Shown here piece after piece: positions 1 to 64,000 of a stretch of 64,000 nucleotides of DNA; positions within the stretch are counted from its first letter, which is position 1, and each line of letters starts with the position of its first letter. This DNA comes from Okamejei kenojei (Eukaryota), in the NCBI GenBank assembly GCA_035221665.1, contig JAVHYY010000119.1, positions 62,001 to 126,000 on the forward strand, in the 5' to 3' direction. The notes below the pieces were generated by a model. That model made no database searches. It saw nothing but the letters and a program-made list of their open reading frames with translations, and was not told the origin of the DNA. A program made the position numbers and the translations under genes.

Positions 1-61
1 CAGGAGGCTCTCCTGGAGTTTCCAAGAATGGAGATGGGGCAGCGATGGTTAAACCAGCCAA

Positions 62-270
62 CCTCGTCGCCAAATGTTGTATTCGAGGGCTAAATAACTC
101 ACAAACGACACTTGGTGTACAGAACCCGGTGTATTTATTTCAAGCCAACATGGCTGCTGCTAAATCCCTGCAGATCCCCCCGGGACCCTCGCTAAGGAAA
201 CATTCATTTCGAGACAGAGCCCTCTTAGTGTTTTCTATGGTGACTCATGGTATCAGGACACATACAAACA
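62..270 (-). mobile_element. Probable Gypsy-type LTR end with primer-binding site
   Basis: Minus strand reads TG...AATAAA...AATACAACA-TT-TGGCGACGAGG. This resembles an LTR ending in CA followed by a Gypsy-like PBS. No internal coding sequence is seen. Confidence 0.4.
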
Positions 271-1559
271 TCTCCCTCTCCCTCCTTACCCCCCCTCTCT
301 CCCTCCATCCCTCTCTCCCTCCCTCCCTCCCTCCCTCCCTCTCTCCCTCTTCCTATCTGCATGAAATACTCTTGGAGGAGACAGTCGACCGACAGATCTG
401 AAACCTGCAGAGGCTGCACCTCATTCAAAGTGTCACAGCATTTAATTAGAACCTGTTCAAGCTGATGATAGGAGAGGAGAGGAGAAAGGGGAGGAGAGGA
501 GAGGGGAGGAGGAGAGCAGAGGGCAGGAGAGGAGAGTGGAGGGGAGGAGGGGGGAGGAGAGGGGAGGGGAGGGGCGGAGAGGGGAGTGGAGTTTAGCTTA
601 GTATAGCTACTTACACACCTCCCCATCTCTGTAACCCTCCCCTCTCTCCAGCCTACACCCCTCACCCGTTTCTGTAACCCCTCCCCACTTACGTGTCTGG
701 GTTTGTGAAGTTAAAAGACCTTACACACTGCGAGAAATGTGTCGGACTCCATTGATATCCCTGTGTCTCTCCCATGTCCGTAAACGAGAATCAGCTCTCT
801 CATCCCTGATGTTGAAGCATATGTTTAGTTCAGATATACAGCGCAGAAACAGGCCCTTCGGCCCACCGACGTCCGTGCCGACCAGCGATCGCCCATTTCT
901 CACCACACTAAGTTCTTGAAACATGGAACAATAGACAATAGGTTGCAGGAAGTAGGCCATTCTGCCTTCCAGCCAGCACGGCCATTCACTGTGATCATGG
1001 CTGACCATCCAGAATCAGTAACCCCGTTCCTGCTTTCTCCCCATTTCCCTTGATTCCGTTAGCCATAAGAGCTAAGGACTCGAAGAGTCGAATAGCCTAC
1101 TACTGCACCTATTGTCTATTGTCTAAATCTAACTCTCTCTTGAAAAATCCAGTGAATCAGCCTCCACTGCCTTCTGTGGCAGAGATTTTCACAGATTTAC
1201 AACTCTCTGGGTGGGAAATGTTTTTCCTCGTCTCAGTCCTAAATGGCCGACCCCTTTCGTAAATGTCCGAGGAGCTGAATTAGGCCCTTCGGCCCATCAA
1301 GTCTACTCCACCATTCATTCACGGCTGATCTATCTCTCCCTCCTAACCCCATTCTCCTGCCTTCTCCCCATAATCCCTGACACCTGCACTAATCAACAAT
1401 CTATCCATCTCTGCCTTAGATATATCCAATTACTTGTGGCCTCCACTGCCGTCTGTGGCAAAGAATCCCACAGATTCACCACCCTCTGGCTAAATAAATT
1501 CCGTTCATCCCCTTCCCAAATTCTTTAATTCCCTTTAATTCTGAAGCTGTACCTCTGGT

Positions 1560-2290
1560 CCTACTCTCCAACTCCACCCCTCCTTTTCTCCCTTCTCTCT
1601 CCTACCCCCTCTCTCTCCGTTAAGCCCTCTTTCCCTCCCCTCCCTCCCACCCCTTCAAAACCCCACACACCCACCTCCCTCCCCTCACCTGCTCCCTGAT
1701 ATTTCTCTTCACCCTCTCCCCATTACCCCGCCCACTCTCCACTCTCTCCCTCCGAGAGAGAGAGAGGGAGGGAGAGGGGGGGAATGGGGGAGAGGGGGGG
1801 AAAAGGGGGGGGGAAAGGGGGGGAGAGGGGGGGAGAGGGGGGGAGAGGGGGGAGAAGAGGGGGGGAGAGAGCGGAGGGGGGAGGAGCGGAGGGATGGGAG
1901 AAGTGCGAGAGGAGGACGGAGGAGAGAGGATTGAGAAGGGGACAGGAGAGGAGGAGAGAGATTGAAGGGGGAGGAGAGGAGAAGAGAGGGAGGAGGAGAA
2001 GAGAGGGGGGGAGGAGGAGAGGAGAAGGAAATGGAGGGGTGGAGATGGGAAGGGAGGGGAGGGGATGAGAGTGGAGGGGATGAGAGGGGACGGGATGAGA
2101 GGGGAGGAGATGAGAGCAGGAGGGAGGGGAGGAGATGGGAGGGAGGGGAGGAGATGGGGAGGGGAGGAGGGAGGGGACAGCGAGGGGAGAAGGAGCGAGG
2201 GGAGGAGCGGAGGGAGGAGAGGGGGGAGTGAGAGGAGAGAGCGAAGAGAGAGTGGGTGTGAGAGGGGAGAGAGAAAGGGGGAGAGAGAGC
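1560..2290. repeat. Polypyrimidine/polypurine (GA/G-rich) low-complexity tract
   Basis: C/T-rich then G/A-rich simple sequence. The P/S/L- and G/E/R-rich ORFs here are artefacts of it. Confidence 0.9.
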
Positions 2291-2689
2291 GCTCATTATG
2301 GAAATGTTTTCAGGAGTGTGCTGTACGTGAGGGAGCAATAACAATTTAAGAGAGGAACTTCAAGGACAAAACACAAAGTGCTGGAATAACTCAGTCTCAG
2401 GCATGCACAAGTAATGACACATGCTTCTTTGATCCCAAACCCAATTTTTCCAGATTATGTCAAGTTTATTGTTGTATGCATGTACGATGTACATACAATG
2501 AAAGGTTACTTTGCAGAAGCATTCCAGGCTTAGAGACGGATTCACATGAAACATTAATTATACGGTAATTCTGTAAAACTGTTACGAGAGGACTACAACA
2601 CATCAGTCAAATCATGTTCTTATGAAAAGTCCACGGTAGAGCACGAGGAATCACGGTTGCATTAGGATTGCACAAATGGTTTAAAGAAT

Positions 2690-3640
2690 ATAGTTGCAGG
2701 TAAGTAGCAGATCCTGAACCTGGTGGTGTGGAACTTCAGGCTTCAGTATCTCCTACCTGATTTAGCAGCGAGACGAGAGAACGGCCCGGATGAATAGGAA
2801 CCTTGATGACCGATGCGGCCTTCTTGTGGTGGGTTCTCATGTAGATGCGATTGATGGTGGGAAGGAGCGTGCCTGTGGTGAACTGGGCCAGGCCCACCAC
2901 ACCATGCAGCCTCTTGCATTCCTGCGCATTGGATTGCCTTAGCAGGCCAATATGAAACTAGTCAGGATACTTTCCACAGTACATCTTTACAAGTTTGTTA
3001 AGAGTTCAGCTAGAGGTTATTGTTGCAGCACCACTCAACCAGAGTCTTCCTCTCTGTAGTATCCTGTTGAAAAGGAAGGTACAGAGAACCAGGTATTGGA
3101 ACTTACTGGTAATTTGGAGGGGATGATAGTGTTGAATGCCGAGCCGCAATTGATGAATAGCTGCCTGACATGTATTCTAGATCGTCTAGAGCAGAGTGCA
3201 GAACCAGTGAGATAGTATTTACGGTTGACCAGCTGCGACAGTTAGCAAACTGAAGTGGATCCAAGTCATTTGTGAGGCAAGAGTTGATTTGCACCCGAAC
3301 CAACCTCTGTAGGCACTTTATTACTGTGAATCTAAGTGCCACCAGATGGTAGTCAGTGAGGGAGATCACAGTGGTCGTCTTAAACATGGGAACAATAGAT
3401 TCACTGTTGGAGCAGGATTGAACCTTGACCACAGATGTAAGAGGTTGAGGATATTCTTAAATCCTCAAAGTAGTTACTCGACACAGGATTTTAGTACTGA
3501 GCCATGAACACTATCTGGACTGGGTGCTTGATGTGAACTCATCTTCTTGAAGGAAGATCTGACATTGACTTCAGAGACCGAGATCACAAGGTCATCATAG
3601 CTGTGAGTGTTCAGGAAGGAGCCAATAGAAGTTATGTTAT
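2690..3640 (-). mobile_element. Decayed Rex1/Babar-like LINE reverse transcriptase fragment
   Basis: Minus frames give SEVNVRSSFKKMSSHQAPSPDSVHGSVLKSC and LDPLQFANCRSWSTVNTISLVLHSAL, which match the Rex1-type RT region. Frameshifted. Confidence 0.75.
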
Positions 3641-3676
3641 CAAGGAACAGGAATGTGCAATAGCCTAGACATATTG

Positions 3677-3687
3677 TCAAAGTATAC
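3677..3687 (-). CDS. Candidate terminal mini-exon (G-I-L-stop) of the left KRAB gene
   Basis: ttcactccacag|GT ATA CTT TGA lies 140 nt after the KRAB donor and is phase-compatible. The right arm has GGT ATA TTT TGA at the homologous site. Confidence 0.3.
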
Positions 3688-3827
3688 CTGTGGAGTGAAA
3701 TAGAAGGATCTAACCAACGACTTGGTCTCAGAAAGCACATATCTATTTAGTTTTCATATGGGGAAATCTCATGTCAGCATGCACCAATAGAAAAGGGAAC
3801 ATAAGGGACATAACATATTGTACAAAC

Positions 3828-3951
3828 CAATGGCAAGTATGGCTTCATAATCCCACTTCATGTTCTTATAACGGAGCTTCTCCCAGTCAGTTATTTCTTC
3901 AAACTCTTCCTTTGAAAAATAGTCAGCAATGTATTTGAAATGGTCAGCATC
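3828..3951 (-). CDS. PRDM9-type (ancestral) KRAB exon, left arm of the inverted duplication
   Basis: ttttccag|GAT...ATTG|gtttgt, 124 nt, phase 0/1. Encodes DADHFKYIADYFSKEEFEEITDWEKLRYKNMKWDYEAILAIG, closely resembling the PRDM9/SSX KRAB ([41 protein letters not shown], recalled). No SET or zinc-finger exons are seen in the window. Confidence 0.85.
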
Positions 3952-4805
3952 CTGGAAAAACAAACATTGTATCTAATACACTTTGGTGCATAATCTGTAA
4001 TCATTAGTTATTAATTCCAAAACTGATTTTAAAATGTCATTTATTTATTTCATATAGGACAATTCCAGGATATTGAATCACAAATTAAAATTAACAGGTA
4101 ACTTCTTCACGATAGAAATGAGGTATTTCTTCACTCAGAATATAGTGACTTTTTTTTCTAGGGTTTCGAAAGAAATCAGTTGTTAATTGCTTTCCAGATC
4201 AAAATATTATTGATTCAAAGATGTAATAAACCATATCAAAGAAGTAATAAACCATGAGTGGAAACGGCACTTAGGGTGAAGGTCAGGAGTGATCTGCCCT
4301 GAAAGGTCCAGACCCAAAATGTTGCCTGTCATGATTCAAGATTGCAGCTTCCAGCTAACAGACATCAGTGTCTACATTTCTGGCAATGAAGACAGTGACT
4401 AACATGGGCTTCCCCCACACTAAAGTGAGGACCAGCACCCAATGGCTGCTGCAAAAAAAAACTATTGTAAAAAATAAATTGTTGGTGGTAATCAGCAAGC
4501 CAGGCAGCATCTGTGGAGGTAGAAACTGGGTGAATGTTTCAAGTTAATATTCTTTCCTCACAGCTGGGGAAGTTGCCAGATGGAGACAGACAACTAGAAG
4601 GATGAGGGAGATGGTCTGAAGGCCTCCCAGATCAATATTAATGTCAGTGATCCACTCCAGAGCTCATGGAACTCATCCACTCCTCACTGACACCAATTCC
4701 TGGGGCTATGATGGTCTGAGAAGGAGCAGCAGCATCTTCCCCGTTCCCAGGCCCCTGAGAGGACATTTATCCGGCATCTTCTGCCCGGTCTCCCTGGAGT
4801 CTCAC

Positions 4806-4829
4806 CTCTGGGCCCTGCGTCCCAGACAT
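4806..4829 (-). CDS. Candidate first coding exon of the left KRAB gene (MSGTQGPE)
   Basis: gagaccATGTCTGGGACGCAGGGCCCAGAG|gtgaga. Reasonable Kozak context, and the phase-0 donor is compatible with the KRAB exon acceptor at 3951. Confidence 0.5.
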
Positions 4830-4879
4830 GGTCTCATCTCCTTCAGCAGCTTCTCGGTCTCCCTTCCTGAGCTCAGGCA

Positions 4880-5705
4880 CCCACCTCCTCACCTCACCTC
4901 CGCTCACTTCTCCTCACCTACACCTCGACTAAACCCCTCGCCTCAATTAAACCCCTCGCCTCAACCAAACCTCACACCTCACTATTAAAGGTAGACAAAT
5001 ATGCTGGAGAAACTCAGCGGGTGAGGCAGCATCAATGGAGCGAAGGAATAGTCTTCAGTCTGAAGAGGGGTCTTGACCTGAAACGTCACCTATTCCTTCG
5101 CTCCATAGAATCTGCCTCACCCGCTGAGTATCCCCAGCATTTTTATCTACCTTCAATTTTTCCAGCTTCTGCAGTTCTTTCTTAAACCTCACGTCGAATA
5201 AACTTCACCTCACACCTAACCCTCAACTCACTAAACCTCGCCTCGACTAAACTTCACCTCAACTAAACCTCACACCTCTAATAAATCGTCACCTCAACCA
5301 AAGTTCACCTCAGCTAAAGCTCAACTGAACGAAATTCACACCTCACTAAATCTTGCTTTGATTAAACCCCTCGCTTCAACTAAACATTACGTCTACTAAA
5401 GTTCTCCTCGACTAAACCTCACACCTCACTACTAAACTACTCCTCACACTTAAACCTCGCTTCGACTAAACCCCTCGCCTCGAACCTCAGCCCAACTAAA
5501 CCTCACCTCATCTAAACCTCAACTAATCCTCACCTCAGCTAATCCTCACCTCAACTAATCCTCACCTCAACTAATCCTCACCTCAGCTAATCCTCACCTC
5601 AACTAAACCTCAACTAATCCTCACCTCAACTAAACCTAAACCTCACCTCAGCTAATCCTCACCTCAACTAAACCTCAGCTAATCCTCACCTCAACTAAAC
5701 CTAAA
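4880..5705 (-). repeat. Degenerate CCTCA/ACTAAA-based repeat tract (left arm), interrupted by a Penelope-derived palindromic insert at about 4989-5184
   Basis: Runs of cctcaactaaacctca. It is the reverse complement of 6150-6495. Confidence 0.85.
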
Positions 5706-6152
5706 CGTCACCTCAATAAACTCCACCTCGCGACTAGACTATTTATAGCCCTCCCCCCCCCCCCCCCCCCCGACCAACGGGAGGGGGCAACGGGGAGAGC
5801 GGCGCAAGCGCAGGCGGCAGGGGGGGAGGGGCTGCGGCCGCCGCGGGCGGGAGGGGGCCTCGGGCTAGACGTCAATGTCGACGGACGGGCGTGCGACCCC
5901 CCCCCCCCCCGGCTCTCTCGGGCAGTGCGCCTGCGCCGCTCTCCGTGTCCCCCCCCCCCCCCCCCCCCCGCGCGAGGATGGCGGGAAACTCGCGACGGCT
6001 TTTGGCGCCTTTTCCCGCCGAGGGCCGGAGTTGTCCACGTGACCCGCGCTCTGGGTGGAGCCGCTCCGCTCACGTGAGGCGCCGCCAACGGCCGGGGGGA
6101 GGGGCTATAAATAGTCTAGTCGCGAGGTGGAGTTTATTGACGTGACGTTTAG
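5701..6152. promoter_or_regulatory. Bidirectional CpG-island promoter with inverted TATA cassettes
   Basis: About 50-bp near-perfect inverted repeats GGCTATAAATAGTCTAGTCGCGAGGTGGAGTTTATTGA(g/c)GTGACGTTTAGG, with TATA at 5740-5747 (-) and 6106-6113 (+). They flank a CpG-rich spacer with CAACGG x3, GGCGGGA/TTTCCCGCC, CACGTG x2 and TGCGCCTGCGC. Confidence 0.7.
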
Positions 6153-6495
6153 GTTCAGTTGGGCTGAGGGTCAAGGCGCGGGGTTTAGTTGAAGCGAGGT
6201 TTAGGTGTGAGGAGTAGTTTAGTAGTGAGGTGTGAGGTTTAGTCGAGTTGAAGTTTAGTAGACGTGAGGTTTAGTTGAAGCGAGGGGTTTAATCGAAGCA
6301 AGGTTTAGTGAGGTGAATTTAGCTGAATTGAGGTGTAGCTGAGGTGAAGTTTGGTCGAGGTGATTGAGGGGTTTAGTTGAGGTGAGGTAAAGTTTAGTCC
6401 AGGCGATGGCATAGTCGAGGTGTGAGGTTTAGTTGAGGCGAGGGGTTTAATTGAGGTGAGGGTTTAGTCGAGGTGTAGGTGAGGAGAAGTGAGCG
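6150..6495 (+). repeat. TGAGG/TTTAGT-based G-rich repeat tract (right arm)
   Basis: Inverted homolog of 4900-5500. Confidence 0.85.
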
Positions 6496-7689
6496 TCAGT
6501 GTGGGGGAAGCCCATGATAGTCTTCACCAAAGATTATAGAGGAGCAAGATGCGCCACTCAGCGAAAAAGACATATAAAAAGTACAAATAAAAGATAATAA
6601 AACATGTGTGATAGTTGACGACATGTTAACGGACTGCCTCGACCAAAGATGGCATCGACTATGGCGTCTACATCATTAGGAAACTAGGCTCCTCTATAAT
6701 CTTTGTCTCTCGATCTCCCTCTGTGTAATCTGCTCCAAAGCTACAGAGCAGTTGCAAGCAAAGATTATAGAGGAGCAAGATGCATTAGAAAGTTATTATA
6801 TGTATTTGTAATAGATCTTTACTTACCTCTCAATCTCGATCTCTCTCTCCACCTCCCCCTCTCTCTCCCTCTCTCTCCCCTCTTCTCTCGATCCCTCTCT
6901 ATCTCTCTCTCCCCTCTCTTCTCTCGATCGCTCTCTCTCTCGCCTCTCTTCTATCGATCTTCTCCATCTCTCTCTCTCCCCTCCCGATCGCTCTCTCTCC
7001 CCTCTCTTCTCTCAATCTCTTTCTCTCCCCTCAATCTCTCTCTCCCCTCTCGATCTCTTTCTCTCCCCTCTCGATATCGCTCTATCCCCTCTCTTTCGAT
7101 CTCTCTCCCCTCTTGACCTCTCTCACTCTCCCCTCTCCTCTCGATCTCTCATCACGATCTCTCTCTCCCCTCTCTATTTTTCTCTCTCTCTCCTCTCTTC
7201 TGTCGATTCCCCTCTCTCCCACCCCCTCTCTCCTCTCTCCCTCCCTCCCCTCTCTTTCTCCCTCTCTCTCTCCTTCCCTCTCTCTCTCCCTCTTTCCCCC
7301 TCTCTCCCCCTCCGTCCCTCTCTCCCTCCCTTCCCTCTGCGTGAGAGTTGGCAGCCCTGCTATGCCTTAGGTCCAAAAGAGGATAGAAATAAATTACTTA
7401 ATGGTCTTTGTAAGAAGATTTTAATAAGCTCTTCTATCTTTCCCATCTAATAAACACAGCAATACATAACACACAGCAATACAAAGACATGAACTTGTGC
7501 TGCAATAGAGTCAATGTTAGAATTGTAGCAATCTTTGTGAGTATCCACATGCACTATGGACTCAAATTCAAGAATAGAAAAATGCATAACATGACTTTTA
7601 AAAGGAAATGTAAAAAACTTCAAAAAGTGGAACATAAGTAAAGTGCATAATTTTCAAAATTTATTTATTTGAAGTAATACTATTCAAGA

Positions 7690-8400
7690 TCAAATCCAAG
7701 TGAGTTTATTGTCACGTGTCCCTGATGGTACAATGACATTCTTGACTTTGTTTCAGCACAACAGAACATAGTAGGCATTGACTACAGAACAGATCAGTGT
7801 GTCCATATACCATTATATAAATATATACACACATGAATAAATAAATTGATAAAGTACAAATAAAAGATAATGGGCTATTAATGTTCAGAGTTTGGTCCGA
7901 GCCATGTTTAATAGCCTGATGGCTATTGGGAAGTTGCTATTCCTGTACCTGGTCGTTGCAGTCTTTGGGCTCCTGTACATTCTACCTGAAGGTAGCAGGG
8001 AGATGAGTGTGTGGCCAGGATGGTGTGGGTCCTTGATGATACTGCCAGCCTTTTTGAGGCAGCGACTGTGATAGATCCCCTCGATGGAAGGAAGGTCAGA
8101 GCCGATGATGGACTGGGCAGCGTTAACTACTTTTTGCAGTCTTTTCCTCTTCTGGGCGCTCAAGTTACCGAACCAAGCCACGATGCAACCGGTCAGCATG
8201 CTCTCTACTGTGCACCTGTAGAAGTTAGAGTCCTCCTTGATAAACCGACTCCGTAATCTTATCAGGAAGTAGAGGCGCTGATGTGCTTTCTTAATATTTG
8301 CATCCGTGTTCTCGGACCAGGAAAGATCTTCAGAGATGTGCATGCCCACGAATTTGAAGCTCTTGACCCTTTCAACCATCGACCCGTTGATATAAACGGG
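7690..8400 (-). mobile_element. Rex1/L2-group LINE 3' fragment
   Basis: ORF 7885-8379 VERVKSFKFVGMHISEDLSW...KKAHQRLYFL...FYRCTVESMLTGCIVAWFG...IIKDPHHPGH, followed by a 3' UTR with AATAAA. Confidence 0.85.
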
Positions 8401-9026
8401 ACTTTTGCTTCAGCAGCAGCAGCCTCTACAGGAGGCTTTAAACGTTTGAGTGAGTCTGTGTGTGTGTGAGAGTCAGTGTGTGTGAGTATGTGTGTGTGCG
8501 AGTCTCTGTGTGTGGATCTGTGTGTGTGTGTGTGTATATATGCGTGCTTATATAAAAGCGTGCTTCATTGAATGATGACTTCTGAGATATATTATCAGAT
8601 TATCTTGGTTAAAATTTGACCGCGGCAAAGCGACATAAAGACACTGGGCAGCAACAAGAGACACAACAAGAAATAAATCAATAATTCTCATCTTTGACAT
8701 TTAAATTGTTCTTATATTTTAAGAGTTATTCACATTTTAAACTTTAATAAATCCTTTATCCACTTTTCATGCCTGTGTGTTCTTCATCACAATGGGAACC
8801 TAATGGGCAGGAATGGATACTCTGGGAGAGCCACTAAGAGCAAAGATCCTATAGCGGAGCAAGATGGACCACTCCTGCGAAAAACACAGAGTACGGTTTT
8901 TTATCACCTCAGTCCTAAATGACCTCCCCCTTATTCTAACACTGTGGCCCCTGGTTCTAGATTCTGGAAAAGTGGGATAACATTAGCTATCCTCCAATCC
9001 ACAGGAACTGATCCTAAATCTATTGA

Positions 9027-9279
9027 NNNNNNNNNNNNNNNNNNNNNNNNNNNNNNNNNNNNNNNNNNNNNNNNNNNNNNNNNNNNNNNNNNNNNNNNNN
9101 NNNNNNNNNNNNNNNNNNNNNNNNNNNNNNNNNNNNNNNNNNNNNNNNNNNNNNNNNNNNNNNNNNNNNNNNNNNNNNNNNNNNNNNNNNNNNNNNNNNN
9201 NNNNNNNNNNNNNNNNNNNNNNNNNNNNNNNNNNNNNNNNNNNNNNNNNNNNNNNNNNNNNNNNNNNNNNNNNNNNNNN
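9027..9279. other. Assembly gap
   Basis: N run. Confidence 1.
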
Positions 9280-10269
9280 TCATCTGACAAATAAGATAGA
9301 GAGCAATAGTGACGCTTTAAATCAAAGTTTCTTCTGATCCATGAAAAGGAAATGTATTTATCTCTCAAGGGCCTGGCCCACCATATATTTATATGAATGT
9401 GTGTTTTGTGTGCTCTGTAGTTTTGTGCAGTGTGTGTGGAAGCAATATAAGGGAAGCTGCACAATACAATGCAAGGGAAACTACGCAAAGGTGGGGCTGG
9501 GGAGGAAAGATGGGAGGGAAATGGTGGAACAGGGGGAAGAGGGAGAGAGGGAGAGAGAGGGAAGTTGGGAGAGAGAGAGAGGGAAGTTGGTAGAGAGAGA
9601 GGGAAGGAGGGAGAGAGAGAGGGAAGGAGGGAGAGAGAGAGGGAAGGGAAAGAGAGAGAGGGGGAAGGGAAGGAGGGAGAGAGGGAAAGGAGGGAGAGAG
9701 GGAAGGGAGGGAGAGGGAAGGGGGGAGAGAGTGAGAGAAGAGAGGGGAGAGAGAGAGAGATCGAGAGGGGAGAGAGAGAGATCGAGAGGGGATAGAACGA
9801 GATCGAGAGAAGAGAGTGGAGAGAGAGATAGAGAAGATAGGGGAGGGGCAGAGCTCGAGATCGAGAGGTAAGTAAAGATCTATTACAAATAAATCTAATA
9901 ACTTTCTAATGCATCTTGCTCCTGTATAATTGTTGCTTGCAACTAACTGCTCTGTAGCTATGGAGCGGATTACACGGCGAGAGGCATCCGCCAAAATGGC
10001 GGCCGTGACGTACTGTTACGTATTACACACCAGTCCATTGGATTTCGGAGGAGTGGTCTATCTTGCTCCTCTAGTATCTTTGGTCTTCACTGTCTTCATT
10101 GCCAGAAATGTAGACACTGATGTCTGTTTGTTAGTAGCTGGAATTGTGAATTTCAACAGGCAATATTTTGGGTCTGGACTTTTCAGGCAGATTGCACTTG
10201 ACCTGCACCCTAAATGCAGTCTCCTCTCCTATTATCATGTGGTTTATTACTTGAAAATAATAATGTGTT

Positions 10270-10945
10270 GATTAGTGTGTTCTCTGGTCTGTTTTATGTG
10301 GGCGAGGGGGTCGGGGGAAACATTTTTTCAATCTCTCAACTTGCCGGAGATGCGATTGTTTTCCGGATGGTATTTCCTGTTGCTCTGAGCCCTAACATCG
10401 TGGAGCTGTGGCCCTTCCTCGGGACTGACTTTGAGCCCCACCGCGTGGATGTGGATGAGGACTTGCCATTGGAGCCTGTGATCCCTTGCCTGGGATCGAC
10501 GCTCCAACCGCAGCATGCACATTTCAGCATCGGCAGTCAGGTAGAGACCAATGTCGGGAAGCTCCAAACGTTGCAGACGTTTTTGACCAGCCCTGACCTG
10601 GGGTCCAATCGCCGACGCAGGGCAGCTGAAATTCACCCCCCCCCCCCCCCCCGATGAAGGAGCTTGATCGCCCCAAAGCGGAGGGCCCGGCCGCCGGCTA
10701 AGGGGGCCAAGACCGCCCTGACAATGGAAGGCTCGAGGCCCCAGACCTCGGGAGAACAAAGAAGGGAAGAGATTGAACTTTTTTTCGCCTTCCATCACAG
10801 TGAGGAATCACTGTAGTGGATGTTTATGTTAAAATGTATCTTGTGTGTTCTGCTTTTTATTGGTATGACTGTATGGCAAATGAAATTCCTCGTCTGTTAC
10901 AAAACATACTTGGGTATTAAAGTTTGATTATGATGATTATGATTT
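10270..10945 (+). mobile_element. GC-rich non-autonomous LINE-derived element
   Basis: Shares the 3' region (TTTTCGCCTTCCA-CACAGTGAGGA...GTGGATGTTTATGTTAA...TATGACTG) with 17831-18683 (-) and 39390-39630. Ends in a (GATTAT)n-like tail. Confidence 0.55.
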
Positions 10946-11047
10946 TGCTGGAATGTAATTAACAACTGATCACCAACCCTTGACTGGATTTGTATTGCGT
11001 AAAACAAACAATACATTTAAAAAAATGTGTTTTGTTTATATTTCCAG

Positions 11048-11169
11048 GATGCTGACCATTTCAAAGACATTGCTGGCTATTTTTCCAAGGAAGTTTGAAG
11101 AAATAAGTGACTGGGAGACGCTCCGTTATAAGAACATGATGCGGAATTATGAAGCCGTGCTTGCTATTG
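11048..11169 (+). pseudogene. PRDM9-type KRAB exon, right arm, frameshifted
   Basis: tttccag|GAT...ATTG|gtttgt, 122 nt. By manual alignment it has 11 substitutions and a 2-nt deletion (AAGGAAG--TTTGAA) relative to 3828-3951. The ATG-exon region is absent from this arm. Confidence 0.85.
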
Positions 11170-11334
11170 GTTTGTAGAAAATATTACTTGCCTATTTTCT
11201 TTCCTTTTTGCCATTTTCGAATGATGCATGCTGACATGAGTTTTTTCCCCACATGAAATCTAAATAGATATGTGCTTTCTGAGAGCACGTCCTTGGTTAG
11301 ATCCTTCCACCTTCCATTTCACTCCTCTGGTATA

Positions 11335-12272
11335 GGGGGATTGCACGTAAGATCATCGGGTCAAAGGGCGTGACGCAAGGAGCAGCTCAATCCAGGTGGA
11401 GTACATGGCTGCTTCCGGCATGTACTGTTAATACAGGAAACGTATACATTCTTACCCGTTAAAAAACGGCGAAATTGTCATTTTTTGCACTGTAAATAAT
11501 TGTGGAAATCTGGGTAACAGTGAGAGACATTTATCCTACTTCAGAATTCCAAAAGTGAGGAGAAATGATGGTAGAGAGAAGCGACAGCTGAAGGGCCAAC
11601 TACAGCTAAAGTGGTTGGCGAACATTGGCCGTGCAGATATCAAGATTGAAAATACTGGCAATTATCACATTTGCTCACTGCATTTCATCAACAGTAAGGC
11701 ATTATTTGTTCTTTTTCCTTGATTCCTTTGGTATCTAAAAAGTTTCAGAATTGATAAATCTGTCTGTAAAATTTTAAAATTGCCCATGGTTCTCAAATGG
11801 TTCTGAAATGGGATTTTACATGCAAAAATAAAATGCTTCTGAAGCTAAATTTGTTAGCTGTTGTTATCCCTTCAGCTGTCGCTTCTCTCTACCATCATTT
11901 CTCCTCACTTTTGGAATTCTGAAGTAGGATAAATGTCTCTCACGTTTACCCCGATTTCCATAATTATTTACAGTGCAAAAATTTACTATTTCGGCGGTTT
12001 TTAACTGGTTGGTTACATTGAAAGCCATGGTGGGGTGGGAGTTTGGAACCTTCACGTGGTCCACCCTGTTTCAACGAATGCAATCAACCTGGCGTGCACA
12101 AGCAGAAGATCAAACAGAACAAGTTGTCTTACAACTTTGGGCTGTGCACGCCATACACAAGAAGAAGAAAGCCTTTGTCAGTGCTTACCTGCAGTTCATC
12201 GTGTGTACTCCAGTTGGCGTTGCATGGTAACAGTACGGGTCACGGGTCGTGACCTCAACTGCGTGCAATCTC
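11335..12272 (+). mobile_element. THAP-domain-bearing non-autonomous DNA transposon (ISL2EU/Harbinger-like)
   Basis: 11471-11695 encodes EIVIFCTVNNCGN...SYFRIPKV...KWLANIGRAD...HICSLHF, a C2CH THAP signature. Imperfect termini are GGGGATTGCACG and CGTGCAATCTCT. GGTATA occurs at both junctions. Homology with the left arm resumes at 12273. Confidence 0.7.
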
Positions 12273-12529
12273 TGGTATATTTTGAGAATGTGACTGAGGC
12301 CGGCTGGCTTCACCCTCTGCAGCGCTGCATCAATACATGGCTCATGCGAGTTGATCCCCAGTCTATATCCAATGGATTTGCTACATGGTCCCTGCTCCTG
12401 CGGCCGCCGTGAGATTCCCGAGGTGGGCAACGAGTGCATGTGTGGGACCCTGGTGAGTGCGGGCGGGAGGGAGGGCTTGGGCAGTGTCAGGAAATGGAGG
12501 CGAGACTCAAGGAACTGCAGTTTTTTTTT

Positions 12530-12835
12530 TAGTTTAGAGATACAGCACGGAAACACGCCCTTCGGTCCACCGGATCCGGGCCGACCAGTGATCACTGCAC
12601 ATTAACATTATCCTGCACCCACTAGGGACAATTTTTACATTTACCAAGCCAATTAACCTACAAACCTGCACGTCTTTGGAGTGTGGGGGAAAACCGAAGA
12701 TCTAGGATAAAATCCACGCAGGTCATGGGGAGATCGTACAAAGTCCATACAGACAGGATCCATAGTCGGGATCGAACCCGGGTCTCCGGCGCTGCATTCA
12801 CTGTAAGGCAGAAACTCTACCACTGCGTCACCGTG
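12530..12835 (-). mobile_element. HE1-like tRNA-derived V-SINE
   Basis: tRNA-like head (GGTGACGCAGTGGTAGAG...GGTTCGATCCC), central TTTGTAGGTTAATTGGC and a CR1/HER1-like tail GTTTCCGTGCTGTATCTCTAAACT. Further copies lie at about 13465-13730(+), 15553-15845(+), 15940-16225(-), 19523-19790(+), 32830-33100(-), 35250-35550(-), 37495-37790(+), 49178-49485(+), 56608-56850(+) and 63968-64000(+). Confidence 0.8.
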
Positions 12836-14339
12836 ATGGATTAGAAATAAAAAACAAAATGCTGGAGTAACTCAGCAGGTCTGGCAGCATCAATAGTGGA
12901 CATGGATAGGCGACGATTCAGGTTGAGATCCTGGGAAAATTGACTGTTGTGAGGAACTGCGGGGAAGATGGTCTGAGTTGTGAGGGAGGAGGATTTGAGG
13001 GGAAGTGAGGGAGACTGAGGGACAGGAGGTGTTTGTGGATAAGGGGTGAACAGTTCCTCTCACAGAACAGCGCTTCTTTCATCATCATCCCTTCCACAAC
13101 ACAGCACTCCCTCCTCACCGCCCCTCCGGCAGCTCGCTCTCCTCACCGCACCCCCTGCAGTGCTCCCTCCTCACCACCCCTTCCACAGCACAGTGCTGTT
13201 TCCTCAGAACTGTCAGAAACCCAGGCATTCTAACCCAATGGACAGACTGGGAGAAGACCAGAATGAAGTCAGAGGAAAACAAGAAAAAAGTGGGATGCGT
13301 CCCGGCTCGTTTAGTTTAGTTTATTTCAGAGATACAGTGTGGAAACAGGCACTTCAGCCCACCGAGCCTGTGCCGACCAGCAGTCATACGTTCACACGCT
13401 CGTTCTATGTTTAATTTAGAGATACAGTGTGGAAACAGGCCCAAGACAGCACCAGTAGTTGTTGGTGCAGCAGTAGAGCTACCCCTTACAGCGCCAGACA
13501 CCCAGGTTCGATCGCAACTATGGGTGCTTGTCTGTACGGAGTGACCTGCATGTGTTTTCCCCAAGATCTTCAGTTTCCTCCCACAATCCACAAACGTACG
13601 GGTTTGTAGGTTAATTGGCTTGGTATAAATGTAAATTGTCCCCAGCGTGTGTGGGATAGAGCGGGGATCGCTTGTTGGCTTGGACTCGGTGGGCCACAGG
13701 GCATCTTTCCACACTGTATCTACAAACTAAACCTCGAAATGTTCTATGGATGTACGGAAACGTATTATTTATTTTATTTAAAGCACTTTGGTTTCAACGC
13801 GAGTTGATTTAAAATGTGCTATATATATAAAACTTACATACTTACAGAACTAGTGTGTGAATGGGTGATCGATGGTCAGTTAGGATTAGGTGGGCCGAAG
13901 GGCCTGTTTCCACGCTAAAAAAAATCAATGCTGTTATTGTACTTGCCATTAACTGTACACTCTCTCCTTGTGCCTTCAACCTCACAAAGTGCAACACCGC
14001 ACTCATGCTCAGATTAAATTCCGTCTGTCATTTCTCCGCCCCTTTTGCATCTAATCTTCATCCCGCGGTATCTTCCGACAGCTTCCTCACTGTCTGTAAC
14101 TCCTCCAATCTTGGTGTCATCAGCAAACCCACTCAGCCACAGATCGCCAGCATCTTCACACATGCGCTCTGACGGTGAGGGACAGCGCCCCCATGTGGTC
14201 CTGGACATTTTTGCTGCACCTGAGTTCACCGCTTTGCCATGAATGCCGGAGTGGTCACTGCCGAACCCGGCTATCTCAACTTCACAAACCCTATCTACTC
14301 GTGCAAACTCCTAGATCCAGCTGCACATCAATGATGTCA

Positions 14340-14735
14340 ATGTAGAAGGGTCTCGATCCGAAACGTCACCCATTGCTTCTTAGTCCAGTATGAATATTGA
14401 TTTCTCTAACTTCAAGTAACCCCTGCATTCCCTCTCTCTCCATCCCTCCCCCACCCAAGTCGCACCAGCTTCTAGTTCCCAGCTAGCACATAGACAACAT
14501 TGTTTCTTTATCATCGTTACTTTTTTTGCATGTCTTTCATTCATTTGTTCTATATCTCTCTACATCACTGTCTAAATCTCTTGTTTCCCTCTCCCCTGAT
14601 TCAGTCTGAAGAAGGGTCTCGACCAGAAATGTCACCCATTCCTTCTCTCCAGAGATGCTGCTTGTCCCAATGAGTTACTCCAGCATTTTGTGTTTATCTT
14701 CGGTTTAAACCAGCATTTGCAGTTCATTCCTACAC
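14340..14735 (+). mobile_element. Penelope-like element 3' end/pseudo-LTR
   Basis: ATGAATATTGATTTCTCTAACTTCAAGTAA (MNIDFSNFK*) plus a UTR with CTGAAGAAGGGTCTCGACC.GAAA, homologous to 40308-40850. Confidence 0.75.
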
Positions 14736-14744
14736 TGTTAATGG

Positions 14745-15285
14745 TCCACAACAGCCAAGTTGGCATACGTTGTGGAATTGACAGTTCCATGGGTAGATGG
14801 TGTTGAAGAAAATTATGAGAGGTAAAAAAACAAGTACTCTGAACTGGCAACTGAAGCTTGGCTGGAAGACCAAGATTTTCCCTGTCGAAGTGGGATGCAG
14901 GGGATTTGTTGCTTCATCTATGACCAGGCTATTAAAGAAAATGGGGGTGAGGGGTCGCTGCTTCCAACAAGCAATCAAATCATTATCAAATTCTGCGGAA
15001 AAAAGCAGCAATTGGATCTGGATCAAAAGGAGAGATAACAATTGGGCTGCAAGATGAATACAGGAGGGAATGGAATTGAGGGGGGTGTAACTGGGACGCC
15101 AGGTATCACCATTGAGCCCTCCGGAGATGTTGTGGGCTTATCAATGAAATGTCAAAGAAGGAGGGTGCCCACCTGATGACCCCGATGACATACCTATCCT
15201 ACTTTTCACCACTCCAATCCCACTGCAAATAGCAAGAGTGCCGACTTATTACAGGGATTGAAACATCAAGTCCTATTAGCTCTAT
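14745..15285 (+). mobile_element. HERO/R2-group non-LTR retrotransposon 3' end (REL endonuclease)
   Basis: VELTVPW...GWKTKIFPVEVGCRGFVASS...AEKSSNWIWIKR is the C-terminal restriction-like endonuclease pattern of HERO-type elements. Confidence 0.8.
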
Positions 15286-16837
15286 AGAGATACAGCGTGG
15301 AAACAGCCCCTAGGGCCCACTGAGTCCGCACCAACCAGCGATCCCTGCACACTAACACTATCCTACACTAGGAACAATTTTTACTTTTTTACCGAGCCAA
15401 TTAATGTACATAATGGCAGCTCCTTCCACATACCCTCCACCCAGTGAGTGAAAAAGTTGCTCCTCAAGTTTCTATTTAATCTTTATCTGCTCACCTTAAA
15501 CCCAGTCCTCTGGTTCTTGAATCCCGTACTTTGGGTAAAAATATTCTGTGCAGGCAAGGTGGAACAGCGGTAGAGCTACCGCCTTACAGCGCCAGATACC
15601 CGGGTTTGATTCTGACTACGGGTGCTTGTCTGTATGGAGTTTGTACATTCTCTCCGTGACCTGCGTGTATTTTCCCCGAGATCTTTGGTTTCCTCCCATA
15701 CCAGTTTTGTCAGTTAATTGGCTTGGTATATATGTAAGTTGTCCCTACTGTGTGTATGAGAGTGCTGGGACCGATGGTCAGCACAGACTTGGTGGGCCGA
15801 AGGACCTGTTTCCGTGTTGTATCTTTAAACTAAACTAAACTAAATTTATAACATTAAATATATATTTTTTGGTGTTCATGTATAAATGTAAGAGCAATTT
15901 GTTTGTGTTATTTGTTACTCTAATTTACTCTAATTTAATACAGAACGGAAACAGGTCCTTCAGCCCACTGAGTCCACGGCGACCTGCGATCCCCGCACAT
16001 TAACACCGCCCCACGACACTGGGGACAATTGTACATTTACACCAAGCCAATTAACCCACAAACCTGTACGGCTTTGGAATGTGGGAAGAAACCCATGCAC
16101 CTGGAGAAATCCCACGCAGTCATGGGAAGAAGGTGCAAACTCCGTACAGACAGCACCCATAGCCAAGATCGAACCTAGGGACTCTCGCGCTCTAAGGCAG
16201 TAGAGCTACGTTACTGCGCCGCCGCACTAATGCAGACAGTCTTTACTGGTCGGCGCAGACACGGTGGGCCGAAGGGCCTGTTTCCGCGATGTATCTCTAA
16301 ACTAAACACATACCTAGTGTAAGCGGGTGATCGATATTCGTCGCGGTCTTGGTGGGCTGAAGGGCCTGTTTCCGCACTGTACCTCTAAACTAAACTAAAC
16401 TGACCCATTGAGTTACTCCAGCTTTTTGTGTCTATCTTAGGTTTAAGGCAGCATCTGCAGTTCCTTCTTCAACTAAATTCACCCTCTCAACTGTAAACCC
16501 TCGTGATAACAGACCTCTTTATGACAGATTTTAGTTCTGTCGGACAGACCTGCTGACTAATGTCAATGCTTTTGCACCGCCTCCCTTGCCACCTCTCGGT
16601 ATGATATGAATATTGATTTCTCTAACATGAAGTAACCCCTGCGTTCTGTCTCTCTCCATCCCTCCCCGACCCAAGTGACACCAGCTTCTCGTTCTCACAC
16701 AGTAAACCGTTAACAATGGCCCGTTTCCTTTACCATTGTTACTTTTTTTGCATATCTTTCATTCATTTATTTTATATCTCTACATCACCGTCCATATCTC
16801 TCGTTTCCCTCTCCCCTCCTCAGTCTGAAGAAGGGTT

Positions 16838-17210
16838 AATGCTAGCATATATTTCAATAGAGCTTGTATACAAAAACAGGGATATAATGCTGAGGCTCTA
16901 TAGGGCGCTGGTAAGGCCGCTTTTGGAATATGGTGAGTAATTTAGGGCACCGTACCTGATCAAGGATGACTCTGGAGATGGTCCAGAGGAGGCTTACAAG
17001 AATAATCCCAAGAATCAGTACTTTAACCTATGATAAGCGTTTGTTAGCACTGGGCCTGTACTTGCTGGAGTTTAGAAGAATGAGGGGGGACCTCATTGAA
17101 ACATACAGATTAGTGAAAGGCTTGGATATAGTGGATGTGGAGAGGATATTTCTACAAGTGGGAGAGTCGAGGACTAGAGGTCATAGCCTCAGAATTAAAG
17201 GACGTTCTTC
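16838..17210 (+). mobile_element. CR1-type LINE fragment
   Basis: MLRLYRALVRPLLEY...VQRRLTRIIP...LEFRRMRGDLIETY. Confidence 0.85.
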
Positions 17211-17830
17211 TACTACTATTCCTTATGACCTTATGATAGGAACAGAATTGGGCCATTCGACCCATCAAGCCTACACGGCCATTCAATCATGGGAGGTCTA
17301 TCTTTCCCTATCAACCCCATTCTCCTGCCTTCTCCCCATAACCCCTGACACCCATACTAATCAAGAATCTATCTATCTCGTATCTTAAAAATATCTATTG
17401 ACTTGGCCTCCACAGCGTTCTGTGGCAAAGAATTCCACAGATTTGCCACCATCCTCCTTATCGCCTTCCCAAAAGAACCTCCTTCAATTCTGAGGCTGTG
17501 CCTCTGGTCCTAGACTCTCCCACTTAGTCTAATCATCTACCCCCCTCACCTGTATCCACCTATCACTTGCCAGGCTTTGACCCATTCACACCTGCTCACA
17601 CAGTCCGCACAGTGTAGAAGTTGGGAGGTCATGTTGCAGTTGTATAAGACGTTGGTGAGGCCGCATTTAGAATATGTGCGTTCAGCTCTGGGCACCGTGT
17701 GATAGAACAGATGTTTTCAGCTGGAAAGCGTACGGAGAAGATTTACGAGGATGTTGCCAGGACTCTATGGTCTGAGCTATAGGGAGAGGATGAGTATACC
17801 TTGGAGTGCAGGAAGATGAGGGTGGTCTTG

Positions 17831-18683
17831 GAAAACTTGGAAAACGTGGAAAACTTGGAAAACTTTATTGTCATTCAGACCTTGCGGTCTGAACAAAATT
17901 TTGTTGCCTGCAGTCATACATATAGTAAATAACAAAAACACACAATAAACACATATTTAACATCCACCACAGTGAATTCACCAGACACCTCCTCACTGTG
18001 GTGGAAGGCAAAAATCTTGTCTTTGTCTCTTCCCTTCTTCCTCTTCCTCTGCACTGCGGTGACCCGGGCCTCCGATGTTGTGACCGCACCGGGTGATGTA
18101 AATAGGTCCCGCGGCTGAACCGTGCTCCGCGAGCGGGCCGGTTCAATTCCGCAGCCCAGGGCGGTCGAAGCTCCCGCCCTCCAGTCCAGCGGACGCAGCT
18201 GTTGCCGCGGGAGCTCCGGAAAAAACAGGTCACCAACCTGTGACCTGCGAGCTCCTGACGATGTCGTCCACTGGGACCGCGGCCGGGCCTCTGAAGTCGC
18301 TGCCGCCGCCTCCGGAAAGCCGCCACAGCTCCGAGTCGGGCCGCTGGAATGCCTCAACCAGCCGCAGCCCCGAAGTCGGCCAGCCCCGCGCTGGTAAGTC
18401 CTGGCTGGCTCTGCCTCCGGAGCCTCGAGGTCGGTCGCAGTTAGAGTTGGAGGCCGCCAGCTCCACGATAGGCCTCAGCGCAGACGGAGACGGGGGATAT
18501 GACAAGAACAGTCGCGTCCCCCCAAAAGGAAGAGACTAAGAACGTTTCTTCCACCCCTCCCACACACATACACTACATAATAACTCAAACTAACGCTAAA
18601 AACAAGACACGAAAACAATAAATAAAAAGTAAAACAGACGGACTGCAGGCGAGCCTCTGCCGTCAGGGCAGCGCCACCACTCC
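17831..18683 (-). mobile_element. GC-rich non-autonomous element inserted in a CR1 fragment
   Basis: CR1 sequence stops at about 17830 and resumes at about 18684. The insert ends in a (TTTTCCAAG)n-like tail and is related to 10270-10945. Its ORFs have no recognisable domain. Confidence 0.6.
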
Positions 18684-20548
18684 CAGAGGTGTATAAAATC
18701 ATGAGAGAAATAGATCGGGTAGACACAAAGAGTCTCTTGCCCAGAGTAGGTGAATCGATGACCAGAGGGCATAGGTTTATGGTGAGAGGGGGAGAAGATT
18801 TAATAGGGATCTGAGGGGCAACTTTGTCACACAAAGGGTGGTGGGTGTAGGGAACAAGATGCCAGGGGAGGTCGTTTAGGCATTGACTATCCCAAAGTTT
18901 AAGAAACATACAGGTACATGGATAGGTCTGAAGAAATGTTTTGACCCGAAACGTCGACCATTCCTTTTTCTCCAGAGATACTGCCTGTCCCGCTGAGTTA
19001 CTCTTGCATTTTGTGTCGAGGTACATGGATTGGTTAGGTTTTGAGGGGCAGGTGGGACTAGTGTAGCTGGGACATGTTTGCCGGTGTGGCAAGTTGGGCC
19101 GAAGGGCCTGTTTCCATGCTGTAGCACTATGACTATGACCTTGCTTTTCCAATTTTCTACCCTCTATTCCCTCAGTCTGAATAAGGGACTCAATCTGAAA
19201 TGTCATTTGTCGAAACAAGGAACTGGTGATACTAGTCCACTCCCTCCGCAGATCCGCTGAGTTCCTCCAGCACTTTGCCATCTTGATTAATAAATGGACT
19301 GATTTGCACCCTCAGCTTTTGGGAACTGTTCGATACATTCTCTCTTCATTCTGTAAAAAGAACATTTTTATTTTTTGCATTAAATTTCCTGTTACTACAT
19401 CTGTCCACTTCCTCGTGAAGCAAGAGGTCATTGGGCCTCTCAAGTCTTTGCCACTTCACTGTTTCCATGATTCTTACTCATACATTAGGAATAACATACG
19501 GGGCAAATTATGATCAGAGGGGGTGGCACAGTGGTGCAGCAGTAGAGTTGCTGCCTCACAGCACCAGAGACTCTGGTTCGATCCCGACTACATGCGTTGT
19601 ATGTACAGAGCTTGCACCTTCTCCCCGTGACCTGCTTGGGATTTCTCTGAGATCTTCGGTTTCCTCCCACACTCCAAAGACGTACGGGATTGTAGCGTAA
19701 ATGTAAATTGTCCCTCGTGTGCGGGATCGCAGGTTGGCGCGGACTCGTTGGGCTGAAGGGCCTGTTTCCGTCCTGTATCTCTAAACTAAACATAGAATCA
19801 GTGTGTGAACGGGTGATCAATGGTCGGCGCGGACTCGGACTGAAGGGCCTATTTCCGCGTTGTATTTCTAAATATAACGAGATCTAAAATGTGTGGGGAT
19901 CCTTTTTTATCCAGAGAGTGGTGGGGCCTATGGGTGATGGTAGGGGCTCGTGGTGTTTTGGTGGCCTTTAGATAGGCAAATGTACATGCAGGGAATACAG
20001 AATTCAAGATTAATTTGGCATCATGTTCGGCATGGACATTGTGGACCGAAGCGCCTGTTCCTGTGCCATTCGCTGCTCTAGGTTTTGACCCTCTGCTAAC
20101 GCATTGAAAAACTTTGCGAAGTTTGTTGGGCAAACTTGCCTTGCGCAATTCCAGGCATTCTTGAATCAGTAACTCAGCAGGTCAGGCAGCATCTCTGGAG
20201 AGAAGGAATGGGTGATTTCGGGTCGAGACCCTTCTTCAGACCTGAAACATCACCTATTCCTTCTCTCCAGAGATGCTGCCTGTCCCGCTGAGGTACTCCA
20301 GAATTTTATGTCTATATTCGATTCAAACCAATATCTGCAGTTATTTCCTATACAGTTCTTGAATTAGTGCAGTCTTGTCCAAATGAGCACCCTAACCATG
20401 GCACTGTGGAACAGGAGACTGTCACACCGTTGGATTAAATACCTCCAATTTGACAGGGAAGGTTACAGAGACGAGGAATAGGGTCAGAGCCAGAGTATAT
20501 TTGCAGAGATAGTGAGGGCCTCTTCCCACATTACAGCATTCCCTCCGC

Positions 20549-21192
20549 TTCTTCTTCTGTCGTATGACTTTTGGACGTGCAGCTCCGTTGAGGCGAGCCA
20601 GGCCAACGTGTCATCGTCCGGGTCAATTGGACCTCGTTCACCATTCGGTGGCCGGTGTTTGGGGCAACTGGTGACTATGTGCTCCACTTTCTGTGTTGGG
20701 TCCCCACACTCGCAGGAGGCACTGTCCATGAGTCCCCACCTCTTGATCGCTACTCCATAGCGTCCGACGCCTGTCCTCAAGCGGTTGAGGGTTGTCCAGT
20801 GCCTTTGGGGCAGGTCCTGGCCAGGGACATCCATGGGGTCATTGATGTAATGGTGTAGCCTAGATGGTTCCGCTGACTTCCACTGGTCTCTCCATCTCGT
20901 CTTGACCCAGGCAGACTTAGAAGCATCAGCCAGTGTTGTGCAGAGCAGCTCTTGGGCTTGCGTGGCAAAGGGGCACCGTGACTTCAGGCACACACGTCGC
21001 AGTGTCTCTGTGACGATCTGATGGAGGAGGTGGGATTCACTGGTCTGTGCCTTTCGAGAGAGGGCCAGAGTGGCTGCTTCTCGCCTGATGTTGGCTGAGG
21101 CGATGCCAGCGAGGACGGGTAGTTGGTTTACTGGGGTGGCTCGTAGGCATCCGGAGACAGTCTGCTGGGTGCTGTTGAGGGCAGCATCCAAA
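20549..21192 (-). mobile_element. Vingi (Ingi-group) non-LTR retrotransposon 3' fragment
   Basis: LPVLAGIA...LNRLRTGVGR...KRWGL..SASCECGDPTQKVEHIVTSCP (CCHC) with a 3' tail ATACGACAGAAGAAGAAG. Confidence 0.8.
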
Positions 21193-21197
21193 GTCAA

Positions 21198-21500
21198 AGT
21201 TATGCCCCATCAGGGATGAAAGGGGTTAACCATTTGCTGATAAAGGAATACTTCCTGATTTTATTTCCGTTCCCTGATGTAAATTTTCCCCTCTACGCAT
21301 TCGTGTTCTCCACACAGTGACGGCCGCTGAGGACAAGAGTTTGTCAGTCGATACTCCAGAGACGAGCAGTGGACAGAACCCAGGTACGTGATTCGGTGTC
21401 TGTCGCTCGTTCCCACAAACAACGACCTGTTTAGTCGAGTTGTGATTTTGTAGAGTCTGATCACTGAAATACTTTGTATTAAGGTATCTGGGACGTGACA
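21198..21500. mobile_element. Probable solo LTR
   Basis: About 300-bp unique block bounded by GTTATGCCCC...GGGACGTGACA (imperfect inverted LTR termini). Confidence 0.45.
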
Positions 21501-22980
21501 ATAAAACATTTGAATCTGGATTCTTGACCTGTTTGGGTTTTCACTGGTTTCCTCCCACATTCCAAAGATGTGCTGGTTTGTAGGTTAATTGGCTTGGCAA
21601 AATTTTAAATTATCCCTAGTATGTGTATGATAGTGCTAGTGTGCGGGGTTCGCTGGTTAGCACGGGCTCCGTTGGGCAAAGGACCTGTTTCCGAGCTGTA
21701 TCTATGAAATAAACATAGAACTAGTGTGTGAACGGCTGATCGATGGTCGGCGTGGATGAAGGGCCTCTTTCTACGCAGTATCTCAAAAACAAAACATAGA
21801 ACTAGTGTGTGGACCGATGATCGATGGTCGGCGTGGGCCAAGGGAGCCTGTTTCCGTGCTGTATCTCTAAACTAAACTAAGCTCTCAGTAATTTCTTTGG
21901 CCTTGGGCAGATCTGTTGCTAAACCAAGGTGTGCTGCAACCTAACAGTGTTCTTTCATAATTCATGTGGAGAAATTGGTGTGAGTCACTGGAGAATTGCC
22001 AAACTTCCTTCATCTTTTGAGCAAGATGAGACATTATACTTCGGAGTCACGTGAGTGACTACGTGAAGAAGCCCCGCCTGGCGATTGATCGGCATTACGT
22101 CGACGCTGACGGCAGAGCAAGAGCTACAGAGGCAGCTCCTCGACAGCGGTAGGTACGGGCCCGCAGGTAAGTGCAGTTGAAATACTTACAGGGCATATCT
22201 AAACTCTGTAGCTGGTGTATAGAGCCACCAGGAGTTAAAAATAATTTGAAAGAAAAAATAAAGTAAAAGTTAAAATGAAAAGAAAACACTCCGGGTAGAA
22301 AAAACGGAGTGTAAAAAAGCGTCGCAGGGGAACACTCAACGATCGGGACGGGAGATTAAGTGCGGAGCCGGTTTCGATACTGGTGGCCGTTAAAATTACC
22401 GTTAGGGAGACTTTTAGTCGCTCCACAAACTTTTGGCTATGAGGAAAAAGTGGAGTTTAAAAAATTAAAAAGAAGAAGAAAAACTCCAGATGGAAAAACT
22501 CCAGTAGGGAGGAAATTCTTTTCAAAAAGTCAGAGAGGCCATGATTTAAAAAAGTTTTAATAAAAAGGCTTCCAGACAAAAAAGCTTTATGGCTTAAAAT
22601 TAATGGAGAATGACTCCAAAAATAAAAAAAACAACCAAAGGGTTTAAAAGGCCCAGAATAGTCCCAAAAAGAGACCCTGAGGGGTTTCCATATATTAATA
22701 TATATGGTGAAATTTATCAATGGGGGAATATCTACCTCGGATTGTTTTGGAGGTAGTCTCCTTGAGGAAAAACTCAGGAGTAACCAGGGCAGTAAAAGAA
22801 TATGAAAAACTGACCCTAAAGGTGCATTGATAGCGGTGGCTGGCCATAAAGTACCCACCACAGCACAAATATATATATATATATATACAGGTGTACTAGG
22901 TACAATACCTGAATGAAGGAGTGAGGCCATGGAAAGTAACCATGGAAACCCAAATTATTTGGTCTCTCACAAAAGCTGTT

Positions 22981-23570
22981 ATAACCATATAACCATATAA
23001 CCAAATAACAATTACAGCACGGAAACAGGCCCTCTCGGCCCTTCCAGTCCGTGCCGACCATTTGTTTTCCCCTAGTCCCATCTACCTGCACTCAGACCAT
23101 ACCCCTCCATTCCCTTCACGTCCATATACCTATCCACTTTACTCTTAAATGTTAAAATCGATCCTGCCTCCACCACTTCTGCTGGAAGCTGATTCCACAC
23201 AGCCACCACCCCCTGAGTAAAGAAGTTCCCCCTCACGTTACCCCGAAACCTCTGTCCCTTAATTCTCATGTCATGCCCTCTTGTTTGAATCTTCCCTACC
23301 CTCAATGGGAAAAACGTATCCACGTCAACTCTGTCTATCCCTTTCATCATTTTAAAGACCTCAATCAAGTCCCCCCTTAACCTTCTGCGCTCCAAAGAAT
23401 AAAGACCTAACTTGTTCAACCTTTCTCTGTAACATAGTTGCTGGAACCCTGGCAACATTCTAATAAATCTCCTCTGTACTCTCTCTATTTTGTTGACATC
23501 CTTCCTATAACTAGGCGACCAAAATTGTACACCATACTCCAGAATTGGTCTTACCAATGCCTTGTACAAC
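22981..23570 (-). mobile_element. Young CR1 LINE 3' fragment
   Basis: ORF 23072-23569 LYKALVRPILEY...LERRRLRGDLIEVFK...RTRGH-like...NFFTQ with a (TTATATGG)n tail. Confidence 0.9.
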
Positions 23571-23907
23571 TGTTATGGTTGAAACAGCAGAATTATTGAT
23601 AAAACTTTTATGTTTTATTAAGGTATCAACGGTGAATCCGTTTATGGTACCCATGTCTCAATTATATGGAGACATAAGGAAATAAGTTTTCAAAGTATTT
23701 CAAGCTGGTGCGTGGCATCACTATTTATGTAAAACAAATGAAACATTGTCCAATAACCAAAACATTTTAAATAAAAAGACAAATTGCCATCAGTTTGTGG
23801 AGCTCAATGGGATAAAAATATATAATATATATATGTAATTGTTATTGGGACCAATTTTGCACTTTAGATTTGCAGGTCAAAACAGATCAAGTTATGTTAA
23901 ACTCCTG

Positions 23908-26900
23908 ATTTTACTTCGGAGTCACGTGAGTGACTACGTGAATAGAAGCCCGTACAGCCGTTGGTGCGTCATGACGTCAGACGCTGGTGCAGTCGGCCGG
24001 TTGGAGCAGCAGCGCTCCTCCGAGCGGTAAGTTTAAACAGGTTACACGAAAAGCTGGAGAATTCAGCGGGTGCAGCAGCATCTAAGGAGCGAAGGAGATG
24101 GGCGACGTTTCGGGTCGAGACCCTTCTTCAGACTTCACCCTCCATTCTCCAGCATCTGCAGTTTTCGTTAACAGGTTTAAACGGAGGTAAGGTTTGTTGA
24201 AATACTTTACCACAGGTCATTTTCTGCGGCGGTTGGGAGTAGATATGTTGCAGAAAGTGAAGAAGGTGTCGGCGAGGCGCTCCGGGGGTAGAAAGGAAAA
24301 GTGGCAGGAGAGTGTTGAGGATGGAGGCCCGTCTGGTACACCTGGTCCGGTGCTGGCTACACAGCCAGTGGTTGCGGACCCACTGCCGGGGGGGCAGTGG
24401 AGGCTTGTCTGTAGGTGGAAGGCCATGGCAAGTCTCTGTGGCCCGTAGATGAGTCGGGCCTGGAGGTTATACCTCCATAGGAGAGTCCATTTGCTCACGG
24501 CTCTCCCCGTCGAGATTCTATTACAAAAGAATGCTCGACAGGGGCCAGCTCCGTGAGGAGGAGTGGTGCCCAAGCCAGGCTGATGGAGAGCTTGTGCTAG
24601 CAGCACCTGTTTCAGGGCTGCAGAAACTATCCTGCCTGTGAGGAGGATGTTCCAGCTCCGTGAGGAGGAGTGGTGCCCAAGCCAGGGTGATGGAGAGCTT
24701 GTGCTAGCAGCACCTGTTTCAGGGCTGCAGAACTATCCTGCCTGTGAGGAGGATGTTCTATCAGGGCCGTTTGTGACACTGTTTCTATGCTGGGGGAGAG
24801 CAAGGTGTTCGGTTGGAGGTAATTCCGAACATTGCTGGGAAGTTTGCTGAGTGTAGAGAGGCAGGAAAGGCGATTGATGTAGAATTGGCCGAAGCCATTC
24901 AGTATATGCTCTCCCACCAGTTACAGGAGCTAGCTATGGATGAAGTAGCAAAAAACTATAAAGCTCCTGTTAATTGTGATCTCCTGAAGGTACCGCTGGT
25001 TAATCACCAAATTTGCATAGATGGGTTTGCCTGCTAGGGCCTAGGAGATGAAGTTTTTAAAAAGTGCTTAAACTGTTGTAAGCAGGTATATTACAGCTGT
25101 GGTGAAATTTATTGATACAAATGATATGGTTGAAGCACACCAGGATGAACTGGGACTCCTTTGTAATGCATTTTGAAATTAATAATGTCGGGAGGGCCGC
25201 TATTAGGCCAGTGCTAACCCGAATTTGGCGAGTTGTGCAAACCGACCAGTGTACCACCACAAAATCTGCTGTTTGGTGGTAACCTTGCAAAAAGGGTCAA
25301 AGACTGTTATGAGGTTGTTATAACCATGGCCCTCATTAAGCCAGCTGGAAGCAAGGCAAAAAAGGTTCTCTACAAGAAGTCGAGGACAACAAGGCCGCAA
25401 GGAAAGATGCTGATAAGGAATATAACATTTGACAGACGATGAATTAACTGATGTTCCTGTTCAAATTGGGGGAAGGTTAAAATTGCTCTCAAACAATGGC
25501 AGCAGTTGACATCAGATTTGTTCATACTTAGTGTATTGAAGGGGTGGAAAAATTGGATTTTACTATGACAGTCTACCTAATCAACATTTTTCCTAGTCGT
25601 AAACTTATTTTTCAGATGAGGAAAATGTGCTTATTCAAGCAGAGATTCAGTCGTTACATAAGAAGGGGTAATTGAGCCTTCTGTCTATCAAAGTCAACAA
25701 TTTCTGTCAAGTATATTTCCCAGATCTAAAAGACTGGGGGATGTAGAAATTATTCTGGATTTATCGAATTTGAACAAATTTGTTTGTTATAGGCATTTCA
25801 AAATGGAGAACTTTACCACGGGCAAACATCTAGTGTCCAAAGGGTATTATATGGCAACCATTGATTTAAAGAATGCGTATTACGCAGTGTCTATTCATGG
25901 TGATGATAGAAGATACTTGAAATTTATTTGGATGACTGAGCTGTGGCAATTCAGGACATTGCCGAATGGATTAACTTCAGCTCCTAGATTATTTACTAAA
26001 TTGGTAAAACCTGTGTTAGCATTGCTTAGAGCTCAGGGGCATGTGGTAATGGCCTATTTAGATGATTTCTGATTGTTGGAAAGACTCATGCTGAAACTCA
26101 ATCATCAGTTTCAGTTGTTAAAATCACTTTTGAACAAATGGGATTTGTTATTCACCCAGGTAAATCTAAATTATCACCAGTCCAAATTATTGATTATCTG
26201 GGATTTACCATTAATTCCAATCACATGTTGGTAACTTTGCCCAGGGATAAATTGAATCAGTTAATTGAGGACTGTGTTAATCTCGTTGGAGAACAACGGC
26301 CTTTGATTAGACAAGTAGCCAGTTTTATTGGGAAGTTGTTGCAGTCTTTCCAGCTGTGCAGTATTGTCCTCTGCATTATCAACAATTACAACCATCAAAG
26401 GAACAGGCACTGAGAATACAAAGGGCTATTTTTGATAGGCCTATGCAGTTGTCAGCTGGGGCGATTGCTGACATACAATGGTGGATAGTACATGTTTCAA
26501 AAAATTTAAGGAAGGTTTCGTGGAATCACCGTCACTGATATTACAGACTGATGTGAGTGCACTGGGTTGGGGTGCAACAGATATGTCTTCTAGTTGTGGA
26601 GGCAGATGGAATGTGGATGAGACATCGCTTCCTCAATTAAGAGGGATTGATTATTTAGAGTTGTTGGGCACCTGGTATGGGCTCAAAGCTTATTGTTCTA
26701 CAAGGAGGGATCTGCATGTGCAGCTCAGATTCACAACACCACAGCAGTGGCATATGTAAACCACATGGGTGGAGTTAAGTCACAGTCTTGTGATAGACTG
26801 GCTAACCAGATTTGGAGCTGGTGTATTGACCAAAATATCTGGCTTTCAGCACTTTATTTGCCAGGAAGAGGTCACGTCAGTTAATGACAACATTGAATGG

Positions 26901-28667
26901 ATGTTAAATCAGGATGTGTTTAACCAAATGATTGATCAGTATGCATTGCCAGATATTGACTTGTTTGCATCTCGATTAAATCATCAGTTACCTAGATATG
27001 TTTCATGGTAACCAGATCCAGAGGCAGTAGCAGTGGATGCATTTTCGCTGCATTGGGTGAGGAATATTTGTGTATGTATTTCCTTCATTCTGTCTCATCA
27101 GCAGATGTTTGCAAAAGATCAAGGAGGATTCCGCTTCAGAGGTATTGGTAGTGCCAGATTGGCCTACACGAGCATGGTTTCCCGTTGTATTACAAATGGC
27201 TAGGGAGCCTTACATGCTTATGCCCAAGAATAAAAATCTACTGGTAAATCCAGTCACTGGGGATCAACATCCTTTATAGGATCGTATTGATCTGTTAATT
27301 TGCAGATTTTAAGGAGGCCATACCTGGGGAGAGGACTGTCTCATCGGACGGTGGATGTTCTCACGTCGGCCTGCAGGGATAGTACACAGCAGCAATATAT
27401 CACCTATATAAGGAAGTGGGAGCAATTCTGCCTACAGCAGGATATTGTACATCACACGGCAGGGATCACAGGTGTATTGGAGTTTGTCAACTCTTTATTG
27501 TGACCAAAAAATTAAGTTACAGTGCAATTAATTCAGCCAGAAGTGCTCTGTCTTCTTATTTACCTATGAATGCAGAATTGCATACAGTAGGGACACATCC
27601 GTTAGTTCACGATTCATGAAGGGAGTTTTCAATTCTAATCCTCCTAAACTCAGGTATGCCGGTATTTGCAATGTGAGTGAGGTTTTTATGCTTCTTCGCC
27701 AGTGGGCTCCGGTTACAAGCCTATCTATAGCCAAATTAACTATGAAGGTGGTCATGCTTCTGGTGTTGGTTTCAGCCAACGTGTACAAACATTGCAAAAA
27801 GCTACGGCTAGATAGAATGCATGTGTCGGCTGATGCCATTATATTTTATGTCTATGATTTGCTTAAACATAATAAAAGAGGCATGACAGGATGTAAGATG
27901 GTGTTTTCAGCATACCCCGCAGATGATCGCTTCTGTATAGTCTCACATTTATCTCTTTACATTGAGATTACTAAACCTCTGAGAGGAACAGAGTTGGCTT
28001 TGTTTATTAGTCACAAAAAACCACACAGTAAGGTGTCGGAGCAAACGATTTCAAGGTCCTCGCGGCCGCAGGATGGTCCAGTGAGCTAACTTTTCAGAGG
28101 TTTTGTATCACAAGCCGATTTCAAGGCTCGGGGTGTTTGCTGATTCTGGTGTCAGTACTGTTACATTTTTCCCCTGAGTTAGAGGGGTGTTGTTATGATT
28201 TGTTTGTAAATAAACTGTTGTTTCATTTAACAAATGTATTACTGATGCATGATTGATTGTTAACGACTTTTGAGTCAATCCAGGCAGTGTGAACGTCGGA
28301 TTTGAGTCTGCGGCGTGAATTCACAGTGCTTTGAAGTCTTCACGTAGTCACTCACGTGACTCCGAAGTAAAATAGTAAGATTAAACGAGAACTTACCAGT
28401 TTGAAGTTTGATCTTTATTTTATGAGGAGTCGAGTTGAGGGACTACGTGCCCTCCGCTCCCACCCTCATAGATCTCATCTGGTAGTTCTAGTTTTATCAT
28501 CTTACCGTTATACTTCAGTCATTGTTAGCTGTGAATTCATTCCGCTGCTTTGAAGATTGACGCACCAACGGCTGTACGGGCTTCTATTCACGTAGTCCCT
28601 CAACTCGACTCCTCATAAAATAAAGATCAAACTTCAAACTGGTAAATTCTCGTTTAATCTTACTATT
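23908..28667 (+). mobile_element. DIRS1-type tyrosine-recombinase retrotransposon, structurally complete but with frameshifts
   Basis: Left ITR at about 23932-23971 is inverted at about 28558-28597. The ICR at about 28340-28450 is complementary to both termini. ATT occurs at both ends. Coding remnants: RT (DLKNAYY...LPNGLTSAPRLFTK...YLDD), RNase H (TDVSALGWG...NTTAVAYVNHMGG), N6-adenine methyltransferase-like (DIDLFASRLN...DAF...YVFPSF...VPDWP) and YR (SAINSARSALS...LALFIS...AGWSS). Confidence 0.92.
24545..24758 (+). repeat. Tandem duplication of about 107 bp in the DIRS gag region
   Basis: CCAGCTCCGTGAGGAGGAGTGGTGCCCAAGCCAGG...GAGGAGGATGTTC occurs twice. Confidence 0.9.
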
Positions 28668-29310
28668 ATTATGGAGTAACCCTGCCTTAGGATAAATCAA
28701 AGACATTGATTACAAAGGAAAGACTATTGGTCATTAAACTTTGGCAAAATTATGATCCAATGTAAAGATTTGATAATGGATCAAAAAAAGGCAGGAGTAT
28801 GATAAATAAATATTTATCCAACACAGCCTTATGTGAACCCATATGATTGGGAAGAGAAGGCTTCATGTACATTTGAAGAGGTGCAAAAAACTTGTTACAG
28901 AAGAAGTTGGTGAAATCTCCAATTGTGGGAGATTACAGGTGTGTTATGATCAATGATATGGCATAACAGAAGGACTACAAAAAATTTGTAGAAGGAATTG
29001 GTTCACCTGTATAGGAAAACCTAAAAATTGATTTTAGGTTTGCACCCAAAATATCTCCAATAAAGAAGAGGTACGTAAATTTGTATCATAAATTTCCCCA
29101 GGGAAAAAGAAGATGTGGTGGTAAAGCCATATAAGACATAATTTTAAATACACTTTTACAGTGTAAAAACATTTTATTAAAATGGACATCTTCAACATTG
29201 AAAAACAGTTGTATTTAACAAATTGTTAATCATTACTATAAGACTCGAAGGATTGGTATTTAGTCCCAATTTATTATCATATTACAGGTGCTTGAAATTC
29301 ATTCGAATGG

Positions 29311-30298
29311 GTCAATACATCAATGATCTGGATGATGGGGTGGAACATTGGATAAGTAATTTTCTATAAGTAATGATACTAAGATAGGTGGTGTTGTGGA
29401 TAATGAAATAGATTTTCAAAGTCTACAGAGAGATTTGGGCCATTTGGAAAAGTGGGCTGAAAGATGGCAGATGGAGTTTAATGCTGTTAAGTGTGAAGTG
29501 CTACATCTTGGCAGGACAAATCAAAATAGGACGTACATGGTAAATGGTAGGGAATTGAGGAATGCTGTGGAACAGAGGGATCTAGGAATAACTGTGCATA
29601 GTTCCCTGAAGGTGGAATCGCATGTAGATAGGGTGGTAAAGAAAGCCTTTGGTGTGCTGGCCTTTATAAATCAGAGCATTGAATATAGGAGTAGGGAAGT
29701 AATGTTTAAAATTGTACAAGGCATTGGTAAGACCAATTCTGGAGTATGGGGTACAATTTTGGTCGCCTAGTTATAGGAAGGATGTCAACAAAATAGAGAG
29801 AGTACAGAGGAGATTTACTAGAATGTTGCCAGGGTTCCAGCAACTATGTTACAGAGAAAGGTTGAACAAGTTAGGTCTTTATTCTTTGGAGCGCAGAAGG
29901 TTAATGGGGGACTTGATTGAGGTCTTTAAAATGATTGAAAGGGATAGACAGAGTTGACGTGGATACGTTTTTCCCATTGAGGGTAGGGAGGATTCAAACA
30001 AGAGGGCATGACATGAGAATTAAGGGACAGAAGTTTTGGGGGGTAACATGAGGGGGAACTTCTTTACTCAGAGGGTGGTGGTTGTGTGGAATGAGCTTCC
30101 AGCAGAAGTGGTGGAGGCAGGATCGATTTTAACATTTAAGAGTAAAGTGGATAGGTATATGGACATGAAGGGAATGGAGGGGTATGGTCTGAGTGCAGGT
30201 AGATGGGACTAGGGGAAAACAAATGGTCGGCACGAACTGGAAGGGCCGAGAGGGCCTGTTTCCGTGCTGTCATTGTTATATGGTTATATGGTTATATG
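29311..30298 (+). mobile_element. Young CR1 LINE 3' fragment
   Basis: YINDL...LQRDLGHLEKWAERWQMEFN...DLG...YKALVRPILEY with a (TTATATGG)n tail. Near-identical to 22981-23570 and 62521-63268. Confidence 0.9.
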
Positions 30299-31954
30299 GG
30301 TCAGCTGCGCAAGTTGAGATATTGTCTAAAGGATTAAACTCAGTTCTACGCTGTTCAATAATTACTGGAACAACAATTGTACTGATAAGAAGATCAGCAC
30401 TTGCACTAATGAGGACATGGCCATGGTTTATCTTGATCACATTTTAAATTGGAAGGTTGATCAGGAATCCGCTGCAAATTAGTGCAGCAATTACAAGCCT
30501 ATTGAGAGGCAAGGGTTCTGACCCATCCAATAAAAGCTATGTTTTAAGCATTCATAAACATTCCGCAAATTACTATTCTGGGTTTAGGTAATTCAGCACC
30601 ATATGAGGGGGAAAAATGTTTTCCGAGATACAAATGTCTCATTGCTTTGTTGACAAACTTTGTCCCTCCATCAGAGAAGGAGCTTAAAGAGTAAAAAAGC
30701 TCAAAAAAAGGGAAAACACAAGCATTATAAGAGTATGCAAATACCAAAGGATACGTTATCAGAATTAAAGTGGTGGATGGAAAAGGTTCCACAAGCTGCT
30801 TTAAATATATAAGCTTAGCAGCTGTTACAAGTTGAAGCAAGTATTATCGGATGAAGGATAGCTTCTGTGATTATTTGGGTTAAGATAAGTATAATATCTA
30901 TTCTTAATCAAATTAATATTTGATACGTCCATTGTTTAGGGGACTACGGATAAATAACACCAGGGAATTGCAAATGCATTTTCCTAAGAATTTTTTTTCT
31001 CCAAACATTTATATTAATAATTGGAGTATCAGGAGCTTTTTATGGGTTAAATGCCTATTATTCTATTATGAAAGTGTGCATGTCATATCAGGTGAACAAT
31101 ACCACGGCTGTGGCATATATCAATCACATGAGTCAAGTAAGATCATTATCAAGTGATTATCTGGGTAACCAGATGTGGAGTACTCTAAAAATGTTTTAGT
31201 TCAGTTGTTTATCTCTAAGGAAGAGACAATGTTGTCGCAGATGACAAATCACGGGAAAAACATTGTCAGTAATATGGATTACTTACCATTAATCTGGTTG
31301 TATCCAGATTAAATCACCGATCTCTTAAATGTTCTCGTGGGAAAACCGAGAACAGTAGCGGTGGATGCATTTGGCTAAATGACATGAGGAAAGATGTTCT
31401 TTTATGTTCCTCATTTTTGTCTGATAGGGCAGTGTCTGGTGAAAATGTAGCAGGACGCTGCCAGGGGCGCTTTGGTGGCCCAAACTGGACCTTCATTATT
31501 CTCATTAATGTTGAGAAGAAATGTTTGAACCAGTTATGATGACTCATAGTTGCAGTAATTTATTGTTGTACAAATTCATCGAGGGCATGAAGATATGAAT
31601 TAGGTTATCTGCAGGTCTGACCAGACCATCATAACAGTTTGATGGTTAAAGAGGTCTATGAATGTTTAACGAATATAACAATATAACAATTATGTACAAA
31701 AGGAATGTTATACCTGCAATTTGGAGAAACAGTTTAAAAACTAATATTTTGTTTAAAGCAAATTGGAAGTCTTTTGCAGACAGTAAAAGTTATTTTATCA
31801 TATTAGATATATGGGAGTTCCTTGTGGATTGCATTTTTTCTCAGCATCTAAGTGATAGATCCAATAATAGAGCTCATAGTGTTTATCATCCAATTTAGGA
31901 CAAATTGCTGACCAAGAATTTATCGGGCTCATTCGTAATATCCCGATATGAAAG

Positions 31955-31958
<4 letters not shown>

Positions 31959-32024
<66 letters not shown>
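31959..32024. repeat. (AT)n microsatellite
   Basis: Perfect AT run. Confidence 0.95.
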
Positions 32025-32032
<8 letters not shown>

Positions 32033-33546
32033 ATCCAAAGTTGAAATACAGAAGTTGGGAGATCAGCATAGTCCAGATTTGTCTTGGGCAATGGACTCCA
32101 ATTCTATCAATGATTCAAAAGATTAATATTGAAAGTGTTAATGCTCATGACATTAGTGTCAGCATAAGAGTGCAAACATTGCAAATGTTACGTTATATAA
32201 TTGCATATGGCTACAGAGTACATTATCTTATATGTTTATGAATTTACCAAACAAAGCAGACCAAGAAGAGCTGGAACCAATGTAAAATTTAAGCATATCC
32301 TGTCGGCCAAAAAATGTGTGTGGGTCAACATTGACTCCCCAGAACCCCTAACACCCGTACTAACCAAGAAGGTATTTATCTTTGCATTAAAAATATCCAT
32401 TGACTTGTCCTCCACAGGCAAACATTTCCACAGATTCACTATCCTCTAATTAAATAAATTCCTCCTCATCTACATCGTAAAGGAATGCCCTTTAATTCTG
32501 AAGCTATGACCTCTAGTCCTGGACTCTCCCACTAGTGGAAACAGTCTCTCTACATCCACTCTATCCAAGCCTTTCACTGTCGGTAAGTGTCAATAAGGTT
32601 CCCCCTCATTCTTCTAAACTCCAGCCATCATGATCATAAACCTCCTGTGGACCCTCTCCAATGCCAGTACATATCCCCTCATATATCCCCTCATATAAAA
32701 CTGCTCCCAATTCTCCATGTGCGGTCTGACCAGCGTGTCATAAAGCCTCAGAATTTTATCGTTTTATTGTCACTACCTCACCATGATCATATCTGGTTTG
32801 TTTCACAATAGTTTTAGTTCTTAGTTTTAGTTTTAGAGATACAGAGTGTAAACAGGCCCTTCAGCCCACCGAGTCCTCGCTGACCAACGATCCCCACACA
32901 CTAACACCATCCTACACACACAAGGGACAATTTGCTATTTTATAGAAGCCAATTAACCTACAAACGTGTAAGATCTTTGGAGTGTGGGAGGAAACTGGTG
33001 CATGGGGAGAACGTACAAACTCTGTAAAGACAGCACCTAGTCAGGATCGAACCCAGGTCTCTGGCGCTGCGAGGCAGCAGCTCTACCGCTGCGCCACTAT
33101 GCCGGGCATATAACAATGCCAAACCAAATTGCCTAATATACTCGATTACAAGCTGCTCTTAGAAGCCATCTCAAAGACACTCTACAAGTACCTTCCCTTG
33201 GTATCCAACATCAACTTGAATTTCCCAGTCTACCTGCAGTTTGATACCCCGCATGCAGTGATGGAAATGGGGGGGTACGCAAGGGGACGGCGTTCCCCTA
33301 GTTTTCAATTTCCAGTTTCCATCCTGGGCGTGAATTGGCAGCTTTATCCTGCTCTACTTAATCCAAGGGCGAGCGAACGAGCGGACAGATGGACGAAAGC
33401 AACGATCATAGAGTGGAATATATCACATTTCGGGTCGAGACCCTTCTTCAGACTGAGTCAGGGGAAAGAGGAACAAGAGATATAGATGGTACTAAGGACA
33501 AATGAATGGAAGATATGACTGTATCTCCCGTTTCCTTTACCCTTGA

Positions 33547-33795
<249 letters not shown>

Positions 33796-33875
33796 TAAGG
33801 AGGAAATTAAAATAAAACACCCAAAGGAAATAGATGTTTAACAAAAAAAGGGGGCCGGAGATCGCTCCGTGTCCG

Positions 33876-33919
<44 letters not shown>

Positions 33920-33920
<1 letters not shown>

Positions 33921-34266
33921 AGGGCCGGCATTAGGCCTAAGGGGGCCTCGCGCTAGAGTAATCTACTCTCGGCTCGGTTACATCTACCCCAGGAGGAGGG
34001 TGGGGAGGAGAGGGTTGGAGGGGGAAGAAAGGGATAGACGGGGAGGGGGTGTGAGGGGGAATGAAGAAGGGGAGGTGTGTCGATCCGGGGAAGCGCTACG
34101 CCCCTGCAGTCACAATGCTTCACGCACACAGCCCCAGCTCCCCCCTCTCTCTTCCCGGGTAGACGCGGTTAACAATGCTGGGAGGGCCGGGCCGGGGGTT
34201 GGAGCAACATTTACAAACCTCGGCGTCAGCTCACATCCGTCCGCCCGGACCCCGGCATCCGCTCCC
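33920..34266 (-). mobile_element. Partial copy of the hAT-like MITE at 38308-39223, opposite orientation
   Basis: CAGGGCCGGC terminus. CGCGCTAGAGTAATCTACTCTCGGCTCGG and GGGGTTGGAGCAAC.TTTAC are reverse complements of sequence at 38800-39160. Runs into a gap. Confidence 0.75.
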
Positions 34267-34479
34267 NNNNNNNNNNNNNNNNNNNNNNNNNNNNNNNNNN
34301 NNNNNNNNNNNNNNNNNNNNNNNNNNNNNNNNNNNNNNNNNNNNNNNNNNNNNNNNNNNNNNNNNNNNNNNNNNNNNNNNNNNNNNNNNNNNNNNNNNNN
34401 NNNNNNNNNNNNNNNNNNNNNNNNNNNNNNNNNNNNNNNNNNNNNNNNNNNNNNNNNNNNNNNNNNNNNNNNNNNNNNN
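34267..34479. other. Assembly gap
   Basis: N run. Confidence 1.
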
Positions 34480-35989
34480 CTCACTCCCTTATCTCCTTCC
34501 TCCCTTCTCTCTCCCTCCCCTCCCCCCCACACACACATAACGCACAGACAACTAACACACACACACATCACGCACCGACCATCGATCACCCGTTCACACA
34601 CTAGTTCTACGTACACGTGAAGAACGTACAAACTCCACACAGACAGCACTCATAGTCAGGATCGCAGCGGGTCTCTGGTGCTGTGAGGCAGCAACTCTAC
34701 TGCTGCGCCACCGGGCCACCATCATGTAACTTGGCAAAGATTAGTGGGAAGTCTAACGATTGGGAAGCTTTTAAAAAGCAACAGAAGGCATCTAGTTTGG
34801 TCATAAGGTGATAAGGTCATAAGCGATAGGAACAGAATTGGGCTATTCGGCCCATCAAGGCTACTCCACTATTCAATCATGGCTTATCAATACTTCCCTC
34901 CTAACCCCATTCTCCTGCTTCTCCCCATATTCTCTCACCTGTACTAATTAAGAATCTATCTAACTCTTTGCAAACTCCACGAGTGCAGGCCCAGTGCCGC
35001 CAAACGCTCATCGTACGTTAACCCACTCATTCCCTGGGATCGTTCTTGTGTTATAAAGCCTCAGCATTTATCCTTTTTATGGTCACTACCTCGGAACAGT
35101 TCTTTTAACTGATTCACCCTGATTAAATTTGGTTTGTTACACAATAGTTTTAGCTTTTAGTTTTAGTTTTAGAGATACAGCGCAGAAACAGGCCCTTTGG
35201 CTCACCAAGTCCGCGCAGACCATCGATCACCCGTTCACACATTAGTTCTATGTTTAGTTTGTAGATACAGCATGGAAATCGGCCCTTTGGCCCACTGTGA
35301 CCACGCCGACAAGCGATTCATGCACACTAACACCATCCTACCCACACTCGGGACAATTTGCAATTTTACCGAGGTCAATTAACCTTCAAACCAGTAACGT
35401 CTTTGGAGTGTGGGAGGAAACCTGAGCACCTGGAGAAAACCCTCGCAGGTCAAGAGGAGAACTTACAAACATACAGACAGCACCCGTAATCAGGATCAAA
35501 CCCAGGTCGCTGGTGCTGTAAGGCAGCAGCTCTACCACTGCACCACAGTGTCACCCATATATCAATACCAAACCAAATTGCCTAATATGCTCGATCACAA
35601 GCTGCTCTTAGAAATAATCTTGAAAACACTACAAATTTGTTCCCTTGGTATCCAGTATCAACTTGAATTTCCCAGTCTACCTGCAGATTAATACCCCCTA
35701 TGTCCTTTATCCTGCTGCAACTTTACACCACCTTCCTTGCCAACCACAACATCACACATTTTCATATCACCTGAACATTTGCAAATTGTACTTTCTCCCA
35801 CTGGAGACATAAAAGACTGCAGATGCTGGAATCTGTAGCAACATTCCATCTACTGAGGGAACTCAGCGGGTCAGGCAGCTTTTCATAACTTTGTTAGATA
35901 CAGGAGCAGAATAAGGTCATTTGGCCAATCGAGTCCACTCCGTCCTTCAATCATGGCTGATCTATCTTTCCCTCTCGACCCCATTCCCT

Positions 35990-36890
35990 CTCTGACCCGA
36001 CCTAGGCTTCGAACACAATATCTGCCTATGGATTAAGGACCTCCTTACAGACTGGCCGCAGTCAGTCAGGATGGGACCCCACCACTCTCCCACTCTGACA
36101 CGCAGCACAGGAACTCCACAAGGCTGTGTGCGGAGCCCCCTCCTCTGCTCCTTCTATACCTATGACTGCATACCGACCCACAGCACGAACACCATCATTA
36201 AATTTGCAGACAACACGACAGTGGAGGGGCTGATCACTGAGGGCGATGAGTCAGCTTACAGGGAGGAGGTACATAGGTTAATAGGCTGGTGCGCTTAGCA
36301 CTCAATACAAACAAAAACAGAAGAGCTCATCATTGACTTCAGGATGACCATGCACATAAACGCAATGTTCAGGTTCCTTCTCAGAGATCTCAGTGGTCAA
36401 CTAACACACACTCCCTGGTGATGGAGGCACAACAGCGGCTTTATTGCTGGAGATCACTCAGGAAAGTCAACGCCACAACAGCTGCTAGTGTCATTCTACA
36501 TTACGCATAGAGAGTGTCCTGACCAACATGGCATCTGGTATGAATGGCAACAGTTCACAAGGAGGTTCTGCAGAGAGTCATCAACACAGCCCAAAAGATC
36601 ACCACATGCACCTGCTGCCCTGGAAGAGAACGGCATCACGTATACTAAAGGACTCATCTCATCCCGCACATCAATTGTTTGCCCTTCTGCCCATTTGACA
36701 GTTTCTACCCAAAGGCCATTCTGAACTCTGCATGAACACACAGCCCATAGCCAATATTTTGTACTGCCACAACACCTCTGTGAAATGTTGCACATTGCAC
36801 AGTATGACGACGTTTTCTTGCCGTTTTTGTTATTTATTATTCGTTATTATTTATCTGATACGTTGGAGTCCGTTGGGGCAGTGTGTCTGA
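35990..36890 (+). mobile_element. Decayed Rex1-like LINE RT fragment
   Basis: STGTPQGCVRSPLLCSFYTYDC...IIKFADNTTVEGLI...DESAYREEV. Confidence 0.85.
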
Positions 36891-38307
36891 AATTTCATTG
36901 TCTGGACAACATGACCTCCGACACCCGTACTAAAGAATCTGTCAATCTCCGCCTTAAAATCACCTATTGGCAAAGAAGTCCACAGACTCACCAATCTCTG
37001 GCTAAAGAAATTCCGCTTCATCTCCTTTAAAAATGTACGTCCTTTTATTGTGAGGCAGTGCCCTCTGGTCCGAGACTCTCCCACTAGTGGAAACATCCTC
37101 TCCACATTCACTCTATCCGGGACTTTCACTTTTCGGTACGTCAATGAGATCCCCCCTCATCCTTCTAAACTCCAGCGACTGCAGGCCCAGTGCCGTCAAA
37201 TGCTCATCGTGTGTTAAGCCACTCTTTCCCTGGGATCGTTCTGGTAAACCTCCTTTGGACCCACTGCAATGCCAGCACATCCTTCCTCAGATATTGGACC
37301 TAAAACTCTTCACAATGTTTTCTGGTGGGAGAGGAATTTGTGCAACCTCGTAGAGCAGGGAAACAGGCCTTTCGGCCCATCTCATCCATACTGACCAATA
37401 ACCACCATCCAAACGTCCCATTTTCCTGCATTTGGCCCGTATCCCACTGAACCTTTCCTCTACACCTACCTGCGCAAGTGTCTTTTAAAGTGCGGCATGA
37501 TAGCACAGATGTAAAGTTGCTGCATCACAGTGCCAGAGACCTGGGTTCGATCCTGGCTACTGGTGCTGTCTGTACAGAGTTTGTACATTCTCCCCGTGAC
37601 CAGCGTGGGGTTTCTCCGGGATCTCCGGTTTCCACCCACACTCCAGGTTTGTAGGTTAATTGGCCTGGTGTCATTATAAATCGTCACTAGCATGTGTTGG
37701 GTAGCATTAGTGTGCGGGGTGATCGACAGTCAGCGTGGTCTCGGTGGGCTGAAGGGCCTGTTTCCACACTGGATCTCTAAACTAAACACAGAACTCGTAT
37801 GTGAATGGGTGATCGATAGTCAGCTTGGACTCGGTGAGCCTTTTTCCACACTGGATCTCTAACTAATGTGTGAACGGGTTTCATTGGTCGGTGGGCCGAA
37901 GGGCCTATTTTCGCGCTGTATCTCTTAACTGAACTGAACCAAACTAAATGTTGTTATTGTACTTGCCTCAACTACTTCCACCGGCAGCTTGTTCCACAAC
38001 CCCACACATCCCCTCATCAACCTCTGTATGAATAGCCTCTTACTTCAACTTTAGTAATGATCAGCTTAGAGCCCTCGGCTGTTCCTCAGATACCTTCCCT
38101 AGTTCATGTACCAGGCACCATGTGGGACTTAACCACATGGCAGAACAGGGGCCGTTGATGTCAGTTTAGTTTAGTTTTCTAGTTTAGAGATACAGCACGG
38201 AAACAGGCCCTTCCGCCCACCCAGTCCGCGCCGGCAATCGATCACCCGTTCACACACTAGTTGTATGTTTAGTTTAGAGATACAGCACAAAAACAGGCCC
38301 TTCGGCC

Positions 38308-39223
38308 CAGAGCCTGCCTTAGGATGTGCGGGGCCCAATTGGTAACAATTTTGGTGATCCCCAGGTTCCCAGCCAAGGTCTGTAGAATCATAGAAATATA
38401 AATAAAGTCTATTATAAACTTTATATCTCTATGGTAGAATGGGAAGTAATCAAAATGTGTGCCTAAAAAATGTCTGCGAGTTAATGGACCAAACAGATCT
38501 AAGCTACATTTTAATATAAAATTGCATACATGTAAGCCTGCAAGTAACAACAAAATGCGTATATCACCTCTGAAAAGTACATAGTTACAATACCACTTGT
38601 TTTAGTGGGAGTGATGGAGAGAAAGAAGGGAGGGAGGGAAGGGGAGAAAGAAGGGATGGAGTGAAGGAGGGAAGGGAAAAAGGGAGTGAGGAAGGAGGGA
38701 GGGAAGGAGAGGAGGGAAGAATGGAAGGGAGGGAGGGAATGAGGGAAGGGAGAGGGAAGAAGGGAGGGAGGGAAGGAGAGAAGGGAGGGAGAGGGCTGGC
38801 TGCCGGAGCGGAAGCCAGGGTCTGGGCAGACGGGTGTGAGCTGAGGCCAAGGTTGGTAAACGTTGCTCCAACCCCTGGCCCGGCTCTCCCTGTATTGTTC
38901 ACCGCATCTCCCCAGGGTGGGAGAGGGGTGGGGCCGGGGTTGTGTACGTGAAGCACGGCGACTGGAGGGGCGGGAGCGCTGCCCCGGGACCGTGAGGGAA
39001 AGACCCACCTCCCCCTCTCCCCCTTCTCCATTTCCCCTCACACCCCCCTCACTGTCTATGCCTTTGTTCCCGCTCCACCCCTCTACCCTCTCTCTACCCC
39101 TCTTCCCCCCTCCACCCTGGGTAGATCTACCCGAGCCGAGAGTAGATTACTCTAGCGCGGGGCCCCATTAGGCGCGGGGCCCAATTGGGAGCAATTGGTC
39201 CAATCGGCTTAAGGCTGGCCCTG
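38308..39223 (+). mobile_element. hAT-like non-autonomous transposon with 8-bp TSD
   Basis: Termini are CAGAGCCTGCCTTAGG and CTTAAGGCTGGCCCTG. TSD CTTCGGCC sits at 38300-38307 and 39224-39231. Subterminal GCGGGGCCCAATTGG occurs at both ends. Confidence 0.85.
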
Positions 39224-40159
39224 CTTCGGCCTATCAAGTCCGCGCCCACCAACGATCACCCGTTCACACACTAGTTCTATCTTTAGTTTAGAGATACAGC
39301 GCGGAAACAGGCCCTTCGGCCCACCGAGTCTGTGCTGACCAGTGATCATCCGTTCACAAACTAGTTCTGTGTTTAGTTTAGTGTTATAGCGTGGGGTCTT
39401 CGACCGCCGGCTCTGGGAGCTTCAATCCTCCAGACTGCACATGGTTCGATTGCCCCGACCGTGGGAGAATAAAAGAGGAAGAAGCTTGGACTTTATTACT
39501 TTCCAATGATCATGAGGGGTCCGCTGTGGTGGATGTTTATGTTAACTTTTATGTAGTTGTGTGTCTTGTTGCTTTTTTTTGGTAATTTGAATTTCACTGT
39601 ACCTTAATTGGTACGTAACAATAAACTGACCTTGAAAGCTTGAATTGGCCTCCACAGCCTTCTATGGCAAAGAATTCCACAGATTCACCACCCTCTGAAT
39701 ATAGAAATTCCTCCTCATTTCCTTCCTAAAGAATGTCCTTTAATTCTGAGGCTATGACCTCTCCCACTAGTCAAAATATCCACTCCACATCCACTCTATC
39801 CAAGCCTTTCATTATTCGGTAAGTTTAATTGCGGTCCCACCTCATTCTTCTAAACTCCAGCGAATACAGGCCCAGTGCCGTCAAACACTCATCATATGTA
39901 AACAAACTCATTCCTGGGACGATTCTTGTAAACCTGCTCTGGAACCTCTCCAGAGCCTGCACATCCTTCATCAGATATGGGGCTCAAAATTGCTCACAAT
40001 ATTCCATATGTGGCCTGACCAGCACCTTAGAGAGCTTAGCATTGCATCCGAGTCGCTCAATGTATATTGTCGCTGGAGTTTTACAATGGAGTGATCTGCA
40101 ATCACTTTCTCTTCCAGACCGGGAGATTGGGTAACTGACGGGATATCTGGGATCGGACA

Positions 40160-40199
40160 ATGATCGGGAGATCGTTCATCCTCCTCTCCCTTCTCCAAG
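40160..40199 (+). CDS. Siglec-like gene, leader exon (MIGRSFILLSLLQ)
   Basis: Acceptor ttctcttccag ends at 40117. ATG at 40160, donor CAAG|gtacca in phase 1. Joined to the next exon it gives the signal peptide MIGRSFILLSLLQAVVS. Confidence 0.75.
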
Positions 40200-40307
40200 G
40201 TACCATCAGCAGGAACTCAGAAGTGTTTACGGGCGAGGAGGCTTTTACTGGTTGGCTGCCAGTGACTAGCGGAGTTCCGCAGGGGTCGGTGCTGGGGCCG
40301 CTACGAT

Positions 40308-40850
40308 CCTTTCGCTGAACACCTTCGCTCAGTTTGCCTGGACTTACCCGATCTCCCGGTTGCCAAACACTTTAATTCCCATTCCCATTCCCACACTGAA
40401 CTTTCTGTCCTAGTTCTCCTCCACTGTCAGAGTGAGGCCAAATGTAAATAAGAGGAACAGCATCTCATATGTTGACCGGGCAGCTTACAACCCAGTGGTA
40501 TGAATATCGATTTCTCTCACTTCAAGTAAATCCTGCATTCTTTCTCTCTCCATCTCTCCCCCACCCAAGTTGCACCAGATTCTCGTTCCCACCCAACAAT
40601 CAGCTAACAATGGCTTGTTTTCTTTATCATCATTTCTTTTTTGCATATCTTTCATTCATTGTTCTGGGTCTCTCTACATCATCGTCTATATCTCTCGTTT
40701 CCTTTTCTCGTGACTTTCAGTCTGAAGAAGGGTCTTGACCCGAAACGTCACCCATTCCTTCTCTCCAGAGATGCTACCTGTCCGGCTGAGTAACTCCTGA
40801 TTTTTGTGTCTATCTTCAGTTCAAACCAGCAACTGCAGTTCCTTCCTACA
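40308..40850 (+). mobile_element. Penelope-like element 3' fragment (GIY-YIG C-terminus plus pseudo-LTR)
   Basis: FAEHLRSV...LPVAKHFNS.SHSHT.LSVL.LLHCQSEAK...EEQHLI...GSLQPSGMNIDFS. Similar copies lie at about 43200-43560 (+) and 55200-55470 (-). Confidence 0.85.
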
Positions 40851-41212
40851 CACCACTACTCTTCACGTTATATATTAATGATTTGGACGTGAGGATTGAA
40901 GGCTTTGTGGCCAAGTTTGCAGATGATATGAAAATAGGTGGAGGGGCAGGTAGTGTAGAGAAAGCAGGGACTCTGCAGATGGACATGGACAGGTTGGGGG
41001 AGTGGACAGAAAAGTGGCAGATGGAATATAGTGCAGCAAAGGAGGGAGTGACACACTGTGGGAGGGGCGGTGAGGAGAGAGGCTCTACAGCTACACTACC
41101 ATGCAGCTCTTCTACGCTCTGTACACACCACAGCGCAGGATAAAAGTGTGGAAAGTGAGTCCAGTGAACTGACAGGGTGTTCGCTGCTAAAGATTGTTCC
41201 TTCTCTCCTCAG

Positions 41213-41581
41213 CCGTGGTGTCGGAACAGTGGAGTGCGGACATTCCACTAGATGTGACAGCGCAGAATGGTTTGTGTGCACGGATTCCGTGTCACTACAG
41301 GTACCCGTGGTATCTGAAGAATAAACCACGGACTGGAATCTGGTTTAACAGTGACATGCAGAACAACAAAGTTCTGGTAGCCTTCCACTCCGGGGATCCC
41401 AGTCTAGAATCATCAAAGTTTCAGCATCGGACCCGGCTGTCTGGAGTCCTGAGAGACAACGACTGTTCCCTGGTTATAGACAACGTCACACAGCAAGATG
41501 CAGGTCGTTATTTATTCAGAGTTGAATTCACTGGCGGATGGGTTTACAGCTACCCCACTGTAACACAGCTCCGTGTTATTG
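41213..41581 (+). CDS. Siglec-like gene, V-set Ig exon
   Basis: ctcctcag|...G|gtaagt, 369 nt, phase 1/1. Motifs W..GLCARIPC.Y.YP...GIWF...FQHRTRL.G....DCSLVI......DAGRYLFRVE show the Siglec Cys pattern and the F-strand Arg. Confidence 0.93.
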
Positions 41582-42560
41582 GTAAGTGCTCTGTATAACT
41601 CACTCATTCACTCAACAGTTACTTCCCAGCTGTTATCAGGCAACTGAACCATCCTACCACAACCAGAGAGCAATGCTGAACTACCATCAACCTCACTGGT
41701 GAACCTCGGACTATCCTTGATCGGACTTTGGACTGTACACGTTCCCTATTCACACACACACCACAGCATCAGGATCCTTCTGGTTAATTCCTGGATCATC
41801 GTGACACCTCCAGTTTTTGCACTGTTATTACCAGGTTTTCATTGCCCATATATGCTCCTAATATCGACTCCATCTACACTTCACTCAGCCTGAACTACAC
41901 TAAACAATGACTGTCTTATCGTTACTGCGCTTAGTGGAGAACTCTGTCGCATCTTCCCGATCACAGGTCATCATAACATTCCTGATCCCCGACCTTTTCA
42001 ACCTCCCCTGACCATCGTACCTCCTTGTTCAGGGATCATCCTTGTTTAGTTTAGTTTGGATAGTTAATATTATTGTCAAGTGTACCGAGGTACAGTGAAA
42101 GGCTTTTTTGTTGCGTGTTATCCAGTCAGTGGAAAGACAATACATGATTACAATCGAGCCGTTTACAGTGTACAGCTGCATGATAAGGGAATAATATTTA
42201 GTGCAAGGTTAAGCCAACAAAGTCCGATCAGGGATAGTCTGAAGGTCACCAATGAGGTAGATAGTTCAGGACCGCTCTTTGGTTGTGGTAGGATGGTTCA
42301 ATTGCCTGATAACAGCTGGGAAGAAACTATCACTGAATCTGGAGGTGTGCGTTTTCACACTTCTGTACCTCTTGCCCGATGGGAGAGGGGAGAATAGGGA
42401 GTGACCGGGGGTGAGACTCGTCCTTGATAATCTGGAGGTGTGTGTTTTCACACTTCTGTACCTTGTAAAAACATAATTCCTCGTGTGGGACTGGGATTAC
42501 GATGTGAACCGATGTATCTTGTGATACTTAACTAACAGTATCTGTTTCTGTGTGTGTTAG

Positions 42561-42854
42561 ATTTCACAGATAAACCCACGATATTCCCTGCTGAAATGGT
42601 GGCAGGTCAGCCTGTGAACGTGTCCTGCATCTTCAACACCACGTGTGATGGAACGGCACCCACCTTAACCTGGGTCACCCCCGCTGATGAACCACCGTCA
42701 GCCTCACACAGCGTAACTCAGCGGGGAGACACTCTGATATATTCTTCTGATCTGTCCCTGACCCCAGCGCTCAAACATCACGGGAAAAACCTCACCTGCA
42801 GCGTCAGATACCCAACTGTGTCATCGGAGCAGAACCTCACAGTGACTGTGCAAT
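42561..42854 (+). CDS. Siglec-like gene, first C2-set Ig exon
   Basis: tgttag|...T|gtaagt, 294 nt. DFTDKPTI...VSCIFNTTCDGTAPTLTW...LSLTPALKHHGKNLTCSVRY includes the extra Cys used for the Siglec inter-domain disulfide. Confidence 0.93.
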
Positions 42855-43729
42855 GTAAGTACGGAGATCGTTTATTGTGCAGGAACAGCAATAATCCATT
42901 AGCAGTGCTGATACATGAGGTCATAGGCGATATGAGCAGAATTAGGCCATTCGGCCCATCATGTCTACTCTGCCATTCAATCATGCTGATCTATCTCTCC
43001 CTCATAATCTCTTTCTCGTGCCTTCTCCCCATAACCTCTGACACCCATTCAAATGAACACCAAAAGCTGGAGTAAATCAGCGGGACAGACAGCATCTCTG
43101 GAGAGAAGGAATGGGTGGCGTTTCGGGTCGAGATACATCTTCAGACTGAAAGGCACGGGAAAGGGAAACGAGAGATATGGACGATGATGTAGAGAGATGA
43201 AGGACCTACCTGATCTCACGGTTGCTAAACACTTTAATTCTCCTTCCCATCCCCACACTGACCTTTATGTCCTAGGACTCCTCCACTGTTAGAGTGAGGC
43301 TAAACGCAAATTGGAGGAACAGCATCTCATATATTGGGCAGTTTACAGCTCAGTGGTATGAATATAGATTTCTCTAATTTTAGGTCGCCCCGGCATTCCC
43401 TCTCTCTCCATCCCTCCCCCACCTAAGTCGTACCAGCGTCTCGTTCTCACCCAACAAACAGATAATAATGGCCTGTTTCCTTTATCATCGTACAATTTTT
43501 GCATGTTTCTCATTCTTGTTCTTTATCTCTCTACACCATCATCTATATCTCTCATTTCCATAAACATAGAACTAGTGTGTGAACGCTTGTTCGATGGTCG
43601 GCGCGGACTCAGTGGGCTGAAGGGCCTATTTCCACGCTGTATCTCTAAAGTCTAAAGACTAAAGTCTTTTACAATCCAAGGATCGCGGATGTGTCACAAA
43701 ACTGGTTGCTGAGTTTTATCTGTTTGCAG

Positions 43730-44011
43730 ACGCCCCCCAGAATCTCTCAATCACTTCCCCCAACAACGTGAACAATTCCTGGGTCAGTGTAAAGGAAGGA
43801 AACTCTGCAGCGATCCTCTGCTCCGTCCAGAGTTTCCCAGCATCTAACCTGACGTGGAGACATCTCGGTGTCACGCTGAACACAACACGTTCCAGCAATG
43901 AGCTGTGGATGAAGTTCCCTCAGCTGACACGGCAGGATGCTGGGGTCTATCAGTGTGTGGCGGAGAATGAACACGGGACAGCAGAGACGGATGTGACCCT
44001 CACTGTAGAAT
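43730..44011 (+). CDS. Siglec-like gene, second C2/I-set Ig exon
   Basis: tttgcag|...T|gtgagt, 282 nt. YAPQNLSI...ILCSVQSFPASNLTW...DAGVYQCVAENEHG. Confidence 0.92.
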
Positions 44012-44070
44012 GTGAGTAGACACACACTGCCATGTCTATAAACGCAGATGGATTATTGGCCCATGAGAGA

Positions 44071-44371
44071 NNNNNNNNNNNNNNNNNNNNNNNNNNNNNN
44101 NNNNNNNNNNNNNNNNNNNNNNNNNNNNNNNNNNNNNNNNNNNNNNNNNNNNNNNNNNNNNNNNNNNNNNNNNNNNNNNNNNNNNNNNNNNNNNNNNNNN
44201 NNNNNNNNNNNNNNNNNNNNNNNNNNNNNNNNNNNNNNNNNNNNNNNNNNNNNNNNNNNNNNNNNNNNNNNNNNNNNNNNNNNNNNNNNNNNNNNNNNNN
44301 NNNNNNNNNNNNNNNNNNNNNNNNNNNNNNNNNNNNNNNNNNNNNNNNNNNNNNNNNNNNNNNNNNNNNNN
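44071..44371. other. Assembly gap within a Siglec intron
   Basis: N run. Its true size is unknown and it could hide further exons. Confidence 1.
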
Positions 44372-46357
44372 CATCTCTCTTGTCCCACACATGCACACAT
44401 CTCTCACATTCACTCGAACACGCCACACACACACACCTCACTCACATGATCCTACACACACACACACACTTTTCCCTCTCTCTCACACACATTCTCTGTC
44501 CCACACATGAACACATATCTCACACACACACTCGAACACACACACACTCTCTCACACTCACCCTCTCTCACACATTCACACTCACTCAAGCACACACACA
44601 TTCTCTCACAAATAATCGCGCACACACACGCTCTCTCTCTCTCACGCACTCACTCAAACACACACCTCAAAATCTCGGAGAAAACCCACGCAGGTCACGG
44701 GGAGAACGTGCAAACTCTGTACAGACGGGCACCGGTGGTCAGGATTGAACCCAGGTGTCTGGCGCTGTGAGACAGCAGCTCTCCCAATGCGCCACCATGC
44801 CGCCCACATCTACAGCCTTTTGTGTTCCCTATCTGTATGTAGCCTGTCTGACCTCTGCCTGACATTGTTGGATCATATTGGGCTTTCTACCCAGGATCCC
44901 TCAAAGCCTCCCTCTATGTATCGTCACTCCTCACGTTGCTTAAAACACAAAGTGCTGGAGAAACTCAGTGGGGCAGGCAACATCTTTGGACTTATAGTGC
45001 CTTACAGCGTGGAAACAGGCCCATCGGCTCAACTTGCCCACACTGGCCAACGAGCCCCATCTACACTTGTCCCACCTGCCCTACTTCGGCCCATATCCAT
45101 CCAAACATGTCTTATCCATGTTACCTGTTCAACTATTTCTTAAACGTTGCAATGGTCCCAGCCTCAACTCCCTCCTCCGGCAGCTCGTTCCATACACCCA
45201 CGACCCACTGCATGAAAATAAGTTACCCCTCAGGATCCTTTGAATCTTCTCCCTTCATCTTAAACCTAAGTATAGAATCCTAGCGTGCTTAACCTCTCCC
45301 TATAGTCTGAAGAAGGGTCTCGACCCGAAACGTTACCCATTCCTTATCTCCAGAGATGCTGCCTGTCCCGCTGAGCTGCTGCAGCTTTTTGTGTCTGCGC
45401 GATTACAATAGTGCCATCCACTGTGTACACATACAAGATAAGGGAATAACGTGTAGAGCAAACAAAAGCCAGTAAAGTCCTATCAAAAATAGCACAATAG
45501 TAATTGAAGACTGCGACTGGTTATGGTAGAATTGTTCAGTTACCTGACAACAGCTGGGAAAAATCTGTCCCTGAATCTGCAAGTGTGCGTTTTCACACTT
45601 CTGTACCTCCTCCCCAATGGGAAAGGGCAGAAGAGGGAGTGGCCGGGGTGCGACTCATCCTTGATTATGCTGCTGGCCATGCTGAGGCAGCGGGAGATGT
45701 AGATGGAGTCAACCGGCTCACATGTCACGTCTACACTAGTCCCTCATGCCTGCATTTGTCCCAAATCCCTCCAAACCTGTCCTATCCATGTACCTGTTCA
45801 ACTATTTATTAAACGCGGGGATAGTCCCAGCCTCAACTACCTACTCTGGCAGCTCGTTCCATACACCCACCACCCTTTGTATGGAAAAAAATTACCCCTC
45901 AGGTTTCATTAAATCTTCTCCCCTCTCCTCCTAAACCGATGTCGTCTGGTTCTCTATTGCCCTTCTCTGGGCAAGAGACTCTGTGCGTCTACCCGATCAA
46001 TTCCTCCCAATAATTTTGCTCACCTCTATAAGTCACCCCTCATCCGCTTGTCCTCAAAGGAATAGAGTCCCAGCCTGCCCCAACCTCTCCCTGTAACTCA
46101 TGCTTCCAATCCTGGAGAACAAGGGTAGGTGACAAGGGTCTTTTATTTACTGTTGTCCTCTTGAGTTTTATTGCCTTTATAACCCGTTATCGCCTATCCC
46201 AGAGCCAACAATGGACCATTGTGGGCTGGACGTTTTTCCTAATCATCGTTGCTTTTGCATATCTTTCATTTGTGCCGTCGATATCTCTCGCTTCCCGCTC
46301 TTCGACTCTCAGTCTGAAGAAGGGTCTCGACGTGAAACGCCACATATTCATTTTTTC

Positions 46358-46690
46358 GAGATGCTGACTGACCCGCTGGGTTACTCCAGCACATTGTACC
46401 TATCAACGTTCTCCAGAGATGCTGCCTGACCCGCTGAGTTACTCCAGCACTTTGTACTTATCTGTGTTCTACCGAGATGCTGCCTGACCCGCTGAGTTAC
46501 TCCAGCACTTTGTACTTATCTGTGTTCTACAGAGATGCTGCCTGACTCGCTGAGTTACTCCAGCACTTTGTACATATCTGTGTTCTCCAGAGATGCTGCC
46601 TGACCCGCTGAGTTACTCCAGCACTTTGTACTTATCTGTGTTCTACAGAGATGCTGCCTGACCCGCTGAGTTACTCCAGCACTTTGTGTC
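46358..46690 (+). repeat. Tandem array of about 59-bp units derived from the Penelope pseudo-LTR
   Basis: AGAGATGCTGCCTGACCCGCTGAGTTACTCCAGCACTTTGTACTTATCTGTGTTCTAC occurs about 5.5 times. Confidence 0.9.
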
Positions 46691-48243
46691 TATCATGAAT
46701 ATTTATACAGTATATTGTTTCAATGAGAAGGTGATATAGGATCGCCTTTAGACTTCAAACAGGTGGTTCATGTTTACAAGATTACATTATAGGAGTAGAA
46801 TTAGGTCATTCGGCCCATCGAGTCCATTCCGTAATTCAATCATGGCTCTCTGCCTCGTAATCCCATTTTCCTGCCTCCACAATCTCCGAGGCCACCTCAT
46901 TCAGAGCCCATCCAGTCCAGGTGGCCTATCCACTCTCAGACCTTTCAGATTTCCCAGCACCTTCTCATTAGTAATCGCCACTCCACTAACTTCCACCCCT
47001 GACTCTCTAAGATTGCAAGCACACTGCTGGTGTCCCCCACGGTGAAGACTGATGCAAAAAAGTTATTCAATTTCTCTTCCATTTCTTGATTTCTCCTGCA
47101 TCATTCCCCGCAGCCCAACATCCACTCTTGCCTCTTTTTTTACTCTTTCTATATCAGAAGAAACTCTTGCCATCCTCTTTTACATTATTGGCCAGCTTAC
47201 ATTCGTACTGAATATAGACACAAAAAGCTGAACTAACTCAGCGGGACAGGCAGCATCCCTGGAAAGAAGGAACGGGCGACGTTTTGCGTCGAGGTCCTTC
47301 TTCAGACTGGTTAGGGATAAGGTAAACGATGGATACAGACGATGGTGTGGAGAGATAAAGAACAATGAATGTAAGATGTGAGAGCAGGAGGCAGCACAGA
47401 GGGGGAGCAGTGAACGAGGATGTGGCAGAACTGCACCATGTTGCAGGAAAGATATTGTCAAGCTTGAAAGTGTTCAGAAAAGTTTTACGAGGATGTTGCC
47501 AGGGCTAGAGGAGATGAGCTATAGGGAGAGGTTGATTAGGCTGGGTCTAACAGGAGGACGAGAGGTAACGTTATCGAGGCGTATAGATCATGAGGGGAAT
47601 AAATCGGGTCGATGCACAGAGTCTCTTGCCCAGAGTAGGGGAATCGAGGACCAGAGGACATAGGTTCAAGATGAAGGGGAAAAAATTTAATAAGAACCTG
47701 AGGGGTGACTTTTTCACACAAAGAGAAGTTGATGTACGGAACAAGCTGCCAGAGCAGGTAGTTGAGGCAGGGACTATCCCAGCATTTACTGAACAGTTAG
47801 ACAGGTACATGGATAGGACAGGTTTGGAGGGATTTTGGCCAAATGCGGGCAGGTGGCACTAGTGTATCTGGACATGTTGGCCGGTGTGGGCCAGTTGGGC
47901 CGAAGGGCCTGTTTCCATACTATCACCGTATGACCAACTGTTGTCGGAAAGAGGGGGAGAACTTATTCAAAGTAGACATATCTTGAGGAGATTTTGCAGT
48001 GGAGCAGACAAAATGTGTAGGAAGGAACTACAGATGCTGGTTTAAACTGAAGATAGACACAAAAAGCTGGAGTAACTCAGCGGGTCAGGCAGCATCTCTG
48101 AAGAGAAGGAATGGTAGACGTTTCGGGTCGAGACCCCTCAGTAAACTAGTCACATCAGTACTTCATCTTTTCTCTCTGTATTGTCCCGGTTGGCACGTGG
48201 AATTCTGTCTTGTGAACACGTTTAAATCTTTGTTTGTCTTTAG

Positions 48244-48525
48244 ATGCTCCGTGGAATCTCTCAATCGCTTCCCACAATGGCGCAAACAGTTCCCGAGTCA
48301 GTGTAAAGGAAGGAAACTCTGCAGCGATCCTCTGCTCCGTCCAGAGTTTCCCAGCATCTAACCTGACGTGGAGACATCTCGGTGTCACGCTGAACACAAC
48401 ACGTTCCAGCAACGAGCTGTGGATGGAGTTCCCTCAGCTGACACGGCAGGATGCTGGGGTCTATCAGTGTGTGGCGGAGAATGAACACGGGACAACAGAG
48501 AGGGAAGTGACCCTCACTGTAGAAT
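48244..48525 (+). CDS. Siglec-like gene, third C2/I-set Ig exon (duplicate of 43730-44011)
   Basis: tctttag|...T|gtgagt, 282 nt, with 20 nt differences from the previous exon by manual count. Confidence 0.92.
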
Positions 48526-50673
48526 GTGAGTAGACACACACTGACACGTCCCTCAAAATGTCATAAGTGATAGGAGCAGAATTAGATTGCCGAATGGCCA
48601 AATCTACTCTGCCATCAATCATGGCTGATCTATCTCTCCCTCCTTACCCCATTTTCCTGCCTTCTCATCAAGTCATAGAGTTATAGAGCCATAAAGGCAT
48701 AGTCATGGAGAGCGATCCAGCGTGGAAACAAGCCCTTCGGCTCAACTTGCTTTCAATGGTCTCCATGTCCCAGCTACATTAGACCCACCTGCCCACGTTT
48801 GGCCCATATCCCTCCAAACCTATCATATCCATGTACCTGTCTGTTTCTTAAACGCTGCCTCAACTACCTCCTCTGGCGGCTCATTCCATACACCAACTAA
48901 CCTGCGCACCAAGAAATAGAGACCCAGCCTACTCATCCTCTGCCTATTGCTCAGGGCCTCGAGTGCTGGCCACATCCTCGTAAATCTTCTCAGTACCCTT
49001 TCCTGCTTGACAACATCTTTCCTATATTTCCTCTCTCCTCTTCTGAGATGGGGAAGATTAGTTAAAGTTATTTGAAGCATTGTGTGCAGTTCTGGTCACC
49101 ACATTACAGGAAGGATGTGGCCAGGGTGCAGAACGCTGCCTGGATTAGAGAGTTTTAGCAATAAGGAGTTTTAAGGGGGGCACAGTGGTTCAACGGTAGA
49201 GTTGCTGCCTCACACCACCAGAGAGCCGGGTTCGATCATGACTACGGGTGCTTGTCTGCTGGGAGTTTGTAAGTTCACCTCGTGGCCTATGTGGGTTTTC
49301 TCCAGGTGCTCCGGTTTCCTGCCACACTCAAGTCGTACAGGTTTGTAGGTTAATTGACGGTATAATTGTGAATTGTCCCTCGTGTGTGTGTTGGATAGTG
49401 TAAGTGTGCGGGGGTCGCTGGTCGGCGCTGACATGGTGGGCCGAAGGGCATACTTCCTTGCTTTATCTCTAAACTAAACAAAACTAAAGAGGTTGGAAAG
49501 ATTTGGATTGTTTTCTGTGGAGTTGATAAGTTCATAAGGTCATAATTGAAAGGAGCAGAATTAGGCCATTCGGCCCATCAAGTCTACTTCGCCATTCAAT
49601 CATGGCTGATCTAACTCTCCCTCCTAACCCCATTTTCCTGTCTTCCCATAACCTCTGACACCCGTACTAATCAAGAATCTATCTATCTCTGCCTTAAATA
49701 TACCCACTGACTTGGCCTCCACTGCTGTCTGTGGCAATTCACAATTCACAGATTTACAACCCAGTTCAAAGGCTGAGGGGTGATCTGATCGAAATATATA
49801 AAACTATGAGATGCATAGAGAAGGTAAACAGTCAGAATCTTTTTACCATGGTACAAATATCAAGGTTGAGAGGGCAGAGCTTCAAGGTGAGAAGAGAAAA
49901 TGGTAAATGTGCGGGGCAAGTTTTACAATACAATATGACACGATAGAACTTTATTTATCCCAGGAGAGAAATTGATTTGCCAACAGTCATAAATACACAA
50001 AATCCATGAAACGTGGAATTAAAGTGACGAGTGGAATGGCTTGGGGGATGTGAAAGATTACATGGGAGGGGGGTGGGGAGGGGAATCAGTCTCAGTCAAC
50101 CCCACGACAGAATGGGGAGGAGTTGTACAGTTGGATAGCCACAGGGAAGAAGGATATCCTGTGGCGTTCTGTGCTGCATCTTGGTGGGACCAGTCTGTTG
50201 CTGAAGGTGCTCCTCAGGTTGATCAGTGAGTCAAAGAGGGGGCGCAGTTTGAGGAGCATCCTCCCCTCCAAGACCACCTCCCGTGAATCCAACTCTGCCC
50301 CCAGGACGGAGCCGGTCTTCCTGATGAGCTTGTTGATCCGGTTGACATCCACGGCCTTCCCCTGCTGTATCAGTACACGGCAGCGAAGAAGATGGCAGTG
50401 GCCAACATCGATTGATAGAACATATGCAGCTTCTTGCTGAGAATGTTGAAGGAGCAGAGCCTTCTCAGAAAGTACAGCTGGCTCTGTCCCTTCTTGTAGA
50501 GGGCCTCAGTGGTCTTGGATCAGTCCAGTTTACTGAAGATAGACACCAAATGCTCAGCGGGACCGGCAGCATCTCTGGAGAGAGGGAATGCGTGACGTTT
50601 TGGGTCGAGACCCTTCTTCAGACTGATAGTATTTGTACAAGGTATTTGTACTCCCTGGTAAACTGTTTAACAG

Positions 50674-50709
50674 ACCATGGAGAGAATCTGCAACACGCTG
50701 CCAAGGGCG
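50674..50709 (+). CDS. Possible 36-nt stalk exon (YHGENLQHAAKG)
   Basis: tttaacag|...G|gtgatg, phase 1/1 and open. The donor is weak and the exon is flanked by repeat sequence. Confidence 0.3.
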
Positions 50710-52189
50710 GTGATGGAGGCAGATAGGACAGTTCCTTCTCTCCAGAGATGCTGCCTGCCCCGCTGTTTACTCCAGCATTTTGCATTTGATCTCCAAGAAA
50801 CATAGAAAAGCAGGTGGAGGATTAGGCCATTTGGCCCTTCAAGCCAGCACCGCCATTCAATATGATCATGGCTGATCTACTAAAATTACTACCCCCCTTC
50901 ATGCTTTTTCCCCATATCCCTTGATTCATTTAGCCCTAAGCGCTAAATCTAACTCTCTCTTGAAAAAAATCCAGTGAATATGCCAACTCCGGCCAACATG
51001 ATCCAGCTCCACTAGTCCCACCTGCCTGCGTTTGGTCCATATCCCTCCAAACCTACCTGTCTATCTGTTTCGTAAATGCTGGGATAGTCCCTGCCTCAAC
51101 TACCTCATCAGGCAGCACGTTTCATACACTCACCACCCTCTGTGTGAAAAAGTTACCACTCAGATTCCTATTAAAACTTTTCCCCATCACCTTAAACCTA
51201 TATCCTCTGGTGTTCGATTCCCCTGCTGGGCAAGAGACTCTGCATCTACCCGATCAAATCCTCTCATGATTTTATACACCACTATAAGACCACATTACAG
51301 TTTAGTTTATTGTCATGTGTACCGAGGTACAGTGAAAAGCTTTGGTTGAGAGCTAACCAGTACGTGAAAAGAGCATACATGACTGGAAGGGCTGAGAGGG
51401 CCTGTTTCCGTGCTGTAATTGTTATATGGTTATATGGTTATATGGTTATTACAATCAAACTGTTTTTGACATGTTTAGACACATAGTAAGGGAATAATGT
51501 TTAGTGCAAGGTAAAGCCAGCAAAGTCCAGTCAAAGATGAGGTAGATAGTTCAGCACTGCTCTCTGGTTGTAGTAGGATGGTTCAAGGTGTATCTGTGGT
51601 TAGTTTAGTTCAGTTTAGTTTATTGTAACGTGTACCGAGGTACAGTGAAGAGCTTTTGTTGCCTGTAACCGCCAAAAAAATTGCAGAAAGTTGTGGACGC
51701 AGCCCAGACCATCACACAAACCAACCTCCCTACCATCGACTCCATCTACACCTCACGCTGCCTCGACAAGGCCAGCAGCATAATCAAGGACCTGTCTCAC
51801 CCCAGCCACTCCCTCTTCTCCCCTCTCCCATCGGGCAAAAGGTACAGGTGTGAAAACGAACGCACACCTCCAGATTCAGGGACAGTTTCTTCCCAGCTGT
51901 TATCAGGCAACTGAAAGCATCCTACCACAACTAGAGAGCAGTCCCGAACTACTATCTACCTCATTGGAGACCCTCGAACTATCTTTGATTGGACTTTGCT
52001 GGCTTTAACTTGCATTAAATGTTATTCCCTTGGCATGTATCTGTACACTGTGGATGGCTCGATTGTAATCATGTATTGCCTTTACGCTGACTGGATAGCA
52101 CGCAACAAAAGCTTCTCACCGTACCTCGGTACACGTGACAATAAACTAAACTGTATAAACTGAATACACACCTCCGGTTTTTCTTACAG

Positions 52190-52286
52190 GTAAGAGCTTC
52201 AATATTTGGATCGCAGTTTTGCTTACAGCAGGGATAATACTGATCGCTGTGCTAGCTGGATTCTTCATCTACAAGTTTATACAACG
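52190..52286 (+). CDS. Siglec-like gene, transmembrane exon
   Basis: ttcttacag|...CG|gtaagt, 97 nt, phase 1/2. KSFNIWIAVLLTAGIILIAVLAGFFIYKFIQR has no charged residue within the TM core. Confidence 0.9.
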
Positions 52287-53675
52287 GTAAGTGTAAACAA
52301 ATCCACATTTTTATTTCCAAATCCACCTCTTTGTCATCTGCTTCAAATGACTGCTTCTGCCAGGCTAACTGCTGTTCATAGACACAAACTGCTGGAGTAA
52401 CTCAGCGGGTCAGGCAGCATTTTTGTGGAGAACGTAGATAGGTACAATGCGCTGGAGTAACTCAGCGGGTCAGGCAGCGTCTATGGAGAACATGGATAGG
52501 TACAAAATGCTGGAATAACTCAGCGGTTCATGCAGCATCTCTGGGGATTAAGGAATAGGTGACATTTCAGGTTGGGACCTTCTTCAGACTGAAAGGTTGA
52601 GAAAGCCATAACAAAACAGAGCCGGCAACAGATGACCTTTGGACTATTGTGAGCTGTTTTGGGCCTCATATCTGACAAAGAATGTGCTGGCTCTGCCCAG
52701 AGGAGGTTTACGAGAATGATTGGGTTAACATCTGATGACGTTGACGGCACTGGACCTGTACTTGCTGGAGTTTAGAAGGATGAGGTGGAAGCTAATTGAA
52801 ATGTAATGAATAGTGAATGACCTGGATAGCGTGGATGTAGAGAGGATGTTTCCACTTATGAGAGAGTCTTGGACTAGAGGCCACAGCCTCAGAATTGAAG
52901 GACGTACCTTTAGGAAGGAGAAGAGGAGGCATTTCTTCAGTCAGAGGGTGGTGAATCCATGGAATTCTCTGCCACAGAAGGCTGTGGAGATCAAGTCAAT
53001 TGATATTTTTAAGGCAGATGAGATAGGTTCTTGGGTACACAAAAGGCTGGAGAAACTCAGCGGGTGCAGCAGCATCTAAGGAGCGTAGGAGATAGGTTCT
53101 TGATTGGTTCTTGATCAGTACGGTGTCAGGGTTATGGGGATAATGCAGGAGAATGGGGTTAGGAGGGAGAGATAGATCAGCCATGATTGAATGGTGGAGT
53201 AGACTTGATGGGCGGAATGGCCTAATTCTAATTCCTTGAACTTATGAAGGCTGGAGGCCACAATGGTCCATTGTTGGCTGGGGAAGGTGTGCTAAAGACA
53301 TGAATAGATGGATGCAAACAGTGGAACTAGGAGGGCGACTAGGGAGGGGAGGAGTGGGGGTGGAGAGAGGGGGGCAAGTAATGCAGGAGTTACATGAAAT
53401 TTTAAAAATCAATGGCATGGCCCCTGTTTGTAGTTCCACACAGTGTGAAAACAGACCCTTTGGCCCAACTTGCCCATATCGACCAACATGCCCCATCTAC
53501 ACTAGTCCCACCTGCCTGCGTTTGATCCATATCCCTCTAAAGCTGAGCTGCCCATGTGCCTGTCTAAATGTTTCTTAAACATACGCCCATGACTCAACTA
53601 CCTCCTCCGGCAGCTCGTTCCATACACCCACCACACCTTGTATGAAAATGTTAACCCTCAATTTCCTATTAAATC

Positions 53676-53708
<33 letters not shown>

Positions 53709-54473
53709 ACACTCACATTAAATCTCTGACCTCTGGTCCTCGATTGCCCTACTTTGGGCAAAAGGCTCTTTGCGTCTACCCGATCTATTCTTCTCATGAT
53801 TTTAAACACCACTATAAGATCACCTCTCATACTCCTGCGCTCCAAGCAATAGGGGCCTAGCCTGCTCAACCTCTCCCTGTAGTCCTGGTAACATCCATGT
53901 AAATCTTCTCTGCACCGTTTCGAGCTTGACAACAAATCCTCGATATCATGGTGCCCAGAACTGAATACAATACTCCAAATGCAGCCTCACCAGTTTAGAA
54001 CTCGTTGAAACCTACCGAATAGTGAAAGGTTTGGATAGAGTGGATGTGGAGAGGATGTTTAGACTAGTGGGAGAGTCTAGGACTAGAGGTCATCGCCTGA
54101 GAATTAAAGGACATTCCTTTACGAAGCAGATGAGAGGAATTTCTTCAGTCAGACGGTGGTCAATCTGTGGAATTCTTTGCTACAGAATGCTGTGGAGGCC
54201 AAGTCAATGGATATTGTTAAGGCAGAGATGGATAGGTTCTTGATTAGTATGGGTTAATGGAAAAGGGAAGGAGAATGGGGTTAGGAGGAAGAGTTAGAAC
54301 GGCCATGATTGAATGGCGGAGTAGTCTTGATGGGGCGAATGAATTAATTCTGCTCCTATCATTAATGACCTCATGAGCTTATCACCAATAACTAATACAA
54401 CTGCAACTTTCGATGTATACTTTGCTAATGTACAGATGTGCTGTAAACTTGGTGTGATCTCCTCTTGCTCCAG

Positions 54474-54555
54474 GAGGGAAGATGTGACAATGGAGAAGGC
54501 TTCAGGAAACCAAAACACCAATGTGACCTACTGCCCACACTCTGCCACCAATCAG
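54474..54555 (+). CDS. Siglec-like gene, cytoplasmic exon 1
   Basis: cttgctccag|...CAG|gtagtg, 82 nt, phase 2/0. Encodes REDVTMEKASGNQNTNVTYCPHSATNQ. Confidence 0.8.
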
Positions 54556-55860
54556 GTAGTGGATCTCTGCATTTAATCTCAACTACAGATGATACAAAAG
54601 TGGGCACAAAAAGCTGGAGTAGCTCAGCGGGACATGCTGCATCTCTGGAATGAAGGAACGGTGATGTTTTGCATCGAGTCCGTTCCTCGGACTCAAAGTC
54701 ACGGGAAAGGGAAACGAGAGCTTGAAACGGTTCAGAAAAGATTTACAAGGATGTTGCCAGGACTCGAGGGGCAGCGAGAGGTTGAGCATGCTGAGTCTCT
54801 ATTCCTTGGAGCGCAGGGATATGAGAGGTGATCTTATAGAGGTGTATAAAATCATGAGAGGAATAGATTGGGTAGATGCACAGAGTCTCTTGCCCAAAGT
54901 AGGGAAATCGAGGACCAGAGGACATAGGTTCAAGGTGAAGGGGAAAACACCTGAGGCGTAACCTTTTCACACAACGGGTGGTGGGTGTAGGGAACGAGCT
55001 ACCAGAGGAGGTAGTTGACGCTGAGACTAACCCAAAATTGAAGAAACGGTTATATAGGTACATGGACAGGACAAGTTAGGAGGAATATGGACCAAGTACA
55101 GGCAGGTGGCACTCGTGTAGATGGGGCATGTTGGCCAGTGTGGGCAAGTTGGGCCGACGGGCTCGTTTCCACACTGTATCACTCAATGGCTTGATGTAGA
55201 TGATGATGTAGAGATGTACAGAACAATGAATGAAAGATATGCAAATAAAAATAACGATGATAAAGGAAGCAGGCCGCTGTTAACGGTTTGTTAGTTTAAG
55301 TGAGGTAAATCAATGTTCATATCACTGGACTGTAAGCTGCCCAAGCGAAATATGAGATGCTGTTCCTCCAATTTGCGTTTAGCCTCACTCTAACAGTGGA
55401 GGAGACCGAGGACAGAAAGGTCAGCGTGGGAATGGGAAGCAGAATTAGTGTTCAGCAACCGGGGTATGAAGATTGATTTATCTAACTGCGTTAGAGTGTG
55501 GGAGAGAGAAGTGAGAGAGAGAGTGGGTGTGGGTTTGAAAAAAGTTTGAGAGAGAGGGAGACAGTGCGAGAGAGAGAGAGAGAGAGAGAGAGTATGTGAA
55601 ACTGTGCGAGTGTGAGACAGAGTACGTGATTGAGAGAGGGGGAGAGAGCAAGAGAGGAGAGGGGGAGAGTGAGAGCGAGTGTGTGAGTGAATGAGAGAGA
55701 GAGAGTGAGATAGTGTGAGAGTGTGTGAGTGAGAGTGTGTGAGAGGAGAACATAAACAACATGGCTGAACCTGGGTCTGTGGGAGTTTAAATGCCGGGCC
55801 ACACTGTGCACTGCTCTGTACTGAACCCACGACTGCCCGTCTGCTTCCCTTTCCTTCCAG

Positions 55861-56052
55861 AGCGCGGGGAGTGGAGAGGACGGGCCGGCCCCAGAGGAGC
55901 TGAAAGGAGGAGGGGAATCGGGAGAGGGGGAAGAGCAAGCGGTCGTGTACGCCAGCCTGCGGGAGCTGCCGAGCTGCGGAGACACCGGGCACAGTGGCGA
56001 GGGGGTGGAATACGCTGAGCTCTGGTTCCAGTCCAAGCAGCGGATGGGGTAG
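55861..56052 (+). CDS. Siglec-like gene, terminal exon with two ITIMs
   Basis: ttccttccag|AGC..., phase 0. SAGSGEDGPAPEELKGGGESGEGEEQAVVYASLRELPSCGDTGHSGEGVEYAELWFQSKQRMG*, with ITIMs VVYASL and VEYAEL. Confidence 0.9.
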   Translation, partial: SAGSGEDGPAPEELKGGGESGEGEEQAVVYASLRELPSCGDTGHSGEGVEYAELWFQSKQRMG

Positions 56053-57039
56053 GAGGGAGGGAGGGGCGGAGGGGGGAGCGCCGTGCTGTGGGAGGAGCGG
56101 TGAGGAGGGAGAGGCGATGGGGAGGGAGCGCTGCTCCAGCCTTAACTACCTAGGGTTTCATAGATTAATTAACCCTCTGTAGATGATATAGTCGGGTAAC
56201 ATAGTGTGTGATCAATGGTCGTCGCAGACAAGGTGGGCCGAATCTACGCCGAATGGGCCGAATAAATAGGTTTCCGTGCTGTATCTCTTTAAAAAAGCCT
56301 TTGTTTCATTAGAACCCAGACTGTGACGCGGATAACTATTGACTTTGACAATAATTGCTTCTATTGACACTGGTCAAATGATAGTCTGTTAAACATAGTC
56401 TTTACCTGCAGTTACAATATGGACTCGTAGCTATTAAATGGAGACCTTTATGTCTTGAAAATCCTGTGGGATTTTTGCTAATGCTATTCTGAAACTCTGT
56501 AACCCCCTTTTCTCTTGTAGCGCCATGTTCTATAACAAGTTTCACAGCAAGCAGCTCTGTGTGACATATTAATAATACTGAAATGCAGACGCTGGAAATC
56601 TGGCAAAGGCGGCACGGTGGCGGTAGAGTTGCTGCCTCACAGCGCCAGAGACCCGGATTCGATCATGACTGCTGCCTGTACGGAGTTTGTAGGTTCTCCC
56701 CGTGACCTGCGTGGGTTTGTAGGTTAATTGGCTTGCTGTAAATGTAAATTGTCCCTGGTGTGTGTAGTGTGCGGGGATCACTGGTCGGCGCTGACTCGGT
56801 GGGCAGAAGGTCCTGTTTCCGCGTTGTGTATCTAAACTACACTAAACTAAAACGAATCAGTCATGGTCATCGAATAGTGGAGCAGGTGCAAGATTAATCC
56901 TGATACTATTTTTATATCATTACATGTTTTCTGCAGAGCATTTGGATTTGTTGCATTTGTAAACAAGGAGATTAAAATGCTGAACCATTACAGTCACGTC
57001 TCAGAATTATGTTTTAAACATCTCCTTTAATTGATTTTT

Positions 57040-57565
57040 GGTGTCCTAATTTGAGGAAGGACATTCTTGCTATTGACGGAGTGCAGCGTAGGTTCACCAG
57101 ATTAATTCCCGGGATGGCGGGACTGACAAATGATGAAATAATGTATCGACTGGGCATGTATTCACTGGAATTTAGAAGGATGAGAGGGGATCTTATAAAA
57201 CATATAAAATCATTAAGGGATTGGAAAGGCTAGATGCAAGAAAACTGTTCCCGATGTTGGGGGGAGTCCGGAACCAGGGGTCACAATTCAGGAATAAGGG
57301 GTAGGTTATTTGGGACTCAAATGAAGAAAACCGATTTCACCCAGAGAGTTGTGAATCTGGGAATTATCTGCCACAGAAGGCAGTGGAGGCCAATTCACTT
57401 GATGTTTTCAAAAGATAGGTTTAGCTCTTTAGGTTAACAAAATTAAGGGATATGGGGAGAAAGCAGGAACGGGGTACTGATTTTGGATGATCAGCCGTGA
57501 TCATATTGAATGGCGGTGCTGGCTCGAAGGGCCAAATAGCCTACTCCTGCACCTATTTTCTATGT
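57040..57565 (+). mobile_element. CR1 LINE 3' fragment
   Basis: RKDILAIDGVQRRFTRLIPGM...LEFRRMRGDL plus the typical 3' UTR. Confidence 0.85.
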
Positions 57566-57931
57566 TTCCGCGCTGTATCTCTAAACTAAACTAAAACCTT
57601 CCTATTACATTCCCGTCTGATATCTTGTAAAAGTAACGATTGTGTCCTTTCTAAAGCTTCCTTTTTTCAAAATTTCAAAACATACTTTATTTGAGAAATA
57701 AATATATCCAATACATGATCCTTACAAGACTCCATCCAACATTCTCGGAGTCTATACATACATTCAATAATGTTTACACAAATTACACAAATGTATCCCC
57801 ACCCTTGCCACTCATGTGGCCCACTGGCATGGAATCCCTTCCCTTATTTTTGAGGGGTGTCTCCACCACACCCTGCCCCCCATGTCCAGCAGCGGAAGGA
57901 CCCTAGACTGTGGTCCTCTCCCACCGAGCCT

Positions 57932-58581
57932 TTCTTAAATTATCAAAAAATGTAATCAATTATTAAAAATAATATTTACAATACAACAAAACAAACCAGA
58001 ACCCACCACCATAATACAAGACAAACAAATATACTAAATAAACGACTATACAACTATGTTACTATCCTTGTCAAGGATGCATTCAACCCCCCGCGGTGCC
58101 CAGTGGTCCCGGAAATCCCCCAGGGTGCCCGTGGACAGCGCGTAGTCCCTCTCTAACACCACCCCGGGCAAGAACGCAACCACGGATAAGGGGCAGGCAG
58201 CTGGCTCGGGCAGAGCCCTCTTCCGCCTGACACTCTCACTGCAGCTTGGCCTGGCCCAGGAGCAACTCAACCAGGACATCTTCGGCCCTATCCTCTTCCT
58301 TACGGACAGGGTGTCCAAAGATGAAGATGGTGGGTGAGAAATGCAGCCAGAAGGCAAGGAGCAGCCCCTTTAGATTTTGGAACAGACTGCAGTCTCACAC
58401 ACTCCATATATACATGGCTCGCAGCCCGCAAAAGTGGCAGGCGGCTGGCGAGACTAAACCGCGAGAGAAACAAGTTGCAGAGGACTCCTCAGTGCAATAC
58501 CCTCCATCCCAGCTCCCCGATGTAGAGGGGGAGAATCACTGCGTAGAGGGACCACCACCCCCCCCCCCCTCCCTCCCCCCC
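57932..58581 (-). mobile_element. Second Tx1-type 3' fragment nested at the end of ORF2 of the first
   Basis: It has a distinct ORF2 C-terminus (LLLAFWLHFSPTIFIFGHPV...HWAPRGVEC) and its own AT-rich tail. CCCACCGAGCCT is duplicated on both sides (about 57920-57931 and 58582-58593). Confidence 0.75.
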
Positions 58582-61500
58582 CCCACCGAGCCTTGGTGTT
58601 GGCTGCACCAGGCTTCAGTGCGTCCCTCAGCACGTACTCCTGCAGTCTGCAGCGGGCCAGTCGGCAACATCCCCAACGGACATCTCGCTTCCGCTGGGAG
58701 GTCAACAAAGCTCGGGCAGACCAAAGAGCGTCTTTCACCATCTTTCACCGAGTTGATGACCTTCCAGCAGCACTCGATGTCAGTCTCCGAATGCCTCCCT
58801 GGGCACAGTCCGTAAATCACAGAATCCTCTGTGACGGAGCTGTTTGGAATAAACCGTGACAGGGACCCTTGCAGACCTCTCCAGGCTCTCTTTGTAAATC
58901 CACACTCTGCAAAGAGGTGGGCAACCATCTCCTGTCCAAAGCAGCCGTCCTGCGGGCAGCGTGCGCTGGTAGTGAGGTTCCGACGGTGCAGGAAGGATCT
59001 GACTGGGAGGGCTCCCCTCACCGCTAGCCAAGTCAGGTCATGGTGTTTGTTGGTGAATTGTGGCAATGAAGCACTTCGCCAGACAGACTGGGCAGTCTGT
59101 TCCGGGAACCACGCCACAGGATCCATGGAGGCATTTCCCTGCAGTGCCTGCAGGACGTTCCGCGCTGACCACTGCCCGATGGACTTGTGGTCAAAGGTGT
59201 TGGTCCGGAAGAACCTTTCCACGAACGATAGATGTCCAGCTGACTGGCACATTGCGTGGCATCTGCGCCAGGCCCATCCTTCGCAACACCCGGGACAGGT
59301 AGATCCTCAGCAGGTAGTGACACTTGGTACCCACGTGCCTTGGCTCTACGCTCCGGCTCTACGCTCCGCCTGATGCAGCCTCACACGAAGGTGGCCATCA
59401 GAATGAGGGCAACGTTGGGCACACTTTTACTCCCATTGTCTGCCGACTTGTGCATTGTGGCCCTTCGCACCCAGTCCATCCTCGACCCCCAGATGAACTG
59501 GAATTTGGTCCGGGTGATCCCTGTGGCGTAAGAGGGAGGGACAGGCCACACTTGCTCCACGTACAGCAGGCCCCAGAGCACCTCACACCTGATGACCACG
59601 TTATTTCCGTTATAGAGAGGGAGCACAGCATCCACAGCTCCAGTTTCTTCCCCACCTTGGCTATCCATCCAGCCAATTATTGTCACATGCCTTAGCCCCT
59701 CCGAACCAGATCCCCAGCACTCTCAAGATGTTAGGCTTGATGGTGCAGGGGACGGAAGATTGGTCGGGCCAGTTGCCAAAGAGCAAGGCCTCGCTCTTCC
59801 TGCGGTTCACCCTGGCTTCCGTGGCCGACTCAAACTGGTCGCAGACGCTAATCAGACTGCGAACCGACCCTGGATCCGAGCAGAAGGCAGCGACATCATC
59901 CATGCACAGGGAGGTTTTGACCCGAGCGCCCCCACTGCCTGGCAATGTCACTCCTCTTATGCTCGTGTCCTTCCTGATGGACTCGGCAAATGGTTCAATG
60001 CAGCAGACGAACAAGACAGAGAGAGGGCAACCCTGCCTGACTCCAGACCTGAAGGGGAAGCTGTCTGATTCCCACCCATTGATTTGGACTGCACTACAGA
60101 TATCAGTGCAGAGCAGTTGGATCCAATTCCTGATTCTCTCCCCAAAGCCCATTTTGGAGAGCAAGTCTCTCATGTACGTGTGTGATATCCTGTCAAAGGC
60201 CTTCTCCTGGTCCAAGCTGACTAAGCAGGCATCCACCCGTCTGTCCTGCACGTAGGCAATGGTATCTCTCAGCAGCACTAGGCCGTCTGATATTTTTCTG
60301 CCAGGTACAGCACAGATTATGTCCGGGTGGATCACCCGTCCCTGAGCAGACTTAACCCGGTTGGCGATGGCCTTAGACAGGATCTTGTAATTAACATTCA
60401 ACAATGTGATGGGTTTCCAATTCCTTATATCCTTCATCTCCCCCTTCTGCTTGTAGATTAGGGTGATGCTGCCCTTCCTCATAGAGTCTCACATGCTGCC
60501 TGCTAGAAGGATGTAATTGTACACTTCCAGCAGGTCCGGGCCCACACAGTCCGACAGAGCCGAATACAACTCGGCCGGTAAGCCGTCGCTACTAGGAGTT
60601 TTAGGGTCAGTAGTTGGTCCGGACTCACCCGCTTGTTGTACTCCAAGACCTCTGTGATAGAGGACATTAATTCAGGGAGGTGGTGCTGTCTATGGCCTTT
60701 CTGTCGTACACATCTGTATAAAAGGATGTGCAGATCCTTAGCATGTCCATCTGCAAGGATGTTACCGAGCCGTCCTCCTCCAAAAGGCTGTTGATCACAG
60801 AGTTCCCCCTGTGAACTTAATGGAAGAAGAAGCATGAGTACGTCTCATCCTGCTCCACGTGTCGGACCCTGGATCGGAAGATGATCTTGGTGGATTTGGC
60901 GGTAAAGAGCCAAGTTTGCCGGCCCTTCAACTATCAAAGTTCCTCCCTCACATCCACCCCTCTCGACTGCAGAAGGAGCAGTTGCTACAAATCTGTCTGG
61001 AGTTGACACAATTCCCTCTGGCTCTGTCTTGCTCTCTGAACACCTTTAAATATGAAGAACCTCTTGATGTTCTCCTTGGTTGCTTCCCACCAGTGTGTCG
61101 GGGAGTCAAAGGGGCCTCACCCTTCTCCAACATGCGTAGTCCCTCTTTAGCTCCTCAATGTTCTCTGGTGTCAACAGCTTCGCATTTAACTTCCACGTCC
61201 CTGTGCCTGCCTTCCAGTACTCCTGTAGGTGACAGGAAGCCTGAAGGAGGCACTGGTCAGAGAAGAACACCGGCGTGAGATTGGTGTGTCTGACCGTGAC
61301 GGCCTTTGACGTGAGGATGTCTATCTGAGACCGTCCGATCTCGACCAGCGGCGGGAGTTGCTGGAGAACGGCGTGTCGCTCGCTCCGCATGGGTGAGGCG
61401 TACACATTAATCAGCCGGAGCGGAGAGCCACTGTACATTACATCCATCACCAGGTGACGCCCCCTCCTCCCAACCACCTCCCTGACCTCAGTGATGGCGA

Positions 61501-61959
61501 AGCTCCCTCCTGCAGTAAAATCCCCAGACCGGAAGCGCGACAGTCAATGCCCACCGACAGTCCGTGGGGCCACCATCGCGACCATCTCCGATAGCTGCGG
61601 AGGTCTGGCAGCCCGTACTCCCGCAGAAAAGTCACATCTGCCTCGACCTTGGCCAGGTACTGCTAGGTGTTTACACATCGCACAGTGTTCGTCACACTGC
61701 GCACATTTAACAATGCCAGTTTTAGCTCCATTGTCCTTAAAAAGTCGCATAAAAGGTTATCTTGTCCTCTAATGCCCACTGCTTTGGTGAATTGCAGCAT
61801 CGCTTCGGTGCTCAGGTACTGCGTGCTGGCATCCTCAATGAAGGGGGTCTGCTCTGGCGTAGCTGGAGTTGTTGTCGGAGGGATCCTCCTTGTTCCACCC
61901 TCTTCTGGGCGCACCGACCCCTCCGTCTCCTGTACCTGGGATACGGTGGCTGGTTCATT

Positions 61960-62208
61960 GCTCCCGGTCTCCCAGAGCTGGGGCCCATTGGCTGCTGCAC
62001 TGCTCCCGGTCTCCCGGAGCTGGGGCCCATTGGCCACTGCACTGCACTGCTCCCGGTCTCCCGGAGATGGGGCCCATTGGCCGCTGCACTGCTCCCGGTC
62101 TCCCGGCACTGGGGCCCATTGGCCGCTGCACTGCTCCCGGTCTCCCGGAGCTGGGGCCCATTGGCCGCTGCACTCCACTGCTCCCGGTCTCCCGGAGCTG
62201 GGGCCCAA
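61960..62208 (-). repeat. 42-bp minisatellite (about 6 copies) in Tx1 ORF1
   Basis: Unit CTGCTCCCGGTCTCCCGGAGCTGGGGCCCATTGGCCGCTGCA. Confidence 0.92.
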
Positions 62209-62520
62209 CATGCGTGTCCTTTCCCTTTCAGATCTCCTCAGCCGTTTTCTTCCTCTGCCTCCGTCGTCGGGTCTTCGATGTCACCTCATCCTCCGACAAG
62301 GAGAGGCTGCTGGCGTCGGTCTGGAAGAGGATTCTTTTCTTGGACTTTCCCGTTTCCCCCGGCCTTGGCTCTTTGGGCAGAGCCCTCTGGTGTTTCTTGT
62401 TTTTCACTTCCTGCCATGCCTTCTCTTGTTCCCCCTCTTCCGTCGATACTACTTCCTGGACAGTTGGCTGGGGGTCTCTGTCCGGCGGTTGGGGGCTGGA
62501 GGTGGTCGGGCTGTCCTCAT

Positions 62521-63268
62521 ATAACCATATAACCGTATAACAATTACAGCATGGAAACAGGCCCTCTCGGCCCTTCCAGTCCGTGACGACCATTTATTTT
62601 CCCCTAGTCCCATCTACCTGCACTCATACCATACCCCTCCATTCCCTTCCCGTCCATATACCTATCCACTTTACTTTTAAATGTTAAAATCGATCCTGCC
62701 TCCACCACTTCTGCTGGAAACTCATTCCACACAGCCACCACTCTCTGAGTAAAGAAGTTCCCCCTCATGTTACCCCTAAACTTCTGTCCCTTAATTCTCA
62801 TGTCATGCCCTATTGTTAGAATCTTCCCTACCCTCAATGGGAAAAGCTTATCCACGTCAACTCTGTCTATCCCTTTCATCATTTTAAAGACCTCAATCAA
62901 GTCCCCCCTTAACCTTCTGCGCTCCAAAGAATAAAGACCTAACTTGTTCAACCTTTCTCTGTAACATAGTTGCTGGAACCCAGGCAACATTCTAGTAAAT
63001 CTCCTCTGTACTCTCTCTATTTTGTTGACATCCTTCCTATAATTAGGCGAGCAAAATTGTACACCATACTCCAGAATTGGTCTTACCAATGTCTTGTACA
63101 ATGTTAACATTACTTCCCTACTCCTAAATTCAATGCTCTGATTTATAAAGGCCAGCATACCAAAAGCTTTCTTTACCACCCTATCTACATGCGATTCCAC
63201 CTTCAGGGAACTATGCACAGTTATTCCTAGATCCCCCTGTTCCACAGCATTCCTCAATTCCCTACCAT
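62521..63268 (-). mobile_element. Young CR1 LINE 3' fragment inserted in Tx1 ORF1
   Basis: Open frame NGRELRNAVEQGDLG...YKTLVRPILEY...NFFTQRVV with a (TTATATGG)n tail. Confidence 0.9.
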
Positions 63269-64000
63269 TCTTTCTTTCTGCCGGGATAATGGAAATGGTT
63301 GGAAGCATCTCGCCCACCCTGGGGGTGCTGGCAACAGCCACTCTTATTGCCTGTGTGTGTAGGTGCAGGCACCTTTAGGGCCTGCCTCCCCGCACAGGTT
63401 GCAGGTTTACAAGAATGATTCCAGGAATGTGTGGGTTAGCATATGATGAGCGTTTGACAGCACTGGGCCTGTACTCGCTGGTGTTTAGGAAGATTGAGGG
63501 GGGACCTCGTTTAACTGTACAGAATAGTGAAAGGCCTGCATAGAGTGGATGTGGAGAGGATGTTTCCACTGATGGGAGAGTCTAGGACCAGAGATCATAG
63601 CCTCAGAATTAAAGGGCGCACTTTTCGAAAGGAGGCGAGGAACAATTTCTTTAGTCAGAGGGAGGTGAAACTGGCATTATTTGCGGCAGAGGGCAAGTCG
63701 GTGGATATTTTTAAGGCAGGCATGGACAAATTCTTGATTAGACGGGTGTTAAGGGTTATGGGGAGGAGGCAGGAAAATGGGATTCGAAGGCCGAGATCAG
63801 CCATGATTGAATGGGGGAATAGGCTCGATGGGCCGAATGGCCTAATCCTACTATAACTTGTGAACTTGCAACTCCATCTAAACTTCACGCTGCCTCGGGA
63901 AATTACCAACATAATCTAGGACCGCTTACACCACAGCCATTGCCTCTTCCCCCATCTCCCATCGGGAGGCGTGGTGGGGCAGTGGTAGAGCTGCTGCAAT

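Follow-up and report, generated by a model that had tools for sequence, protein, structure and literature searches.

A mirrored, amplified PRDM9 5' end with a probable germ-cell promoter in a skate genome

Partial duplicates of PRDM9, turning over by birth and death beside one intact gene, are known from several lineages, primate PRDM7 being one such paralogue. Published accounts, in their accessible sections, report 1 to 11 truncated copies per species in cnidarians (bioRxiv 10.64898/2026.09.07.749791), recent duplications in cartilaginous fish (PMC5519329) and an amplification in catfishes (PMC11600626), and our own protein search returned seven PRDM9-like entries for Rhinoraja. As described in those sections the truncated copies keep SET or zinc fingers, and their promoters are not discussed. 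The skate family presented here consists of partial duplicates too, but it differs in its roughly 100 KRAB exons and in a subfamily that retains only promoter, exon 1 and KRAB exon, in head-to-head order on the two sides of a mirrored promoter. A second comparison is offered by SSX, a family with testis expression and an ampliconic, X-linked layout, which is likewise multicopy and has a PRDM9-type KRAB without SET or zinc fingers. SSX is described as confined to mammals and as keeping the SSXRD (PMC8835667, in the text available), whereas the skate family is without an SSXRD and its protein is predicted only.

At the level of promoters, mouse germline genes silenced by PRC1.6 are marked by E2F6 sites and E-boxes, but the E2F6 motif occurs well beyond germline genes (2153 of 2533 peaks), according to the accessible part of PMC8195999; Prdm9 was not found named as a PRC1.6 target in the available portions of two papers, that one included. 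The skate core described below has an E2F6-type site and an E-box within 130 bp of a TATA box, a likeness of motifs alone to these PRC1.6-repressed CpG-island promoters, which are defined in mouse by binding and by silencing in the soma. Among the motifs of pachytene-activated elements those for MYB rank first (PMC10060231, partial text), and pachytene piRNA clusters, as far as the open text of PMC7782496 goes, have been described in placental mammals and tend to have long first exons and low CG. With the bidirectional pachytene piRNA promoters driven by A-MYB the skate core shares a two-way layout, a MYB-like site and transposon-rich flanks, but it appears to be an inverted duplication of the promoter of a protein-coding gene, and in place of a long first exon or intronless transcript and low CG it has a short predicted first exon of ~0.9 kb with a splice donor and a CpG o/e of 0.86. 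Our literature search, which extended to few subscription journals and often to partial texts, brought up neither an account of a palindromic, amplified PRDM9 promoter nor one of a KRAB-only PRDM9 family in skates.

In this study we analyse a 64,000-nucleotide stretch of the skate Okamejei kenojei (positions 62,001 to 126,000 of contig JAVHYY010000119.1), which we call the window, against the whole genome assembly (2.76 Gb, 1141 contigs). A sequence-only reading had proposed a divergent germline or meiotic promoter at the centre of a palindrome in the window. We find a mirror-image, amplified PRDM9 5' end in which the promoter is better kept than the coding exon, and the core itself is, judging by its homology, a duplicated PRDM9 promoter (Table 1).

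Table 1. Features of the palindrome copy in the window and motifs of its core.
Feature	Position in window (strand)	Details
Intact PRDM9-derived promoter block	5973..6113 (+)	three E2F-like sites, two E-boxes, MYB-like site, G-run, TATA box
Left TATA box	5740..5747 (-)	within a 57 bp arm mirroring 6094-6150 at 95%
Left motif-block remnant	5748..5800	~130 bp missing relative to symmetric copies (alignment to L010, context search)
Palindrome centre	5795..5945	inverted NRF1-like sites and CRE-like site; descends from the spacer between the inverted-repeat arms of the PRDM9 promoter
Left arm, predicted 5' untranslated leader	4830..5739 (-)	degenerate 11/16-mer repeats; presumably transcribed
PRDM9 exon 1, coding part	4806..4829 (-)	MSGTQGPE, GT donor; matches the start of annotated skate protein P0002
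PRDM9-type ancestral KRAB exon	3828..3951 (-)	124 nt, open, AG/GT intact
PRDM9 intron 2 start	2301..3827 (-)	colinearity with contig C9 stops here; no exon 3 after
Right arm leader	6114..6526 (+)	joins straight to intron 1 sequence
Insertion, 3.56 kb	6527..10083	~24 bp terminal inverted repeats; absent from C628, C698 and C884 units
Remaining right (B-type) arm	10087..13109 (+)	88-92% to C628, C698 and C884 units
Second KRAB exon, right arm	11048..11169 (+)	122 nt, frameshifted
TATA boxes TATAAATA	5740-5747 (-) and 6106-6113 (+)	outward-facing, 358 bp apart
MYB-like CAACGG	5775, 5788, 6086	exact motif
E2F-like GGCGGGA	5846, 5980	exact motif
E2F-like TTTTGGCGCC	6000	exact motif
E2F-like TTTCCCGCC	6011	exact motif
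E-boxes CACGTG and TCACGTGA	6036 and 6070, respectively	exact motif
NRF1-like sites	5802 and 5926	inverted pair at palindrome centre
CRE-like GACGTCA	5868	exact motif

The core is flanked by imperfect inverted arms (~4900-5760 and 6094-6495), and the copy is lopsided and degraded, having lost the motif block on the left and the start exon on the right. In the right arm the leader abuts intron 1 sequence, so that the ATG exon is deleted there, and no exon 1 match was found on the plus strand of the window. The left leader carries an interspersed repeat (~4988-5187; repeat families D2, D4 and D6) that also lies between promoter and ATG at the PRDM9 locus on contig C9. The insertion in the right arm is likely a non-autonomous DNA transposon. 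An assembly fold-back artefact was rejected, the arms being 74-95% alike with indels and this insertion between them and the layout recurring elsewhere with diverged arms. Outside the palindrome, the window holds exons of a Siglec/CD22-like immunoglobulin-domain gene (41191-48533, plus strand; V-set, C2-set and I-set by Pfam), among them a near-duplicate I-set exon at ~48216-48533, and at 25662-28089 a reverse-transcriptase frame (Pfam RVT_1) followed by a frame similar to the tyrosine recombinase of DIRS-type elements.

The PRDM9 origin of the element is indicated by both its promoter and its exons. The block is 82.6% identical over 161 columns to C9:88,109,117-88,109,269, upstream of PRDM9, and C9 carries, between 88.109 and 88.141 Mb and in this order, the block, the leader repeat, exon 1, the KRAB exon, exon 3, an exon at the position of the SSXRD and three PR/SET exons. 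The first of these PR exons is 92% identical to the Amblyraja PRDM7/9 protein and finds human PRDM9 at E=4.5e-36; the last is frameshifted in a visibly error-rich stretch, and the 20 kb past it, a stretch of poor sequence, yielded no zinc-finger array. The window copy is colinear with C9 only to ~1.5 kb beyond the KRAB exon. Its left KRAB exon is 71% identical to the C9 exon and 68% to residues 8-51 of P0002, a skate PRDM7/9; the match of that exon to Pfam KRAB (E=0.14) is below the cut-off, and a profile built from ten KRAB-exon copies ranks PRDM9 and other ancestral-KRAB proteins first among 101 matches. The annotated Amblyraja PRDM7/9 protein itself starts with exon 1 and the KRAB exon joined, and the closest protein matches come from skates and rays. 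A word-index protein search with the 41-residue KRAB exon gave no match among 3 candidates, and a whole-protein search of the genome was dominated by unrelated zinc-finger genes.

Of a complete PRDM9, the palindrome family retains the ancestral KRAB exon. Exon 3, SSXRD, PR/SET and zinc-finger exons were found neither in the window nor in the fetched stretches of C206, C628, C698 and C884, one short C-terminal-like fragment in the C628 stretch excepted, and on the palindrome-family contigs there was no match to exon 3 (40 of 46 candidates scored) or to the PR exon (36 of 36 scored). The SSXRD-position exon occurs only at C9 among the fetched loci; the Pfam SSXRD model matched nowhere in the genome, a search that must be insensitive since it missed even C9. 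The window has no zinc fingers and its KRAB is of the PRDM9 type, not the modern KRAB-A/B with a C2H2 array, and the promoter of a modern KRAB zinc-finger gene was rejected. The suggestion that the core could drive KRAB transcripts is supported to the extent that the left arm reaches a KRAB exon, but one of ancestral type that comes without zinc fingers.

All motifs listed in the sequence-only reading were recovered at their coordinates in a pattern check of the window, and their density holds up against background. The core (374 bp, 76% GC, 46 CpG) has 17 non-TATA motif matches, NRF1-like sites being counted on both strands, against a mean of 1.98 in 5000 dinucleotide shuffles, none of which reached 17, and an average of 1.9 across 71 CpG-rich windows taken from the fetched loci as controls (two highest 14 and 13); these controls are mostly transposon-derived and not true promoter islands. 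Chance was rejected as an explanation at 17 matches versus about 2 in the shuffles; the enrichment is real but its size is overstated, since the patterns were picked after the finding was known and those for E2F and E2F6 overlap. The surroundings, which had been called CpG-poor, are CpG-depleted, but moderately so (whole-window o/e 0.51). The right half of the core alone holds both E-boxes, three of the four E2F-like sites and the conserved MYB site. The two remaining CAACGG sites, 5775 and 5788, lie in the remnant of the deleted left block, in a left-hand context seen in none of the other fetched copies, and the exact context of the CRE-like site recurs in only four other places (loci L013-L092), with a variant in more than 20. 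Motifs of the PRC1.6 type, under definitions taken from the accessible part of PMC8195999, amount to three E2F6 sites TCCCGC and two E-boxes near the predicted start site. The motif layout is that of a bidirectional promoter, with two outward-facing putative core promoters less than 1 kb apart.

This two-way layout appears to derive from an inverted duplication and not from an evolved pair of different promoters. The PRDM9-type promoters on C9, C374 and C952 each contain an inverted repeat of 44-48 bp, 84-92% complementary and with its arms 150-200 bp apart, that spans the E2F-like sites and the first E-box. Followed from its downstream side, the C374 promoter aligns colinearly with a symmetric palindrome copy until the upstream repeat arm reaches its outer edge, and beyond that arm the native flank is replaced by the mirror of the downstream side. 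Among the fetched loci there are eight further cores with two outward TATA boxes, and in seven of them TCACGTGA stands on either side, by an exact-pattern count that misses cores split between loci. A fold-back or template switch at the 44-48 bp repeat would be the simplest origin of the palindrome: a break there would have turned the upstream flank into a mirror of the downstream side and so given two outward TATA boxes. The divergent promoter of the earlier proposal is kept as far as its two TATA boxes go, but as the probable product of an inverted duplication, in a copy that has lost a block and a start exon. Palindromic duplication seeded by inverted repeats and segmental duplication near telomeres are general mechanisms, and the skate case resembles them in the short inverted repeat at the junction, the tandem units of 94-98% identity and the PRDM9 pieces near chromosome ends; it differs in that the unit carries what by homology is a meiotic promoter, not a whole gene.

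The element has at least 116 matches on at least 31 contigs in its own genome (40 of 215 candidates scored), its best-kept part being the right half, ~5950-6130, which is present in both arms of many copies. Matches to single exons number 101 for the KRAB exon (all 142 candidates scored), at least 40 for exon 3 (40 of 46 scored) and 31 for the PR exon (36 of 36 scored; mostly fragments, some from other PRDM genes). On C628, C698 and C884 palindromes follow each other every 20-24 kb, in units of ~21.5 kb that are mostly 94-98% identical and from which the window contig is more diverged (about 88-92%). The remainder of the unit is largely transposon, with an LTR element encoding RT, RNase H and integrase and many LINE and SINE pieces. 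Of 15 KRAB matches on C4, C5, C8, C9, C10, C12, C23, C29, C31 and C39, 14 are no more than 4 Mb from a contig end, a count that leaves out four matches on C40, C42 and C43. Unequal exchange among repeats at chromosome ends and on microchromosomes may have spread the palindrome, partly as the 21.5 kb tandem units. A fold-back element or MITE, or another discrete transposon, was rejected: the flanks that copies have in common run to 15-21 kb and contain old transposons, and the arm ends vary.

Several other arrangements of PRDM9 pieces were seen in the genome. In a separate amplified subfamily (L068:4600-5800, L069, L070, L071, L073, L078 and L079) the block and the 5' end of a LINE stand back to back, the LINE being read in the direction away from the block, and the 10 kb fetched contain neither exon 1 nor a KRAB exon. 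At L046:6593-8545 and L048:6126-9226, 148 kb apart on C42, a sense LINE of the same family with open ORF1-like and endonuclease frames lies just 3' of the TATA box. From L033:9740 to L034:1950 (C9:88.0997-88.1019 Mb), and again at L049 and L050, the KRAB exon is followed by a short intron and a fused exon of PR end and zinc fingers, a KRAB-zinc-finger-like layout that appears to result from internal deletion of PRDM9 and is mostly broken. Exon 1 and the KRAB exon stand under a different MYB- and E2F-rich promoter with 13 motif matches at L085:4850-5000 (C58), to which the C406 copies L083 and L084 are related. Another family, of older PRDM9 fragments located near chromosome ends and with KRAB exons in tandem or in opposed orientation, is found on C4, C5, C8, C10, C39, C462 and others. 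Finally, L021:9638-9874 (C628) is an open exon with a GT donor, preceded by a short E2F- and E-box-rich tandem repeat; it resembles the start of a plakophilin and had no match among solved structures.

Conservation was compared among the 24 family arms that have block, exon 1 and KRAB exon. Pairs of arms differ on average by 4.2% in the block, by 8.4% in exon 1 and its flank, by 6.5% in the KRAB exon and by 12-14% in the introns, and the block differs less than its flank in 253 of 276 pairs, which are not independent of one another. CpG is kept at 93% over 19 block sites versus 30-60% over 14 sites elsewhere, and the non-CpG difference is 2.0% in the block versus 3.2-8.4% elsewhere. The proposal that CpG retention reflects an island unmethylated in the germline fits this pattern. 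Based on these comparisons and on the homology with the PRDM9 promoter, we favour, at a probability of roughly 58%, an inverted and amplified PRDM9 5' end that likely still acts as an unmethylated germ-cell promoter and whose transcripts are likely non-functional stubs. The germline or meiotic character claimed earlier thus gains the support of descent, and germline activity of the palindrome promoter is likely by homology, but the A-MYB and PRC1.6 logic is mammalian and extrapolated to a cartilaginous fish.

Under this favoured reading the block would keep recruiting the factors that turn PRDM9 on in meiosis and off in the soma, through MYB-, NRF1-, E2F- and MAX-type sites by analogy with mouse, and this recruitment would hold it free of methylation and slow its decay. 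Many copies would stay unmethylated and fire in germ cells, yielding truncated RNAs. In the window, transcription of the left arm would depend on the right-hand block that survives ~230-370 bp away, and its product would be no more than a peptide of ~68 residues (exon 1, KRAB and read-through into the intron), and the right arm would give non-coding RNA only. No RNA entry was listed for 3000-6550, and in three sequence runs of the same label, which are contigs and of which two are flagged as probably DNA, the listed joints include none between exon 1 and the KRAB exon; neither outcome has a bearing on expression. Testis RNA contained PRDM9 in nearly every vertebrate tested, which speaks for germ-cell firing, the sole exception being the elephant shark, a cartilaginous fish (PMC5519329, accessible sections); by analogy, that exception would count against germ-cell firing of the skate copies.

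The same data bear on a quite unlikely alternative, that the copies are silent hitch-hikers in segmental duplications and that the block is conserved through gene conversion and the low mutation rate of CpG islands. Motif and spacer columns within the block do not differ in minor-allele frequency (3.4% versus 4.3%, p=0.63, 51 distinct halves aligned), and block and flank distances are uncorrelated (Mantel r=0.06, p=0.29), so that the block could owe its conservation to gene conversion or to a low rate of mutation, without any activity. The exact TATA box is kept in 38 of the 51 halves, and motifs or TATA are deleted in several copies, the window copy included, which also fits silence. Retention of CpG is, however, confined to the block and does not extend to exon 1 ~1 kb away, a pattern that needs a continuing methylation-free state, and arm-to-arm conversion is not evident, since arms of the same palindrome (four pairs) differ by 2.8-5.7% in the block and are no closer than the family average of 4.2%.

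We also weighed, and find improbable, a functional KRAB-only germ-cell protein, convergent with SSX, that competes for the KRAB partners of PRDM9 and diversifies under selection. The fetched loci contain 71 KRAB-exon matches (66 near full length, 40 intact); of the 49 exons of the truncated family, 31 have an open frame and undamaged splice sites and 18 are broken, many arms keep ATG and donor, and the exon differs less among copies than nearby introns. Pairwise dN/dS is 1.36 within the family versus 0.18 among three PRDM9-like exons. By maximum likelihood, omega is 2.18 for 27 distinct family exons (twice the log-likelihood difference 4.4, p about 0.035), or 3.0-3.7 after dropping 10 CpG-touched codons (p about 0.05-0.09), but the 1.48 estimated from 37 distinct exons is not different from 1 (twice the log-likelihood difference 2.6), and the test covers only 41 codons, excludes beforehand exons with stops or frameshifts and draws on several contigs that look error-rich. 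The KRAB exon is thus under no purifying selection (dN/dS about 1.5-2.2), with a weak hint of diversifying selection on its peptide, and the open exons together with a dN/dS nominally above 1 leave room for a protein role. Against such a protein, the family lacks exon 3, SSXRD and any shared C-terminus, its read-through tails running from 2 to 28 residues, and ACG or GTG replaces ATG in several recent units. A search for short annotated proteins with the exon 1-KRAB N-terminus gave one match from one candidate, a 97-residue PRDM7-named entry aligned over less than half of the region. The KRAB of human PRDM9 neither binds TRIM28 nor represses (PMC8835667, in the text available), and a repressor role of the family peptide is therefore not expected.

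Likewise improbable is a source of small RNAs, in which neighbouring palindromes would converge over ~19 kb of transposon debris and yield two-strand RNA for piRNA or siRNA: conservation of the promoter but not of the coding exons, the convergent geometry on C628, C698 and C884, the LTR-retrotransposon and LINE/SINE content of the spacer and the adjoining of block and LINE 5' end in nine further loci agree with it, but that LINE is sense, not antisense, and the short first exon with a live donor and the CG-rich promoter are unlike those of pachytene clusters. That the mirrored, mobile PRDM9-promoter arrays act in meiosis in either capacity, as a diversifying KRAB-only family titrating PRDM9 partners or as two-strand small-RNA units, we regard as unlikely.

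The element offers the PRDM9 promoter of a cartilaginous fish, with motif types as in the control of meiotic genes in mouse, and if the binding is true this meiotic regulatory code would date to the base of the jawed vertebrates. PRDM9 has shed about 100 fragments in a single genome, well above the number per species in cnidarians. The copies also record a plausible route from a one-way to a two-way meiotic promoter, by fold-back at an inverted repeat followed by expansion of the array, and the element is raw material of the sort from which KRAB zinc-finger genes and SSX-like genes are thought to arise. Active copies, if there are any, could act as a sink for transcription factors of meiosis or for the partners of PRDM9.
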